Positions 1-64,000 of a stretch of 64,000 nucleotides of DNA are shown in pieces. Each line of letters starts with the position of its first letter. Position 1 is the stretch's first letter. Source of the DNA: an uncultured Chloroflexia bacterium (GTDB lineage: Bacteria; Chloroflexota; Limnocylindria; Limnocylindrales; CSP1-4). The notes under the pieces were generated by a model. The model worked only from the letters and a program-made list of their open reading frames with translations. It was not told the DNA's origin and ran no database searches. The position numbers and the translations under genes were made by a program. The stretch covers positions 1,248,001-1,312,000 of the forward strand of contig CAVVJT010000007.1 in NCBI GenBank assembly GCA_963748625.1, written 5' to 3'.

Positions 1-8
1 GCCCGGAC

Positions 9-816
9 GTGGGCGACCGGTCTGGCGGTGTCGGCGAAGGACCGGGAACTGGCGACAGGCCAGTCGGCGGAATCACCGTGCCCTACCGGGTCCGCTTCGA
101 CGAGTGTGGCCCGGACGGCATGGCCCGATCCGCCTCGCTCCTGCGCTACGCCCAGGACGTCGCCTGGATCCACTCCGAAGCCCTGGGCTTCAGCCGCGAG
201 TGGTACGACGCGAAGGGTCTCGCGTGGGTCGTCCGCGCCGCTGAGCTGGCTGTCGTCGCGCCGATCCCGTCGGGTGTGACCGTGCAGGTCTCGACGGCGG
301 TGGTCGGGTTCCGGCGGGTCTGGTCTCGCCGCCGCACTGAGGCCCGGTTCGAGGATGGGACGCCGGCGTTCTGGGCCCACACGGACTTCGTCATGCTCGA
401 CCTGGCCCGCGGGATGCCCGGACGGGTGCCGGAGGACTTCCCGGCCGCCTTCGCGGTCCCGCCCGGCAGCTTCGAGCCCGGGCGCGTGTCCCTGCCCGTC
501 ACGCCCGGGCATGCCACGCGTGCTCCGCTCCGCCGTGCAGGCGCGTGACATCGATCCGATGGGGCATGTGAACAACACGGTCTACCTCGACTATCTCGAG
601 GAGGCGGTCCGTGCGTCGGGTCCCGACGGGACGGACACCCTGGCCCGCGTTCCGCGGCGGTTCCGCCTGGAGTACCTGGTGGCCGCGGAGGCCGGTGACG
701 ACCTGGCCGCGGCTGTCTGGGCGTTGGGCGACGAGGCTGACGACGGGGCCGGCTGGGCATGGCGCCTGGCTGACGCGACGGATCGGGAGCTTGCGCGCGG
801 CCTCGTGACCGGCTGA
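9..816 (+). CDS. Acyl-ACP thioesterase-like double hot-dog protein, frameshifted near 530
   Basis: N-half YRVRFDECGPDG..LLRYAQDVAWIHS (ORF 9..548); C-half VQARDIDPMGHVNNTVYLDYLEE (ORF 355..816). Confidence 0.8.
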
Positions 817-854
817 CCTCGAGGTCCCCCGGACCCACGGGGGACTATCGGGCC

Positions 855-996
855 ATGACCTTGGTCCCGCCCGTGCGGTGCGCGAAGGAAACGCCGTGCG
901 GCACCGCGAGGGGCGCCGGGACCTTCGGTTCATAGGCGACCCATTCCGGGCTGCCTACCGTCCGGGGTACAGGTGCGTCCACCGGGGGAGCGCACC
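855..996 (+). promoter_or_regulatory. Structured 5' leader with three hairpins before the GGDEF/HD-GYP gene
   Basis: Pairings ggtcccg(863)/cgggacc(917), gcggtgc(875)/gcaccgc(901), taggc(933)/gccta(953), ggtgcg(972)/cgcacc(991); the last encloses gggggag. Confidence 0.35.
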
Positions 997-1002
997 ATCG
1001 AC

Positions 1003-2634
1003 GTGAGTACCGTGACCGTCAACACCGCATTCGCCCTCGCACTGCTGCTCGCGGCGCTCGCTGGCGCCCTCGCCGGCACCGCCGGCTTCGCCCTCCTTGT
1101 TGCGGGCCGCCAGAACCGGCGCATGGCGCGCCTGCTCGAGCACCTGGCCTCCGCCCAGGACGAGGCGTCGCTCGTGGGTGTGGACGCCGGCCGCCTGCGG
1201 GACCCCCGCCTCCGCCGGTCCGTCGAGACGCTGGCTGATCGCGTCGCGCTCACCTGGGTGCAGGCCACCGTGGACCCGCTCACGGGCGTGGCCAACCGCC
1301 AGGCGATCCTCAGCCTCGTGGACGACGAGATCGCCCGCGCCGCGCGCTACCGCCGCCCGTTCTCGGTGATCCTCGCGGACCTCGACCACTTCAAGCGCCT
1401 CAACGACGCCCACGGACATGCTGCGGGCGACAAGGTCCTTCGGCATGTCGGTGCACTCCTCGCGGGCAGCGTGCGGACGACGGACACCGCGGGCCGCTAT
1501 GGCGGCGAGGAGTTCCTGATCGTGCTGCCGGAGACCGATGCCGACGCGGCCGCCGCGGTGGCGGAGAAGCTGCGCCGCATGGTCGCCGGAGCCCCAGTGC
1601 ACCTGCCGGACGGCGAGACGATCTGCGTGACCCTGTCGGCTGGGGTGGCCGGTGGTATGGGCGACGTCCTCCGTCCCGATGCCCTCGTCCGCGACGCCGA
1701 CGCAGCCCTCTACTCTGCGAAGGCGCTCGGGCGGGACCAGGTCTACGTCTTCCGCGAGACCGGCGACCTCGATACCGTGCGCCGCGCACCGATCGCACCC
1801 GAGGCCCGGAACCGTGCGCTCGACGTGGGGCGCGAAGCGCTGGCCGCCGCCCAGGACGCGCTTCTGAGCACCCTCGCTGCCAAACCCAGCTGGGCTGGCA
1901 AGCCGTCAACGCTGATCGCCGAGGCCTCCGTCGCTGTCGCCCGGGCGATCGCCCTGCCGGCAGGCGAGCTGGACCGCATCCGGACGGCATCCCTTCTCCA
2001 CGACCTGGGCAAGCTCGCCATCCCCGAGGAGATCCTGTCCAAGCCCGGCGACCTCGCCGAGTCGGAGTGGCGCGTGGTGGCCGAGCATCCCAAGATCGGC
2101 CAGGTGGTCCTGGAGCAGGCGGGCGCGCTCCGCGATGCCGCGACCATCGTCCTGCACCACCACGAGTGGTATGACGGGCGCGGCTACCCCCATGGACTCG
2201 CGGGCGGCGAGATCCCTATCGGCGCCCGGATCGTGTCGATCGTGGACGCCTATGAGGCCATGATCGCCGGGCGCCCGTATCGCGCCGCCATCAGCCACGA
2301 GGCGGCCCTCGCCGAGCTACGCCGCCAGGCCGGCGTCCAGTTCGACCCGGAGCTGGTGGAGGTCTTCGGCGAAGTCTTCGCCAACGGCGTCCCATGGGAG
2401 CCCGACGTCCACGAGCATGCGATCGGCGATCCGGTCCACGACCATGCGCGCCCGCAGGACGCTGTCGCTGCTCACGACCACGACCACGACAACGGCCACG
2501 ACCACGAGGGAGCGGACGTCGCTCCCGTCCCGGTCATCCTGCCGGCCGCGCTGCAGGGCATGCCGGCGCGCCGCGGACAGACGACCGCCGAGCTCCACGA
2601 CGCCGTCCACGAGCGCCGCCGCCGCGCCGGCTGA
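1003..2634 (+). CDS. Membrane-anchored diguanylate cyclase / HD-GYP phosphodiesterase hybrid (start uncertain, 973-1012)
   Basis: N-terminal TM helix; DPLTG, DLDHFKRLND, RTTD..GRYGGEEF; LLHDLGK, HHHEWYDGRGYPHGL, DAYEAM. Confidence 0.92.
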   Translation: MSTVTVNTAFALALLLAALAGALAGTAGFALLVAGRQNRRMARLLEHLASAQDEASLVGVDAGRLRDPRLRRSVETLADRVALTWVQATVDPLTGVANRQAILSLVDDEIARAARYRRPFSVILADLDHFKRLNDAHGHAAGDKVLRHVGALLAGSVRTTDTAGRYGGEEFLIVLPETDADAAAAVAEKLRRMVAGAPVHLPDGETICVTLSAGVAGGMGDVLRPDALVRDADAALYSAKALGRDQVYVFRETGDLDTVRRAPIAPEARNRALDVGREALAAAQDALLSTLAAKPSWAGKPSTLIAEASVAVARAIALPAGELDRIRTASLLHDLGKLAIPEEILSKPGDLAESEWRVVAEHPKIGQVVLEQAGALRDAATIVLHHHEWYDGRGYPHGLAGGEIPIGARIVSIVDAYEAMIAGRPYRAAISHEAALAELRRQAGVQFDPELVEVFGEVFANGVPWEPDVHEHAIGDPVHDHARPQDAVAAHDHDHDNGHDHEGADVAPVPVILPAALQGMPARRGQTTAELHDAVHERRRRAG

Positions 2635-2668
2635 CCACGTCCAGCGCCTGGTCCGCCGGGACGGGACA

Positions 2669-3337
2669 CTAGCGTGCCTGCGCCACCCGCATCCGCTCGA
2701 TGCCGTCGAGGATGATGTCCAGCCCGTACTCGAACTCGGCGAAGTAGTCGAATCCGGACGCCATCAGCTCCCGGGACACCTTGGCGAACGTCGGGTACTG
2801 GTCGGCCGGGACCTGGGCGAGCAGCTCCGGACCCATCACCGCCAGCTCGTCGGCGTTCGTGAAGGGCAGATTGACCTCCTGGAGCGCGAAGCCCAGGACG
2901 TAGCTGTCGAGCAGGTTGTAGGCACGGGTGGCCGTGGCCGCCGAGAAGCCGGCCCCCACCAGGACCGTGAGCGTCTCGTCGTGGCTGCGCAGGTTCGCGG
3001 GACCGGGCGCCATCCGCGACTCCAGCAGCGTGATCGCCCAGGGATGGCGTCGCAGCATGGCCCGTGCCGAGATGGATCGCGCGCGAATGGCCGCCCGCCA
3101 GTCCGAGCGGTCCTCGGGCAGCTCGATCTCCTCGAAGGCGAGATCAACGAGGCCGTCGAGGATGTCGTCCTTGTTGCGCACGTGGCGGTAGAGGGACATC
3201 GCCTCGACGCCCAGCCGGCGGCCGATCGCCTGCATGGTCAGCGCGCCGGCCCCCTGCTCGTCGGCCAGCTCCAGCGCGGCGCGGAGGATCCGGTCGCGGG
3301 TCAGGGGCTCGCGGTCGTGAGGTCTTCGGCTGGCCAT
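2669..3337 (-). CDS. TetR/AcrR family transcriptional regulator (TetR_C type)
   Basis: LTRDRILRAALELAD..LTMQAIGRRLGVEAMSLYRHVRNKDDIL; C-terminal EFEYGLDIILDG. Confidence 0.93.
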   Translation of the reverse strand: MASRRPHDREPLTRDRILRAALELADEQGAGALTMQAIGRRLGVEAMSLYRHVRNKDDILDGLVDLAFEEIELPEDRSDWRAAIRARSISARAMLRRHPWAITLLESRMAPGPANLRSHDETLTVLVGAGFSAATATRAYNLLDSYVLGFALQEVNLPFTNADELAVMGPELLAQVPADQYPTFAKVSRELMASGFDYFAEFEYGLDIILDGIERMRVAQAR

Positions 3338-3371
3338 CGGTCTCCTTCGCAGGTCTGTTGACACCATGGTA

Positions 3372-3412
3372 GCTTATGTCATACGCTTATGGCATACGCT
3401 TATGTCATAAGC
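3372..3412. promoter_or_regulatory. Three overlapping palindromic operators (13-bp period) between tetR and the divergent dehydrogenase gene
   Basis: gcttatgtcatac-gcttatggcatac-gcttatgtcataagc; the last unit is the perfect palindrome GCTTATG-T-CATAAGC. Confidence 0.8.
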
Positions 3413-3459
3413 GAACCATCAGGGGCGGCGCGGACGGCGCGGCCCGGGGAGACGGACAC

Positions 3460-4458
3460 GTGCGGGCGATCGTCGGGGAGCGGTACGGCGGGCCGGAGGG
3501 GCTGGAGCTTCGAGAGGTCGAGCGGCCCGCCGTCGGAGCACAGGAGGTGCTCGTCCGCGTCGTGGCGGCGAGCGTCCACATCGGTGACGTGTTCGCGATG
3601 CGCGGGGCGCCCTTCCTCGTCCGACTCACGACCGGTCTGCGCCGCCCGAAGCTTGGAGTCCCCGGGCTCGATCTCGCGGGCATCGTCGAGGAAGTCGGCC
3701 CGGAGGTCACCCGATTCGCCCCGGGCGATGAGGTGTTCGGCCTGTGCAGCTGGCCGTCGGCCGGCGCCTGCGCGGACCTTGCGCTGGCAGCTGAGAGCAC
3801 GCTGGCTCCGAAGCCCTCGACGCTCACCTTCGAGCAGGCTGCCGCCCTCCCGACCTCGGCGTCAGCGGCCCTCCACGGCATTCGGGATGCGGGCGGTGTC
3901 AAGGCGGGCCAGCGGGTGCTGGTCAACGGGGCGTCGGGCGGGGTCGGCGTGTTCGCCGTCCAGATCGCGCGGGCGCTCGGCGCCGAGGTGACCGCGGTGT
4001 GCGGCCCGGGCGGCGCGGCGCTCGTGCGGGAGCTTGGCGCGTCCGACGTCATCGACTACACCCAGGCAGACGTCACCACGTGCGGCGACCTGTACGACGT
4101 GATCCTCGACAACGTGGAGAACCACCCGTTGGGGGCGATGCGCCGAATCCTTGTGACTGACGGCACGCTGGTGTGCAACAGCGGCACCGGTGCGGGCGGA
4201 CTCACGTTCCTCGTGCGCCTTGCCATGCCGGTCCTCCAGGACCCGTTCGTGCCGCAGCACCTGCGGCGGCCGTTCTCCAACCCCAAGCGCGAAGACCTCG
4301 AGGTGCTCACGGCCATGGTGGCGGACGGGTCACTGCGGCCGGTCATCGACACGGTGTACCCGCTCGAGGAGACAGCCGCGGCGATGCGCCACGTGGAGAC
4401 GGGTCACCCGCGCGGCAAGGTGGTGGTCCGTGTCGCCGCCGAAGACCTGGGCTCGTGA
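3460..4458 (+). CDS. NAD(P)-dependent alcohol dehydrogenase / quinone oxidoreductase (MDR family)
   Basis: VRAIVGERYGGPEGL, VLVNGASGGVGVFAVQIA, GHPRGKVVV. Confidence 0.92.
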   Translation: MRAIVGERYGGPEGLELREVERPAVGAQEVLVRVVAASVHIGDVFAMRGAPFLVRLTTGLRRPKLGVPGLDLAGIVEEVGPEVTRFAPGDEVFGLCSWPSAGACADLALAAESTLAPKPSTLTFEQAAALPTSASAALHGIRDAGGVKAGQRVLVNGASGGVGVFAVQIARALGAEVTAVCGPGGAALVRELGASDVIDYTQADVTTCGDLYDVILDNVENHPLGAMRRILVTDGTLVCNSGTGAGGLTFLVRLAMPVLQDPFVPQHLRRPFSNPKREDLEVLTAMVADGSLRPVIDTVYPLEETAAAMRHVETGHPRGKVVVRVAAEDLGS

Positions 4459-4475
4459 GCGGGAGGAGGCGCGCG

Positions 4476-4862
4476 ATGACGGCGACAACAGTGGACACCC
4501 GGATCGTCCTCGCCGGCCTGTGGGTGGCGATCATGCTCACCTACCTGCTGGGCGACGTGCTGCGCCTCATGGCCGGCCACGCGGTGCCCGGCGAGATGGC
4601 CGGCAAGCCCGCGACCCAGGCGATGTGGCTCCTCGCGGCGTTGATCATGCTCGTGCCGATCGTGATGATCGTCCTGAGCCTGGTCCTCCCATTCCCGCTG
4701 ATCGGCTGGGTCAGCCTCGTGGTGACCGTGATCGTGGTCGTGTTCAACCTGGTCGGCCTGCCCTACCCGGGCTGGTACGACAACGTCCTGATCCTGGTGA
4801 GCTTCGTCTTCAACGCGCTGATCGCCTGGTACGCGTGGGGGTGGGTGTCGGCCGGCGGCTGA
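4476..4862 (+). CDS. Small 4-TM membrane protein (DUF6326-like)
   Basis: SD ggaggagg; LAGLWVAIMLTYLLGDVL; hydrophobic helices; follows the ADH gene. Confidence 0.7.
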   Translation: MTATTVDTRIVLAGLWVAIMLTYLLGDVLRLMAGHAVPGEMAGKPATQAMWLLAALIMLVPIVMIVLSLVLPFPLIGWVSLVVTVIVVVFNLVGLPYPGWYDNVLILVSFVFNALIAWYAWGWVSAGG

Positions 4863-5045
4863 TCCGCCTGCCGCTGACCGGGCGGAGCTGTCCCGTCTCG
4901 ACCAGGCCTCGCAGGTTCCACGGAGCCGGTTCCCTTGCAGGCCTGTTGTGCTTCAGCGCCCGGGGGCGCATCCTTGGACTCTGTCCGGTCCTGGTGCCGA
5001 CGCCTCGATCCTCGAGACTGCACGGGCGGCAACGGAAGGCGTCCC

Positions 5046-5828
5046 ATGCCTCTCAACCCCAGTCCTGCTCGCACGGTCGAGCCGGATATCCGGCCGGAGG
5101 TGCCGGGCGGAGACCCGCTGCCTGACGCGGCCAACCGCAGCGTGGCCCGCCCGCTTCGCGTGCTCGTGGTCGACGACCATGACATCGTCCGCCAGGGGCT
5201 GGTCGCCCTGCTGGCCCGGCGCACCCAGTTCCAGGTGGTCGCGCAGGCGGGCACCGTGGCCGAGGCGCTCGCCGAGGCGCGCCGGTTCGAGCCCGACCTT
5301 GTCCTGATGGACGTCAGCCTGCCCGATGGCTCGGGGATCGATGCCTGCCGTCTCATCCGTGCCGAGCTTCCGGGCACGCGCGTCGTCTTCCTCACGAGCT
5401 CGCCAGAGGATGAGGACGTCCTCGCCGCCATCGTCGCGGGCGCATCGGGCTACGTCCTCAAGCAGTCGCGCGCGAGCGAGCTCGTCCGGGCGCTCATCGT
5501 TGCCGGCCAGGGCGAGTCGCTGCTCGACCCGGGCGTGACCGGTGCGGTGATGGAGCACATCCGCCTGATCGCCACCGGCGGGTACGCGGACGTCACGCAC
5601 CAGCTGACGGCGCAGGAGCGGAGGATCCTGCCCCTGCTGGCTGCGGGGAGCACCAACAAGGAGATCGCAGCGCAGGTCTTCCTCTCGGACAAGACGGTCA
5701 AGAACTACGTCAGCTCGATCCTCGCGAAGCTGAACCTGGAACGCCGCTCCCAGGCGCCGGCGTTCGTTGCAGAGCACCGGCGCGAGCTCGGATCCCTCGA
5801 CCCGGACAATCCGGCGACTCGCCCCTGA
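5046..5828 (+). CDS. NarL/LuxR-family response regulator (DevR-like)
   Basis: VLVVDDHDIVRQGL, DLVLMDVSLPDGSG, GYVLK, HTH NKEIAAQVFLSDKTVKNYVSSILAKL. Confidence 0.92.
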   Translation: MPLNPSPARTVEPDIRPEVPGGDPLPDAANRSVARPLRVLVVDDHDIVRQGLVALLARRTQFQVVAQAGTVAEALAEARRFEPDLVLMDVSLPDGSGIDACRLIRAELPGTRVVFLTSSPEDEDVLAAIVAGASGYVLKQSRASELVRALIVAGQGESLLDPGVTGAVMEHIRLIATGGYADVTHQLTAQERRILPLLAAGSTNKEIAAQVFLSDKTVKNYVSSILAKLNLERRSQAPAFVAEHRRELGSLDPDNPATRP

Positions 5829-5912
5829 TCTAGCGGGGGCGTGCGGAGGGCTGGCTCGTCGCGCCGGGCCTTGCGCCCGTCCAGCCCACCTTTGACGTCG
5901 CCCGGGCCCGCT

Positions 5913-5993
5913 TCACGCACCGTCCGTCACGACGATGACGACCTTGCCTCGAGCGTGACCCTGGTCGAGGTAGCGGAAGGCCTCGGCTGTCTC
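5913..5993 (-). pseudogene. C-terminal remnant of a third MDR dehydrogenase
   Basis: Minus strand reads ETAEAFRYLDQGHARGKVVIVVTDGA*, matching the C-termini of the two intact paralogs. Confidence 0.75.
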
Positions 5994-6981
5994 ATGGCGT
6001 TCCCCCGATCACGACGACGATGGTCCCCAGCTTCTGGCCCGTTTCAGCGTACCTGTGCGCCTCGACGATCTTCTCGAGCGGGAAGCTCCGGTCGACGACC
6101 GGGCGCAGGCGCCCCGCCTCGATCAGGCCGCGCAGGTAGGCGAGGTCCTCGCCCGTCGAGCGCGTTGGAATGAACGACACCCGCTTCCCGCTTCGCCTGG
6201 CCGCCCACCTGCCGCGGACGATCTGCAGGAAGCCCGGATTGGCCATCAGCAGCCATCCGTTCGCGGTCAGCAACCCCACCATGCGGGCGGACGGTGTGCC
6301 GCGCACGATGTCGAAGATGACGTCGAAGGTCTCGGGACCGCCAGTGACATCCTCCCGGGCGTAGTCGATGACGCGATCCGCGCCGATCGTGCGCAGCATC
6401 TCCAGCTTCGGTGCGCTGTCCACCGCGGTCACGTGCGCCCCGAGGAGCTTGGCGAGCTGGACCGCGAAGGTGCCGAAGCTCCCTCCCGCACCGTTGACCA
6501 GGACCCGCTGTCCGCTCCGGACGTCCGCCTTCCGCAGGAACGACATGGCCTCGCCTCCCCCGTAGGGAATGGCCGCAGCCTCCGCGTAGCCCAGGTTCGT
6601 CGGCATGGTCGCGATCGCCCCGGTCGGGGGGTTCTCGCGCAGGCAGATGTACTCCGCGTAGGCTCCCAGGGGGATGCCCGTCGCCGCGAAGACCCGGTCG
6701 CCCTGCTTGAGCGACCCGACCTTCCTGCCCACCGCCTCGACGTCACCGGCAAGCTCCTGCCCGAGCACGCGTCGTCTCGGTCTGCGGATGCCGAACCCCA
6801 ATCGCATGGGCACCCAGATCCAGGGGGCGAAGTCGAACCGCCGCAGCTCGCAATCGGCCGTGCTGACCGTCGTGGCGCGAATCCGGACCAGCACCTCGTC
6901 GTCCTTCGGGACGGGTTTCGGCACGTCGCGGAGCTGGAGGACATCCGGCGGTCCGTAGTCCGTGCACACGACTGCTCTCAT
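5992..6981 (-). CDS. NAD(P)-dependent alcohol dehydrogenase (MDR family)
   Basis: MRAVVCTDYGPPDVL, VLVNGAGGSFGTFAVQLAK, AHRYAETGQKLG. Confidence 0.92.
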   Translation of the reverse strand: MRAVVCTDYGPPDVLQLRDVPKPVPKDDEVLVRIRATTVSTADCELRRFDFAPWIWVPMRLGFGIRRPRRRVLGQELAGDVEAVGRKVGSLKQGDRVFAATGIPLGAYAEYICLRENPPTGAIATMPTNLGYAEAAAIPYGGGEAMSFLRKADVRSGQRVLVNGAGGSFGTFAVQLAKLLGAHVTAVDSAPKLEMLRTIGADRVIDYAREDVTGGPETFDVIFDIVRGTPSARMVGLLTANGWLLMANPGFLQIVRGRWAARRSGKRVSFIPTRSTGEDLAYLRGLIEAGRLRPVVDRSFPLEKIVEAHRYAETGQKLGTIVVVIGGTP

Positions 6982-7017
6982 GGGTCACCGACTCTTGCAG
7001 GGCCCCGTCGTCCTTGC

Positions 7018-7350
7018 CTAGGGGCATTGGGCCCGTCGTGGGGCCCGGCCTCGCCAGGCGCCATCCTGTGCGGCCGTCTCCGTTTCCAGCAACATGTGGG
7101 CGAGCGCAGGAAACGCGATCGCTGAGACCAGACCGGCGAGGACGAGCGCCGATCCGGTGAGGGGCGTGATCAGGCCGAGTCGCTGCCCGACGGCAACGGC
7201 AACCACGACGAAGGACAGGTTGGTGGCCTGCATGAGACCGACGGCCGCGGTGCCTCGACTGGACAGGTGCCGCCCATAGAGGAACGCCGGGGTCCCTCGG
7301 ACCACGAGCAGGAGGCCCGCGAAGAGGGCGATCTGGCCGATCTCCTCCAC
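7018..7350 (-). pseudogene. 3' fragment of a cation:proton antiporter (CPA2-like)
   Basis: LLLVVRGTPAFLY..GLMQATNLSFVVVAVAVG..SALVLAGLVSAIAFP; no N-terminal part. Confidence 0.7.
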
Positions 7351-7497
7351 ATCAGCCAGTATGTGAACGGCGTCGATGCCTTCGGGCTGTCGACGGACAG
7401 CGCCCGCTTGTTGCGGCTGTTCTTTCAGCCACTGCTCGTCGCCTGGGCGCTGTGGGCGACGGATGCCTGGCGCGTGTTCGTGCGCTCAAGGGCCTAG
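7351..7497 (+). pseudogene. 3' fragment of a DoxX-like membrane protein
   Basis: ISQYVNGVDAFGLSTDSARLLRLFFQPLLVAWALWAT; abuts the antiporter fragment back to back. Confidence 0.6.
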
Positions 7498-7643
7498 GCA
7501 TCGCGAAGGGGCTGCTGCGCCGGAGTGTGGGCGGCACGGAGCGAGCCCCGGGCTGGGCTACCGCGCTGGCCCACCGCGCTGGCCGCACCCCGAGCACGAG
7601 GCCCGCGACAGCGTCCGCGCGCAGGGTGTCCCGGCGGGCATGA
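7494..7643 (-). pseudogene. Possible 5' remnant of a SulP-family anion transporter
   Basis: RRDTLRADAVAGLVLGV resembles the first SulP helix; the sequence degenerates afterwards. Confidence 0.4.
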
Positions 7644-7722
7644 GGGCAGCTTCCCAACTCAAGTCCCTCGTGTGCGAGCGATCAACATCGCAGACGCATG
7701 AGGGCAGCGCGTCGAGCCGTCG

Positions 7723-8406
7723 TCAGGCTTCGTCCGCGCCAGAGAGGTCCTTGTCCTCCATCTCCCACGCATGGTCGAGCGTGTGGAACGCCGAGTGCCG
7801 GATCAGGTACGGCAGCGTCCAGGACCGCGTGCGCTTCGCAACCTCGCCGGCGTTGTACGCGCGCATTGCCGCGACGTAGCCCTCTCGGTGCTGGCGCAGC
7901 CCGTCAGGCGTGAGCGCGGCCTCCTCGGCGATCCGGATCCCGACCTGCTTCGCGAAGTCCTCGCTCTCCGTGCGGATGGTGTGCCGGATGATCCGGTCGC
8001 GGTCGCGACCTCCCCCCCGGGGGCCCTTGCGCATCACCGGCGAGACCCGCGCCGCGACGGCGTCGAAGAACGCCCAGGAGGCCTGGAGGATGGTGATGCC
8101 GCGCTCGAGCTCGGCATCCTCCATCGGTCCCTGCTCCGTGGACGACGGGGAGAAGGAGATGCCCCAGAAGTCGACCGAGCCCGTGCCGACCTTGTCCTCC
8201 ACGACCACGAGGGGTCCGGCAGCGGCGAACTCGCGCGCCATCCCGGCCAGGCTCGCCACGGGACGGTACCGCTCGCGATAGGCCTCGAGTGCCGCAAGGG
8301 CGAGGTCGCCGGTCTTTGCGCCGCGGCTCCACCCCGGCCAGTCGAGGCTGAAGGCGACCGACCGCTTGCCCTTGGGTCCATGTTCGACGACGGTGCGGAC
8401 AGGCAT
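7723..8406 (-). CDS. Conserved hypothetical protein with DinB-like C-terminal His motif
   Basis: KRSVAFSLDWPGWSRG; YLIRHSAFHTLDHAWEMED; coding-like codon usage. Confidence 0.7.
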   Translation of the reverse strand: MPVRTVVEHGPKGKRSVAFSLDWPGWSRGAKTGDLALAALEAYRERYRPVASLAGMAREFAAAGPLVVVEDKVGTGSVDFWGISFSPSSTEQGPMEDAELERGITILQASWAFFDAVAARVSPVMRKGPRGGGRDRDRIIRHTIRTESEDFAKQVGIRIAEEAALTPDGLRQHREGYVAAMRAYNAGEVAKRTRSWTLPYLIRHSAFHTLDHAWEMEDKDLSGADEA

Positions 8407-8642
8407 GGGTCATTGTCGCGTGGACGCGCAAGGCACGCCGTAGCTGGCCCATGGCGGCGTCCCGGGTGTTCTCCGTCCTGTGCGAGCGGCCGATCGCGTC
8501 CGTGGAGAGGGTGCACATGGGCGCCTAGAACGTTGACACCGCTCCCGGAGACAGACGACGAGGGTCCCGATCGCGCCTCGGCCGCGGTGAGGACTCTCGC
8601 GAGCGCCGTTGACGGTGCTCGAGCGGGCGGTGGTCGTGCGGG

Positions 8643-9461
8643 TCAGACCGTTGCCGCACCCGGGCGGCGCAGGCGCTTCACCGTTGCCGGAGAGGGAGGG
8701 GACTCGCGTCGGAGCCCGCCCGGCAGGTCCTGTCCGGTGGCCCACGCCTCGACCATGCGGATGTGCAGGTCCGGTGACCTTCGCTGCCAGCAGTGGTCCA
8801 GGTCTGGGGCGAACATCGCGGTCGCGTGCGGCATGAGGGCGGCAAGCGCCGCGTTGGACGGCCGGACCATGCTCTCCTTCTCGCCGGCAACGAGGAGGGT
8901 CGGGCACGGGGCGCCGGTGGCCGCAAACGTCGTGAAGCACTCCGCAAGCGCCCGCCCGAACGCCTTGCGTGACACGGCGCCCAGGTCCGCCGGGTCGTGC
9001 GTCTCACGGAACATGGCCATGACCGGACGGGTGTGGATGAAGGGCGCCAGCGCCATCATGAACAGGCGCATGAGTCCACGGCCGACGCGCGGCGCGTCAA
9101 ACGGTGGCGAGCCATCGATGATGGCCCGCTCGACGCGTTCAGGGTGGCTGTCCAGCAGGGCGTGGAGGAGGACGCCGCCCCAGGACAGCCCGACGACGCT
9201 CGCTCGGCCCGCTGGCACGCGCGCCTCGATGAGCTGGGCCAGCAGGTCCGCGATCTGATCCTTCGACGCTGGCGGCAGCCGGTTGCTGCGCCCGTGGCCG
9301 GGGAGATCGGGGGCCAGGCAGTGGAAACCTCCGAGCCTCGCCATGTGCCCGCGCCACTCCCGGCCGCTCTGGCCGGCCCCATGGATGAACACGATCGCCG
9401 GCGCGCCCGGGTTGCCGGACTCGTGCACGTGCATGCCGCCTGGATTCGTCGACGGGTCCAT
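8643..9461 (-). CDS. Alpha/beta hydrolase
   Basis: IVFIHGAG, APDLPGHG, GLSWGG nucleophile elbow. Confidence 0.9.
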   Translation of the reverse strand: MDPSTNPGGMHVHESGNPGAPAIVFIHGAGQSGREWRGHMARLGGFHCLAPDLPGHGRSNRLPPASKDQIADLLAQLIEARVPAGRASVVGLSWGGVLLHALLDSHPERVERAIIDGSPPFDAPRVGRGLMRLFMMALAPFIHTRPVMAMFRETHDPADLGAVSRKAFGRALAECFTTFAATGAPCPTLLVAGEKESMVRPSNAALAALMPHATAMFAPDLDHCWQRRSPDLHIRMVEAWATGQDLPGGLRRESPPSPATVKRLRRPGAATV

Positions 9462-9510
9462 CACGAGCCCTCGCAGGCGGCGACGCCCGGTGGCCGTGGT
9501 CCGACCGCCA

Positions 9511-10251
9511 TCATCGTTTCGGTCTCGCGAGGTGCCCGATGCCGACGGCCCGTGCGGCGGCCACGGCGGCCGCGACGCCATTGGTCCAGGGGCTCCCATG
9601 CCCGGGCAGCAGCCAGTGCGCCTCGAAATGCTCGACGTTCGCGAGTGATGCCAGCGCATCGTCGGGGTCGGCGGCGAACGGACAGACCTGCGGACCGCGT
9701 CGCCCATTGATCAACGCGTCCGTCGCCAGCGCATCGCCCACGAAGAGGGCGTCATGCCCCGGCGCGTGGAAGGTGACGCTGCCTGGCGTGTGACCCGGCG
9801 TGGGGATGACACGAAGCGCACCCGGCACGTCCAGCGTGGCGCCCGGGTCGAAGGTGCCGACCGTCGTCAGCGCCTTGGTGCGCATCCCGCCGTGGCGCAT
9901 GAGCCACAGCATGTAGCGCAGCAGGGAACCGACCCGGTACTCGCCCATGCCGGCGCTTGGGTTCCTGGCCTCGCCGCGCGCGAGGGCAGCGTCGACCTGG
10001 TGGATGCTGACGGGCACCGCGTGCTCGGCGCGCAGTCGCTCGGCGAACCCGCGGTGGTCGTCGTGGCCGTGGGTCAGCACGAGCGCCTGGACGTCGTCGA
10101 TCGTGCGGCCCATGGCCGCCAGCTCGGCCGTCAGGTCCGCGTAGTAGGCGGGCACGCCCGCGTCGATGATGGTGACGGCCCCGGCCTCCTCCACGAGGTA
10201 GCAGCCGACGGTCTCCTCACCGAGCCGATGCAGCGATGGGGCGAGACGCAT
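9511..10251 (-). CDS. MBL-fold metallo-hydrolase
   Basis: THGHDDH, TPGHTPGS, LFVGD, LLPGHG. Confidence 0.92.
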   Translation of the reverse strand: MRLAPSLHRLGEETVGCYLVEEAGAVTIIDAGVPAYYADLTAELAAMGRTIDDVQALVLTHGHDDHRGFAERLRAEHAVPVSIHQVDAALARGEARNPSAGMGEYRVGSLLRYMLWLMRHGGMRTKALTTVGTFDPGATLDVPGALRVIPTPGHTPGSVTFHAPGHDALFVGDALATDALINGRRGPQVCPFAADPDDALASLANVEHFEAHWLLPGHGSPWTNGVAAAVAAARAVGIGHLARPKR

Positions 10252-10257
10252 GGGTCC

Positions 10258-10941
10258 TCACCCCGCCCCCACGCCCGCGAGCACGGGTGTCGCGGCGACC
10301 GGCTCCTCCACCGGCGCTGTCCGCACCGCGCCACGAACGAACTGGAGGCCCAGCCGGGTCGGCATGTCGACGACGGAGACGTCGGTGAAGCCCGCCTCTT
10401 CCATCATCCGCCGCATCGCATCCACGCTCCACTGCCACTGGCCGAATGCATCGACCTTGCCCGACCGGCCCCACTTGTCGACCTGCTTGTCGATGGTGAT
10501 CACCAGCCGACCGCCGGGCCGCAGCACCCGCCGCATCTCCCGTAGCGCCTTGGCGGGATCCGGGACGAACTTCAGGCAGTTGAGTGATGACGCGACGCTG
10601 AAGCGGCCGTCCTCCCACGGCAGCGTCATGGCATTGCCCAGGACGATCTCGGCCGTCCCTGCTGCAATGCGGTCGGCCAGCCGCTTCCGGGCCATCCCGA
10701 CCTGGATCTCCGACGCATCCAGGCCGGCGACGTGGCGGACGTGCGCCGCCTGATCCGCGAGCAGCCTCGCGGACCCGCACCCGATATCGAGAAGATCGTC
10801 GTCGGGCTGGAGGCGGAGCTCGGCCGCAAGCATCGGATAGAGCGGCCCGACCATCTTCGGCATCAGTCGCGCACCGGCCGATCCGAGTGGACCGTGTGGC
10901 ACCCCGAAGAACGGGAGCCAGAACGACCTGCGCAGGCCCAT
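10258..10941 (-). CDS. Class I SAM-dependent methyltransferase
   Basis: LLDIGCGS, GNAMTLPWEDGRFS, ALREMRRVLRPGG. Confidence 0.9.
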   Translation of the reverse strand: MGLRRSFWLPFFGVPHGPLGSAGARLMPKMVGPLYPMLAAELRLQPDDDLLDIGCGSARLLADQAAHVRHVAGLDASEIQVGMARKRLADRIAAGTAEIVLGNAMTLPWEDGRFSVASSLNCLKFVPDPAKALREMRRVLRPGGRLVITIDKQVDKWGRSGKVDAFGQWQWSVDAMRRMMEEAGFTDVSVVDMPTRLGLQFVRGAVRTAPVEEPVAATPVLAGVGAG

Positions 10942-11259
10942 CGCGCTGCCCTCCATGCGCGAGCGGGTCGGTCTCGCCAGTTGCTCGGCGCGGTCCCGGC
11001 GGCCGGAGCATGGGCCGCGCGTCAGAGCATCCCGCGTGTGCAGCCGCACGCTCGCAGAGCCAGGACGTGATGCCTAGAGGCTTTCGACCTGATCCCCGCC
11101 CGACCCTGCCCGTCCGCCCAGCCCGGACCCACGTTCAAGCGACCTCCACCCCGCCGTGAGGGCAACGTCCGATGGCGGAGGTGAATGGATTGGGCGACGT
11201 CACACAACCGGTGTGTGTTGTGATGCTCGACGGCATCTACTTCAACGACCGGCCGGTTG

Positions 11260-12030
11260 CTACGAGCGCGAGGCCTCCGAGGACTGCGCCAGCCAGCGGA
11301 TCGCCTGACTCCAGAAGGCTGCGTAGTGGTCCCACTTCACGAAGTCGGTCCCCCAGTGGGGGGCGAGGTCGCTCGTGAAGGCCATAGCGCGCCCTTCGCC
11401 GACGTTCCACACGGCAACAAGGGGATCGCCGTCGCCGATGACGGCCAGGACATCACTGCCCTCCTTGGCGACGACGCGCTGGTAACCCAGAAACTGCGGC
11501 CACTCGGCCGGGATCCCCGAGAGCACCTCGTGGTCGCCCTTGATGACGCGCACGGGCGCCCCCTGCGTGGTCTCGACGCGGTCGTCGAACGGCGAGATCT
11601 CGACCGGGAGGATGGCCTCGATGGCGCTGCCGTGGTAGCTCGCCTTGGCCTGGTACCCCTGGAAGCTGAGCCAGCCGCCGGCCATCGCGAGCGCGCCTCC
11701 CTGGCGCACATAGTCGGCGATCACCTGCACCCGGTCCGGGCCCATGGGCACGACAAACATGTTCGGGTACATGGTCAGGTTGTTGCGGCCGCAGTCGCTG
11801 ATGATGACCACGTCGTACTGCCGGAGCTCCTCCACCGTGGTGGGGAACGTGGTGGCCACAAGGTGGTTCGGGATGTGGGTGATCTGGACGTCTGGATCCT
11901 CGCGCATTGCGTCGCGGAAGAAGACTGAGAAGTCCTCATACCCGCCGAGCTCGACGACGTCGAACCCCTTGGTGTGGATGCGCGTCACCGTCCAGGTCTC
12001 GCCCGCCAACAGCACTCGCCGCGTTGCCAT
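11260..12030 (-). CDS. Glutamine amidotransferase-like protein (DUF1355/GATase1-like)
   Basis: VLLAGETW..HTKGFD, YDVVIISDCG, MAGGWLSFQG, FTSDLAPHW. Confidence 0.85.
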   Translation of the reverse strand: MATRRVLLAGETWTVTRIHTKGFDVVELGGYEDFSVFFRDAMREDPDVQITHIPNHLVATTFPTTVEELRQYDVVIISDCGRNNLTMYPNMFVVPMGPDRVQVIADYVRQGGALAMAGGWLSFQGYQAKASYHGSAIEAILPVEISPFDDRVETTQGAPVRVIKGDHEVLSGIPAEWPQFLGYQRVVAKEGSDVLAVIGDGDPLVAVWNVGEGRAMAFTSDLAPHWGTDFVKWDHYAAFWSQAIRWLAQSSEASRS

Positions 12031-12140
12031 TTCGACTCCTGTCTTCGTCGCTGCACGGGAACGCGAGGCGTGCGACGGTTGCCTGCGTTGGTCGACTCCG
12101 ACAACCGGTGCGCCGGCACGGTGGGAGCCATCGCGTAATA

Positions 12141-12162
12141 TACTTGCGCAGCAAGCAAAATA
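12141..12162. promoter_or_regulatory. AT-rich palindromic operator between the divergent GATase-like and ROK genes
   Basis: CTTGC-GCA-GCAAG (12143-12155) inside an AT-rich patch. Confidence 0.45.
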
Positions 12163-12180
12163 CAAGAGGACCATCCAGCG

Positions 12181-13323
12181 ATGCGCTCCGCACGGGAACT
12201 CGAGCTGCTGCAGCTCGTCCACGCGCGCCCTGGCGTCACCCGCGCACAGGCCGCGACCGCGCTATCCGCCAGCAGCGGCACCATCACCGGATTGGTCCGC
12301 AACCTGAGCGAGGCGCGGCTACTGGATGATGAGCCGGGAGACCATTCGGGTATGCGCGGGCGGCCGACTCGGAAGCTCGTGCCGCATGCCGACGGCCCGC
12401 TCGTGCTTGTCGGCGTCGTGTCGCACGAGTCGTGGACGCTGAGCGTCAACCAGTTGGGCGGGGCGGTGATCGCAACGGAAAGCCACAAGCACGGCGTCGT
12501 GGACGGGGCTCGCCTCGTGCGGGAGCTGGGCGCAGCGGCCAGAGCCCTGGCCGCCAGGTACCCTGGCCGAGTTCGGGGCACCGGGCTTGCGCTCCCGGGC
12601 GTCGTGCGTGGGAGCGTGCTGGTCGACGCGCCGCTCCTCAGCTTGCGCTCGCTGGACCTCAGCCCGGTCGCGCCGCGGGAGTCCTCGGGATCGGGGCCCA
12701 ACCACGTCTTCGTCGTAGGCAACGACGCGACACTCGCCGCGCTTGGCGAAGCCGTACGAGGGGCCGCTACGTCTGCTGAGCTGCACCTGCACCTGTATCT
12801 CGACGCCGGCCTGGGAGGAGCGCTCACCCACCGCGGTGTCGTGGTCCCCGGGGCTCGCGGTTTGGGGGGCGAGTTCGGACATATGCCCTTCGGCGAGCCG
12901 ACTGCGGCGTGCCCGTGCGGGGCCGTGGGCTGCTGGACGACCACAGTCGGAGCGCTGCCGCTGGCCCGGGCGCTCAGCGAACCGCTCCCAGCCGACGCCG
13001 TCAGCTACGCCCGCCGGGTCGTCGAGCGCGCTCGCCAGGGCGATGGAGTGGCGCATGAGGCCCTGACCCGGGTCGCCGCGAGTCTCGGGCGAGGAATTGC
13101 CGGCCTCGTCAACGGCCTCGACATCGACTTCATCACGCTCGGGGGATGGGCGGCCGACATCGCCCAGCTCACGCCCGACGCCATCGGCGACGCGTACGTC
13201 GGCGGGCTGATGCGGTTCCGCAGGGCAGATCCGCCGCCGATCGTCGCCGGCATGCTTGGCAGCGATGCTCCGAGCGAGGGTGCCGCGGAGCAGGTCTGGG
13301 CCGAGCTCTGGGCGCTTCTGTAG
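12181..13323 (+). CDS. ROK family transcriptional regulator
   Basis: N-terminal HTH, GRPT, NDATLAALGE, GEFGHM..CPCGAVGC. Confidence 0.92.
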   Translation: MRSARELELLQLVHARPGVTRAQAATALSASSGTITGLVRNLSEARLLDDEPGDHSGMRGRPTRKLVPHADGPLVLVGVVSHESWTLSVNQLGGAVIATESHKHGVVDGARLVRELGAAARALAARYPGRVRGTGLALPGVVRGSVLVDAPLLSLRSLDLSPVAPRESSGSGPNHVFVVGNDATLAALGEAVRGAATSAELHLHLYLDAGLGGALTHRGVVVPGARGLGGEFGHMPFGEPTAACPCGAVGCWTTTVGALPLARALSEPLPADAVSYARRVVERARQGDGVAHEALTRVAASLGRGIAGLVNGLDIDFITLGGWAADIAQLTPDAIGDAYVGGLMRFRRADPPPIVAGMLGSDAPSEGAAEQVWAELWALL

Positions 13324-13445
13324 GAGTGGCACGGCGTCGGTCAACTCAGGTGGAGCAGCTCACGCATGCCGCTGACTATCGCATGCGCGTCCCGAACGCC
13401 ATCGGCCCGGCTCACGAACCTGGGAGGAGTCGACGACCGATGTCT

Positions 13446-15173
13446 TCATCGGCTCCCGACGCGGTCGGCAGTCCGTGTCGGCGCGGAGACGCCCCGCGCG
13501 GGAGCAGCTGGGCCGGTCGATGTGCGAAGCGCGGTCTCGTGCATCGCCGCCGCGGCGAACGCCGCGATGATCGCAGCCGCCACGCCGATCCAGAATGTCT
13601 GCGCGACGGCCAGGCTGAACGCCTCCTCGATCCCCGTCACGACGCCGTTGACGTACGGTGCGATGGTCGCCTGCGCAGGCGCCGGCAGGGCTGCCATGAT
13701 CGCCGCCCCGAGATTTCCGACGCCGGTCAGGTTGTTGAAGTCGAGCTGGCCGGCAGCTGTCGCCCGTCCGATGCCGGCCACAACCGCCTGGGGTACGCGG
13801 GCATCGCCGATCTGCGGCCCCAACTGGTCGAGGAACGTCGTCCCAAAGACTGTCCCTGCGACGGCCAGCGCGACGGAGGCGCCGATCTGGCGGAAGAAGG
13901 TGAGGTTGGCCGTGGCGACCCCGAGGAGATGGAACGGCACGGCATTCTGGACGACGATCGTGAACACGGCGAACGACGGCCCGACGCCAAGGCCGGCCAG
14001 CAGCATCCACATGGAGAGGACAAGGAGCGGCGTGCTGGCCGTGAGTTGCGTCATCAGGGCGGTTGCGACACCCATGACCAGGAGGGAGCTCACGAGCAGC
14101 CACCGGTACCGGCCGGTCCGCGACACGAGGTATCCGGAGGCGATCGAACTCGAGATGAGCCCAACCATGAGGGGCAGCAGCGCCAGACCGGAGTAGGTCG
14201 GCGAGAAGCCGTGGACGAACTGGAACCATCGGGGCAGGAACACGATGGCCCCGAAGAAGGCGAAGCTCCCGAAGAAGGCCGCCACCATTGAGCTCGAGTA
14301 CGTCCGAATTCGGAACAGGCTGAGCGGAACGATCGGTTCGCTCGCCCGGGCCTCCACGAGGATGAACAGGACGAGGCCGCCGATGCTGGCCAGGATCAGA
14401 CCGCCGACGGATGGGTCACTCCAGGTGTTGAGCTGGTGCGTCGTCGCGTCCGGCAGGCCCTTGTTGGTGAGGCCCAGCAGGAGCAGCGTGATTGCCACCG
14501 TGAACATGGCGCCGCCGAGGATGTCGAGGTTCCTGGTCGCGCGAGGCGTCCTGACCGTGGGCAGCAGCCGGGATATGACGTACAGCGCGACGAGGCCGAT
14601 CGGGACGTTCACGAAGAAGATCCAGTGCCAGCTGACATTCTCGGTCAGGAAGCCTCCGATCAGCGGTCCGACGATGAACGCGATGCCGAAGACGGCACCG
14701 AACAGCCCCTGGTACTTGCCCCGCTCCTGCGGACTGAACAAGTCGCCGATGATCGCGAGGGCGACCGGGAACAAGGACCCGGCACCGATGCCCTGGATGC
14801 CCCGGAAGAGGATGAGCATCCCCATGGTCTGGCTCAGGCCCGATAGCGCCGAGCCGATCAGGAAGATGACGATCCCGATCATGAAGACCGGCTTTCGACC
14901 GTGGATGTCGGACAGCTTGCCCCAGAACGGGATGCTGATGGTGCTCGTCAGCAGATAGGCCGTGACGACCCAGACGTAGTACTCGCTGCCACCCAGCTGG
15001 GTCGCGATGGTCGGAAGTGCCGGGCCGACGATCGTCTGGTCGAGCGCTCCCAGGAAGAGGCCGAGCATGACCGCGAAGAGGATCTGCATCTTCGCGCGCT
15101 GGCTGAGCTCGAGGGCCGGGTCCTCGAGCTCAGCCAGGCCCCGCCCGCCCGAACCGGGGGAGTATCCATCCAT
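13446..15173 (-). CDS. DHA2 (EmrB/QacA-type) MFS efflux transporter
   Basis: [49 protein letters not shown]. Confidence 0.93.
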
Positions 15174-15242
15174 GCCTTGGCCTTCCGCTGGGTCACGAGG
15201 GGCGCGCTGCCCTGGTTCGGGCGTCGCATGCTCGTGTGCCAG

Positions 15243-15332
15243 ACGCTAGGGGGCGGGGATCCACCCGAGAAGTCACGGTCGTCGCGATCGCCCAATGACG
15301 ATCCTCGGGTCGTCGGTCGTGACCGATGTCAC
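15243..15332 (-). promoter_or_regulatory. DesR-type activated promoter (copy 1) of the MFS gene
   Basis: Minus strand: GTGACATCGGTCA..TCATT-N10-GACGaccGTGACT-N22-TAGCGT. Confidence 0.75.
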
Positions 15333-15371
15333 GACGCGGGACGCCGGTCCTCAGGCCGTATCCAGGTGCCC

Positions 15372-15437
15372 TGACATCCGTCATGGGGAGTTCCCGACGT
15401 GTGTGACTTTCTGCGGGCCGCGAAGCGCGGCTACGGT
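15372..15437 (+). promoter_or_regulatory. DesR-type activated promoter (copy 2) facing the sensor kinase
   Basis: TGACATCCGTCATG-N10-GACGtgtGTGACT-N23-TACGGT. Confidence 0.7.
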
Positions 15438-15833
15438 GTCTGGGCCACTCCGTCGGGGCGGCATGCATCCAGTGCGATCGAGACTTTCATTGCTACGCTC
15501 GTGCACGAAGTCGTCGCCAGCGTCGACAGGCAGTTCGTTGTCCTGGTCGTGGCTCGGCGTCCCGCGTGGACTGCGCCGACGCCGCTGCCGTTCCGATCCG
15601 CAGACGTCCTGGGCCGTGTCCATCAGGATCGACGCTGGGATGGAAGAGTCCCTCCCGGCTGTCGCGCGTACGATAGGCGCACCACCGCCCTCGTTCTTGG
15701 TCGACGTCCATGACCACCAGGCGAACGCAGCACGGCATCCAACCTCGGGCAATCGCGAGTCCACCGCGTTCGTCGCGTTCAGGTCGATCTGGTTGTCGAT
15801 CCGAGATGGCGGAAGACCCCGAACGTCGCTGAC

Positions 15834-17156
15834 ATGCGACGGATCTCGCGCAGATCCCAGTCGAGGGACGCAGTGGCCCTGCGGGACGAGGGGCTCCTCC
15901 GAGCTCCGAGTCGGCCAGATCCGATCCCGGGCTGGCTCGCGCTCGGTGTCGGGGTCGGGCTGGTGGCCTTCATGATCCGGCCCGCCCTGGCGCTCGCCCA
16001 GGAACCGACGACGGGCCCATACGAGTACGTCGCAGTGGGCAGCCTCGTCGCGTTCATCGGCGTCTACTTCTGGGCCGGCCCCATCGCCTTCGTGCGCCGG
16101 GCCGGGGGGCGGCCGAGCCTCGCGGCGGCGGTCCTCGGATCCCTGGCCTTCGCGGTTGCGCTCATCGGGCGCGACGCGAACTGGACCATCCTGTTCGTCG
16201 CCGTCGCGGTGGTTGCCGGCGCGATCATTCCGTGGCAGCGCGCCATCGCGGCGATCGTGCTGACCACCGTGCTGGCCACGCTGGCACGGGTCGTCGCAAC
16301 GGGGGCCCCGGTCGGCATCGTCGAATCGGCCTTCGCCGTGGTCATCTCGGGGCTTGTCGTGGTCAGCTTCGGTCGGCTTGACCGGACGGCCCGCGAACTG
16401 ACCCTGGCCCAAGCCGAGGTCGCGCGTCTCGCGGCCGCCGACGAGCGGGCACGGATCGCCCGCGACGTTCATGACCTGATCGGTCACAGCCTGTCGGTCA
16501 TCGCGCTCAAGTCCGAGCTAGCACGCCGGCTCGTCGAGGTCCGTCCCGACCGGGCGGCGGCCGAGCTGCAGGACATCGAGAGCGTCGCACGTGGCTCGCT
16601 GCGTGACATCCGGGAGACCGTGGCCGGGTACCGACTCATCACGCTGGAAACTGAGCTTGCCGGCGCCCGGATGGCGCTCTCCGCAGCCGGGATCGTGATG
16701 GAGGTGCACCAGACGACCGACGTGCATGACCCGGCAACCGAGGCATTGCTTGGGTGGGTGGTACGCGAAGGCATCACCAACGTCATCCGTCACAGTAACG
16801 GCGTGCATTGCACGATCCGGATCAAGGCCGTGGCCGGTCAAGTGCGACTCGAGATCATCGACGACGGTCGGGGCCACGACCGACATGGGTCGGGGCTGGC
16901 GGGACGGCCGGGAAGCGGGTTGTCCGGGCTCCAGGAACGCCTCCGGGCGGCCGGCGGACGTCTGGAGGCAGGGCCGGTCCCGGGCAGAGGCTACCGACTG
17001 GAGGCTGTCATACCCGACCGGGCCGGCCCGCGTGCCCCGTCGCCGACCGCCGACGAGCGTGACACGACGGAGGCAGGTGGAGACGAGGATCGAGACGTCC
17101 AGCGGCCAGGTCAGGCTTCCGCGGCGTCCGGGTTCTCCAGGGGAGGTCGAGCGTGA
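15834..17156 (+). CDS. DesK-like membrane sensor histidine kinase (HisKA_3); start uncertain
   Basis: About 5 TM helices; ERARIARDVHDLIGHSLSVIALKSELA; REGITNVIRHS; DDGRG; GSGLSGLQERL. Confidence 0.93.
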   Translation: MRRISRRSQSRDAVALRDEGLLRAPSRPDPIPGWLALGVGVGLVAFMIRPALALAQEPTTGPYEYVAVGSLVAFIGVYFWAGPIAFVRRAGGRPSLAAAVLGSLAFAVALIGRDANWTILFVAVAVVAGAIIPWQRAIAAIVLTTVLATLARVVATGAPVGIVESAFAVVISGLVVVSFGRLDRTARELTLAQAEVARLAAADERARIARDVHDLIGHSLSVIALKSELARRLVEVRPDRAAAELQDIESVARGSLRDIRETVAGYRLITLETELAGARMALSAAGIVMEVHQTTDVHDPATEALLGWVVREGITNVIRHSNGVHCTIRIKAVAGQVRLEIIDDGRGHDRHGSGLAGRPGSGLSGLQERLRAAGGRLEAGPVPGRGYRLEAVIPDRAGPRAPSPTADERDTTEAGGDEDRDVQRPGQASAASGFSRGGRA

Positions 17157-17779
17157 TCCGTGTCCTGCTGGCCGAGGACCAATCGCTGGTCCGCGGTGCG
17201 CTCACCGCGCTGCTTACCCTCGAAGGCGACATCGAGGTGGTCGCCGAGGTCGCCCGGGGCGACGAGATCGTCGCGGCTGCGGAACGAGTCCGTCCGGACG
17301 TCGCCCTCTTGGACATCGAGCTGCCCGGCGCCGACGGCCTCTCGGTGGCAGCCGTATTGCGCGATCGTCTTCCCGACGTCCGGGTCATCATCCTCACGAC
17401 GTTCGGTCGGCCCGGTTACCTGCGACGGGCGATGGAGGCGGGCGCGATCGGCTACGTCCTCAAGGACGCCCCCGCGAGCACGCTGGCGACCGCGATCAGG
17501 CGCGCGACCGAGGGCAAGCGGACCGTCGACCCGACCCTTGCCGTGACGGCGCTGAGCGAGGGAGGCAACCCGCTCACCGAGCGCGAGCGGGAGGTCCTCG
17601 ATGTGTCGCGCGAGGTCGCGACGATCGCCGAGATCGCAGACCGCCTGTTCCTGTCCGAGGGGACCGTGCGGAACCACCTGTCCGCGGCGATCCAGAAGGT
17701 CGAGGCACACAACCGGGCGGAAGCGGCGCGGATCGCCGAACAGAAGGGTTGGCTCGAACCTGCGCGAGAGGATCGATGA
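17153..17779 (+). CDS. DesR-like NarL-family response regulator
   Basis: MIRVLLAEDQSLVRGAL, LTTFGRPGYL, LFLSEGTVRNHLSAAIQK; GTGA overlap with the kinase. Confidence 0.93.
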   Translation: MIRVLLAEDQSLVRGALTALLTLEGDIEVVAEVARGDEIVAAAERVRPDVALLDIELPGADGLSVAAVLRDRLPDVRVIILTTFGRPGYLRRAMEAGAIGYVLKDAPASTLATAIRRATEGKRTVDPTLAVTALSEGGNPLTEREREVLDVSREVATIAEIADRLFLSEGTVRNHLSAAIQKVEAHNRAEAARIAEQKGWLEPAREDR

Positions 17780-18336
17780 CCGCCGCGGGGCGGCCTGGCG
17801 CCAGGCTGACACAGGGAGCGGTTCCGGGCTGGGATACGCGGTCCGGGGATGGCGCGAGTCGGCATCCGGTCAACCGCCTGCTCGTCGACGCGGCGCCGCT
17901 GCCCGAGCGGGTCGCCGACCGCGCCGTGGGGTTGCTCGGCAGCTGGCGGTTCATGGCCGTCCAGACGGTCATCGTCCTGATCTGGATCGTCGGGAATGCC
18001 TATCTCTGGTTCCACTTCGACCCGTACCCGTTCATTCTCCTGAACCTGGCGTTCTCGACCGAAGCCGCGTATGCCGCGCCTCTGATCCTTCTCGCCAGCA
18101 ACCGGGCAGCGGCGCGCGACCGGATGACGCTCGAGCACGCGGCCTCGGAGGCGGATATCGAGGACGCCCAGAACGAGCGACTGCTCGAGGGCAACGCTGC
18201 GATCCTGGCCCATGTCGAGGTCCTGGAGCATCGGATCCTCGATCTCGAACGCTCGATCCTCGAGGCCCTCGCGGATCGGCCCCGACGTCCGGTGACGCCA
18301 TCGTCGCCTGCTGATCCGGGGCAGCCCGGCGCGTGA
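17776..18336 (+). CDS. DUF1003 family membrane protein
   Basis: ERVADRAVGLLGSWRF..FDPYPFILLNLAFSTEAAYAAPLILLASNR. Confidence 0.88.
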   Translation: MTAAGRPGARLTQGAVPGWDTRSGDGASRHPVNRLLVDAAPLPERVADRAVGLLGSWRFMAVQTVIVLIWIVGNAYLWFHFDPYPFILLNLAFSTEAAYAAPLILLASNRAAARDRMTLEHAASEADIEDAQNERLLEGNAAILAHVEVLEHRILDLERSILEALADRPRRPVTPSSPADPGQPGA

Positions 18337-18422
18337 CATCGGTCATGTCCGCGACCCATGGAGATGTCACCAGGGCATTGCGACGGCCGTGACTTCTTCC
18401 GGTGCCGGAGCGTAGGTAGGCT
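18333..18422 (+). promoter_or_regulatory. DesR-type activated promoter (copy 3)
   Basis: GTGACATCGGTCA..GTCACC-N10-GACGgccGTGACT-N22-TAGGCT. Confidence 0.75.
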
Positions 18423-18474
18423 CCTATCGATGTGGAGGCAGCCAACGTCCCGGCCCCAGGGTGACGTGAACAAG

Positions 18475-18624
18475 ATGGAAGTCGACCTGGGATTGCTGGT
18501 CCTGCGCGCCACCATCGGCCTGCTGTTCGCCGGTCATGGCCTGTCCATTCTTGGCGCCGTCGCTGCGACCTGGTTGCCGGGTCCTGCGCCGAGGCGACAA
18601 GCGACCGCAGCCCGATCCGCGTGA
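18475..18624 (+). pseudogene. Truncated DoxX-family gene
   Basis: MEVDLGLLVLRATIGLLFAGHG is the DoxX N-terminus; only about 49 aa remain. Confidence 0.65.
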
Positions 18625-19490
18625 TCGCCATCGGGCTGCCGCCCCTGCTGGCCCCAACCGCCGAGCTCGGAATCTTCGTGGTCAGCATCGTTGCGGGCCT
18701 GATCGGAGCGCTGGCCGGTGTTGGCGGCGGGATCATCGTCGTGCCGGCACTGACGATCTTGTTCGGGGTCGACGTTCGGCTCGCGATCGGTGCGAGCATC
18801 GTCAGCGTCATCGCGACGAGCTCGGGTGCGGCAGCGGCCTATGTCCGGGACCGGATGACAGACATGCATATCGGTATGTTCCTCGAGCTGGCAACGACGA
18901 GCGGCGCGATCGCCGGAGCGCTGCTCGCGGCCGTGGTCGCGCCATCGCTGCTGCTGGTCCTGCTGGGGATCGTCCTGCTCGGTTCGGCTGGCCAACAGGC
19001 TCTCCGCCTCGGTGAGGAGCTCGCCCCGGACGTCGCGCCGTCGGGCGCCGCCCTCCGTCTCCGGCTGTGGGGCAGCTACCCGGATGTGCAGCTCGAGCGC
19101 GAGGTCCACTACAGCGCCCAGCGCGTCCCCCTCGGGTTCGTCCTCATGGGCTTCGCAGGGCTCGTATCCGGCCTTCTCGGGATCGGCTCGGGGGCGCTCA
19201 AGGTCCTGGCCATGGACGGCGCGATGCGCCTGCCGATGAAGGTCAGCTCGGCGACGAGCAACTTCATGATCGGCGTGACGGCGGCGGCATCGGCCGGGAT
19301 CTACCTGGGTCGAGGGGACGTCGATCCGACGATCGCCGTTCCGGTCGCCCTCGGCGTCCTGGCCGGGGCCACGCTCGGAGCCCGACTCCTGCCGAGGCTG
19401 TCGAACCGGCGGGTTCGCCTCATCTTCCTCCCGGTCCTCGTCGTGATCGGCCTCGAGACGCTGGCTCGCGGCCTCGGAGTCGGGTTGTGA
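18621..19490 (+). CDS. Sulfite exporter TauE/SafE family protein
   Basis: GALAGVGGGIIVVPAL, AIGASIVSVIATSSG, SGLLGIGSG, SATSNFMIGVTAAAS. Confidence 0.92.
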   Translation: MIAIGLPPLLAPTAELGIFVVSIVAGLIGALAGVGGGIIVVPALTILFGVDVRLAIGASIVSVIATSSGAAAAYVRDRMTDMHIGMFLELATTSGAIAGALLAAVVAPSLLLVLLGIVLLGSAGQQALRLGEELAPDVAPSGAALRLRLWGSYPDVQLEREVHYSAQRVPLGFVLMGFAGLVSGLLGIGSGALKVLAMDGAMRLPMKVSSATSNFMIGVTAAASAGIYLGRGDVDPTIAVPVALGVLAGATLGARLLPRLSNRRVRLIFLPVLVVIGLETLARGLGVGL

Positions 19491-19846
19491 CACCGGATCG
19501 ATTCCGCGTGCTCGTCAGTGGGGTCCTCATCGTCGGGGTCGTCACGAGCGCGGTCCTCATGACGGTCGCCCTTGTCGCCTCCCTCGCCGTTGGCTGGGAC
19601 GGTTCGCTTCGCGGCCTGCCCGCCGCCACGTCGTCCGCGTCCGACTTCTCCGCCGTCGTGGCGGCCGTGCTGGAGCTGCGACCGATTGCGATCGCCCAGA
19701 TGGGGCTCCTGGTCCTGATCGCGACCCCGGTGGTGCGAGTCATGGCGTCGGTCGTCGCGTTTGTGCTGGAGCGTGACCGCCTGTATGCGGCAATCACCCT
19801 CGGCGTGCTCGCGATCCTGCTCGGGAGCCTGTTCTGGCTCCGGTAA
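19487..19846 (+). CDS. DUF1634 family membrane protein
   Basis: GLLVLIATPVVRV..ERDRLY; coupled to tauE, a familiar gene pair. Confidence 0.85.
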   Translation: MTPDRFRVLVSGVLIVGVVTSAVLMTVALVASLAVGWDGSLRGLPAATSSASDFSAVVAAVLELRPIAIAQMGLLVLIATPVVRVMASVVAFVLERDRLYAAITLGVLAILLGSLFWLR

Positions 19847-19898
19847 GCACCGATCGCGGCCGGCGCGGCATGGCTGGCGAGCATGGCGGACGGACCCC

Positions 19899-19987
19899 GT
19901 GACGCCTGTCACCGTCGTATCGAGACACCCCTCATGGCCGAATCCAGACGGCCGTGACTTCCGGGCGCATTTGCGCGGCCATACGGT
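19899..19987 (+). promoter_or_regulatory. DesR-type activated promoter (copy 4)
   Basis: GTGACGCCTGTCA..CTCATG-N10-GACGgccGTGACT-N22-TACGGT. Confidence 0.75.
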
Positions 19988-20059
19988 GATGGAGTCAGGC
20001 GCGGACCTTCCCCACCGTCGCGAGCGCCGTCCGCACCACCACCTCGAAGGATTCGTGTC

Positions 20060-20683
20060 ATGACTGCCGCAACCGTCCAGGCTCGCCGCTCGCCGGCCGA
20101 CTTCCAGGAACCCGCACTCGCCCGCTTCCTCTTCTCTGACGGCCGGGCGGCATGGCTCTGGCTGATCGTCCGGGTCTACCTCGGCTACGAGTGGCTCACG
20201 GCGGGCTGGGGAAAGGTCACCAGCCCGGCATGGACTGGCCCCCAGGCCGGCAGTGCCCTGACCGGCTTCGTCAACGGAGCCATCGGCGAGGCCACCGGCG
20301 CGCACCCCGCTGTCCAGGGCTGGTACGCCGACCTCCTGAAGGGCTGGGTGCTGCCCAACACGGCGCTCTTCGCGCACCTGGTGGCCTACGGGGAGCTGCT
20401 CGTGGGCCTCGCGCTCATCGTGGGTGCGCTCACCGGCATCGCCGCCTTCTTCGGCATCGTCATGAACGCCAACTACCTGCTCGCCGGTGCCGTGTCCACC
20501 AACCCGATCCTGGCCGTCCTGGCCATCTTCATCGTGCTTGCCTGGCGCAACGCGGGCTGGATCGGGCTCGACCGGTGGCTGCTGCCGCTCATCGGCACGC
20601 CCTGGCAGCCCGGTGGCATCTTCCGGAGGGAAGCCGGCGCGCGGTCGACCGGGGTGGACACGCATGACGCCGCGGTCTCGTGA
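20060..20683 (+). CDS. DoxX/DoxD (thiosulfate:quinone oxidoreductase-like) membrane protein
   Basis: WLIVRVYLGYEWLTAGWGK, GELLVGLALIVG, MNANYLLAGAVSTNP, NAGWIGLDRW. Confidence 0.88.
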   Translation: MTAATVQARRSPADFQEPALARFLFSDGRAAWLWLIVRVYLGYEWLTAGWGKVTSPAWTGPQAGSALTGFVNGAIGEATGAHPAVQGWYADLLKGWVLPNTALFAHLVAYGELLVGLALIVGALTGIAAFFGIVMNANYLLAGAVSTNPILAVLAIFIVLAWRNAGWIGLDRWLLPLIGTPWQPGGIFRREAGARSTGVDTHDAAVS

Positions 20684-20921
20684 GGGCACCATGGCAGAGG
20701 GACGACGATGCAGATCCTGCCGGCACGTCGATGGTGCCGGGCGACGAGATGATCGACACCGACTTCCAGGCACTCACGGGTCTCGGCGGGTGGCTGGCCG
20801 ACGATAGTCCGCAGGGAGGGCGATCAGCGACCTGTTGGCGTTCGCTCCGTCGCACTATCCATGAACTCGCCGGACGACCCCGGGCAGCGGGCAACGGTGG
20901 TGACTGACGGAGTCGAGCTGT

Positions 20922-21404
20922 TCAATGGGCAGTGTCGGAAGCGAGGCGCTGCGACGCCATCTGGGCGCTGGCTTCAAGTGACGCGATCTTGGCCACGCGG
21001 ACTGCGTGCCGGCCGCCCTCGAAGCTCGCCGTGAGAAATGCTTCGACGCACGCCCGCGCCACGGCGTGGCCGACGATCCGCTCACCCATCGCGAGAACGT
21101 TGGCGTCATTGTGTTCGCGGCCGAGCCTGGCCGTCACCGGGTCGGCGGCCTCAACGCACCTGATACCGCGGATCTTGTTGGCGACGATGGCCTCGCCCGT
21201 CCCGCTGCCACCAAGAACGATCGCCAGGTCGCACTCGCCCATCGCCACCGCCCGTGCGGCGGGTGCGATCACGTCGGGATAGTCCACGGGTTCCCGCGTG
21301 CCGGTCCCGAAGTCCACAGCCTCGTGGCCTGCCAGACGGACCCACTCGAGAACGGGTTCCTTCAGTGGGAATCCTGCGTGATCGGCCGCGACCGCGATCC
21401 TCAT
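20922..21404 (-). CDS. rpiB: Ribose-5-phosphate isomerase B (RpiB/LacA/LacB family)
   Basis: MRIAVAADHAG, VDYPD, GGSGTGEAIVANK, REHNDANVL, FEGGRH. Confidence 0.92.
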   Translation of the reverse strand: MRIAVAADHAGFPLKEPVLEWVRLAGHEAVDFGTGTREPVDYPDVIAPAARAVAMGECDLAIVLGGSGTGEAIVANKIRGIRCVEAADPVTARLGREHNDANVLAMGERIVGHAVARACVEAFLTASFEGGRHAVRVAKIASLEASAQMASQRLASDTAH

Positions 21405-21682
21405 CAGTCGAGGGGACCCTGAGCGCGGGTCATGGCCGGTGTTCGCGGTTGTCGATCCGTCGCCCCCGGAGCCGCATCCGGCGCGTCGTAGATCGAGAGC
21501 CGCGCCTCGTTGTGCAGGCATACCACGATCTCGTGCTCCAGCCGCCGGATCTCCCGCTCGGCCGCCCACGGCGGGCTGTCTGGATCTGACTCCTCACGCA
21601 GCTCGAGGGCGCCGACGAGCCTGGCGAGCAGGTCGACCGCCGTGGCCATCCGGTCGGCAGCGTCCGTGGATCCGATCATCAT
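21404..21682 (-). CDS. Small hypothetical protein (92 aa)
   Basis: Start/stop overlaps with both neighbours; helical composition. Confidence 0.5.
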   Translation of the reverse strand: MMIGSTDAADRMATAVDLLARLVGALELREESDPDSPPWAAEREIRRLEHEIVVCLHNEARLSIYDAPDAAPGATDRQPRTPAMTRAQGPLD

Positions 21683-21951
21683 CGTGGCTCCCGATCCCTG
21701 GTGAGCATCGCGATCACATGCTCAGTCGAGTAGACGGTCCGCGGCGTGACCAGGACGGCGATGCGAGCCGGGTCGCCCTTGGTCCTGAGCAGACGGGCGC
21801 GGTCAAGCCTCGGCCACATCGCGAGCGCCCTCGCCGAGCAAGGCGGCAGGTGGCGAGCCATGGGAGCCCTCGGCTTCCGGATCACCATGTGGTCCACCAG
21901 GACCGAACTCCCCGACGAACCCAATTCGTACGCGGTAGATACCTGACCCAT
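21679..21951 (-). CDS. Small hypothetical protein (90 aa)
   Basis: SD aaaggag before ATG; ALAMWPRLDRARLLRTKGDPARIAVLV; downstream of promoter copy 5. Confidence 0.6.
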   Translation of the reverse strand: MGQVSTAYELGSSGSSVLVDHMVIRKPRAPMARHLPPCSARALAMWPRLDRARLLRTKGDPARIAVLVTPRTVYSTEHVIAMLTRDREPR

Positions 21952-21976
21952 CGCGGTGCTCCTTTCTGGTCTCGCC

Positions 21977-22065
21977 AACGTACGGCGGCCCGCAGTCGGT
22001 CGGAAGTCGCGCTCGTCTCGTTTCCGCCGTGAGACGCGTCCCGCTGATGCCATGACAAGCGTCAC
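21977..22065 (-). promoter_or_regulatory. DesR-type activated promoter (copy 5)
   Basis: Minus strand: GTGACGCTTGTCATG..TCACG-N10-GACGagcGCGACT-N22-TACGTT. Confidence 0.75.
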
Positions 22066-22248
22066 GGCCCTCCGGTGATGTCAATGCACGTCCCGCCTCG
22101 TAGCGACGATGGCACTGGGCGGCCGGCGGCGCTACGCGGCTCGACGGCCTCATCGCACTGCCGGCCGCGATCCGGATCGGGCGCGAAGATCCGAATCGGG
22201 CGCGAACCGTCGTCGCTGGGACCGTGCCGCCCAGGGATCGGACCGCGG

Positions 22249-23470
22249 CTATGTGCGACCGTCGGACCGGCCGACTCGCCGATATGGCACCTGGAGCACG
22301 ATGAGTTCCGGGCGTCCGATGAGCGCCTCCCGGAGGCGATGCGCGTTCTGGTTGTAGAGCATGCGCTCCCACCAGTGCCGGGGTACGTATTCCGGAATGA
22401 GAACGACGATGACCTCTGCGGGGCGCTCGGCTTGCTGCGTCTCGACGTAGCGTACGAACGGATTGACGAGTGCCCGGTGGGGCGAGTCAATGATGATCAC
22501 GGTCGCCGCAGGCTCGTGCCGGGCCACCAGTTGCCGGAACCGCTCACCCTCGGCCCTGTCCGACGTCACATGAACCACCTGCACGCTGCTTGCCATCGTC
22601 TGCCCAACGCCGATGGCCTGCACCAGAGCACGCGTGAAGTCCAGCGCGGCGACGATCACCAGCTCGCCCCCAGGTGGCGCGATCACGCCCCGTGTCCGGA
22701 CCGTCAGGGCCGCCGCCTCGAGCCCGTACGCGCGATGGATGAAGAGCATGAGCGCGACAGGACCGGAATGACCACGATGACGATCCAGGCGCCAAGCGCC
22801 GAATTTGGCGATCACGAAGGTGACGACCACGAGGCCGGTGGCGATGGCTCCCACCCCGTTCAACGTGGCGCTGCGGCGGCCAGCCCGGTCCGTGCTGTGT
22901 GAACCAGTGGCGCACCATGCCTGACTGCGAGAGCGTGAATGCCGTGAATACGCCGATCGCGTACAGCGGGATGAGCGCCTCGACCTGCGCGTTGAACGCG
23001 ACAACGAGCAGGATCGATACGGCCGCAAGGACCAGGATCCCGGCGTTGAACGCCAGACGCTCCCCACGGAAGGCGAACTGGTGTGGCATGTACCCGTCCC
23101 GGGCGAGGAGCGACGCAACGCGAGGGAAATCGGCGAAGCTCGTCTGCGCGGCGAGGATCAGGATGCCCATCGTGGCGAACCGAAGGACGTACCACAGGGG
23201 TCCTGGGCCGTAGACGGAGCGCCCGATCTGTGACAGAACGGACTCGCCGCTCATCGCGGGCATCGCCCCCGTGACCTGAGCGAGAAACGACGTGCCAAGG
23301 AAGAGGCTGGCGAGCAGGATCGTCACGATGAACATGGTCGTTCGCGCGTTCCGCCACTCGGGGGGCCTGAACACGGGAACGCCGTTCGCGACAGCCTCGG
23401 TTCCCGTCATGGCCGTACACCCGTCCGCGAAGGCGCGCATGAGGAACAACAGGCCGAACGTCTCGACGGG
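22249..23470 (-). pseudogene. APC-family permease (KimA/YdaO-like), 5'-truncated and frameshifted
   Basis: RAFADGCTAMTGTEAVANGVP, TSFADFPR, LIPLYAIGVF, PEYVPRHWWERMLYNQ; the N-terminal TM block is absent. Confidence 0.8.
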
Positions 23471-23754
23471 GGTGCGCCGACCGCGCCCGGGATCGCCGGG
23501 CTGCGGCAGCGCCCGGCACGGTGGAGACGACCGCTGGCGTCGTCACGGTCACGGTCGCCCGGCATGGCGGCTGCCGGCCGGGTCGCACAACCCGCTTGCG
23601 CGGGCACCTCCCGCGGCGCATCGTGTCCCACTTCGGGTCCACCCTCAACGGGGCAGTCGAGCAGTCCGAGAAGGGAGGCGACGGCAAGGGCGGGAGCCCG
23701 GAGCGGGGCTGGTTCACTCCACGTCGGGGCGACGGAGCCCAGGCACGGGAGACA

Positions 23755-23865
23755 GGCGAGCACACCTCGGCAAGGGCGGGGCGGTTTGGCGCGCCCGACA
23801 GGATTCGAACCTGCAGATGCCACCATTATCGTGCGGGTCCCGATCGCGCCGCGGCCGTGGTGACC
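23755..23865 (-). mobile_element. att-like site 1: tRNA 3' fragment (Arg-like) with conserved flanks
   Basis: Minus strand GCAGGTTCGAATCCTGTCGGGCGCGCCA (23814-23787): T-arm, acceptor 3' strand and CCA only; repeated at 26074. Confidence 0.85.
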
Positions 23866-23898
23866 GGACCAGACCCAGGCGATGACGACCCTCCCGGA

Positions 23899-25164
23899 TC
23901 AGGCTCCTAGGGCGCCGACCGCCACCTGGAGGACGCCGTCGGGCCGTGTGAACGAGTACCCAGTCCCCGTGATGACGACGAGCGCAACCGGCGGCCGCCC
24001 TGCCACCCGGTCGCGCAGGCGCAAGAGGCCTGCTGCCGCGGGATCGACGACGGAGGCGTGGGACCCGAGCTTGACCTCGAAGGCGGCCCAGTCGCCGCCG
24101 GGCAGCTCGATCACGGCGTCCGCCTCGAGGCCCGCAGCGTCCCGGTAGTGGTAGATCCGGCCCCTGAGCGGCCCGGCGAGGACCCGCAGGTCGCGTACGA
24201 CCAGGGATTCGAACAGCAGGCCCATCAGGTTGAGGTCGGCCAGCAGGGCGTCTGGGCCAGCCCCGAGGGCCGCCACCGCTAGTGACGGGTCGGCCAGGTG
24301 GCGGACGGGCGAGGCTCGCAGGCGGGTCCTGCTCCGCAGGCTGGGGCTCCATGCGGGGAGGTCATCGGTCAGCAGCAGGCGGTCGAGCGCCCCGAGGTAG
24401 GCACGGGCGGTCTCCACCTTCATCGAGCGGTCGGCGCCGGTGTCTGCCGCGAGGCCCTCCGCGCTCACAGGGCAGGCCGTGTTGCGGGCCAGCGAGGTCA
24501 GGAGCGCACGCACGCCCGCGGGATCCCGCCGCACACCATCGACACGCGGCACGTCGAGCCGGCAGACATCCTCGAGATAGCCCTCGTTGAGGAGGGAGGC
24601 CTGCGCCGGAGTCAGGCCCAGGTTGCCCGGCCATCCGCCGACCACCAGCCGCTCCGCGAGGTCGCCGACCCGGAGCCCGGGATCCGGCGCGCTCACCGGC
24701 TCGCCTGCGAGCACCCGTGCCAGCGAGACCGACCTCGTCGAGTGGCCACTCTCCACGAGTGCCATCGGGCGCATCCGGAGGCGGATGAAGCGGCCCGCAC
24801 CCGAATGCCGCCGCGCGTCGTCCCGGGGCACCGACGAGCCGGTGAGCACGAACTGGCCCGGCGCCCGGCGATCGTCGACCTCGTGGCGCACCAGGTTCCA
24901 GAGGTCCGGCACCTCCTGCCACTCGTCGATGAGGCGCGGCGTCGCGCCGGCGAGCACGAGGGCTGGGTCGACGGCGAACGCCTGTTGGGCGGCGGGCGTG
25001 TCCATGCGGATCTCGCTGGTCGCCGCCTGGCGGGCGGTCTCCGTCTTCCCGCAGGCCCGGGGTCCCTCGATGACGACGGCTCCAGCCGCTCCGAGTGTCT
25101 CGTGGAGCTGGGCGTCTATCACCCGCTGCCGGTACTCGTGGAGGGGCGGATCAGGGGTCGTCAC
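23899..25164 (-). CDS. AAA_14 ATPase with C-terminal DUF4143 (PD-(D/E)xK-like) domain
   Basis: IEGPRACGKT, LIDEWQ, FVLTGSS, HSGAGR, GLLFESLV, EADAV..AFEVKLG. Confidence 0.92.
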   Translation of the reverse strand: MTTPDPPLHEYRQRVIDAQLHETLGAAGAVVIEGPRACGKTETARQAATSEIRMDTPAAQQAFAVDPALVLAGATPRLIDEWQEVPDLWNLVRHEVDDRRAPGQFVLTGSSVPRDDARRHSGAGRFIRLRMRPMALVESGHSTRSVSLARVLAGEPVSAPDPGLRVGDLAERLVVGGWPGNLGLTPAQASLLNEGYLEDVCRLDVPRVDGVRRDPAGVRALLTSLARNTACPVSAEGLAADTGADRSMKVETARAYLGALDRLLLTDDLPAWSPSLRSRTRLRASPVRHLADPSLAVAALGAGPDALLADLNLMGLLFESLVVRDLRVLAGPLRGRIYHYRDAAGLEADAVIELPGGDWAAFEVKLGSHASVVDPAAAGLLRLRDRVAGRPPVALVVITGTGYSFTRPDGVLQVAVGALGA

Positions 25165-25190
25165 GTGCCCATTGTCGAGGCCAGCCGCCG

Positions 25191-25286
25191 TTGCGTCAAT
25201 CCCAAGGGATCGGCTTGCAGATCCAACGGGGGGTTGCCTTGCAGTGTTGACAGGGGGTTGCGGGCCCACGTTCGCGCGGGCTTGCG
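25191..25286. repeat. Degenerate 24-bp tandem repeats upstream of the AAA_14 gene
   Basis: TTGC at 25191/25215/25239 and 25234/25258/25282; best units ttgcagatccaacggggggttgcc and ttgcagtgttgacagggggttgcg. Confidence 0.6.
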
Positions 25287-26039
25287 CTGGCCGCGGAGGT
25301 GCGACAACCGGTCGGCAAGGCGGGCCAGCCGGAGGCATCGGGCTCGTAATGAACAAATCTGCGCGAATCCGTTAGCAGCGATCTCCCTAATGAACGGTCT
25401 TGACGACGGGACCCCTGCGAGATGGCGGGAGCGGGACCTGCCCGTTCGCCGCCGACGCGGTGCCCTTCGCGCATCGTGATCGAGGCCTGCATGGCACCGC
25501 ACCCCAGCGGCTGCCCGTCGGTCCGCACGAGGAGCGACAGATGCAGGAAGACCGCATCGAGGCCGACCCGCCGACGGGCGACCAGCCTGCCACTCCGGGC
25601 GGCAGCGACCGGCTCATCGCCGCCCCTGCGGCCGTGATCCATGACGCGATGGCAGCCGACGATGCCGCCGGGCGGGACCTGCCGCTGTCGGGCGAGGAGG
25701 ACGAGGACTGACGCCACGACGACCACGCCTCGGATCAGGGGAGCGCCCGGCTCGCCTCAGTCGTCTGAAGACTGCGCAATGCGCCCGCGATCACGCTCGT
25801 CCGCGACGACCAGCGGCCAGTCCCAGAGTCCCGCCTCGGCGATACGGGCCTTGTCGCCCACAACGACACACAACTCGCTTGCTCGGACATTCCCCGCAGC
25901 GCATCGTGTCTCACGTCGGGTGACACCGGCAGGGAAGTCAAGCACAGGGAGTAGGGAGGCAACCGAAGAGCAGGTGCCCGGGCCAGGGATGGTCGCCACT
26001 GCTGGACGCCAACGGGCTACAGAGCCGGGACGGTAAGAG

Positions 26040-26152
26040 AGCACACGAGACCGAGGGGAGAGGCGGGGTGGTTTGGCGCGCCCGACAGGAGTCGAACCTG
26101 CAGATGCCACTATTTTCGTGAAGGTCCCGATTGCGCCGCGCCCGTGGTGATC
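26040..26152 (-). mobile_element. att-like site 2: tRNA 3' fragment with conserved flanks
   Basis: Minus strand GCAGGTTCGACTCCTGTCGGGCGCGCCA (26101-26074); the next ~50 bp align with 23815-23865. Confidence 0.85.
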
Positions 26153-26621
26153 ATCCTCGTGATGGATCCCACGGAGCGCGGCACTCCTGTGTGCGGGCTT
26201 CGCGATGCTCAAGACCGGTCGCAGCCCTGACTGACCAACGGCCCCCCACTCGAGCGACTTCCGAGGCGCGGCACCTTGCCTTCAATCGCGCGCGCAGCCT
26301 TGTGGCGAGCGCGGCCCGTCGCCCTGTGGGTCAGGAGAGTGGATCGCGATTGAGTGGTCGTCATCGCACAGACGGTGGCAGGCGCTTCGCCGATGGACAA
26401 CCGCGATGCGTGCCGAGGTGTGCGAGATACAGCGAGAACCCCGCTGGCCGGCTTGCGGTCCAGTTCGCGCCTTCCTGCCGCGGGTAATCCCAGTAGGGCG
26501 CTAGCCTCGCCTCGGTCCCGACCGCTATCCCCCCAGCGGCCGGGAACGTTGCGTATCGCTCAGAGCTCCAGGCCGAGAGCCCGTTGCCGGTCGGTGCCAA
26601 GGTCTCGGGTCTGAGGTCCGG

Positions 26622-27425
26622 TCACCACCTGCGGTCAGGGTAGCCGCGTCGCTTCTTCTGAGCAGGGATGGCAGCCGCGTATGCGCGAATGCCGCTCCAT
26701 GCAGCGTGATACCTGTCAGCGTCCTCGGCGAGCCGCCCCTCGATCCACTCCTCAAGCGCTTTGACGGGCAGGAGGACCCGCTTGCCGATGCGCAGGCTCG
26801 GGATCGTGCCCGCAGCAGCAAGCGACCCGACGGTGGAGGTGGAGAGCCCGAGCACTCGGGAGGCGTCGGCGACCGAGATCAGCAGTGGCTCCATACCTAC
26901 GGCGAAGCGCTCTTCTGCTGGCGCCACCACTTCAGGGCCCTCCCTTGACTTCGCTTGCGGCTCAGCCGGTGCGGACGGCGGTGGCTGTGCCCAAGGGTCG
27001 TCCAACTCGCGATGTTCTGGCCGCGAGACGTGGTAGCTCATCGCGACGGGGTCGATGAGCAGGGCGCACCTCAGGCAGATCCGCTTCGGGGACGGAGCGT
27101 CCTCAGGCAACTGGCGGACGAGCCTCTCGATAGCGATGCCGACCTGGCGGGCCTCCACGCGGAGTGACGCGCCTCCCCCAAGGTTCGCGATCCCCACCCA
27201 TACGTTGTCCGGACGCCGGAAGACACCGCTCTCGCCGTGCGCGAGGCCGAAGTGACGGCCCTCCGGATCGATTGGCCGGATCCGATCCGGCGAGATCGCC
27301 CGGGGTGCGATCACGCACTCCCTGTGCGCCTGGGAGTTGAGGTGCCGATCCCAGTCGCGCCACAGCCTCCACGTCACGACCACATCGCAAACGGCACAGA
27401 AACTCACGCGCTCGACCGCCGCCAT
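26622..27425 (-). CDS. Excisionase-like HTH_17 protein with two N-terminal C2H2-like zinc fingers (alternative start 27482)
   Basis: CAVC..WDRHLNSQAH; CLRC..SYHVSRPEH; LLISVADASRVLGLSTSTVGSLAAAGTIPSLRIGKRVLLPVKALEEWI. Confidence 0.8.
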   Translation of the reverse strand: MAAVERVSFCAVCDVVVTWRLWRDWDRHLNSQAHRECVIAPRAISPDRIRPIDPEGRHFGLAHGESGVFRRPDNVWVGIANLGGGASLRVEARQVGIAIERLVRQLPEDAPSPKRICLRCALLIDPVAMSYHVSRPEHRELDDPWAQPPPSAPAEPQAKSREGPEVVAPAEERFAVGMEPLLISVADASRVLGLSTSTVGSLAAAGTIPSLRIGKRVLLPVKALEEWIEGRLAEDADRYHAAWSGIRAYAAAIPAQKKRRGYPDRRW

Positions 27426-27560
27426 ACCCTCGATTGTGGAGCCAGTGGGGGTCGATGTAACGGCGATTCCGCGGCTGTTCATCGTGGTGACGGTGACGAT
27501 GCCCTCCTGCCGCCTGCCCGCCGGTCGATCGCGTGGAGGGCAGCATGGCAACCTTGCGTT

Positions 27561-28082
27561 GTGAAGTGGCGACGTTCGATTACCGGCCCTCGGCTGCCTG
27601 AGCAAGTGCGCCAGCACGCCCCCATCCCGGAGGTCGTCGCTGCTCGACTGCTCCGGTATGACGGCGACCGGCCCCTATACCTGGATCTGCTCCAGTTTGG
27701 GAGCGGGCCTGTGGGAGTCATGGAGGAGGACTACCCATACTGGGTCATCCGGGATGCCGAAGGTCGCGTGGTGGGTGGCGCGAAGGTGATGCGCATGCCG
27801 GCTGGTCACCCGGTGTCGCTCGACGTCGCCATCGCGCCGGACCGTCAAGGCCTTGGGTGGGCGACCGCCCTCTACGATGCGTTGACGGCGCGTGGGATCG
27901 ACGTCGAGGCAGGCTCATCAGCTTCGCTCGCCCACGGGACGATGACCCTCGACGGCTACCTCTTCATGCGAGCTCGGCGTCTGCGGACCGACCCGGACGC
28001 CGAGGCCCAGATGGTCGCCGAGGCCAACGTTTGCCCGATGTGCGGTCCCTTGGACGAGCCCAGGGCCCAGGCGGACGAGTAG
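27561..28082 (+). CDS. GNAT-like acetyltransferase (start uncertain)
   Basis: LDVAIAPDRQGLGWATALYDAL acetyl-CoA motif A; C-terminal CPMC. Confidence 0.7.
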   Translation: MKWRRSITGPRLPEQVRQHAPIPEVVAARLLRYDGDRPLYLDLLQFGSGPVGVMEEDYPYWVIRDAEGRVVGGAKVMRMPAGHPVSLDVAIAPDRQGLGWATALYDALTARGIDVEAGSSASLAHGTMTLDGYLFMRARRLRTDPDAEAQMVAEANVCPMCGPLDEPRAQADE

Positions 28083-28116
28083 CGGGCTGGGCGAAGGGGC
28101 GTTGACCCGCCGGGCG

Positions 28117-29343
28117 TCAGTAGTCCTCCGCGAGTCGATCCAGGTCGGCGACGCTCAGGATCTCCGAGTGCAGGACGCTTCGCGGATCGTCCGACAGCGG
28201 GAGGCCGAAATACAGCACGCCGATGTTCCGCGTCACCATCTTCCGGAGGCGGCTCGCCGCGATGCTGGCGCCGAAGGGACCTTTCGCGTTCATTCGCGCG
28301 GTGGACACCACGGAGAGATGGCCTGCGGCGCGATTGCTGAACGCCCACCGCCACTCGGGGATGCCTCGGATGTAGATGTCCCCGGGCAGCACGCCGATGA
28401 CGACGCTGTTCGGGTCGGCGGCTTCCAGATAGAGGGATGGCAGCAGCCCGATCAGGTCTTCGGCAGCCATCTGGCGGCGCACCGGGTCCACCAGGCTCGC
28501 CGGGACGGGAGCGGGCGGGAGGATAGCGACATCGAGGTCGTACCGGACCTTGTAGAAGTCGGCCAGGTCCTGCAGGTCCGCTGCGGCAAGCCCACCGAGC
28601 GGGGCGAGGTAGACGGTCCTGCCCGGCGGGTGGATCGGGACGACCGCTGCGCGACCTCCCGGCGGCAGACTCGTGATGCCTGTCGCGACACCGCCGATGC
28701 CGATCACGATGCACGCTGCTGCCGCGACGACCCCAACCCAGAATCCGCCTCGGACGATCGCTGCGCGCTTCTTCCGGCGCTCAGCAGCCGGCCCTCGGAG
28801 GGTGTCCCAGTTGGCGGCGAGTAGGGCGACTCGTTCCTGCCAGGGCTGCCAGTCATCGGCCACAGCCCCGGATCGCTGGCGGTCCGCCCACTCGACATCA
28901 CCTTCCGCGAGCCCATCTGCAAGCGAGGCCCAGGCGCTACTGGGCGCTGGGGCCGTTACCGTATGGCGCCAGCGAGCCTTGCCGGCAGCGGACTCTTCAC
29001 TGCCCCAGGCGGCAGCAATGAAGGGCTGACGCGCCAGGATGATGGCCTCATCGAATGTCCACGCCGGCAGCCTGTCGCCGAGAAGCAGGCGATCCTCCAG
29101 CGACTTCGGGAGACCCAGCCCGAACGTCACCGCGCCGGCGATGAGAAACGCGCCGACGATGATGGCCACGTCGTCGGCGTCCGTGATGAACGTCGAGTCG
29201 AGGCCGGACCTCGCGATCGTCACGGGGACGAGCAGCACTAGGAGCCCTGCGAAGACCGCCCATAGGGCGTCACGCCTGCGGACCGCAGCGGCCGCGAACG
29301 CCCCGGCAAGCGCCAAGACGCCAACGATCCCGCCGAGCGTCAT
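28117..29343 (-). CDS. Membrane protein with C-terminal archaemetzincin (M54)-like domain lacking HExxH
   Basis: 4 TM helices; VYLAPLG, VIGVLPGDIY..WRWAFS..SVVSTARM, RLRKMVTRNIGVLYFGLPLSDDPRSVL. Confidence 0.6.
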   Translation of the reverse strand: MTLGGIVGVLALAGAFAAAAVRRRDALWAVFAGLLVLLVPVTIARSGLDSTFITDADDVAIIVGAFLIAGAVTFGLGLPKSLEDRLLLGDRLPAWTFDEAIILARQPFIAAAWGSEESAAGKARWRHTVTAPAPSSAWASLADGLAEGDVEWADRQRSGAVADDWQPWQERVALLAANWDTLRGPAAERRKKRAAIVRGGFWVGVVAAAACIVIGIGGVATGITSLPPGGRAAVVPIHPPGRTVYLAPLGGLAAADLQDLADFYKVRYDLDVAILPPAPVPASLVDPVRRQMAAEDLIGLLPSLYLEAADPNSVVIGVLPGDIYIRGIPEWRWAFSNRAAGHLSVVSTARMNAKGPFGASIAASRLRKMVTRNIGVLYFGLPLSDDPRSVLHSEILSVADLDRLAEDY

Positions 29344-29444
29344 GAGCACGTCCCGAAGCTGACGACGCCGAACACGACCGCCGCCGTCGCGTGGTGCATC
29401 ACGACGTGAGCGAGTTGATCGCTGAACAATCAGCCCTGACGCCG

Positions 29445-30440
29445 CTACTCAGCACGCGCCTGCGCCAAGGCGGCCGCTTGGGCATCACCCGGACGAAGTG
29501 ATCCGATCTCCCACAGTCGGAACACGACGCGGGCGAGGGTGGCGAGAGCCCAGGACAGATCAATCGCGACGGGAGTCGCGACCTCAGGCGACACCTGCCA
29601 TCTCCCGCCGATCGAGCGGGTAGCTTCTCCGAGGGTGTCGGTCAGCCGAGCAAAGTCGGCCGGTGGTAGTCCGAGGGCGATTGGCGTGACCCATGCCGAC
29701 AGGACCTTCAGGCGACGGCCCGTCACGTCGAACTGCTCGGCGAGTGCGCGATCGTTGGCGACGATCGCCCGATGGTCCGTCGATCCCGTCCCGGCCCCGC
29801 GGTATGGGGGCCGGTATGAGGCTGGTCGAGGGTCCTGCAAGCGGGGAGTCACTCGCCCGAGCATTATCCCTAGCGCGATCGAGGCGGCTTCCCTCGCCTC
29901 GGAGAGCTTTCCATCCGACATGCACCCCTCTGCTTCGATCATCTTGGCGGCGAGGTCCGGCGCGTCGACCTGGGACGCGACGGCGCGGAGGAGGCCTGCT
30001 CCGCTGGGAAGCACCGACAGGGCCGGCAGCGCTCGGCTCAGGATCTCCAGGAGCCCGGAGACTGCCAGCTGGGCCTCTTCGACGTCGCGTTGAGTGGCGT
30101 CATCGCCGTTGTGGACGACACCGTTCCGCCGCGTGTGTGTAAGGCGGATGACGCGGGCCAGGGTGCTTGGGATCGGGGTACCGGCCGAGGCGGACATCCT
30201 GGTCGCCAGTGCCAGCAAGTCTTCGTGGTGCGCCTTGGCCTTGACCGGTTCGCCGACCTGATCGGCAAGGATGCCCAGGATGGCCTCTGCTGCGGTATCG
30301 GCCGAGACGAGTGCCGCGCCCGCGCTCACTGGAGACAGGCTGGTGGCGAGCTCGCTAGAGGAGGACGCCAGCGACACGGCGATGAGCCAGCGTCGAACGA
30401 TGATCGCGTCAAGACGTGTAGCTTGCGGGTCTGTGACCAT
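29445..30440 (-). CDS. Hypothetical protein with a HEPN-like N-terminal domain
   Basis: [14 protein letters not shown] helix and R-N-x3-H motif (HTRRNGVVH). Confidence 0.6.
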
Positions 30441-30524
30441 CTCGCTGCAAGTGTAGATGCGACCCCTCGGTGTGGGCGTGAGCGCTACCCTGCGATAACG
30501 CGTGACATCGGGAGGAGCGGACGC

Positions 30525-32527
30525 TTGGGGGACTCAGGACTCAACAACCACGCAGGGCTGATCTGGTCGATCGCCGACCTGCTCCGCGGTGACTACAAGC
30601 AGTCCGAGTACGGCCGCGTCATCCTGCCGCTCGTCGTGCTGCGCCGGCTCGACTGCGTGCTCGAGCCCACCAAGGCCCAGGTCCAGAAGCGCCTGGAGAC
30701 CGCGATCGGTCGAGAACGTCGGCGTCCTGCTCCGCGCGATCACCGGGCTCGATGTCTACAACACGAGCCGCCTCACCCTGCGGACGATCCTCGCCGACCC
30801 GGCCCAGGTCGCCGGCAACCTGCGCGCCTGGATCGCGGGCTTCGACCCCGACACCCGCGACGTCATCGAGAAGTTCGACTTCGACGCCCAGATCGGGCGG
30901 CTCGACCGGGCCAAGATCCTGTACCTCGTGCTGTCGCAAGGTGACCGAGGTCGACCTCCACCCGGACACCGTCAGCAACACCGAGATGGGCTACCTCTAC
31001 GAGGAGCTCGTCCGCCGCTTCTCCGAGCTCTCCAACGAGACCGCGGGCGAGCACTTCACGCCGCGCGAGGTCATCCGCCTGATGGTGGACCTCCTGTTCA
31101 TCGAGGACGACGAGGCCCTGCGCACCCCGGGCATCGTGCGCACCCTGCTCGACCCCGCGTGCGGCACGGGCGGCATGCTCTCGGTGGCGGCCGACCACCT
31201 GCATGCGCTCAACCCGGGCGCCCACCTCGAGGCGTACGGCCAGGAGCTCAACGCCGAGACGTACGCCGTCGGCCGCTCGGACATGATGCTCAAGGGCCAG
31301 GACGGCGCGGAACATCCGCCTCGGCAACAGCTTCAGCGAGGACCAGCTTCAAGGGCGAGCGCTTCGACTACTGCCTCGCCAATCCGCCGTTCGGGGTGGA
31401 GTGGAAGAAGGTCGAGCGCGAGGTCCGCGACGAGGCCGACAAGCTCGGCTTCAAGGGCCGCTTCGGCGCCGGCACTCCCGCGCATCAACGACGGCTCGTT
31501 CCTGTTCCTCCAGCACATGATCAGCAAGCTGAAGGCACCGGCCGAGGGCGGTGGCCGCCTGGCCATCGTCTTCAACGGCTCGCCGCTGTTCACCGGCGGC
31601 GCGGGCAGCGGCGAGAGCGAGATCCGGCGCTGGATCATCGAGAACGACTGGCTCGAGGGCATCGTCGCCCTGCCCGACCAGCTCTTCTACAACACCGGCA
31701 TCAGCACCTACTTCTGGATCGTCACCAACCGCAAGCGCCCCGAGCGCCGGGGCCTTGTCCAGCTGGTGGACGCGCGCGAGCTCTTCACCAAGATGCGCAA
31801 GTCCCTGGGCGAGAAGCGCAAGGCGATCAGCGACGACCAGATCGGCGAGATCGCGCGCCTCTACGGCGACTTCACCGAGGGCGAGCGCGTCAAGATCCTG
31901 CCCAACGAGGCCTTCGGCTTCCAGCGGATCACGGTCGAGCGGCCGCTGCGCAAGCGCTACTCCGTGCCGGCCGACTTCAGGACTGTCGCGACGCAGGCAC
32001 CCGGGTGGGCGGAGCTCAACTGGCACGACCAGCAGACCCTGCTGATGGCGCTGCACACGATCAACGGTATCGAGACCTCCGACCGCGGCGAGGTCGCGAC
32101 GGCAACCGAGATGATCGAGATGTTCTCCGGTGAGGCTGCCGATGTCATGTGGCAGGTGATCACCCGACCGGACAATGAGGCGCCGATCATCACCGACCGC
32201 AAGGGCACGCCGAAGGCTGATGCGAGCCTCCGTGACAACGAGAACGTGCAGCTGCCGTGCCCGGTCGAGGCGTTCGACGCCGACCCGACCGAACGGCTGG
32301 CATCCCGTTCGTATCGGGATGCCGTCGACGCCTACGTGACGGCAGAGGTCCACCCGTACGTGCCAGATGCCTGGGTGGATCACGCCAAGACGAAGGTCGG
32401 CTACGAGATCGCGCTCACCCGCCAGTTCTACCGCTACATGCCGCCTCGCCCCCTCGAGGAGATCGACGCCGAGATCCGCGCACTCGAGGAGGAGATCCAG
32501 CGACTCCTACGCGAGGTCACGACGTGA
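30525..32527 (+). CDS. hsdM: Type I R-M N6-adenine methyltransferase, several frameshifts
   Basis: [64 protein letters not shown]. Confidence 0.92.
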
Positions 32528-33762
32528 GGTGGGTGCGACTTCGTCACGTGGCTCGCGTCAATCCACCATCTCCCGCCTTCGACAGGCTCGAGGCAGACCG
32601 CGCTGTCACGTTCCTGCCTCTGGAAGCGGTATGGCCCGGCGGCCGACTGGATACATCAAGAACTCGCCTGAAGAGCGAGGTTGTAACCGGGTTCACTCGA
32701 TTCGAGCCCGGCGACATCTTGGTTCCCAAGATCACTCCCACATTCCAGGCCGATCGAACCGCGGTCGCTATCGGGCTGTTGGGGCCTGCCGGAGCTGGAA
32801 CCACCGAGTTGCACGTGGTTCGCCCGGGAGGCGAGATCGACCCCAAGTACCTTCTGTACTCGCTGTCTTCACGACACTTCCTGCGTGATGGCGAGGCAGC
32901 GATGTACGGGGTTGCGGGACAGCGGCGGGTGCCCGACGACTACATCCGAGACTTCCGCCTTGCGCTGCCTTCTCTCGCAACGCAACGGAATGTCGTTGCG
33001 TACTTGGACGCTGAGACCACGCGCCTCGACGGTCTAGTCACGGCCGAGCGCATGCGGATCGCGCTCTCCATCGATCGAGTTCAGACCGTTCGCGAGTCGC
33101 TGGTACTGGGGCGCACCCCGCGGGAGGTGCTCAACGACCCAGACGGCCCATTGGGGCCCGCTCCCGCTGGCTGGTCCATGCTTCGGAACAAGATCTTCCT
33201 CCGGGAGGTCGCACAGTTGTCCAGCACTGGCCTCGAGGAGCTCCTCTCGGTGTCACATCTGACGGGAGTGACTCCCCGGTCGGAGAAGGACGTCACCATG
33301 TTTCTCGCGGAGAGCAACGCTGGATACAAGCTCGTTGAGCCGACGGATCTCGTCGTGAACACGATGTGGGCTTGGATGGGAGCCCTTGGCGTGTCGGCCT
33401 ATGCCGGGATCGTGAGTCCTGCTTATGCGGTATATCGCTTCTTCGGACATGCGGTGCTGCCGCAGTACTTCGACGCTCTCGCCCGGTCCAGGGCCTACGT
33501 GGCTGAGATGACACGCTATTCGTCTGGCGTGTGGACGTCGCGATTGCGGATCTATCCAGATGCATTCCTCGCTCTGAGGAGCTTGGTTCCGCCCGTCCAC
33601 GAACAGCGCCGAATTATCCACGCCCTTGATGAGCTCAGCGTGGAGCAGGAGCGACTGATCTCGCTCTTGACACGTGCCGTCGACCTCCTCCTCGAGCGCC
33701 GCCAGGCGCTCATCACCGCCGCCGTGACAGGCCAGCTCGACATCCCAGGAGTCGCCGCGTGA
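32524..33762 (+). CDS. hsdS: Type I R-M specificity subunit
   Basis: Two TRDs with LPSLATQRNVVAYLD and PPVHEQRRII..ERRQALITAAVTGQLD; GTGA coupling at both ends. Confidence 0.93.
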   Translation: MRWVRLRHVARVNPPSPAFDRLEADRAVTFLPLEAVWPGGRLDTSRTRLKSEVVTGFTRFEPGDILVPKITPTFQADRTAVAIGLLGPAGAGTTELHVVRPGGEIDPKYLLYSLSSRHFLRDGEAAMYGVAGQRRVPDDYIRDFRLALPSLATQRNVVAYLDAETTRLDGLVTAERMRIALSIDRVQTVRESLVLGRTPREVLNDPDGPLGPAPAGWSMLRNKIFLREVAQLSSTGLEELLSVSHLTGVTPRSEKDVTMFLAESNAGYKLVEPTDLVVNTMWAWMGALGVSAYAGIVSPAYAVYRFFGHAVLPQYFDALARSRAYVAEMTRYSSGVWTSRLRIYPDAFLALRSLVPPVHEQRRIIHALDELSVEQERLISLLTRAVDLLLERRQALITAAVTGQLDIPGVAA

Positions 33763-36747
33763 AGGCAGACGAGCGCGGGTTCGAGGACGCCATCACGGCG
33801 TCGCTCGTCGAGGCCGGTGGGTACAGTGTTTGCAAGTGGGGCACCAGGGCCGAGTGGGCGGCCGACTTCGACCGCGCTCGCGCGCTCGACACCGCCGAGC
33901 TGTTCGTGTTCCTTGCCGAGACGCAACCCAAGGCATGGGAGCGCCTGGTGGCCGTCCACGGCGGCGAGGCCGGTGCACGGGCCCAGTTCGCAGACCGCCT
34001 CGCGAAGCAGATCGACGAGCGCGGCACGGTCGACGTCCTGCGCCACGGCGTCAACGACCACGGGATCGAGGTGCGCCTCGCGTACTTCCGGCCGGCGCAC
34101 GGCCTGACCCCCGAGCTCACGCACCTGTACGAGGCCAACCGGCTCACCGTCACCCGCCAGCTGCCCGTACGAGCCCGCCGGCACCAAGACCCTCGATCTC
34201 GCCCTGTTCGTCAACGGCATCCCGGTCGCCACGGCCGAGCTCAAGAACCCACTCACCCACCAGACCGTCGAGCACGCGAAGCACCAGTACCGGACCGACC
34301 GCAACCCCGCGAACCGGACCTTCCGCAATGCCCTCGTCCACTTCGCGGTCGACCCCGACACCGTCGAGATGACGACGCGGCTGGATGGGCCCAAGACCCG
34401 GTTCCTGCCCTTCAACCGGGGCAACGCCGGCGGACGGGGCAACCCGCCCGACCCGACGGGGCACCGCACCCGGTACCTGTGGGAGGAGCTCTGGGCGCGC
34501 GACGCCTGGCTCGACATCCTCGCCCGCTTCATCCACGTCATCCCGGGCGAAGGCGCCACCAAGCAGGCGAAGCTGCGCGCGGGCACGGTCATCTTCCCCC
34601 GCTACCACCAGTGGGACGCCGTCCGCCGGCTGGAGGCCACGGCGCGCGCCGAGGGTCCGGGCCACAGCTACCTCGTCCAGCACTCCGCGGGCTCGGGCAA
34701 GAGCAACACGATCGCCTGGCTCGCGCACCGCCTGATGAGCCTCCACGGCGCCGATGACAGGCCCGTGTTCGACAAGGTGGTCGTCATCACTGACCGGGTG
34801 ATCCTCGACCGCCAGCTCCAGGAGACGATCTACCAGTTCGAGCACGCGACGGGCGTCGTCGCCCGGATCGACCAGGACTCGGGCCAGCTCGCGGACATGC
34901 TCAAGGGCGAGCAGGGCCGGATCGTCATCACGACGCTCCAGAAGTTCCCGTTCATCCTCGACAAGGTCGCAGAGCTCGGGAAGCGGCGGTTCGCTGTCAT
35001 CGTCGACGAGGCGCACTCCTCCCAGACCGGCGAGGCCGCCAAGGGCCTGCGTGAGGCGCTCGGGTCCGCGTCGGCGGAGGCCGCGCTCGCCGCCGCGGAG
35101 GTCGCTGACGCGAAGGACGCCCCGGCCGACCCGCAGGACGCGCTCGCAGCCTCGGTCGCCGCGCGCGGCCGCCAGCCCAACATGAGCTTCTTCGCCTTCA
35201 CCGCGACCCCCAAGGCCCGCACCCTCGAGCTGTTCGGGCGCACCGACGCCGACGGCAACTACGCCCCCTTCCACCTCTACTCGATGCGCCAGGCGATCGA
35301 GGAGGGCTTCATCCTCGACGTGCTCGCCAACTACACGACGTACGCCGTGTACTGGAAGGTGGGCAAGGCGGTCGAGACGGACCCCGAGTACGACAGCCGG
35401 CGCGCGAAGGTCTCGATCGCGCGCTGGGCCTCGCTCCACCCGCACAACCTCGCCCAGAAGGCCGAGCTCGTCGTCGAGCACTCCCGCGACCACACCCGCC
35501 ACAAGATCGGCGGGAAGGGCAAGGCGATGGTCGTGACGTCCTCGCGCCTCCACGCCGTCCGCTACAAGCAGGCGATCGACACCTACATCGCGTCGAAGGG
35601 GTACGCGGACACGAAGGCGCTGGTCGCCTTCTCGGGCACCGTCGGCGACGGCGGGCTCGACTGGACCGAGGCGTCCATGAACGGCGTCCCCGAGAGCCAG
35701 ACCGCCGAGACGTTCGCCGGCCCCGACTACGGCGTGCTCGTGGTCGCCGAGAAGTTCCAGACCGGCTACGACCAGCCGCTCCTGCACACGATGTTCGTGG
35801 ACAAGGTGCTCACCGGCCTCAACGCCGTCCAGACCCTGTCGCGGCTCAATCGGATCCACCCCGACAAGACCGACACGTTCGTCCTCGACTTCCGCAACGA
35901 GGCGGAGGCGATCACCGAGGCCTTCGAGCCCTGGTGCGAGGCGACGGTCGCGGTCCCCACCGACCCCAACACCCTCCACGACATGGCGGACCGGCTCCTC
36001 GGGCTCCAGGTCATCGACATGACCGAGGCGAAGGCGATCGCGGCACTCATCGCGGACCGCACCGTCAAGGCGGGCGACCACGGCACGATCTACGCGCTGC
36101 TGGCGGCACCCGTCGAGCGGTTCAAGGCCATGGAGCCCGCGGACCAGCACGAGGTCCGCGATGCGCTCGACGCCTACGTGCGCGCCTACGCGTTCCTCAG
36201 CCAGGTGGTCGAGTTCGGCGACGTCGGCCTCGAGGCGGTCTACCTTGCCTCACGCGCTCTCGCGGCGGAGCTGCCGTCCGACGGCGGCGGGGTGCTCGAC
36301 CTCGGTGCCGAGGTGCAGCTCACGCACCTGCGCATCGAGAAGACCTCGGAGGGCTCGATCACCCCCGACGGCGGCTACGGCCCGATCGAGTCGCTGTACT
36401 CAGGGCAGGGCAGGCAGGTCGCCGAGGAGAAGGCGCACCTGTCCACGATCATCGAGGTCCTCAACGAGCGCTTCGGCACCGTGCTGGGCACCGCGGACCA
36501 GCTCTTCTTCGACCAGCTCGAGGAGACCTGGATGGCCGACGACCACCTGGTCGCCCAGGCGCAGGCCAACCCGATCGAGAACTTCCGCCTCGTGTTCCAG
36601 CCCCAGTTCCTGAAGAGCATCGTGGGCCGGATGGACGACAACGAGGACATCTTCAAGCGCGTCGTGGACGACCCGGACTTCCAGACCGCGGTGATGAACC
36701 ACTACTTGGCCCGGGTCTTCGAGCGGGCACGTGCCAACGTCGGTTGA
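33759..36747 (+). CDS. hsdR: Type I R-M restriction subunit, frameshift near 34170
   Basis: DLALFVNGIPVATAELKN, QHSAGSGKS, VIVDEAHSSQ, FTATPK, KFQTGYDQP. Confidence 0.93.
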
Positions 36748-36846
36748 GGCCTGCATGAGCACCGAGTTCGCGCGACTAGCTGAGCGCCCTTCTGGGGCCA
36801 GTGGCGAGTCACCTAGCGAGCGCAGGAACAGCGCCGGCGGAGGGTC

Positions 36847-38067
36847 ATGGTGAGCACGCCGCCCCATCTCTTGGCGCAGGAGCACGGAGTGCTCGGGGAG
36901 GCTCGTGTTCGCGCCTTCCTGCTGGAACGCTTCTGGGTGCACACGCGATCCATCGACCTTGATGGCGCTGACTTCCTCATCCAGGCCCGAGAACCAGCCG
37001 AACGTGACCCGAATGCACGCGTTCGCCTCGGTCGGGTGCAGGTGAAATTCGTTCAGAACGATCGAACGCCTATCTACATCCCCAAAGCCTACGTCTTCGA
37101 CCGGCTCGGCCTCCCCAGCAAGCTGTTCTTCTTGGTGATCTCAACTGGGACAGGAAGGAGCGCTCAACTCTTCCTGCTCGACGGCGAGCAGATAGCGCGG
37201 TGCTCTGCGCCGAAGACCCCTCCACCGGACCGGATCCGGATCGGGATGCGAGCGGTCTTGGAGAGTCAGGAGTTCGTGGTCACGGACTCCCGCGTGGCCC
37301 TTGAGCGCATGGAACAGGCTCTGCGGACGGTCGATCGCGACCGGTACGCGGCGTTCCTCGGCGCCTCATTCCCGGAGCGGGGGCGCCTCAAGCCTGAGTA
37401 TCTCCACCCGCTCCATGTAGACGAGGATCGGCTCGACAGGGCACTGGCCCGAATCCAGCGCGAGTTCGGCTCCATGGCGTGGGAGCTTGAGGCGGCTGCC
37501 GAGCTCCTCAGGCGCGCTGAGGCATCAGGCGACCTCCTCGAGATCGAGTCGATCTTGGACCAGGCAGAAGTCGCCGACCACATCTTGCCGGTTGGCTACG
37601 GAGACTTTCGGGTTGGGTTCAGCTCGAATCCTGGCAGGCTGGACGATCTGTTCGATGAGGTGCGCCGATATCGAGCTCGCGTCGAGCGGCTGGCAGGAGC
37701 CCACCTCCTGGCGCCGTTCGCAACCCTCGTTGGCGAGATCGAGGCCTCGCTCATCCGGGAGTTGCGCCGCTGCGGGAGCGCAGCGGCCGGCGAGGCTCTC
37801 GGCTGCAAGATCGAGTTCGACGGACAGACGTTCACCTTTCGATCGATGTCCTTCCATGAGGAGGTCACGGCACCGCTTGGTGGATCCTTCACCCTAAGCT
37901 CGCCCGGCCTAGTAGTGGGCCGCTTCCGAGTACCCGAGTACCCGCAGGCATCTCGGCCCAATCAGATCTCGAAGGAGACCACCTGGGAGGAATTCCTGGC
38001 CGTTGAGGCAGGCGAACTCGCGATCTGGATCGGTAAGGTCGTGGAAACAGCGCGGTTCGGCGACTAG
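36847..38067 (+). CDS. PD-(D/E)xK-like (DUF4365-like) N-terminal domain protein
   Basis: EHGVLGEARVRAFL..RSIDLDGADFLIQ..RVQVKF. Confidence 0.65.
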   Translation: MVSTPPHLLAQEHGVLGEARVRAFLLERFWVHTRSIDLDGADFLIQAREPAERDPNARVRLGRVQVKFVQNDRTPIYIPKAYVFDRLGLPSKLFFLVISTGTGRSAQLFLLDGEQIARCSAPKTPPPDRIRIGMRAVLESQEFVVTDSRVALERMEQALRTVDRDRYAAFLGASFPERGRLKPEYLHPLHVDEDRLDRALARIQREFGSMAWELEAAAELLRRAEASGDLLEIESILDQAEVADHILPVGYGDFRVGFSSNPGRLDDLFDEVRRYRARVERLAGAHLLAPFATLVGEIEASLIRELRRCGSAAAGEALGCKIEFDGQTFTFRSMSFHEEVTAPLGGSFTLSSPGLVVGRFRVPEYPQASRPNQISKETTWEEFLAVEAGELAIWIGKVVETARFGD

Positions 38068-38142
38068 CCAGCGGACGCCCCCGAAGGGTCGCTCGGTGTC
38101 TATCTTTGCCGCAATGCCACCTGCGTCATAGACTGAAGATAG

Positions 38143-39828
38143 ATGGCCCAGAAGCTACCGACTCCCGGAACTCTGACCGCCGCCCGACTTCGGCGGCTGA
38201 TCCGCGCGGGCGAGAACGACCTTGTCGAGTTCAAGGGCGAGCGCGCCTCCATCGCTGACATCGTCGATGCTGTCGTGTGCTTTGCGAACGGTGACGGCGG
38301 CCTCGTCCTCTGGGGCGTTGGCGACGACGGGGCGATCGAGGGCACCAACCTGCGCGATCCGCAGGCGCTCCGCAAGGGCGTGTTCAACGGGACGTCGCCG
38401 TCCCAGCTTGTGGAGGTCCAGGAACTCCTCGTCGATGCCAAGAAGGTCATCGGCGCCTGGGTCGAGCACTCGCCGGTCCTCGTGTCCACCACGAGAGGCT
38501 CGTACACGCAGCGCGTCGGTGCCGACTGTCTGCCGATGACGCCAGACCGGCTTGTGGTTCGCCAGATCGACACGCGTGCGCTGGATGTCTCGTCGGCCGT
38601 AACGCCTGTCGATCTGGACGGGATCGATCTTGTCGAGGTCGAGAGGTTTCGCCGGCTGCTGCCGTCGGACGAGGCCGGAGAAGGACTGCGCCGACTGGAG
38701 ATGCCGGCCCTGCTTGCCGCGATCGGGGCCACCGCGAAGGTTCGCGGCCGGACGGATGCCGTAACTGTTGCCGGACTCCTCATCTTCGGTCGCGAGGAGG
38801 AAATCCGAGCGGTCATCCCTCAGCACCAAGTGGTCTACGTTCGCTCGCCCGAGGGAACAACGGACTACGAGCGTCGCGTGGTTTCCTCCCAGCCGATCCT
38901 GCGGCTCCTCGAGCAGCTGAGTCTGGAGATTTCGGCCGCTGGCAAGTCCCGCACACTGCGCGTGGGTCCTCGCGACCTGGAACTCCCGGACTACCCAGAG
39001 CGGGTCCTGCGCGAAGCGATCATCAATGCAGTGGCGCACCGGCACTACACGCTTCCCGGCGACATCGTCATCCGCCAGACGTCCGTTTCGCTCGAGATCG
39101 AGAATCCCGGAGGCTTCCCGGAGGGTATTGACCCCGACAGCGTCATCCAGCACGCTCCCGTACATCGGAATCGCCTGCTCTGCGAGCTGCTGGATCGCGT
39201 CCGCGTCATGGAGCGCTCTGGCCTCGGCGTGGATCGCATCTTCGAGGATCAGCTCAAGTTCGGCAAGGTTCCTCCGACGTATGAAGCCGACCGCAACTCC
39301 GTCCGGCTGCGTCTTGATGCACGCGAGTTCGACGAGTCGTTCGCACGCATGGTGTTCAACGAGGAGCAGGCAGGAAGGCGATGGCGCGTCGAAGACCTCC
39401 TTGTCCTCTCGCACCTGCGGCGCATGGGACCATCAGATCGGGCGGTTCTCGCGAGGGTAATGCAGCGACCGGAGCGCGATGCGCAGGACATCCTCACGAG
39501 TTTGCTGGGCGAGCTTGTCGTCCGATTTGGCGCCGGGCCGGGCACCAAGTACGTGCTCAGCGCCCAAGCCCAGGCGAGCCTCGGCGCGGAGGGTGCGTAT
39601 ACGCGCGAGCGCGGGCTCGCGAAGGAGACGCAGCGGCGCCTAGTGCTTCAACATGCCATCGAGTTCGGCCGTGTGGACAACAAGGCGGTCAGGGAGATGC
39701 TCCAGATATCGGCCCGCGACGCGACGCAGCTCCTCCTCGCGCTCGAGGCACGCGGCCAGTTAGTGATGCGCGGAGCGAGGCGATGGGCCTACTACGAGCC
39801 CGTGGACCAGCAGACGCTTCCTCTATGA
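38143..39828 (+). CDS. Schlafen/AlbA_2 + HATPase_c_4 (RecG_C-like) + wHTH protein
   Basis: GENDLVEFK, CFANGDGGLVLWGVGDDG, YPERVLREAIINAVAHRHY, IENPGGF, MERSGLGVDRI. Confidence 0.92.
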   Translation: MAQKLPTPGTLTAARLRRLIRAGENDLVEFKGERASIADIVDAVVCFANGDGGLVLWGVGDDGAIEGTNLRDPQALRKGVFNGTSPSQLVEVQELLVDAKKVIGAWVEHSPVLVSTTRGSYTQRVGADCLPMTPDRLVVRQIDTRALDVSSAVTPVDLDGIDLVEVERFRRLLPSDEAGEGLRRLEMPALLAAIGATAKVRGRTDAVTVAGLLIFGREEEIRAVIPQHQVVYVRSPEGTTDYERRVVSSQPILRLLEQLSLEISAAGKSRTLRVGPRDLELPDYPERVLREAIINAVAHRHYTLPGDIVIRQTSVSLEIENPGGFPEGIDPDSVIQHAPVHRNRLLCELLDRVRVMERSGLGVDRIFEDQLKFGKVPPTYEADRNSVRLRLDAREFDESFARMVFNEEQAGRRWRVEDLLVLSHLRRMGPSDRAVLARVMQRPERDAQDILTSLLGELVVRFGAGPGTKYVLSAQAQASLGAEGAYTRERGLAKETQRRLVLQHAIEFGRVDNKAVREMLQISARDATQLLLALEARGQLVMRGARRWAYYEPVDQQTLPL

Positions 39829-40253
39829 CATGGCTCTAACTTGGCGCGACATAGACCGAAGATAGGCTCGAGTCGCGGTACGGCCGACACTCGAGGTACA
39901 GATCGCGGTCCGGGGAACTCGTATGCCAGGCGACGCGCCAAATTGGGGGATCCTGTGTATGGACCTCCTTGGTTCGATGTGGCACGATGCGGTCCGCTAG
40001 GGAGTCTGGCCATGGCTCTGAGCGCTGAGCCCCATCCCGGCGCACCAGGGGACACACATCGGATGTCCACGGAACATCGTCCGATCACAGCGACGACGCG
40101 GGTGTCGATCCTTCCGTTCGGCCGGAGTGAACTACGGATCACCGAGAGTCCGATGGCTCCCGTCAAGGACTCCCCCGAGATGATCCGCCGCCTCCCTGAG
40201 GTGACGTTGAAGACACATTTGGTGCGGCCGGCCGTGCGGGCAATCCGACAGGG

Positions 40254-41438
40254 CTAGATTCCGGACCAGCCCTCGACGGCAGACCAGCCCTGACTATTGA
40301 CGCGCCCCACGATGCCGCTCGTTGGCGCTTGTTTTCGGATCTCCTCGTTCACGAGACCCGGGATTGCCTGCTGAGCCTGGCCTAGTAGCGCCTGAAGAAT
40401 CTCGCCAGTCTGAGCCGGGATCGACGCTGGGTCCAGTCCGGGCGGGAGGTTCAAGCTCAGCTGCAGATTGAGATTCAGCGACGGCATGGACCGGGTTCGC
40501 GAGACAGTCATCTGCCCACCGATCCTGTGTGCCATGTTGACGGACTCGATTGCCCCAAGGATCACGTCGGCCCTCGCCTCATCGCCGTCCCCGAGAAGGG
40601 CCAGAGGGTCGAGCGGCTCGCGAGTAGAACACAGCTCCTCGTAAGCCTCCAGCAGCGACCAGACAATTGTCTCGGTCTCGTCGTCGGGCCGAACGATCTT
40701 CAGGCCGATCGCCTCGGCCTCACGGCGGCCGATTGCGTGCCCGTGCTGATAGGTCTTCTCCGCAAGCATCTCGATCACGGATGCAATCGTCTGCTCTTCA
40801 AGCCGCTCGCCCTCGGCGCGCGACGTGAGGAGTTTCCTGGCGACATCTCGGATATGCGAGTGCGCGCGATTGATCTGACCGAGGATCACCGGGTCGACGC
40901 GCTGGGCAAGGGCTGCGAATGGAGCGGCGAGGGCCGCCTGGTCCGAGAGGCCGACACGCTCCCGGATCAATCGGAGGTAGGACATGATGTCCTCTACCGC
41001 GACCTGATCCTGGACTGGCGTCTCGCCTTCCCGGCCACGTTGAATGCCGAGTTGCGGATCGATTGGGCCAAGTTCGCCCTTCGGCCCCATGACTATCTCG
41101 TCAGCCCCGATAGCGATCATGGTCGCTGCGCTCATCGCTTTGTACGGCACGATCACCGAGAACCTCTTCGCGTACTCTCGGATCATGGTGACCATCCGCC
41201 ACGGGACGTCCGTGAGTCCGCCGGTGGAGTACAGGAAGAGGTCAACCGCCTCGCACTGGCCCACGGTGCGCAGGTGGTCGTACAGCGGACGGACGGCGTC
41301 CTCGGCGACCTGCGCCTGCGCGCCCTGCCGGTCACTGAGCACGTAGGTGACGACGTGACTGCCCCGACGCGCCCCAAGTTCCCGCAGCAGACGGCGACGA
41401 TTCGCGGCCCCTGCATCGACCGGTACCAAAGCCCGCAT
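40254..41438 (-). CDS. SDH-family ClpP-fold serine protease (S49-like)
   Basis: VDLFLYSTGG, VPYKAMSAATMIAIGADEIVMG..LGPIDPQ, HGHAIGRREA. Confidence 0.88.
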   Translation of the reverse strand: MRALVPVDAGAANRRRLLRELGARRGSHVVTYVLSDRQGAQAQVAEDAVRPLYDHLRTVGQCEAVDLFLYSTGGLTDVPWRMVTMIREYAKRFSVIVPYKAMSAATMIAIGADEIVMGPKGELGPIDPQLGIQRGREGETPVQDQVAVEDIMSYLRLIRERVGLSDQAALAAPFAALAQRVDPVILGQINRAHSHIRDVARKLLTSRAEGERLEEQTIASVIEMLAEKTYQHGHAIGRREAEAIGLKIVRPDDETETIVWSLLEAYEELCSTREPLDPLALLGDGDEARADVILGAIESVNMAHRIGGQMTVSRTRSMPSLNLNLQLSLNLPPGLDPASIPAQTGEILQALLGQAQQAIPGLVNEEIRKQAPTSGIVGRVNSQGWSAVEGWSGI

Positions 41439-41567
41439 ATCCCCACCTACTAACACTGAGTGACCGTCAGGTCGCGGATCACCACGACCCGCAGCTCGCT
41501 CAGTCTCACCCACGATGATGGCATACGTAGGCGAGCCTTATCCGCAAGGAAACGTACACAATTCATC

Positions 41568-41596
41568 TTGACGGACGTCCACAGTCGGCGCAGATT
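41568..41596 (+). promoter_or_regulatory. Sigma70-type promoter of the Phd/T4SS/Tad operon (probably leaderless)
   Basis: TTGACG-N17-CAGATT, ATG 6 nt downstream, no SD. Confidence 0.55.
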
Positions 41597-41602
41597 CCCG
41601 GC

Positions 41603-41908
41603 ATGCAGAACGTGATTGGCATCCGGACTCTTCGGCGGGGCGTCAACGAGGCGCTCCTGCGCGTGGTGCGTGGCGAGACGATCGTCCTCGTGCGGCACGG
41701 GCGCCCGGTCGCCATCCTCCGGCCGCTCGCCGAGGGTGAGACCCACCGGCGCATCTCCGTGACCACCTTCCGCCGCAACCTGCGCCGCGCGGTCATCGTG
41801 TCCCACCGCCGACCCCTCATGCTCACCTGGTACGGCGACGGGGCCGCGGTGCTCGCACCGGTCCCGCGCGACCTTGAACTCGAGTACGAAGAGGACGACC
41901 TCCTGTGA
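41603..41908 (+). CDS. Tandem double Phd/YefM-domain protein 1
   Basis: IGIRTLRRGVNEALLRVVRGETIVLVRHGRPVAILRP and ISVTTFRRNLRRAV..PLMLTWYGDGAAVLAP. Confidence 0.8.
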   Translation: MQNVIGIRTLRRGVNEALLRVVRGETIVLVRHGRPVAILRPLAEGETHRRISVTTFRRNLRRAVIVSHRRPLMLTWYGDGAAVLAPVPRDLELEYEEDDLL

Positions 41909-42504
41909 CAGCCGGCGGAATGATCCAGGCGCTGGGGATGCGCGAGGTCCGCGCGAACATCCGCGCGGTGGTGGCACGCGTGGAGGCGGGCGAGGCGCTC
42001 GTCGTCCTGCGCGACGGCCAGCCGACCGCGGTGATGCTCGCGTTCGACGAGGCGCAGCGCTGGCAGCAGATCGAGCGCGGCCTCGCCGCCCTCCACGGCC
42101 TGGAGCTGTACCCGGAGCTCGCGCGGGACACCGCAGAGCTCGCCCGCCTGGTGCGCCGCGAGGTGCGGCCGAAGGCAGCCGACGTGCGCCGCCTGGCCGA
42201 GCTGCCGCGGGACATCCTGGCGCCGCTGCGGACGATGGGCGTCACGGATGCGCGGACGGGCTTCGCCGGGATGCTCGACGAGATCACGGCCGGGCGGACC
42301 ATGACGATCGTCTCGGGCGGCCGCTTTGCGGTGACCCTCGTGGCGCCGCGCGAGTTTGACCGCCTGCGCGCGCTCGACCGCACGGTCGGCTGGTTCCGCT
42401 CCGCCGGCCTGGACCTCGCCACTGCCGACGACCAGGCTGTGAGCGCGTTCGTACACGACTTCGCCGCGCGACCCGCGGCATCCGACATCGCGGCCGCCGG
42501 GTAG
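41905..42504 (+). CDS. Tandem double Phd/YefM-domain protein 2
   Basis: LGMREVRANIRAVVARVEAGEALVVLRDGQPTAVML and MGVTDARTGFAGMLDEITAGRTMTIVSGGRFAVTLV. Confidence 0.8.
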   Translation: MTAGGMIQALGMREVRANIRAVVARVEAGEALVVLRDGQPTAVMLAFDEAQRWQQIERGLAALHGLELYPELARDTAELARLVRREVRPKAADVRRLAELPRDILAPLRTMGVTDARTGFAGMLDEITAGRTMTIVSGGRFAVTLVAPREFDRLRALDRTVGWFRSAGLDLATADDQAVSAFVHDFAARPAASDIAAAG

Positions 42505-42512
42505 GGCTGGCC

Positions 42513-42911
42513 ATGCAACGGGGGACCCGCACCATGCCGCATCTGCCGCGCATTCCACGGACACTCGCGATCCTCGGCGCCGTGGGACTGCTCTGGCTCG
42601 TCGGGGCCTCGCCGAGCCTCGCCGCCTCGGTGCCGGCCGGCGCCCGGGAGGCGCTCGCGCCGGTGACCAAGATGATCGCGACGCTGGTGGCGATCGCCAT
42701 CGGCCTCGGGATCGCGGTCTGCGGGGCGGTGATCGTGTGGGGCGGGATCGAGAAGACGCTCGCAGGCGCGAACCAGGACGCGGAGCACCGCGCGGCGAGA
42801 CGGATCCAGAACGGAATCCACGGCCTCGTCTGGATGATCCTGGCGTCCGTGATCGTGACGACGATCACCGCGATCGCCGTCGCCTACGGGCTCATCGACA
42901 AGCCCTTCTGA
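42513..42911 (+). CDS. VirB2/TrbC-like pilin
   Basis: Signal peptide (..SPSLA) then two hydrophobic helices joined by a short basic loop (GGIEKTLAGANQDAEHRAARRIQNGIHGL). Confidence 0.65.
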   Translation: MQRGTRTMPHLPRIPRTLAILGAVGLLWLVGASPSLAASVPAGAREALAPVTKMIATLVAIAIGLGIAVCGAVIVWGGIEKTLAGANQDAEHRAARRIQNGIHGLVWMILASVIVTTITAIAVAYGLIDKPF

Positions 42912-42923
42912 CCCACCAGACCC

Positions 42924-44057
42924 ATGCTGACGACCGGGGGCCTGGTTCCCCCTACCCTCCGAACTCCCGAATCGGGCGCGCGCACCCCCTGGCGTCTCCC
43001 GCGTGCGGGCCTCGCGCTCGTCCTGCTGACGCTCCTGGGCCTCGGGCTCGCCCTCGTGGCCGAGGCGACCCCGGCGCACCCCGACACCTCGCCATCGCCA
43101 GCCGCGCCGTCGATCTCGGGGCCGCCGGTCGGGGACATCCCGATCCTGGGCGACCCGATCCGCGACCTCACGGTCTGGTACTCGGACCGGGTGCGGGACG
43201 CGAACCGCGCCGCGCTCGACAACCTTCGAGGCCAGCTGCTCACGCCGGTCGACCCCCTCACCGACAGCGTCACGCGCGCCCTGTACGGGCCGATGGTGCT
43301 GATCACGATCCCGATCCTCACCTTCGGCGGCCTGATCCTCGGCTACCTGATCATGGTCAGCAGCACCTCGGGCGCCACCGCCTACGAGGCCCGCTCGGTC
43401 GCGCCGCGCTTCGTCGTCGGGGCGGCGCTCGCGATCCTGGGCATCTTCCTTGTCTCGGTGATCACGGCGTTCGTTGCGGCCCTGGATGAAGCGATGGTGC
43501 GCGTGGCGCTGCCGGCCTCGGCGGTCGGCGGGCCCGCGGGCTGGCCGTCCACTGGCGGCGTGTTCGCCGTGCTCCAGCAGGGCGGCTTCGACCCCCGCGT
43601 GCCCCAGGGCCCTGACAACTGGAACAGCGGGGCGTGGATCTCTGCGGGCCTGCTCGCGGGCGTCCTGACCACCTGCCTCGCGATGCTCAACTGGTTCCTG
43701 ACGGGCCTCGAGAAGCTCCTCGTGATCGTGGGGCCGCTGTGCCTCGCGGCGTACGCGATCCCGGCGACCGAGCGCGTGACCAGGCTCTGGTTCAAGGTCC
43801 TGCTCGTCGTGCTTGCCATGCGCTTCGCCTGGGCGATCACGTTCGTCGTGTTCAGCCTGACGGCAGCGCCGTACGTCGGCCCGTCGGGGGCGCCCGCGAC
43901 GGTGCAGGACATGAACATCCTGCTCGGCCTGGCTGCGGGAGCCGCCGCGATGATGCTCGGCCTCCCGCTGGTCCTGATCCCGCTCGCGCTCGCTGGCCCC
44001 CAGATCCTGGACAAGGAGAACGTGGTGCGCCTCGTCCGCGTGCTGCCGTACATCTGA
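42924..44057 (+). CDS. VirB6/TrbL-like polytopic membrane protein
   Basis: About 7 TM helices; LLVIVGPLCLAAYAIPATERVTRLWFKVLL resembles the VirB6 core; lies between the pilin and PrgI genes. Confidence 0.7.
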   Translation: MLTTGGLVPPTLRTPESGARTPWRLPRAGLALVLLTLLGLGLALVAEATPAHPDTSPSPAAPSISGPPVGDIPILGDPIRDLTVWYSDRVRDANRAALDNLRGQLLTPVDPLTDSVTRALYGPMVLITIPILTFGGLILGYLIMVSSTSGATAYEARSVAPRFVVGAALAILGIFLVSVITAFVAALDEAMVRVALPASAVGGPAGWPSTGGVFAVLQQGGFDPRVPQGPDNWNSGAWISAGLLAGVLTTCLAMLNWFLTGLEKLLVIVGPLCLAAYAIPATERVTRLWFKVLLVVLAMRFAWAITFVVFSLTAAPYVGPSGAPATVQDMNILLGLAAGAAAMMLGLPLVLIPLALAGPQILDKENVVRLVRVLPYI

Positions 44058-45490
44058 TGGGCAAGCTCGTCGACGTGCCCGAGAACGCGGTCCGCGAGGA
44101 GCCGCTCGCATTCGGCCTGACGGCACCGCAGCTGCTGGTGTGCGGGATCGCCGTGGGGATCGGCGCCGTCATCCAGCTGATCCCTGTCTGGGTCGCGCTC
44201 CAGGTCGTGCTCACGGTGCTGCTCGCGGGCCCGGTCCTGCTGTCGGCCATCCTCCCGGTCCGGGGCGAGCCCGCCTACCGCTGGCTCATCCGCTGGATCC
44301 GGTACCTGAGGGGTCCACGGACCCTCGAGATGAGCGCCAGCAACGTCCCATATAAGCCGGAGATAAGTGGCGAGGTCCAGGATCGGACTGTCGCGGTCGA
44401 TGCCGCGGTGGACGGGGATCGGGCGATCGACCCGATTGCCGCCCTGGAGGGCCGGGGGGACCCTCCCGCCATCGTCACGGATCTGCCGGGGGAGGCGCAG
44501 ACGCCGATGGGGGAGCGTGCCGTGCGGCTCAAGGTCGTCGAGGCCGACGACCGGGAGCCCGAGGTGGAGGAACGGGAGGTCGCGGGGGACCCGCTCGACC
44601 GCCCGTGGGTCGTGCCGCATGCCCTGCCGACCATGCGCGTGGTCGCGGTCGCGGGGTTCGCGGGTGGCACCGGCCGGACGACGCTCGCGGCCGAGATCGC
44701 GACGCTCGTCGCCTCGGGCGCCCGCATCCGCGGGCTCGATGGCGTGGACATGGCCGTGCGCGTCCTCGTACTCGATGCGGCGCGGCTCGCGGGTGCTGTC
44801 GGCCTCCGCCTGGGACTCGCGCCTGCCGCGCTCGCGCGCGCCCGCGGCCACCGCCTGTGGCGCGATCCGGGTGCCATCGCCGACCTCGCGGTGGCGACGC
44901 GCTGGGGTGCCGACGTCCTGACCCTGCCGCCGCACCCGGAGTTGGGCGAGCACGACGGCGCGGGCGGCGACGCGGCTCTCGGGCTGTTCGGCGCGGCCGA
45001 GGCGGGCGAGCTCGTCGAGGGGGCGCAGCGCGCGGGGTACCACCTGCTCGTCGTCGACCTCGGGAGTCTCCTCGAGGAGGGGCACCGCGAGTTCATCGAC
45101 CAGGCGGACCTGGTCCTGGGCGTCGTGCGCCCGACGCTCGAATCCCTGCCGGACGTCTTCCGTCTGGCCACGGTCACGCGCGCCCAGGGCATGGGCCGCA
45201 AGCTCACGCTCGTCGCGAGCGGCGCCGACGACGACACCGAGATCCGCAGGCTCGCGCGCGAGGCAGACGTCCCGGTCACGGGCTGCATCCGGCCCGATCC
45301 CCTGTTCACGACGGCCGCGGACCGGGGTGAGCCCGCGTGGGTGACCGCCCCGCACCTGCGGGCCGACCTCGTGCGGGTGGCGCGCGCCGCCTGGCCGCTC
45401 CTCGCGGATACGGAGCCGCAGTCCTCCCGCCGGCGCTCCGTGCTCGGCGTCGTCCGCGCCACGATCCCCACCCCTGGAGGCACCCGATGA
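44057..45490 (+). CDS. PrgI/VirB3-like domain fused to a CpaE/TadZ (MinD-like) ATPase domain
   Basis: MGKLVDVPENAVREEPLAFGLTAPQL + 2 TM + GEPAYRWL..YLRGPR; acidic linker; VVAVAGFAGGTGRTTLA, VLVLDA, LLVVDLG. Confidence 0.75.
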   Translation: MGKLVDVPENAVREEPLAFGLTAPQLLVCGIAVGIGAVIQLIPVWVALQVVLTVLLAGPVLLSAILPVRGEPAYRWLIRWIRYLRGPRTLEMSASNVPYKPEISGEVQDRTVAVDAAVDGDRAIDPIAALEGRGDPPAIVTDLPGEAQTPMGERAVRLKVVEADDREPEVEEREVAGDPLDRPWVVPHALPTMRVVAVAGFAGGTGRTTLAAEIATLVASGARIRGLDGVDMAVRVLVLDAARLAGAVGLRLGLAPAALARARGHRLWRDPGAIADLAVATRWGADVLTLPPHPELGEHDGAGGDAALGLFGAAEAGELVEGAQRAGYHLLVVDLGSLLEEGHREFIDQADLVLGVVRPTLESLPDVFRLATVTRAQGMGRKLTLVASGADDDTEIRRLAREADVPVTGCIRPDPLFTTAADRGEPAWVTAPHLRADLVRVARAAWPLLADTEPQSSRRRSVLGVVRATIPTPGGTR

Positions 45491-46791
45491 CGATGGGCGT
45501 CCGTACCGGCTTCGATGGCGCGCCGATTCCCGCCGCGACACTCGGGACCGTCCGCCGCCAGCTCGTGGCGCGCCTGTCGCCCGAGGACCTCAACCCGTTC
45601 GGGCGCACGCCGGAGCAGGAGTCGAGGCTCCGTCGCACGATCGGCGACATCCTCGCCGAACCCGAGCTCGAACTTGCGCCGACCCCCGCACTCGTCGCCG
45701 CGGTCGAGGCAGCCGTGTGCGGCCTGGGTCCCCTGCAGCCGCTCGTCGACGACCCGCTGGTCGGCGACATCCTCGTCAACGGGCCGAATGAGATCTTCGT
45801 CGAGCGCTCGGGCCGCCTCGAGCAGACGCCGGTGACGCTCGGCTCCGCGCGCGAGGTCGTCGAGATCTCCGAGCGCATCGCCGCGCTCGCCGGGCGCGAG
45901 CTCTCGGTGGCGCACCCGGTCGTGGACGCCCGGATGCCGGACGGGTCACGCGTGAACGCGGTCATCCCGCCGGTGGGCGGGCCCTACCTCTCGATCCGCA
46001 AGTTCAACCGCCTCCGCCTCGACCTGTACCCGGGCGGAAGGCACGGGCGCAGCTGGATCGAGGAGGGCGGGCTCGACGCCGCGATGGCGGACGTCGTCAC
46101 CCGCCTCGTGCGTGCGCGCGCGAACATCCTTGTCGCAGGCGAGACGGGCGCCGGCAAGACGACCTTCCTGCGCACGGTCACGGACCTGTTCGACCAGACG
46201 GAGCGGATCGGCGTCGTCGAGGACACAGCCGAGCTCGCGCTCGAGAACCCCGACCGGTTCTGCCTCGAGACGCTGCATCCGCACGACCTCGCGGTCGGCG
46301 AGGCGGACACCCGGCTGCTCGACGTCGGCGACCTCGTGGCGAACGCCCTCCGGATGCGCCCGGACCGCCTGATCGTGGGCGAGATCCGGCTGCCGAAGGA
46401 GGCGTTCTACACGCTCCAGGCGCTCCACACGGGGCACGACGGATCGGCCACGACCATCCACGCGAGCAGCGCCGAGGACGCGCTCTTCCGCCTCGAGCTG
46501 CTCGCCCGCCAGACCATGCGGGACCTCACGGTGACCGACCTGCGCGGCTACATCGCGCGCGTGTTCGACCTGGTCGTCGTGCTGCGCCGTCTCCGCTCGG
46601 GGCGCCGCATCGTCCGCCAGCTCACCGCGGTGGACGGCCTGACCGAGGCCGGCGGGTACCGGATGACCGACGTGTTCCGGGCTGAGGCGGTCCCAGGCTC
46701 GGACGAGATCCGGTTCACCGCCGCAGCTGCGTGGACGCCGTCGCCGCGCCTCCTCGCGCGCCTCGAGCTGGAGGGCGACCAGTGGAGCTGA
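45487..46791 (+). CDS. cpaF: Flp pilus assembly ATPase CpaF/TadA
   Basis: GLGPLQPLVDDP..DILVNGP, DARMPDGSRVNA, GETGAGKTT, EDTAEL, LRMRPDRLIVGEIR, TGHDG..TIHA. Confidence 0.93.
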   Translation: MTMGVRTGFDGAPIPAATLGTVRRQLVARLSPEDLNPFGRTPEQESRLRRTIGDILAEPELELAPTPALVAAVEAAVCGLGPLQPLVDDPLVGDILVNGPNEIFVERSGRLEQTPVTLGSAREVVEISERIAALAGRELSVAHPVVDARMPDGSRVNAVIPPVGGPYLSIRKFNRLRLDLYPGGRHGRSWIEEGGLDAAMADVVTRLVRARANILVAGETGAGKTTFLRTVTDLFDQTERIGVVEDTAELALENPDRFCLETLHPHDLAVGEADTRLLDVGDLVANALRMRPDRLIVGEIRLPKEAFYTLQALHTGHDGSATTIHASSAEDALFRLELLARQTMRDLTVTDLRGYIARVFDLVVVLRRLRSGRRIVRQLTAVDGLTEAGGYRMTDVFRAEAVPGSDEIRFTAAAAWTPSPRLLARLELEGDQWS

Positions 46792-47657
46792 TCGGCGCGC
46801 TCGCCGCCGGAGTCGCCGTCATGGCGCTGATCCTCGCGCTCGCGCCCGCCCGGGTGCAGCCGGCGTCGTCGCTGCGGACCAGAGTCCGGGTCCTCCAGGC
46901 GGAGCGGGTGGGCAAGGCGCGTTCGCTCCTCGAGCAGGCACGCCTCGACGTGGCTCCGCGCACGTACCTCGCGCTCGAGATCGCCTCGCCGCTGGTGCTC
47001 GCGTGGCTCGGGCTGCTCATGTCCGTGCCGATGGCGGTCCTCGGGCTCATCGTGGGCGCCCTCGTGCCGCGCTGGTACGTGCGGTACCTCGTGTCATCGG
47101 AGGCGCGGGCGGCGGCCGACGACGCTCCCCGGGTGCTGCGTGCCATGGTCAACCGCGCGGCCTCGGGCGGCACCTACCCGGACCTCTACGCCGCGGCTGC
47201 CGAGGCGGCGCGCCACCGCTGGGTGAAGGCCGACTTCGAGGAGATCCTCTCGCGCTACTACGCCGCCGAGGCCCCGGCGGACGCGCTCGTCGAGGTTCGC
47301 CGCCGGCAGGCGGGCCGGAACCTCGCGCTCGTGTACGACGCGCTCATCACGCTCGCGCGCACGCACCAGCCCGTGTCGGCCGCCGCGCAGGTGCTGGGCT
47401 CGCTGGGCGACGCGGCGCGGGCCAACGCCTCGATCGCGAAGGCGGCGGTCGCCGAGAGCAAGGGCCTCCGGCTCCAGGCGACGATCCTCGCGATCGTCAT
47501 CCCGGGCATGTTCCTGTACCTGCTCCTCGCGAACGGCGAGCTCATCGCCCCGGTCCTCGGCACGCCGCTCGGGCGGTACGTGCTGCTGCCCGCCGCCGCA
47601 CTTCTCGAGGTCACCGGCATCGCGCTCTCGTGGCGCATCACGCGGCTGGAGGCCTAG
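46782..47657 (+). CDS. tadB: TadB-like (T2SSF) membrane platform protein
   Basis: TM topology and position directly after cpaF; C-terminal PVLGTPLGRYVL. Confidence 0.7.
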   Translation: MELIGALAAGVAVMALILALAPARVQPASSLRTRVRVLQAERVGKARSLLEQARLDVAPRTYLALEIASPLVLAWLGLLMSVPMAVLGLIVGALVPRWYVRYLVSSEARAAADDAPRVLRAMVNRAASGGTYPDLYAAAAEAARHRWVKADFEEILSRYYAAEAPADALVEVRRRQAGRNLALVYDALITLARTHQPVSAAAQVLGSLGDAARANASIAKAAVAESKGLRLQATILAIVIPGMFLYLLLANGELIAPVLGTPLGRYVLLPAAALLEVTGIALSWRITRLEA

Positions 47658-47659
47658 GG

Positions 47660-48565
47660 ATGGAGCTGGTCGGCACGATCGCGGTCGCGATCGCCGTGTT
47701 CTCGCTATGCGTGGCAGTGCTGGGCTCGTCCCTGCTCGTCCCGCGCCGGCTCGACGCGATCCGCGCGGTCGCGATCCCCCGCCACCAGTACGAGCGCCTG
47801 GTCAGCGCGGAGGTGCCGCTCTGGGAGCGCATCGTCGCGCCGGTCGCGGTCCGCCTCGCCGCCCGGGCCCCGGCCTTCGCCTCGCAGGTGAGCGAGCGCG
47901 ACCTCATCCGCGCGGGCTTCGACCCCGCGGTCATCACGCCGGCCGAGGTGTACGCGGCCAAGCTCGTGCTCGCCGCAGGGATCCTTGCCGTGGGTGCCGC
48001 GCTGAGCCCGCTGGTGCCCGTCGCCCTGCTGGTCGCGCTGCCGGTCGCCTTCGTCGGGTACCTGTTCCCGACCGAGTACCTCGCGTCGCGCGGCAAGGCG
48101 CGCACGGCCCAGCTCGCGCGGGAGCTGCCCGACTTCCTCGCCCTCGTGCGACCACTCGCGGCGAAGCACGGCCTCGAGCACGCCGTCGCCGATGTGGCGG
48201 ACGCGCTGCACGACGCGTCGGGCGGGCAGAACCTGCTTGCGCGCCAGATCCGGAGTGCCGTCGCCGCCTATGGCACGGGCACCGACCTCTTCGGGGCGCT
48301 CCGCGACATCGCGATGGCGGCAGAGCTCGAGGAGCTCGACGAGCTCGCGGCAGCCCTGTCCCAGTCCCGCCGCCTCGGCAAGGGCATCAACGAGACCCTC
48401 GCCGAGCACGAGCGATCCCTCCGCGATACCGAGCGCAACCGGCTTGCCGGTGCCGCCTCGTCGGTTCAGCCGAAGCTCGCGGCGATCCTCGCCGGGATCT
48501 ACCTGCCCGAGTTCGTGCTGCTTGTCGTCGCTCCCCTGTTCATCTCGACCCTGGGTCGAATCTAG
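47660..48565 (+). CDS. tadC: TadC-like (T2SSF) membrane platform protein
   Basis: DLIRAG, RELPDFLAL, ALSQSRRLGKGINETL, IYLPEFVLLVVAP. Confidence 0.8.
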   Translation: MELVGTIAVAIAVFSLCVAVLGSSLLVPRRLDAIRAVAIPRHQYERLVSAEVPLWERIVAPVAVRLAARAPAFASQVSERDLIRAGFDPAVITPAEVYAAKLVLAAGILAVGAALSPLVPVALLVALPVAFVGYLFPTEYLASRGKARTAQLARELPDFLALVRPLAAKHGLEHAVADVADALHDASGGQNLLARQIRSAVAAYGTGTDLFGALRDIAMAAELEELDELAAALSQSRRLGKGINETLAEHERSLRDTERNRLAGAASSVQPKLAAILAGIYLPEFVLLVVAPLFISTLGRI

Positions 48566-48582
48566 CCACGAGGAGGTGGACC

Positions 48583-48783
48583 ATGACCATCAAGCACCCC
48601 CGAGCCCGGAGGGCCTCGCGAACGTTGGCGGCCGTGCTGCGCGACGAGCGCGGCGTGACGACCCTCGAGTACATCATCGCCGCGGCGATCGTCCTCGTCG
48701 TGCTCAGTGCCGCGATCCTCGCCTGGAACAACGGGCTCGCCGACAAGATCGGCGATCTCATCCGCCTGCTGGCCGGCACGTGA
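48583..48783 (+). CDS. flp: Flp family pilin
   Basis: SD aggagg; RDERG|VTTLEYIIAAAIVL class III cleavage site with E+5/Y+6. Confidence 0.9.
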   Translation: MTIKHPRARRASRTLAAVLRDERGVTTLEYIIAAAIVLVVLSAAILAWNNGLADKIGDLIRLLAGT

Positions 48784-49202
48784 GCGGGCCACTGGCGGCC
48801 GCTGCCCGGCGGCGGCGGCGCGGTGAGGCCGGGTCGACCGTCGTGGAGGCGGTGCTCGTCGTGCCGCTCGTCCTTGTCCCGGTGCTCGCGGCGACCGTGA
48901 TCCTCGGGCATCTCGCCCACACCCGGATCGTGCTCGACGCGGCCGCTGCCGCCGGTGCCCGCCAGGCCGCGGTCATCGGCGCCGATGGGCCGTCGGTCCG
49001 GAGCCGCATCCGGGCCGAGCTTGCGGACGGCGGGCTCGACCCGGGCACGGTCGGGGTCTCGGTGACGCCGGCCTCGGCGGGCTGGGGACAGCCGATCCGG
49101 GTGCGGCTGACGGCCACGAGCAGGGCAGCCGTCCCGTTCCTGGGCACCTGGACGCTGCCGCTCGCGGCGGAGTTCGTGACCCGCAGCGAGGTGACCCACT
49201 GA
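48780..49202 (+). CDS. tadE: TadE-like minor pilin
   Basis: RGEAG|STVVEAVLVVPL..AAAAGARQAA. Confidence 0.85.
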   Translation: MSGPLAAAARRRRRGEAGSTVVEAVLVVPLVLVPVLAATVILGHLAHTRIVLDAAAAAGARQAAVIGADGPSVRSRIRAELADGGLDPGTVGVSVTPASAGWGQPIRVRLTATSRAAVPFLGTWTLPLAAEFVTRSEVTH

Positions 49203-49697
49203 TGGCCTGGTCACGGGACGGGGAGCGCGGGCAGGTCGCGGTGTACGCCGTGCTGCTGTTCCCCACGCTGATGCTCGTCGTCGCATTCGTGCTCGCGATC
49301 GGCAGCGTCGAGATGCTGCGCTCGCGCCTGCGTGCGCAGCTGGACATGGCGGCGCTCACGGCCACCCAGGCGATCGATCTCGGCGCACTCGCGAGCGGCG
49401 GACGCCCCGTCCTCGTCCGCGACAAGGCCGACGGGCTCGCCCGCCAGTACCTCGCGGTCAACGTGGCGGTGCTCGGCGACCAGCTGCTCGTCACGCCGGA
49501 GGCCGTCGCCGGTGCCGCGCAGGTCGCGGTGACGAACCGGGTGGGCACCGTCGACCCGATCACGGGGCTGCCGGTGACCGCCCCGACCGTGAGCATCCGC
49601 GTGGTCGTCCCGGTCGACCGTGCCGGTGCTGGCCGTCGCGGGCCTCCGGACCAGGGTGGACCTCGAGCTCACGGGCTCGGCCGCCGCGAGGAGCTGA
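49202..49697 (+). CDS. TadG/TadE-like minor pilin, frameshift near 49615
   Basis: DGERG|QVAVYAVLLFP..RLRAQLDMAALTATQ. Confidence 0.75.
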
Positions 49698-49701
49698 CGC
49701 C

Positions 49702-50265
49702 ATGCCGACCCAGCCACGCCTGTCCCTCCCGGTCCTCGCCGGCGCCGCCATCGCCATCGGCCTGCTCGTCGTCGGCGGGATCCTGCTCCTCGGCCAGCTC
49801 GGCACCCCGGGTGCCAAACCCACCCCGTCGTCTCCGGTCGCGTTGACGGCCTCGCCCGCGGCCACCCCGTCCGACCCTGGATCGACACCCGAAGCCGCGG
49901 TCGGCGCGTTCTTCACCAGGCCTTCGCCGACGCCCGCCGCACCGGGGATCCGGCGCCGATCGAGGCCCTCACCACGGGGCCCGAAGTCGTCGGCCTACCT
50001 CACCGTCGCGGGCTTCCTCGAGGGCCAGACGGCCGCAGAGAAGGCGTCGATCGTGACCGTCCAGGAGTTCGGGGACCTCACGACTACGATCGAGGGCAGC
50101 ACCGCGATCGTCGTCTTCGACCTCACCGAGGGCGGCTACGACATCAGGCTCGCGGACGCCTCGCCGCTCGAGTCGCCGCAGGTCCTGCCCCCGAGCAGGG
50201 TCACCGTGCAGCTCGTCCAGGCCGATGGCCGATGGCTGGTCGACGCGTTCGAGGCGGCGCGGTGA
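49702..50265 (+). CDS. Membrane-anchored protein with NTF2-like extracellular domain (local frameshifts)
   Basis: N-terminal TM, Pro/Ser/Thr linker, PEAAV..FF, C-terminal VTVQLVQADGRWLV. Confidence 0.55.
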   Translation: MPTQPRLSLPVLAGAAIAIGLLVVGGILLLGQLGTPGAKPTPSSPVALTASPAATPSDPGSTPEAAVGAFFTRPSPTPAAPGIRRRSRPSPRGPKSSAYLTVAGFLEGQTAAEKASIVTVQEFGDLTTTIEGSTAIVVFDLTEGGYDIRLADASPLESPQVLPPSRVTVQLVQADGRWLVDAFEAAR

Positions 50266-51472
50266 AGCGCCTCGGGGATCGCTGTCGTCCTGGGCGCGGT
50301 CCTCGCGATCGCGCTCGCCGGAAACGCGTCAGCCTTCGACTCCGGTGTTGCGCGTCACCGTCGACACGTGGGAGGCGGGTGGCGGCCGGGCCTACGTGGG
50401 CGTCCAGGCGCAGGGCCGCTGGGCACGCCCGGGCACGCGGTCGTGCATCGCGCTACTACTCGGTCTGGGACCATCGGGCGACGATCCTCACGGATCCCGT
50501 GCGAGACCAGTGGTCGGTCAAGGTCCATCACGTGCACGGGCAGCACCGTCAATCCACTGAGCCCGACGATGGTGCTCACGAGCCGGACCACGCCCGGGAT
50601 CGGCGTCCGCCCGTCAACGTCGGGCGTGCTGAGCCTCGACCTCGGCGTCGCGGTCGATCCCGGAGACCGCGCCCGCCGGCAGGACCCGCACGATCACGGC
50701 CGCGCTCACCAGCGGCTGGCTCGGCGCCGTCGGGAACCACATCCGCGCGTCCGATCGTGCCCGGGTCGGTGCGGATCCGGCGCTGGACCGTGGACTTCGG
50801 CGACGGCACGACCAGCACGATCGCCCCGTCATCGACGAGCCCGCAACCACCTCTCGACCACGCACGCGTACGGCGCGGGCACGTTCACGGTCACGGTCAC
50901 CGCGCGGGTCACCGGGTCGCGCCTACGCCGCGTTCTTCGCCCCCAATGGCACGCCGTACGAGTCCACCGTCGGGATGGAGCCTCGACATCACCAACGCGG
51001 CCTCGGGTGTGTCGGGCCTGCCGGTCGAGTACGTCACCCCGGTCGCGACGGCGGCGGCGAGCCCGTCAGGGACCCTGCCCGACGGCACCACCGCCGCGGC
51101 CGACCCCGACGGACTCACCGAGATCTGGTGGCCGCGCGGGCTGCCGTGCGACCTGTTCGTGCGCGCGGTCATCGAGCGCGAGGGGTTCATGCGCTCGGGC
51201 GGCGTGGTCATCGGCGCAGGGCCGGACGCGCCTCGTCCGGTACCGCTACATCCGGGGCACCAACGACGCCCCGGACGCGACGCGCACCGGGCACGTACCG
51301 GGCCGCCGCGCCGATCCGGATCCAGTGGAACACGCCGCTGCCCGGGACCAGGTCCTACCCGGTCCGCCTCGAGCTCATCCTCGAGACCACCTACGACGAC
51401 GGCACCGTCCGGACCACCCGCGTGGCGGGCGAGGTCTCGGTGACCGTCGTCTACTCCGCGGCTGCCCAGTAA
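50262..51472 (+). CDS. Secreted beta-rich PKD-like protein (possible adhesin), multiply frameshifted
   Basis: Pieces across frames: signal-like N-terminus, WTVDFGDGTT, THAYGAGTFTVTVTARVTG, YPVRLELILETTYDDG. Confidence 0.6.
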
Positions 51473-51479
51473 GGAGGGG

Positions 51480-52183
51480 ATGCCCATGCGTGTCCGCCGG
51501 ACCGTCTACCTCGCCATCTTCGTCATCGCGAGCCTCGTCGCCGCCGGGCGCCTACTGGCTCGCCCAGCCCCGGACCGAGGTCGTCCGCGCCACCGTCGAC
51601 ATCCCCGTGCTCGACCCAGGTCACGGCCGACATGGTCGAGCTCGTGCGGGTCAGCCCGCTCGGGGTGCCGCCGAACGCCGCTCGGTCGCTCGATGCCGTC
51701 GTCGGGCAGCACGCCTCGCTGCCGATCCTCGCGGGGCAGGATGTCGACACCCGGGCGCTCGAGGCCATCCCGGGCTCGCAGGCGTTCGGGTTCGGGGCGC
51801 CGCTGGCACCGGGCGAGGTGGCATTCGCGCTCCCGGTGACCGCCGAGCAGGCGGTCGGCGGTGCGCTGACGGCCGGCTCCCACGTGGACGTGATCGCGGT
51901 GCCGAACGACGTCAGGCAGGCGGGCGTGACATCAACGGGGGATGCCCCGTCCACCGTCGCCCTCGGCCAGGGCCTGACGATCCTCGCCCTGCGGACGGAC
52001 GACGGCCGGGACCTCGCCGCGGGCGACCCGGAGGACACGACGAGCACGATCCCGCCGAAGCTCGCCTCCGTGGTCGTCGCGATCCCGGCGGCACGCCTGA
52101 CGGAGTTCGCGACCGCCGCGATGACCTCGACGTTCTACTTGGGACTGGAGACGGTGCCGCCACCGGTGGCGACGGTGCCCTGA
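51480..52183 (+). CDS. cpaB: CpaB/RcpC (SAF domain) pilus assembly protein, frameshifted
   Basis: N-terminal TM, EVVRATVDIP, LDAVVGQHA..PILAGQ, VAFALPV..AVGGALTAGSHVDVI. Confidence 0.8.
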
Positions 52184-52225
52184 GGCGATCTCGTCGTCAA
52201 GTGGGCCGACGTACCCAACCGGTGC

Positions 52226-53243
52226 TCAGGGTCGATCCGGAACGCCGACCGCCGATAAGCGGAAGTCGAGTTCGTCAAGGTCGCGAACAGCGCGAGCGAG
52301 CGACGCCCGGGCGAAGAACGGAATGTCGTGCGGCACGCGCCCGTGTGCGGCATCCACGATGACGTAGACAACCTCGAGGGCCCCGGGAGCGGGCTTCGCA
52401 CTGGCATCGATCACCGCCCCGAGATACGGAGCGTCCGCCTGGACCAGGTCCCGGAACCGCTCGCGGACCTTCACCTCGTGGCGCAAGCCCTCAGCCGAGG
52501 TCACACCCTGCGTGAACAGGTACGAGAGCTCCTGGGAGCCGATGCCCCGCTTGACATGGATCAGCTTGTCCGGCGCCACGAAGACATCACAGAGCTCGAA
52601 GCGGCCGCGCTCTGTCCCCACCTGGGCCAGCTTCTTGTCGAGCAGCACACCGCCGAGCGCCGCGGCAAGGTCCGCGTTGTAGAGGTCCTCGGGCATCGCG
52701 ACCCGTGCGGGCGTGGGAATGGCCAGCGTCGGCGGCCGTACTCGCCGCGCCGCGGAGTCGACGCTTGCCAGGTACTCGCCGCTGACCTTGAACCAACGGC
52801 CCTCGGAGAGCACGTACGCGTCGTCGCCGTCCTGCAACTCCCAGACCAGCCAGCGGTAGATCGGCCAGCGGTCGAGCGCACGCATGGAGTTGCGGTCGAC
52901 CACACGCAGGTCGTCGGCCATGAGGTCGTCGAGAGTGGGGTCCGGACGGAGCAGCCGGTAGTCGTCGAGGCTCGCCTCCTCGCGCCGGATGGTGCTCGCC
53001 TCGCCGCCAAAGCGGAACGCGGCCACCGTCTCCCAGTCGAGGATCCCCGGCGGCGCGAAGTAGGCTCCGCCAGCATCGGGGTCCTGCAGCACCCGGACCA
53101 GCTGCGCGTCGAGCCGCCGCGCCAGCGGCGAGCCCTTGGGCTCGGCCTGGAGGCGCTCCAGCGTCGGGAACCCGTCGAGGAAGTCACGCCCGGCGTAGTC
53201 GGCCAGGAGCTGCCTTCCCAGGCGGTCAAGGTCACGCAGGTCA
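52226..53243 (-). CDS. DUF6119/TIGR04141-like protein, C-terminal part only (cut by the junction)
   Basis: YVLSEGRWFKV..YL, EDLYN, LLDKK, FELCDV, LIHVKR..SQELSYLFTQG, IPFFARASL. Confidence 0.8.
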
Positions 53244-54225
53244 TTGAACTTGATGGCGGTGCGCGGGTGCTGGTTGAGCAGGCCGGTGATCAGGTAGGGC
53301 AGGTCGAAGCCCCAGCCGAGTTTGGCGCGCATCGGCTCGATGTGGTTCTGGACGCAGCGCAGCACCGGGCGCAGCTGGTACTTCGGGTTGTGCAGAAAGC
53401 CGATGAGCAGTTCCATGGGGCAGTTGCCCGCGCCGCGGCCGAGGCCGGCCATGGTGGCGTCGACCATGTTCGCGCCCAGCACGATGGCCTCGATGGTGTT
53501 GGCGAAGGCGAGCTGCAGGTTGTTGTGCGCGTGGATGCCGACCTCCTTGCCGGCGGGCTTGCAGTAGCTGCAGGTATTTCTTGACCGAGGTAGCGGATCT
53601 GCTCGCTGTAGAAGCGCGCCGAAGCTGTCCACCAGGTAGATGGCCTTGGTCTCCGACTTCGCGAGCAGGGCCAGGGCCTCGTCCAGTTCGCGCTCTGGCA
53701 CCGTCGAGACGGCCATCAGGTTGACGGTGGTCTCGTAGCCCTTGTCGTGGGCGTCCTTGACCATGTCCAGCGCGATGCGGGATCTGGTGGATGTAGCAGG
53801 CCACGCGGATCAGGTCGACGACGCTCTCCTTCTTGGGCAGGATGTCCTCGCGGTAATCGCATCGTCTCGGCGTCGGCCATGACCGCCAGTCTTCAGGTCC
53901 GGTCGGGTTGTCGCCCACGATGCGGCGGATGTCGTCCTCGTGCGCAGTATTTCCAGGCGCCGTACTCGCCCGGCCGATGATGTCTCTTGCGGGAGGCCTT
54001 GTAGCCGATCTCCATGTAGTCGATGCCGGCGGCCACGCAGGCGTCGTAGACGGCCCTGACGATGCCGTCGTCGAACTGGTGGTTGTTCATCAGGCCGCCG
54101 TCGCGGATGGTGCAGTCCAGGACCTTGATTTCCGGCCGATACGAAATCCACCGGCTGGTGGCGGATTCCTTTTCCGGTGTCGCTTTCTTCGCCTTGGCGG
54201 CGGACTCGGGCTGGCGGTTGGGCAT
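53244..54225 (-). CDS. HMGL-like aldolase (DRE-TIM family), frameshifted and 3'-truncated at the junction
   Basis: VLDCTIRDGG, YMEIGYK, YLVDSFG, GIHAHNNLQLAFANT, GLGRGAGNCPME, LNQHPR. Confidence 0.88.
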
Positions 54226-54400
54226 GCCAGCTGCCTAAACCGAAACGAGGAACAATGCAATGCCGGATTGCGCCCCCGAGCTTCGCCAGCTCCATTTGCG
54301 AATAAACGGATCTGACCCCTCGGGCGGGACAACTCTTGCCGAAGGACGCCATGGGGGTGCAGGATGTGTCCTCGGAACGACGCATATCCACGCGCTTTTT

Positions 54401-56194
54401 ATGCCGAACCTGCCACGACTGATGATGCCTGCAATGCTGATGATCTCCATGGTGGAGCTGACCCACGGCGCCGACGCGGTCGACGTGGCGCAGGCACAAG
54501 CCGACGCCTGGCGCGCGGGTCATCGATTGATCGATCTGCACCAACACGTCAACCTTTCGCCCGAGCACGTGGAACGCGCGGTCAGGATCATGGACCGCGC
54601 CGGCATCGGCCTGGCCGTCAACCTCGGCAGCGGCACGGTCACTCGCGCGAGCGACGGCGCCCCTTCCGAGTTCGAACGCGGCAAAGCCCTGACGGATCGC
54701 CTGCACCCCGGGCGCTTTCTCCATTACCTGACGCTGGATTATGAAGGCTGGGACACGCCGGATTGGTCGCAACGCGCAGTGCGACAGATCGAGGAGGGAC
54801 ATCGCCTCGGGGCGGCGGGCCTGAAGGAATTCAAGCGACTCGGCTTATCATTGCGCGACGGGGCCGGTCAGTTGATCCGGGTGGACGATCCGAAGCTTGA
54901 TCCCGTGTGGGCGCGCTGCGGCGAACTGAATCTGCCGGTTTCCATTCATGTGGCGGATCCGAAGGCGTTCTGGGAACCCTACGACGAATCCAATGAACGC
55001 TGGAACGAGCTCCGGGATCATAAGAACTGGTGGTTTGGCGATCCCGCGGTTCATCCGGCGCGGCTGGATCTACTGCAGGCCTTGAACCGGGTCATCGAGC
55101 GCCATCCGAAGACCACCTTCGTCTCTGTCCATTTCGCGAATAACGCGGAGGACCTCGAGTGGGTGGAAGCGTCGCTCGACCGTTATCCCAACCTGATGGC
55201 CGATCTTGCCGCCCGGATCCCCGAGATCGGCCGGCACGATCCCGCGGCGGTGCGCCGCCTGTTCATGAAGCATCAGGACCGGATCCTGTTCGGCACCGAT
55301 TTCATGGTCTACGACCGCCTGATCCTGGGTTCGAGCGGCAATGAACCGCCGCCCACGGACGACGATGCCCAAGTGTTCTTTGATAAACACTGGCGCTGGC
55401 TCGAAACCAACGACCGCGACTGGCCCCATATGACCCCCATCCAGGGCGACTGGACCATCAGCGGCATCGGCCTCCCCGCCACTGTTCTGCGCAAGATCTA
55501 TTTCGATAACGCGCGACAGTTGCTCGCCCGGTCCCTGCCCTTGCCGACGTTCCGCGCAGCCCGGATCGAGCGGGATTTCGCGCCTGCCGGCGCCATGACC
55601 GAACCCGAATGGCAATCCGCCGAGCCGGTTTGGATCGAATGCGCCACGCAGGACGGAAGGGCGCGACCCGCGTTGTCGACGAGCGTCCGCGCCCTATGGT
55701 CGGAGCGTTACCTCTACCTGGGGTTCATCGCGCCATACACCACGTTGACCGTGTTCGAACCGCCGCTGACGGCAGGGAAACGTTTCGGCGACAAACCGGG
55801 AGAGAGCCTGTGGGATCGTGATGTGGTCGAAGCCTTCATTAACGCCGACCCGTCAGACCTCCGCCATTACACGGAATACCAGGTGGCCCCCACCAACGAA
55901 CGGCTCGACCTGCGGTTGCGCCTGCCCGACCGGGATTTCGAATGGCAAAGCGGCTTCGAGTCCGCCGTCGACCTCGACGAGCCGGCCAAGGTCTGGCGCT
56001 GCGTCATGCGCATTCCCATGTCCGCCCTCAGCCTCACCGGTCCGCAAGCGGGAACGCGTTGGCGACTGAACCTCTTCCGGTGTGACCGCGCCCATAACGC
56101 GTTTCTCACCTGGAACCCGACCCTGAGCGCGACCTTTCACACGCCGGAGAAATTCGGCGTGCTCGAGTTTGTGGCGGCGGTGCCGCGCCGTTGA
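54401..56194 (+). CDS. Amidohydrolase_2 fused to a C-terminal CBM9/DOMON-like domain (start uncertain)
   Basis: IDLHQH, PVSIHVADP, RILFGTDF; C-terminal RALWSERYLYL, LWDRDVVEAFI, YTEYQVAP, WRLNLFR. Confidence 0.85.
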   Translation: MPNLPRLMMPAMLMISMVELTHGADAVDVAQAQADAWRAGHRLIDLHQHVNLSPEHVERAVRIMDRAGIGLAVNLGSGTVTRASDGAPSEFERGKALTDRLHPGRFLHYLTLDYEGWDTPDWSQRAVRQIEEGHRLGAAGLKEFKRLGLSLRDGAGQLIRVDDPKLDPVWARCGELNLPVSIHVADPKAFWEPYDESNERWNELRDHKNWWFGDPAVHPARLDLLQALNRVIERHPKTTFVSVHFANNAEDLEWVEASLDRYPNLMADLAARIPEIGRHDPAAVRRLFMKHQDRILFGTDFMVYDRLILGSSGNEPPPTDDDAQVFFDKHWRWLETNDRDWPHMTPIQGDWTISGIGLPATVLRKIYFDNARQLLARSLPLPTFRAARIERDFAPAGAMTEPEWQSAEPVWIECATQDGRARPALSTSVRALWSERYLYLGFIAPYTTLTVFEPPLTAGKRFGDKPGESLWDRDVVEAFINADPSDLRHYTEYQVAPTNERLDLRLRLPDRDFEWQSGFESAVDLDEPAKVWRCVMRIPMSALSLTGPQAGTRWRLNLFRCDRAHNAFLTWNPTLSATFHTPEKFGVLEFVAAVPRR

Positions 56195-56247
56195 TTACGC
56201 CGCTTTTCGTTCGGTCCACGTCATCGTGCACGGAATTCGACACGGAA

Positions 56248-56264
56248 GTTACAAAGCGGTAACA
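56248..56264 (+). promoter_or_regulatory. OmpR/PhoB-type direct-repeat box
   Basis: GTTACA-N5-GTAACA (11-bp period) ~35 bp upstream of the ATG at 56298. Confidence 0.6.
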
Positions 56265-56297
56265 ACTCGTGCGGAGCGTTTTGGGATTCTGCCACCC

Positions 56298-57914
56298 ATG
56301 AACAGGACCTTACCAGCCATGAAAACAATGCTGTCCATCGCCGGGGTTCTGGTGACCCTGGTCGCCGCGCAGCCCCAGGGCTTTGGGGGAGGTGCCCCCG
56401 CCCCGAGCGTCACCGCTCAACAACCCGGCGCACCTGCCCCGCCCGCGGCTGGCGGTTCCTACGCCACCGGATTGCTCCGCGAGGAAGGTGAAAATGATCT
56501 CCTCGCCGCCGCCGCCGCGTATCGCCAGGCCATCCAGGCCTTCGATCGCCAACGCGCCGAAGCCGCCAACGCCATCTTCCGGCTCGGCGAGGTCTACCGC
56601 AAGCTCGGCCGAATGGAGGAAGCCAAGGTTCAATACGCGCGGATTCTGCGTGAGTTTCCCGACATGGTCCGGTTGACGGAGATCAGCCATAGCTTGTTGT
56701 TCAGTGACGAGCCGAAATCCGTGGAATCGACTGGCGGTGGTTTCGGCAGCAGTGGCGGCGGGACGCCGGGGGTCGGCACGGGGGCGCAGATCGAGGTTTC
56801 CTCCAACCAGGTTGATTGGATTCCCCTGAACCAGGTGACCAATCTGGACGGAATGGTACTGCGGATGCAACGGCCGAAGTCGCCCTCCAGGGAATCAGGT
56901 GAAATCGGGACGACGGGTGGCGGCGATCCCGCTCACCCCGCGTATTACGAACGACTCATGATGCAACGTTACGGGATTGTGCCGGGGCGAATACCGGCAC
57001 CCGCGCAGCCGACGGGGAGCCCCACGGTTCCCGAGGCGATGGGAGACAAGGCGAAGCGGACCGCGTGTGTCAGCAATCTCAGGCAGCTCAGTTTGGCCGC
57101 GCGCGCCTACGCGACGGACCACGAAGGTGTCTTTCCGTCCAGGATCGGTCTGATGAGCAACGAGATCTCAGAGACGAAGGTGTTGGTATGTCCCTCGGAA
57201 TCGAGCCATCAACCGGCAGAATCGTGGGATGCATTCGACCCGGCTCTTCACCTGACCTACCAATATCTCGGGGCCTCGGCCCGGGAAGACGATCCGCAAC
57301 GGGTGCTCTTTCGTTGTCCGATTCATGGGAACGTCGCGCTGGGGGACGGCAGTGTGCAACTGGGACGGGGTGAGTCGTCGTCGGTCACACCCCAGCTCGA
57401 TGAGATCCTAAGGCGACGGTACGGGCTGGTGGGCGAACTGCGGACCACGGGCACGCCGGGGGCCAACGCAACTCAACCGGCAACCCTCACGATCGCCATA
57501 AATCGAGACGGCAATCTCACGGTGAATGGCGGGCCGATGGATCTGGCTGGAGTGACCCAGCTCATCCAACAGATGCCGGACGAAATGCGGGCCAATACAA
57601 TCATTGAGTTGCAAGCCGAACCGGAAACCGATTTCAGTCGTATTGGCGCTGTATTGGACGTCTGCCAGGAGGTTGGTGTTACGCACATAAAGCTGGGGAC
57701 TGAACCCAGCGCGGCAATTCGCCGGGAAATCGAGCGGTTGAAGGGCGAGGCCGTATCGCACTCCCAAGATGGGACAAAAACGGCGTTGGATATTCTGCGG
57801 CTAGAAGCGGAAGCGGAGGACCAGCAGAGCAAGTTCCGCACGGCCGTTGATCGCATGAAGCAGATGCAATCATCGCTGAGCCCGGCTCCGGATGCGACGC
57901 GGGGAGAACGGTAA
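56298..57914 (+). CDS. Secreted mosaic protein: TPR + prepilin-associated (DUF1559/H-X9-DG-like) domain + ExbD-like domain
   Basis: AIFRLGEVYRKLGRMEEAKVQYARILREFPD; CVSNLRQLSLAARAYATDH..CPS..CPIHGNVALGDGSV; LTIAINRDG..FSRIGAVLDVCQEVGVTHIKL. Confidence 0.7.
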   Translation: MNRTLPAMKTMLSIAGVLVTLVAAQPQGFGGGAPAPSVTAQQPGAPAPPAAGGSYATGLLREEGENDLLAAAAAYRQAIQAFDRQRAEAANAIFRLGEVYRKLGRMEEAKVQYARILREFPDMVRLTEISHSLLFSDEPKSVESTGGGFGSSGGGTPGVGTGAQIEVSSNQVDWIPLNQVTNLDGMVLRMQRPKSPSRESGEIGTTGGGDPAHPAYYERLMMQRYGIVPGRIPAPAQPTGSPTVPEAMGDKAKRTACVSNLRQLSLAARAYATDHEGVFPSRIGLMSNEISETKVLVCPSESSHQPAESWDAFDPALHLTYQYLGASAREDDPQRVLFRCPIHGNVALGDGSVQLGRGESSSVTPQLDEILRRRYGLVGELRTTGTPGANATQPATLTIAINRDGNLTVNGGPMDLAGVTQLIQQMPDEMRANTIIELQAEPETDFSRIGAVLDVCQEVGVTHIKLGTEPSAAIRREIERLKGEAVSHSQDGTKTALDILRLEAEAEDQQSKFRTAVDRMKQMQSSLSPAPDATRGER

Positions 57915-58014
57915 AAGATCTGGGGTAAAAGATGGGGTGTGGCAAGACTTCGGATCGCATGCCCTCGTTTGAGCTACGGTGGGTAAGATGGTCGCTCGAA
58001 TGGGTCCAACCGCG

Positions 58015-58042
58015 GTTTAGGACAAAGTTTAAGACAAAGTTT
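58015..58042. repeat. Short 12-bp tandem repeat
   Basis: gtttaggacaaa-gtttaagacaaa-gttt. Confidence 0.5.
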
Positions 58043-58062
58043 CCGGCCCGACGCAGTCTACT

Positions 58063-60189
58063 ATGATGACGCGCAAGCCAATGCCGTCGCCCGCACCGTC
58101 GCGACCGCGCTTTCTCTGGCGCGGCTTGTTGATCGTGCTTCCCGCCCTCGCCATGGCGGCGTTCGGGTTCGTGTCGTTGCGCCAGGATCGGTTGCTGGTT
58201 CGACACCAGGCGGCGGAACAGGCCGAGAAGATTGCGGAGGAACTGGTCCAGTCGATCCTCCCGGCGGGCTTCACTCTGAATCTGCAGATGCCCGACCCGC
58301 CGGCTCCTCCGATCCTCTCGCCGCAAAACGATCCGGTTCTCGGCGCCGCGATCCATGGGATCATCGCGATGCTGTTCGACGAGACCGGCCAACTCGTCTT
58401 TCCACAGCCCCCGCACTGGCCGTTGCCCGAACCGCTTGAACTCGACCGGCTCGATCCGGAACAGTTGGAGTTGTGGACGACGGCGCGCCGCGAACTCTTT
58501 GCGAACGGCGACCCGGCGGTGGCCAGGCTGCAGTTCGAAGCATTCCTCGAGCGCCGGCCACCCGAACGCTTCGAGGCGCTGGCCCGCTTTCATCTGTTCG
58601 AGTTGGCCTTGCGCGCGGGGCAGCGGGATCCAGCGACCGAACACCTGGACCAGATCCGTCAGAAGTTTGGGCAAATCAAAGCCGAGTCCGGTTTGTCCTT
58701 GCGCCTCCTGGCGGAATGGCGCGCGCTGCGCCTGATGGATGCCCAGTCCACGCCCTCCGCCGATTCCGAGCAACATCTGAGATGGCTCTGCGAGCAGGCG
58801 CTGCTCGATCCCGGTCCGGTCTCGGAGTCGATCTTCGAGTAGGTTCGACAGTTCGGGAATCAAGCACTGCAAGCCGGCATCAGCACGAGTCGAACCAATC
58901 GCCGCCGCCTGCGGCTCATGGATGAGATTGCACGGCATGGCGCGCGCATGGACGAATTACTGGGATGCCCACCAGCAAGCCCGTGGGCTCTTCGAACTCT
59001 TGCGTGGGGCGTGGTTCGATTTGCCCGCGGACGACCGTGGTCCGACACCGGCTGGGTCAAGTTCAACGGCCGCGACTTCCTGATTCTGCGCCAGCCATCC
59101 GCCACCGGCACCTGGTGGCTGGCCTGGCCGGAGGAAGCCTTGCGCAGGCAGGTGCGCGTGGCACTCGAAGCGGTCGCCCTTCCGGCGGAGTTCGCCTGCG
59201 GGATCGACGTGGGCGGCCGAAAGATGGCTTCGTCCGGTCCGGCGCAAACCCGGCTCGCGTCCCGCACGGTTCCGCTCGATGACGGCCTCGAGCTGACGGC
59301 GACGATCTGGCTTTTCGATCCGGATCTGCTCTACGCGCGGCAGCGCAAGCGCACGTGGTGGTTTGGCACATTGATCGCCGTGTCGGTGGCGTCGGTGCTT
59401 GGCGGTGCGCTGGCGGCGTGGCGCGGATTCAGCGAGCAACAACGGCTGACCGAACTGAAGAGCAATTTTGTTTCGAGCGTATCCCACGAGATGCGGGCGC
59501 CGATCGCCTCGGTCCGGCTCATGGCGGAAGAACTGGTGGACCGCGGCCCGGCTGATCCGGCGAAAGCCGGCGAGTATCATGGCTACATTCTGCAGGAATG
59601 CCGCCGGCTCTCGGCCTTGATCGAGAACGTCCTCGATTTCTCGCGGCACGAGCAGGGCCGCAAACAATACCGGTTCGAACCGGCGGACTTGGGACGAATC
59701 GTGGAGGAGACGATCCACGTCATGCGCAGTTATGCGGTGGACCGTCAGGTCACGCTCGAACACCGGGTCGAGGGTGTGCCGTTCGAGCTCGTGCTGGATG
59801 CCGCCGCGATCCAGCAGGTGCTCGTTAACCTGATTGACAACGCGATCAAACATTCCCCGGCCGGGGCTTCGGTGGAGGTCGCGCTGGCCTATCCTGAAAC
59901 CGCACCCGCGTCGATCCCGGCTGCACAATCTAACGGCACGCCGCCGGTCCGGCTCACGGTGCGTGACCATGGCCCGGGCATTCCCGAAGCGGAACAGCGG
60001 TTGATCTTCCAACGGTTTTATCGGCGCGGCACCGAGTTGCGCCGGGAGACCCAGGGCATCGGGTTGGGCCTGGCCATTGTGCAATACATCGCGGAAGCGC
60101 ACGGCGGCAGCGTCCGGGTCGAAAGCCAGCCGGGAAACGGCAGCCAGTTCATCGTGGAACTGCCGACGGCGGGAAGGGACCAGTCATGA
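58063..60189 (+). CDS. Sensor histidine kinase interrupted by one in-frame TAG (58840-58842)
   Basis: ORFs 58063 and 58918 share a frame; two TM helices; FVSSVSHEMRAP, NLIDNAIKHS, DHGPGI, GIGLGL. Confidence 0.88.
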
Positions 60190-60947
60190 CGGACATCCTT
60201 CATACGGACGACGAGCATCGACCGCTGCCCCGGATCCTGGTGGTCGAGGATGAACGCCCGATGCGCACCGTGCTCCACGATTGTCTCGAACGCCAGGGCT
60301 ATCGCGTGTTGCTCGCGGAAGACGGCGCGGTGGCGCTCGAGCTGGCGTTGCGCGAGAAGCCCGACCTGATCGTGCTCGACATCATGATGCCGCGGCTCGA
60401 TGGACTGGCGGTCTGCGCTGAACTGCGTCGCCTGGCGCGGCGGGTGCCGGTCTTGATGCTCACGGCCAAAGGCACGGTCGAGGATCGGGTGCGCGGACTT
60501 GATGCGGGCGCCGACGATTACCTGGTCAAACCGTTCAGTCGCGAGGAACTGCTCGCGCGCGTGCGGGCGTTGCTCCGTCGGACTGCGCGGAATGGTGCGT
60601 CACTTGGGTGCGTTGCTTTCGGGAATATTCGAATCGACTTTGCGCAACGCCAGGCGTGGCGCGGGACGGAGCCGGTTGCCCTTACGGCGAAGGAATTCGA
60701 GATCTTGCGGCTGTTGCTGGAGCGTCCGGGCGAGGTGATTTCGCGCGAGCGTTTCCTCGATGCGGTCTGGGGTTACACCGCGTTCCCCACGACCCGGACC
60801 GTAGACCGGCACATCGCAACGCTCCGCACCAAGCTCGGCGATGACGCGGAGGAACCGCGCTGGATTCGCACGGTGCATCGGGGTGGTTATCGATTCGAGG
60901 GGTCAATGGTGCGGCCGGGCGAGGGCGAGGACACCGCTGAATCCTGA
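60186..60947 (+). CDS. OmpR/PhoB-family response regulator
   Basis: ILVVEDE, LDIMMP, GADDYLVKPF, RTVDRHIATLRTKL, IRTVHRGGYRF. Confidence 0.95.
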   Translation: MTDILHTDDEHRPLPRILVVEDERPMRTVLHDCLERQGYRVLLAEDGAVALELALREKPDLIVLDIMMPRLDGLAVCAELRRLARRVPVLMLTAKGTVEDRVRGLDAGADDYLVKPFSREELLARVRALLRRTARNGASLGCVAFGNIRIDFAQRQAWRGTEPVALTAKEFEILRLLLERPGEVISRERFLDAVWGYTAFPTTRTVDRHIATLRTKLGDDAEEPRWIRTVHRGGYRFEGSMVRPGEGEDTAES

Positions 60948-60984
60948 GATTCGTTTTGCGGAGGGACATTCACAGAGGGATTTC

Positions 60985-61300
60985 AGGGAACGCGCAGGAG
61001 CGCGTCCCTACCGGGTTGGAAAGCGCCGTTGGATGGGGCTTCGCGGGAAGGACGCAGAGCATGGCGCATTGCATGGATGTGTTTGCTCAAGGGCCAGTCA
61101 GCACGCGCGGCAGCGCGTTCGCACCTGATGGGGAGGGAAGCCGCTCCCGCGGGTCCCTGACATTCGTGGTGGAACCGGTACGCGGTTGCGGTGGGAGATG
61201 CGCACCTCATTACGCTCGGAGTGTTCGGTCACTCTGGACAGGGCGTACGTCGCTGCGGCTGATCTGCGACACAGCCGCGGTCCGGTCGCGTCCCTACCGG
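60985..61300. repeat. Two GTAG-type REP-like elements in the intergenic region
   Basis: cgcgtccctaccgg at 61001 and 61287 (minus strand GGTAGGGACGCG); the first forms the hairpin acgcgc-agga-gcgcgt. Confidence 0.5.
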
Positions 61301-62631
61301 TTGAATGCGCCCTGAGGATCCATCGGCAGCAGGCGCTGCAGTTCCGCCATCAGTCCGCCCCGGTAGATGCGGGGTCGATGTTCGCCCGAGACGAACATGG
61401 CCGATGGAGGCGGACCCGATTTTCGCCAGGCCACGAATCGCCGCAACAGCATGGCTTCCTCCTTCAATTCCCAAATGAACCGGTAAAAGGTGTGCAAGAG
61501 CTCGCGGTCAGCCAGCGTGGTCATCGTTTCGTACAGGGCCTCGAGTTGCTCGCAGCCCTTCAGGAACCGAGGTTCAACCCGGCTCCAATGTGCCGGAGGT
61601 TGCTCGAGCAGCCTCTGGAAATCCTCGAGCCAACGCCGCGCCCGATCTCCATGGCGGTGCGGCAAATACAGGCAGTCCCCCAGCAACTCGAGGTCGGCCA
61701 GAGTGATCTTCCGTTTGCCATGGGTATTCCATTGTCTGAGCCACTCCCGCAGCGCATCCAGATAAGCCTGCCGCGGTTGCCAGGGTCCGCGTGCCCGCGC
61801 GTAAGCCGCGAGGGTATGGATGGGGACATAGTTGGCCTCGAACTCGCAGTTCGGATTGGTCAGGATCCCGGCCACTTCCTTCCTGAGGGCCGGGGATCGG
61901 CCAGAGTAAGGGCCGCAGTAAATCCGGCGCAGATCGTAATCGTTGGCGTGCAGGTTATCCCAGAGGATGGGCTTGCGCCGAAGGACCTTGCGCAGCTCCC
62001 GGATTCCGGCAACGGTGATCTCTTCGGAGATGATTTCCGGACCGGTCCAGAGTATGTCGATCGATTCATCCAGGCGTGTCCCCAGTTCCTTGAGGTACTC
62101 GGACTCGGACACCGCCCCGCCCGCCATTCGCCCGCAGTAAACGGTGGGACAAAAGAGCAATTCGTCACCGCGCGCGACCGTGCGATGCAAATGATTGGCC
62201 ACCTCGGCCTGGGCGCAGGCGGGAGTTTGGAACTTCCTTGCGTCAGCCGAACTCAACCTCAGCGGGAGATCGTCAAACAACAGCGCGAAACCGCGGCAAC
62301 CGGCCGAGCGCAATTGGCGGAGCCTGGCTTGCAGGGCGTCCGCGTCCGCGTCCGAGGCGAAGCGCAGGTCCAGCCCGGGGCCGATTCCGTAGATGAAAGT
62401 GACGCCGTGTCGTCGCGCTTCCCGGATGAGGCGAGTCAACTCCTGGATTTCCGTGGGATCATAGAGTTGCCGCCAGCAGGCCCGGTGTTTGAGATCGTCT
62501 TTGGGCGCGTACAGATACCGGTTCATGCCCCATTGCCGCATCCAGCCGAACAACCGGTGGCGTTGTTCCGCGGACCACGGCCGCCCATAGAACCCTTCCA
62601 CCACGCCGCAACGAAATCCGGGTGTATTCAC
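61294..62631 (-). CDS. GH84 beta-N-acetylglucosaminidase (O-GlcNAcase-like), no signal peptide
   Basis: GVVEGFYGRPWS, YLYAPKDD, FALLFDD, FCPTVY, WTGP, LWDNLHANDYD. Confidence 0.92.
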   Translation of the reverse strand: MNTPGFRCGVVEGFYGRPWSAEQRHRLFGWMRQWGMNRYLYAPKDDLKHRACWRQLYDPTEIQELTRLIREARRHGVTFIYGIGPGLDLRFASDADADALQARLRQLRSAGCRGFALLFDDLPLRLSSADARKFQTPACAQAEVANHLHRTVARGDELLFCPTVYCGRMAGGAVSESEYLKELGTRLDESIDILWTGPEIISEEITVAGIRELRKVLRRKPILWDNLHANDYDLRRIYCGPYSGRSPALRKEVAGILTNPNCEFEANYVPIHTLAAYARARGPWQPRQAYLDALREWLRQWNTHGKRKITLADLELLGDCLYLPHRHGDRARRWLEDFQRLLEQPPAHWSRVEPRFLKGCEQLEALYETMTTLADRELLHTFYRFIWELKEEAMLLRRFVAWRKSGPPPSAMFVSGEHRPRIYRGGLMAELQRLLPMDPQGAFNR

Positions 62632-62924
62632 ACTTTTTCTTTGGGGTCAGATCTCAATATTTGACAATTGCCGGGTGAATCACCGTGCCGTTTCGGTGGC
62701 GGACCGAGCAACACCCGGCCCAGTTGCCAGAGAAAGCTGCCCGCGAGGCCGGTGAGCAGGACGATCAGGATCGCCCAGGGCACGTCCCGCCGGGTGCCGC
62801 CGCCGGAGTACTTGAAGAGCTTGATGGTGACGAAAGCCATTCCGGACAGCGCGCCATAGAGGAAGCCGGCATTCAAGCACCAGGATCGGCGTCGGCGAGG
62901 GCGCGATCGGAAGAACTGTCTCAT
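62628..62924 (-). CDS. Small two-TM membrane protein
   Basis: ATG 1 nt after the lptE stop; two hydrophobic helices; stop overlaps the GH84 start. Confidence 0.55.
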   Translation of the reverse strand: MRQFFRSRPRRRRSWCLNAGFLYGALSGMAFVTIKLFKYSGGGTRRDVPWAILIVLLTGLAGSFLWQLGRVLLGPPPKRHGDSPGNCQILRSDPKEKV

Positions 62925-62925
62925 T

Positions 62926-63526
62926 TCACCAACTGCCTTCGGTGAGCGCGGCGGCGGCCTGCCGGGCCCAGTCCTCGGCGAGCAGGGGCAGGGCCTGGCG
63001 TTCGGCGCTCGGGAGATCATTGCCGACGCGGATGCTGGTTCGCCCGGTCAGTGGACGGTCGACGAGCGTCCGACCGCTGAGTGCGATCCACGGCGGTTAG
63101 TTGGACGGTGAGGCGGAGTTCATAGTCCGTCACCGTGATCACGTCGGTGGGTTGAAAGGCGAGCGGGCGGCGTTCAAAACGGGTGATCACGCCGCCGACG
63201 TGCACATCGCTGTCGCCGGTGGTGCGGAGGCGGTAGGAACCGTCGCGCTGCAGTTCCTGGCGCAAGGCATGACTCAGGGCCTCGGGCAAGCCCGGTTCGA
63301 TCGTGCGGTTCTCGAAATACCGCACCTGGATGGATCGTCCCGCGGTCAACTCCGGGTTGGTCGGGCCGAGGCGATACCCGCGACAACCCGTGACCCACAA
63401 CAGGACGAGGACCAAGCCGCTCCAAAGGGCAGGCTCGTGCCGAAATCGCGAGCCGACGCCGGGGCACCCTCGCCGTCGGTTTGGGCGAAGGCTATGAAAC
63501 CAACGGCTGTTCGCGGTCAGAGACAT
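62926..63526 (-). CDS. lptE: LPS assembly lipoprotein LptE, frameshifted near the 3' end
   Basis: Lipobox VTGC-RGYRLG, IQVRYFENRTIEPGL; the second frame ends SAERQALPLLAEDWARQ..EGSW; follows bamD. Confidence 0.75.
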
Positions 63527-63548
63527 GGCGGGCGCGGGTTCGAGTCCG

Positions 63549-64000
63549 CTAACGTTGGGCGGTCTGCTGGGTGTGTCGGCTGCGGATCTCTTCGATCTTG
63601 AGTTTGGCTTCTTGCGCGTAAGGTGAATTGGGATCCTTGACCAGCACTTCGTTGTAGTAGATGAGGGCGCCGTTCCAGCGTTTTTTCTTTTCGTAATAGC
63701 GTGCGGTGACGAAGGAGCCGCGGGCCTGCTCGGTTTTGAGTTCGGCAGATCATGGCCTGGGCTTCGGCCGTTCGCGGATCAGTGGGATAGAGCGCCAGGA
63801 AATCGGTGAAGGTCGCAATCGCCTGGGCCGCCACGCTTTGATCGTAATCCGCTTTCTTCGCCTGCTTGAAGTAGGCACGCCCGGCCTTGAACAGGGCTTC
63901 GGCGGCCACCGTCGCGGTTGTCGAAGTACCGGTCCGCCGCCGTGGTATACGCCGTGACCGCCTCCCGGAAAGGATCCGTCTTGTTGAAGAACGAGGATTG
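63549..64000 (-). CDS. bamD: Outer membrane protein assembly factor BamD, partial and frameshifted
   Basis: YDQSVAAQAIATFTDFLALYPTDPR; ARYYEKKKRWNGALIYYNEVL. Confidence 0.8.

Follow-up and report, generated by a model that had tools for sequence, protein, structure and literature searches.

The window (the whole stretch of DNA that was analysed, 64,000 nucleotides in length, from an uncultured bacterium of Chloroflexota type) carries between positions 41603 and 52183 a cassette of 14 co-directional genes, all on the + strand. The gene list obtained from GC3 frame analysis and inspection of start codons agrees with that of a preceding sequence-only reading. The order of the genes is Phd, Phd, VirB2-like pilin, VirB6/TrbL-like protein, PrgI(VirB3)::CpaE fusion, CpaF, TadB, TadC, Flp, TadE, TadG-like protein, membrane-anchored NTF2-like protein, PKD-like protein and CpaB. 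Between one gene and the next there is either a gap of at most 17 nt or an overlap of 1-10 nt, and cistrons of the operon are linked by start/stop codon overlaps. The tight coupling proposed in that reading was thus confirmed; as to the single promoter it had placed in front of the genes, a search for a sigma-70-like promoter of the cassette found none.

The cassette begins with a small protein of the Phd/YefM fold (g1, 41603..41908; PF02604 26.9 bits, short of its cut-off of 29.8), which is the conserved first gene, is present in 35 related loci and is likely a regulator. The second gene (g2, 41905..42504), which encodes two Phd/YefM-like domains (PF02604 56.2 bits in two stretches), has a 4-nt overlap of its start with the stop of g1. 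The next three genes are of T4SS type. A VirB2-like T4SS pilin (g3, 42513..42911; PF18895, T4SS_pilin, 27.4 bits, cut-off 26.6) consists of a signal peptide followed by two hydrophobic helices with a charged loop between them; T4SS_pilin is matched by all 27 homologues and TrbC/VirB2 additionally by 7 of these. The polytopic membrane protein encoded by g4 (42924..44057) did not match any Pfam family itself and was assigned as VirB6/TrbL-like from homologues, the ESM Atlas and fold comparison. PF04610 (TrbL) is matched by 8 of 25 homologues (best E-value 2.3e-4), the nearest named ESM Atlas (language-model) clusters all belong to the TrbL clan (scores 0.92-0.87), and the top nine Foldseek matches are TrwI/VirB6 of R388 (E-value 4e-3, TM 0.3-0.4, with a poor model of pLDDT 60).

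The fifth gene (g5, 44057..45490) encodes a fusion of a PrgI/VirB3-like membrane domain (PF12666 27.7 bits, cut-off 27, residues 7-88) and a CpaE/TadZ-type ParA/CbiA ATPase domain (PF01656, residues 196-425; the TIGR03815 match is weak). Its Walker A motif reads GGTGRTT, with an arginine where lysine is usual, and the same replacement is found in 7 of 16 aligned CpaE domains, the one from the window included. Full-length homologues of the fusion form 185 clusters, and among the matches listed PF12666 is found in 50 of 120. Thus, VirB2-, VirB6- and PrgI-type profiles are matched for the ORFs at 42513, 42924 and 44057, with the window proteins at or near threshold and the matches consistent across homologues; most T4SS assignments of window proteins lie at or below curated cut-offs.

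The remaining genes constitute a Tad/Flp set. The CpaF/TadA secretion ATPase (g6, 45487..46791; PF00437, T2SSE, 142 bits; TIGR03819 230 bits, under its cut-off of 373) shares about 40% identity with plasmid CpaF proteins. It is followed by the platform proteins TadB (g7, 46782..47657; PF00482, T2SSF, 19.4 bits, below the cut-off), with 59-87% identity in related loci except for L052 (41%) and L031 (52%), and TadC (g8, 47660..48565; PF00482 26.6 bits, cut-off 25.2). The Flp-type pilin (g9, 48583..48783; PF04964 21.5 bits, short of its cut-off of 32.2) has AGGAGG 5' of its start and, as read in the translation, a class III signal peptide motif (ERG/VTTLEY). Two minor pilins follow, one TadE-like (g10, 48780..49202; PF07811 35.9 bits) and one TadG/TadF-like (g11, 49202..49697; Tad, PF13400, 19.5 bits, below the cut-off). 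A prepilin peptidase was found neither in the cassette nor in the related loci examined; the genome of the window has one Peptidase_A24 match, outside the cassette.

About 16 frame breaks, nearly all of them single-base insertions, fall into g11-g14 between 49.6 and 51.6 kb, while the preceding 8 kb contain none. The ORFs drawn earlier for g11, g13 and g14 proved to be artefacts of these breaks. In g11, a single break near 49618 had led to a wrong-frame read-through to 49846; its homologues have 163 amino acids, and their final 25 residues align to the window in a different frame. The membrane-anchored NTF2-like protein (g12, 49702..50265) is affected by two mutually compensating breaks near 49916 and 49983, by which about 24 residues are garbled. 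It was assigned by AlphaFold and Foldseek, with a model of the intact homologue from locus L015 (pLDDT 85). Foldseek gave 73 PDB matches with E-values of at most 1e-3, and those listed (about 30) are NTF2-like or cystatin-like folds. VirB8 and TcpC have the same architecture of anchor plus NTF2-like domain; VirB8 is absent among the best 50 matches. The secreted protein of about 400 amino acids encoded by g13 (50232..51472) is disrupted by about 11 single-base insertions, as judged from a three-frame reading against the homologues of L015, L007, L009 and L022. Its weak PKD-like signal comes from homologues only (L059, E-value 1e-3; L015, 0.037; both below the cut-off). In g14, encoding CpaB/RcpC (51480..52183; PF16976 43.3 bits), AAGGAGG and the ATG at 51480 open the membrane anchor, and the SAF/RcpC body follows after two +1 frame breaks at about 51544 and 51609; the intact L015 homologue matches TIGR03177 with 67.4 bits, below the cut-off of 71. 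Overall, profile, homologue and fold evidence upheld all 14 family identifications of the sequence-only reading.

To the extent that they cover it, all 46 related loci are colinear with the cassette of the window. All 14 genes are present in 25 of them, 20 are cut by the end of the locus, and one (L027) stops after TadC. The gene order is thus beyond chance, and the T4SS and Tad genes stay together, also in remoter Chloroflexota: three loci from two other families keep the order CpaE-CpaF-TadB-TadC-Flp-TadE-...-CpaB-VirB4, and the CpaE-like protein there is weakly matched by PrgI at its N-terminus (19.3 and 17.8 bits, below the cut-off). Downstream DNA of at least 2.5 kb is available for 24 loci, and in 15 of these CpaB is directly followed by a back module of VirB4, a cell-wall hydrolase with SLT and Peptidase_M23 domains, a coupling-protein-like ATPase and a Replic_Relax protein. 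The VirB4-like protein matches PF19044 with 51.6 bits, PF12846 with 34.6 bits and the NCBIfam CD1110 family with 181 bits, below its cut-off. The coupling-protein-like ATPase is next in all four downstream stretches annotated by Pfam or tblastn, an assignment that is weak (TrwB_AAD_bind 23.2 and 18 bits, besides DUF87 and CedD-like matches). The Replic_Relax protein comes next in three of these four, the fourth having ended before that position; PF13814 scored 59.3 and 45.4 bits in two scanned stretches. VirB4 is not adjacent in nine loci. Three of these were checked on their own contigs, and all three have VirB4 further downstream in the same orientation, 14.4, 10.8 and 5.7 kb away and separated from CpaB by inserted cargo. 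The earlier suggestion that the Tad locus takes the place of VirB4 was therefore not borne out: it is inserted between PrgI and VirB4. VirB4, coupling protein and relaxase, which according to that reading might lie further downstream, are found there in the relatives but not in the genome of the window.

Within the class, 18 of 401 genomes and 12 of 65 genera have the PrgI::CpaE fusion, as do 2 of the 14 genomes from the genus of the window, and several genomes carry two to six copies of the cassette. The two-module system is thus patchily distributed within one class of Chloroflexota, in keeping with mobility.

Furthermore, complexes of the PrgI domain with VirB4 were predicted. The pair scored 0.54, as compared to 0.00 for the best of three controls, and passes a mark that was likewise passed by 58 of 80 solved complexes and by 2 of 110 mismatched pairs; passes at 0.60 or below comprise 7 of the 80 solved complexes and both of the passing mismatched pairs. 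Contact agreement between runs was at least 91% and partner pLDDT at least 73. The prediction lends weak support to a pairing of the PrgI domain with VirB4, and since VirB3-VirB4 is a solved pair, the pass may merely mirror the likeness to a solved structure.

Gene content, gene order, the gene fusion and their conservation across loci lead us to regard the region 41603-52183 as, probably, the front module of a two-module conjugative system in which a Tad pilus would be built into a monoderm-type T4SS. The ancestral operon would have consisted of the 14 front genes from Phd to CpaB, a slot taken up by 0-14 kb of variable cargo, and the back module of VirB4, SLT plus M23 hydrolase, coupling-protein-like ATPase and Replic_Relax protein. 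Flp, TadE and TadG would be matured by a prepilin peptidase of the host, and the Flp pilus would be built, and possibly retracted, by CpaF together with TadB and TadC and serve to find and hold recipient cells. The pilus motor would have its TadZ-like scaffold tied by the fusion protein to the VirB3/VirB4/VirB6 channel; by this anchoring we propose that pilus and DNA channel are assembled at one site, with relaxase-bound DNA leaving through the T4SS. The earlier idea of a conjugation channel genetically coupled to a Flp pilus is supported by these data, and the two may be linked physically or functionally. A full Tad/Flp kit within a conjugation channel, and at one gene fused with it, suggests that some single-membrane bacteria mate using a pilus.

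The T4SS part resembles the MPF_FATA systems (pCF10 PrgF-PrgH-PrgI-PrgJ-PrgK; CTn2), in which a pilin-like or small membrane protein, VirB6-like protein, PrgI, VirB4 and VirB1-like hydrolase occur in the same order and a coupling protein and a relaxase are also present (PMC4027160). In contrast to these, the operon described here, which resides in Chloroflexota hosts, carries a full Tad set between PrgI and VirB4, a PrgI fused to a TadZ/CpaE-type ATPase, a relaxase of the Replic_Relax family and a clear VirB2-type pilin. According to a 2025 paper, the Gram-positive classes are without virB2 homologues (PMC12102498). With the Tad/Flp type IVc systems (Caulobacter Cpa, Aggregatibacter Tad, actinobacterial Tad) the cassette shares CpaE/TadZ-like protein, CpaF/TadA, TadB, TadC, Flp, TadE, TadG/F-like protein and CpaB. 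It differs from them in that a prepilin peptidase is lacking from the locus, the N-terminal domain of TadZ is exchanged for a VirB3-like membrane domain, and the genes sit inside a T4SS operon whose element is of patchy distribution. A secretin was sought in the genome of the window and not found.

Conjugative elements encoding a type IV filament are also represented by the IncI R64 thin pilus and PAPI-1 (type IVb pilus with T4SS), where the filament aids or is required for mating, and reviews treat such cases as hybrid assemblies (PMC12857230, PMC12102498). Their hosts are diderm, their pili are of type IVb, and their genes lie in separate clusters without any fusion, whereas the Chloroflexota operon has a type IVc (Tad) pilus, interleaved genes and one fused gene. 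The word "Tad" does not occur in the main text of PMC12857230. A T4SS with a Tad locus nearby has precedents in actinobacterial plasmids of Embleya and Cutibacterium acnes, which are compared further below. While hybrids of T4SS and type IV pili are already known, a Tad module in a monoderm-type conjugative T4SS is best read as a novel form. In the Sulfolobales, VirB2-like, VirB6-like and VirB4/HerA-like parts of the Ced system cooperate with a type IV pilus, Ups (PMC12102498); Ced is archaeal, imports rather than exports DNA, is encoded at separate loci and has no relaxase. Matches of the NCBIfam CedB/CedD families were weak (18-44 bits, far below the cut-off).

As to the copy in the window, the front module alone is present. 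VirB4, Replic_Relax, a homologue of the coupling protein and the recombinases of the relatives are absent from all contigs of its genome assembly, and the window itself contains no integrase or resolvase. The location on an integrative element claimed earlier is therefore not demonstrated for this copy. Homology to genus relatives stops at 52183, beyond which none of 20 genus genomes shows a DNA match, while positions 1-20000 of the window match all 20. Beyond about 52-53 kb, as far as the contig extends, the GC content is 0.63-0.65 as compared to 0.71 for the genome, the tetranucleotide distance ranks among the highest 1-2% of 10-kb chunks, and this tail includes an Omp85-family match. At the junction, an ORF on the - strand (52226..53764) is an in-frame fusion of two partial proteins, a DUF6119 protein of which the last two thirds remain (PF19614, residues 174-504, profile 186-519 of 524) and an HMGL-like enzyme represented by an internal piece (PF00682, residues 1-126, profile 118-241 of 260); it coincides with the end of homology with related elements and the onset of low-GC DNA. 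With no back module in the genome, four frame-broken genes and foreign-looking DNA next to them, this copy as assembled is unable to transfer itself.

For this copy only, we give slightly better than even chances to an assembly artefact, in which a poor consensus was joined to the contig of another organism, so that the real genome would, with the same chances, carry a complete element. This is favoured by the confinement of near-exclusively single-base insertions to 2 kb, by contigs from two other studies, about 92% identical, that are without the extra base at 12 or more places, by the deviant tail with its Omp85-family match beyond the end of the genus matches, and by a contamination rating of 7.74% for the assembly. 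On the other hand, the compared contigs are from relatives and not from the same strain, VirB4, coupling protein and relaxase are on no other contig of the assembly, and a decaying element beside acquired low-GC DNA would have the same appearance. Given that the contig is compositionally foreign from about 52-53 kb, chimeric assembly and decayed copy look alike.

For the family as a whole, it seems unlikely that the element carries the Tad genes for the benefit of its host, as a module for adhesion or colonisation like the tad loci of many plasmids, with no role in DNA transfer and a position in the operon that reflects a fixed insertion accident. The plasmid NZ_CP108778.1 of Embleya sp. NBC_00896 has the same backbone as the Chloroflexota operon (VirB4 35%, coupling protein 29%, N-terminus of the hydrolase 45% identity), with TrbL_4, PrgI, VirB4, T4CP, Replic_Relax and hydrolase. 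Unlike in that operon, its PrgI carries no ParA-type domain, and its Tad genes stand apart as a block of their own, in the same orientation and about 8 kb further downstream. As its gene sets are separate, the Tad genes could be cargo that moved into the operon later. In linear plasmids of Cutibacterium acnes, the tad locus adjoins the conjugation genes on their upstream side, and the authors call a functional link between Flp pili and conjugation apparatus unclear (PMC5696575). Among plasmids, genes of the CpaF family are common in every mobility class (622 records, 290 of them non-mobilizable). Arguing against mere cargo, the Tad block sits between PrgI and VirB4 with start/stop codon overlaps, the VirB3-like::TadZ-like fusion persists at only about 28% identity of the ATPase domain, and across the 25 complete loci the variable cargo lies behind CpaB and never inside the block.

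Still less probable is a self-sufficient, non-conjugative front module, i.e. a Tad system with captured VirB2-, VirB6- and VirB3-like parts that would serve, for example, DNA uptake or a novel filament, with VirB4 and relaxase as a separable neighbouring unit. Cargo of up to 14 kb can part the two modules, VirB4 adjacency switches at least four times on a tree of CpaF, TadB and TadC, and the genome of the window carries the front module alone. That genome, in which the region is frame-broken and the contig suspect, is however the sole candidate for a front module without VirB4, and each of the three non-adjacent loci checked still has the VirB4 module further downstream in the same orientation. 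The several window proteins at or below curated cut-offs might point to a one-off deletion join, or to unrelated weak Pfam matches that are neighbours by chance; both are refuted by the colinearity of all 46 loci, the T4SS_pilin match in every pilin homologue, the full-length fusion in 185 protein clusters and the order kept in remoter families.

The 14 plus-strand genes called by the sequence-only reading (41603-52183) were recovered by codon-position GC and start-codon inspection in the 64 kb of window DNA (GC about 70%), which belong to an assembly of 4.63 Mb in 10 contigs (completeness 98.3%, contamination 7.74%). Neighbouring genes of this cassette, numbered g1 to g14, lie at most 17 nt apart or overlap by 1-10 nt. 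Every label proposed for them was backed by Pfam or NCBIfam, several at or under the curated cut-off. Phd is matched by g1 (26.9 bits, under the cut-off) and by g2 (56.2 bits, two stretches), and T4SS_pilin by g3 (27.4 bits, cut-off 26.6). The 477-aa product of g5 carries PrgI at residues 7-88 (27.7 bits, cut-off 27) and a ParA/CbiA domain at residues 196-425. g6 encodes the TadA/CpaF ATPase (T2SSE, PF00437, 142 bits), g7 and g8 the platform proteins TadB and TadC (T2SSF, PF00482, 19.4 bits, under the cut-off, and 26.6 bits, over it), g10 TadE (35.9 bits), g11 a Tad-domain protein (PF13400, 19.5 bits, under the cut-off) and g14 RcpC/CpaB (43.3 bits). Flp pilins are processed at a G/XXXXEY motif, and the translation of g9 (Flp, 21.5 bits, under the cut-off) shows G/VTTLEY. 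In a scan of window 41000-53000 for promoters and terminators, the promoter-like sites numbered 0, so that no sigma-70-type promoter was found, and the single terminator-like site fell within g4; shuffled sequence did no worse.

Homologues take away most of the doubt on the three T4SS-type genes g3, g4 and g5. All 27 aligned g3 homologues match T4SS_pilin, 7 of them also TrbC/VirB2, and their alignment displays a signal peptide and then a charged loop flanked by two hydrophobic helices. Pfam gave no match on g4 of the window, and TrbL/VirB6 was matched by 8 of 25 g4 homologues (best E 2.3e-4). In the protein language-model search of the ESM Atlas g4 adjoins TrbL-clan clusters (scores 0.92-0.87), which is a lead only. 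The nine best PDB matches returned by Foldseek for the low-confidence g4 model (pLDDT 60) are R388 TrwI/VirB6 chains, with E values of 4e-3 and worse and TM scores of 0.3-0.4; a PDB sequence search with alignment profiles of g4 and g12 had no match under E 0.2. Weak but concordant, the sequence and model matches suggest that the cassette encodes VirB3/PrgI-like and VirB6/TrbL-like membrane proteins. The intact g12 homologue of L015, the locus of the closest relative, is predicted to have an NTF2-like domain joined by a linker to a membrane helix (pLDDT 85). Foldseek returned generic NTF2-like folds for it, VirB8, TcpC and TraM being absent among the 50 matches listed, and the VirB8-like architecture of the g12 model would be a resemblance only. 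PKD matches in g13 homologues were weak (E 1e-3 and 0.037).

A TadZ/CpaE-type ATPase is present in the cassette as the CbiA/ParA domain of g5, with an atypical Walker A motif and a TIGR03815 score of 26.8 bits, far under the cut-off. No prepilin peptidase (TadV/CpaA) is encoded in the cassette, and the one PF01478 (Peptidase_A24) match of the window genome lies on another contig (C10:924750, 28.5 bits). A secretin was not found in the window genome. Two further T2SSE-family ATPases are encoded elsewhere in it (G000:C8:121385-122218, 220 bits, and C7:516105-516941, 215 bits, C7 being the contig of the window). Both are 37-38% identical to g6, and the Tad motor of the element is thus a third, divergent copy.

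The PrgI::ParA fusion is a separate family. At E<=1e-3 it takes in 185 protein clusters, which align end to end down to about 43% identity, and a precomputed PrgI (PF12666) match exists for 50 of the 120 fusion homologues listed. The N-terminal 90 residues are the best-conserved stretch of the alignment. In 7 of the 16 members aligned, that of the window among them, arginine stands in place of the Walker A lysine. A tblastn search of 72,556 plasmids with the fusion protein gave no match. In a complex prediction, the PrgI domain and VirB4 of the related locus L022 reached a score of 0.54 (best of 3 controls 0.00), passing scores of 0.60 or less having been seen in 7 of 80 solved complexes and in both (2/2) mismatched pairs that passed. 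Contact agreement between the runs is 91% or more, with a partner pLDDT of 73 or more. The prediction lends weak support to a putative pairing of the PrgI domain with VirB4; a VirB3-VirB4 complex has already been solved, and the pass may only show likeness. The second PrgI match of the genome, at C4:35991, turned out to be a membrane thioredoxin/AhpC-type protein and no T4SS part.

A locus scan with one genome per species yielded 46 loci encoding the fusion, and several genomes hold 2-4 of them. By record title, 45 loci belong to Chloroflexota, Chloroflexi, Chloroflexia, Limnocylindria or Anaerolineaceae and 1 to an Acidimicrobiia MAG. All 46 are colinear with the window; the full set of 14 genes is present in 25, 20 are cut by the locus end, and 1 (L027) stops after TadC. 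The sequence-only reading was to be refuted if T4SS and Tad genes stayed together in no other genome; this test does not refute it, as the linkage is kept in 46/46 loci. In L027, the sole related locus with a cassette ending inside the Tad block, a 511-aa ORF follows TadC on the minus strand (L027:14358-15893). Two loci (L020 and L026) have about 770 extra bases between the PKD-like gene g13 and cpaB (g14), room for one more gene.

Downstream of CpaB, 24 loci with at least 2.5 kb of sequence could be compared. In 15 of them a VirB4-family ATPase and an SLT+M23 cell-wall hydrolase follow directly on the same strand. The relatives' VirB4 (735 aa) matches P-loop_TraG (51.6 bits), AAA_10 (34.6 bits) and, under the cut-off, the NCBIfam model 'VirB4-like, CD1110 family' (181 bits). 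Further downstream, all four annotated stretches encode a coupling-protein-like ATPase of 733-806 aa with TrwB_AAD_bind, DUF87 and FtsK matches near threshold; its Pfam matches are weak, and it is 29% identical to an annotated T4CP from Embleya. A Replic_Relax protein of about 300 aa is present in 3/4 of these stretches (59.3 and 45.4 bits in the two scanned), and the fourth ended before that position.

That the other 9 loci represent truncated elements ending at CpaB was dropped as an explanation, because VirB4 lies 5.7-14.4 kb downstream in all three that were checked on their own contigs (L007, L015 and L023; the rest of the nine are L009, L014, L034, L036, L037 and L047). The VirB4 module begins 14.4 kb after CpaB in the genome of L007, which belongs to the genus of the window, 10.8 kb after it in the L015 genome and 5.7 kb after it in the L023 genome, on the same strand in all three and behind unrelated genes. 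On a tree of CpaF, TadB and TadC, the adjacent or non-adjacent state of VirB4 changed at least 4 times. Together with the displaced modules, these changes indicate that the gap after CpaB acts as a slot where cargo sits between two modules. A large serine recombinase directly follows CpaB in L009 and L034. In the L015 genome, a 2626-aa ORF (L063:1173-9053, plus strand) takes up most of the 10.8 kb that separate CpaB from VirB4, and its first 753 aa have no Pfam match. One relative's genome, G778, holds four fusion loci (L009, L030, L041 and L044) and at least 5 full-length VirB4-like genes on different contigs, a high copy number of such elements in one MAG.

Of 401 genomes sampled from the class, 18 carry the fusion; it is present in 12 of 65 genera and in 2 of 14 genomes of the genus of the window. 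This distribution is patchy among close relatives, as for an integrative and conjugative element. In a phylum-wide sample of 401 genomes, 9 genomes outside the class matched, in the ParA part only. The three of these that were examined all have CpaE-like, CpaF, TadB, TadC, Flp, TadE, (TadG, PKD-like), CpaB and VirB4 genes in the same order, and both outside-class loci scanned show a sub-threshold PrgI match at the CpaE-like N-terminus (19.3 and 17.8 bits). Beyond the phylum, the best plasmid relative of VirB4 is encoded on an Embleya plasmid (35% identity), together with TrbL_4, PrgI (64.6 bits), T4CP, Replic_Relax and hydrolase genes. About 8 kb further, on the same strand, this plasmid has SAF/CpaB-like, CpaF, TadB, TadC and TadE genes. 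Thus, the linkage of this T4SS backbone with Tad genes is wider than its interleaved, fused form.

In Tad systems, CpaF, TadB and TadC assemble Flp pili after cleavage by a prepilin peptidase, and the machine is positioned by TadZ/CpaE. In T4SSs, VirB3 binds to VirB4 at the membrane, the channel includes VirB6, and relaxase and coupling protein deliver the DNA. What was observed in the Chloroflexota loci is the gene content, the gene order, the fusion and their conservation. The fusion may couple the motor of the Tad system to the inner-membrane complex of the T4SS, and the Flp pilus could serve mating-pair formation. As a tentative and rather doubtful proposal, the Chloroflexota elements would constitute a new mating-pair-formation class with one envelope machine, where VirB3::TadZ docks CpaF, TadB and TadC onto VirB4 and VirB6 and where recipients are caught by a retractile Flp pilus, which then gives way to the DNA channel at that very site. 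If true, this would be a kind of conjugation that depends on a pilus in bacteria with one membrane, with looser relatives in Actinomycetota.

Bacteria with a single membrane are usually described as conjugating without a pilus and as relying on surface adhesins for it. The Chloroflexota operon differs from the usual monoderm picture in that a whole Tad kit lies between VirB3 and VirB4, VirB3 is fused to the Tad scaffold ATPase, and a VirB2-like pilin is kept. T4SSs working with type IV pili are already known from R64 and PAPI-1, and reviews call such combinations hybrid assemblies (PMC12857230, PMC12102498). On C. acnes plasmids a tad locus adjoins conjugation genes, a link left open in that report (PMC5696575), and according to a 2025 paper VirB2-type pilins are lacking in Gram-positive T4SS classes (PMC12102498). 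In a full-text literature search, neither a Tad set inserted between PrgI and VirB4 nor a PrgI-CpaE/TadZ fusion was found described; supplementary locus tables (PMC12102498 and the CONJScan papers) are outside the scope of such a search and may list such loci. The operon offers a concrete, testable picture of how single-membrane bacteria may find partners, and the fusion is a natural adaptor protein for asking how two filament or secretion machines join. Furthermore, the operon extends conjugative elements to a poorly studied phylum and links scattered observations of Tad genes beside T4SS genes on actinobacterial plasmids. The interest lies in the family as a whole, the copy in the window being incomplete.

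In that copy, g1-g10 each align to their relatives in one frame. The stretch from 49.6 to 51.6 kb has about 16 frame breaks: one interrupts g11, two that compensate each other lie in g12, g13 has about eleven and g14 two. Compared with L015, nearly all are insertions of a single base. At 12 listed places the extra base is missing from contigs of two other studies; being about 92% identical to the window, these contigs represent relatives rather than the same strain, and neither prove nor disprove its inserted bases. A search of sequencing runs returned small shares only (0.10, 0.06 and 0.00). No VirB4 was found in the window genome with PF12846, by tblastn with the L022 VirB4 or with a VirB4 profile that matched 5/5 other genomes. 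Likewise, tblastn with the relatives' coupling protein and relaxase gave no match in this genome, nor did PF13814 (Replic_Relax). The earlier placement of the operon on an integrative element agrees with the patchy distribution of the fusion, but the window itself has no PF00589 or PF00239 match, that is, no integrase or resolvase, and no tRNA, and the assembly has no homologues of the relatives' serine recombinases.

DNA homology to the relatives in the genus ends at 52183. A single minus-strand ORF at 52226-53764 combines an HMGL-like internal fragment (residues 1-126) with a DUF6119 protein reduced to its C-terminal two thirds (residues 174-504); since both parts are truncated, gene debris meets at this junction. 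In the contig tail that starts at about 52-53 kb (C7:1300001-1335169, about the last 35 kb), GC is 0.63-0.65 as against 0.71 for the genome, and the tetranucleotide distance is among the highest 1-2% for 10-kb chunks of the genome. The DNA of this tail had no match in 20 genomes of the genus. A protein encoded in it (54260-56194) has, in a search of 201 genomes of the class, domain-level relatives only, 37-48% identical, a result that speaks neither for nor against a foreign origin of the tail. The tail also contains the only Omp85-family match of the genome (C7:1332572-1332919). The tail represents either the acquisition of a large block or a chimeric join. As the frame breaks cluster and go in one direction, we lean slightly towards reading the window copy as a contig end that is chimeric and badly polished, rather than as a decayed remnant beside acquired DNA.

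Upstream of the cassette, window 26622-41513 forms an island with defence-type genes. It encodes an HTH_17 protein (26622-27674, minus strand), the type I restriction methylase HsdM (30593-32527), the type I restriction protein HsdR (34108-36747, GC3 0.96), a Schlafen/AlbA_2 and HATPase_c_4 protein (38143-39828) and an SDH-type ClpP-like protease (40254-41513, minus strand). Cargo of a comparable kind occurs in several relatives. A DUF1156-type methylase and a DUF499 protein of about 900-1000 aa each, a restriction/defence-type cargo, lie upstream of the Phd genes in L022 (1852-7514), L009, L010, L032 and L052.
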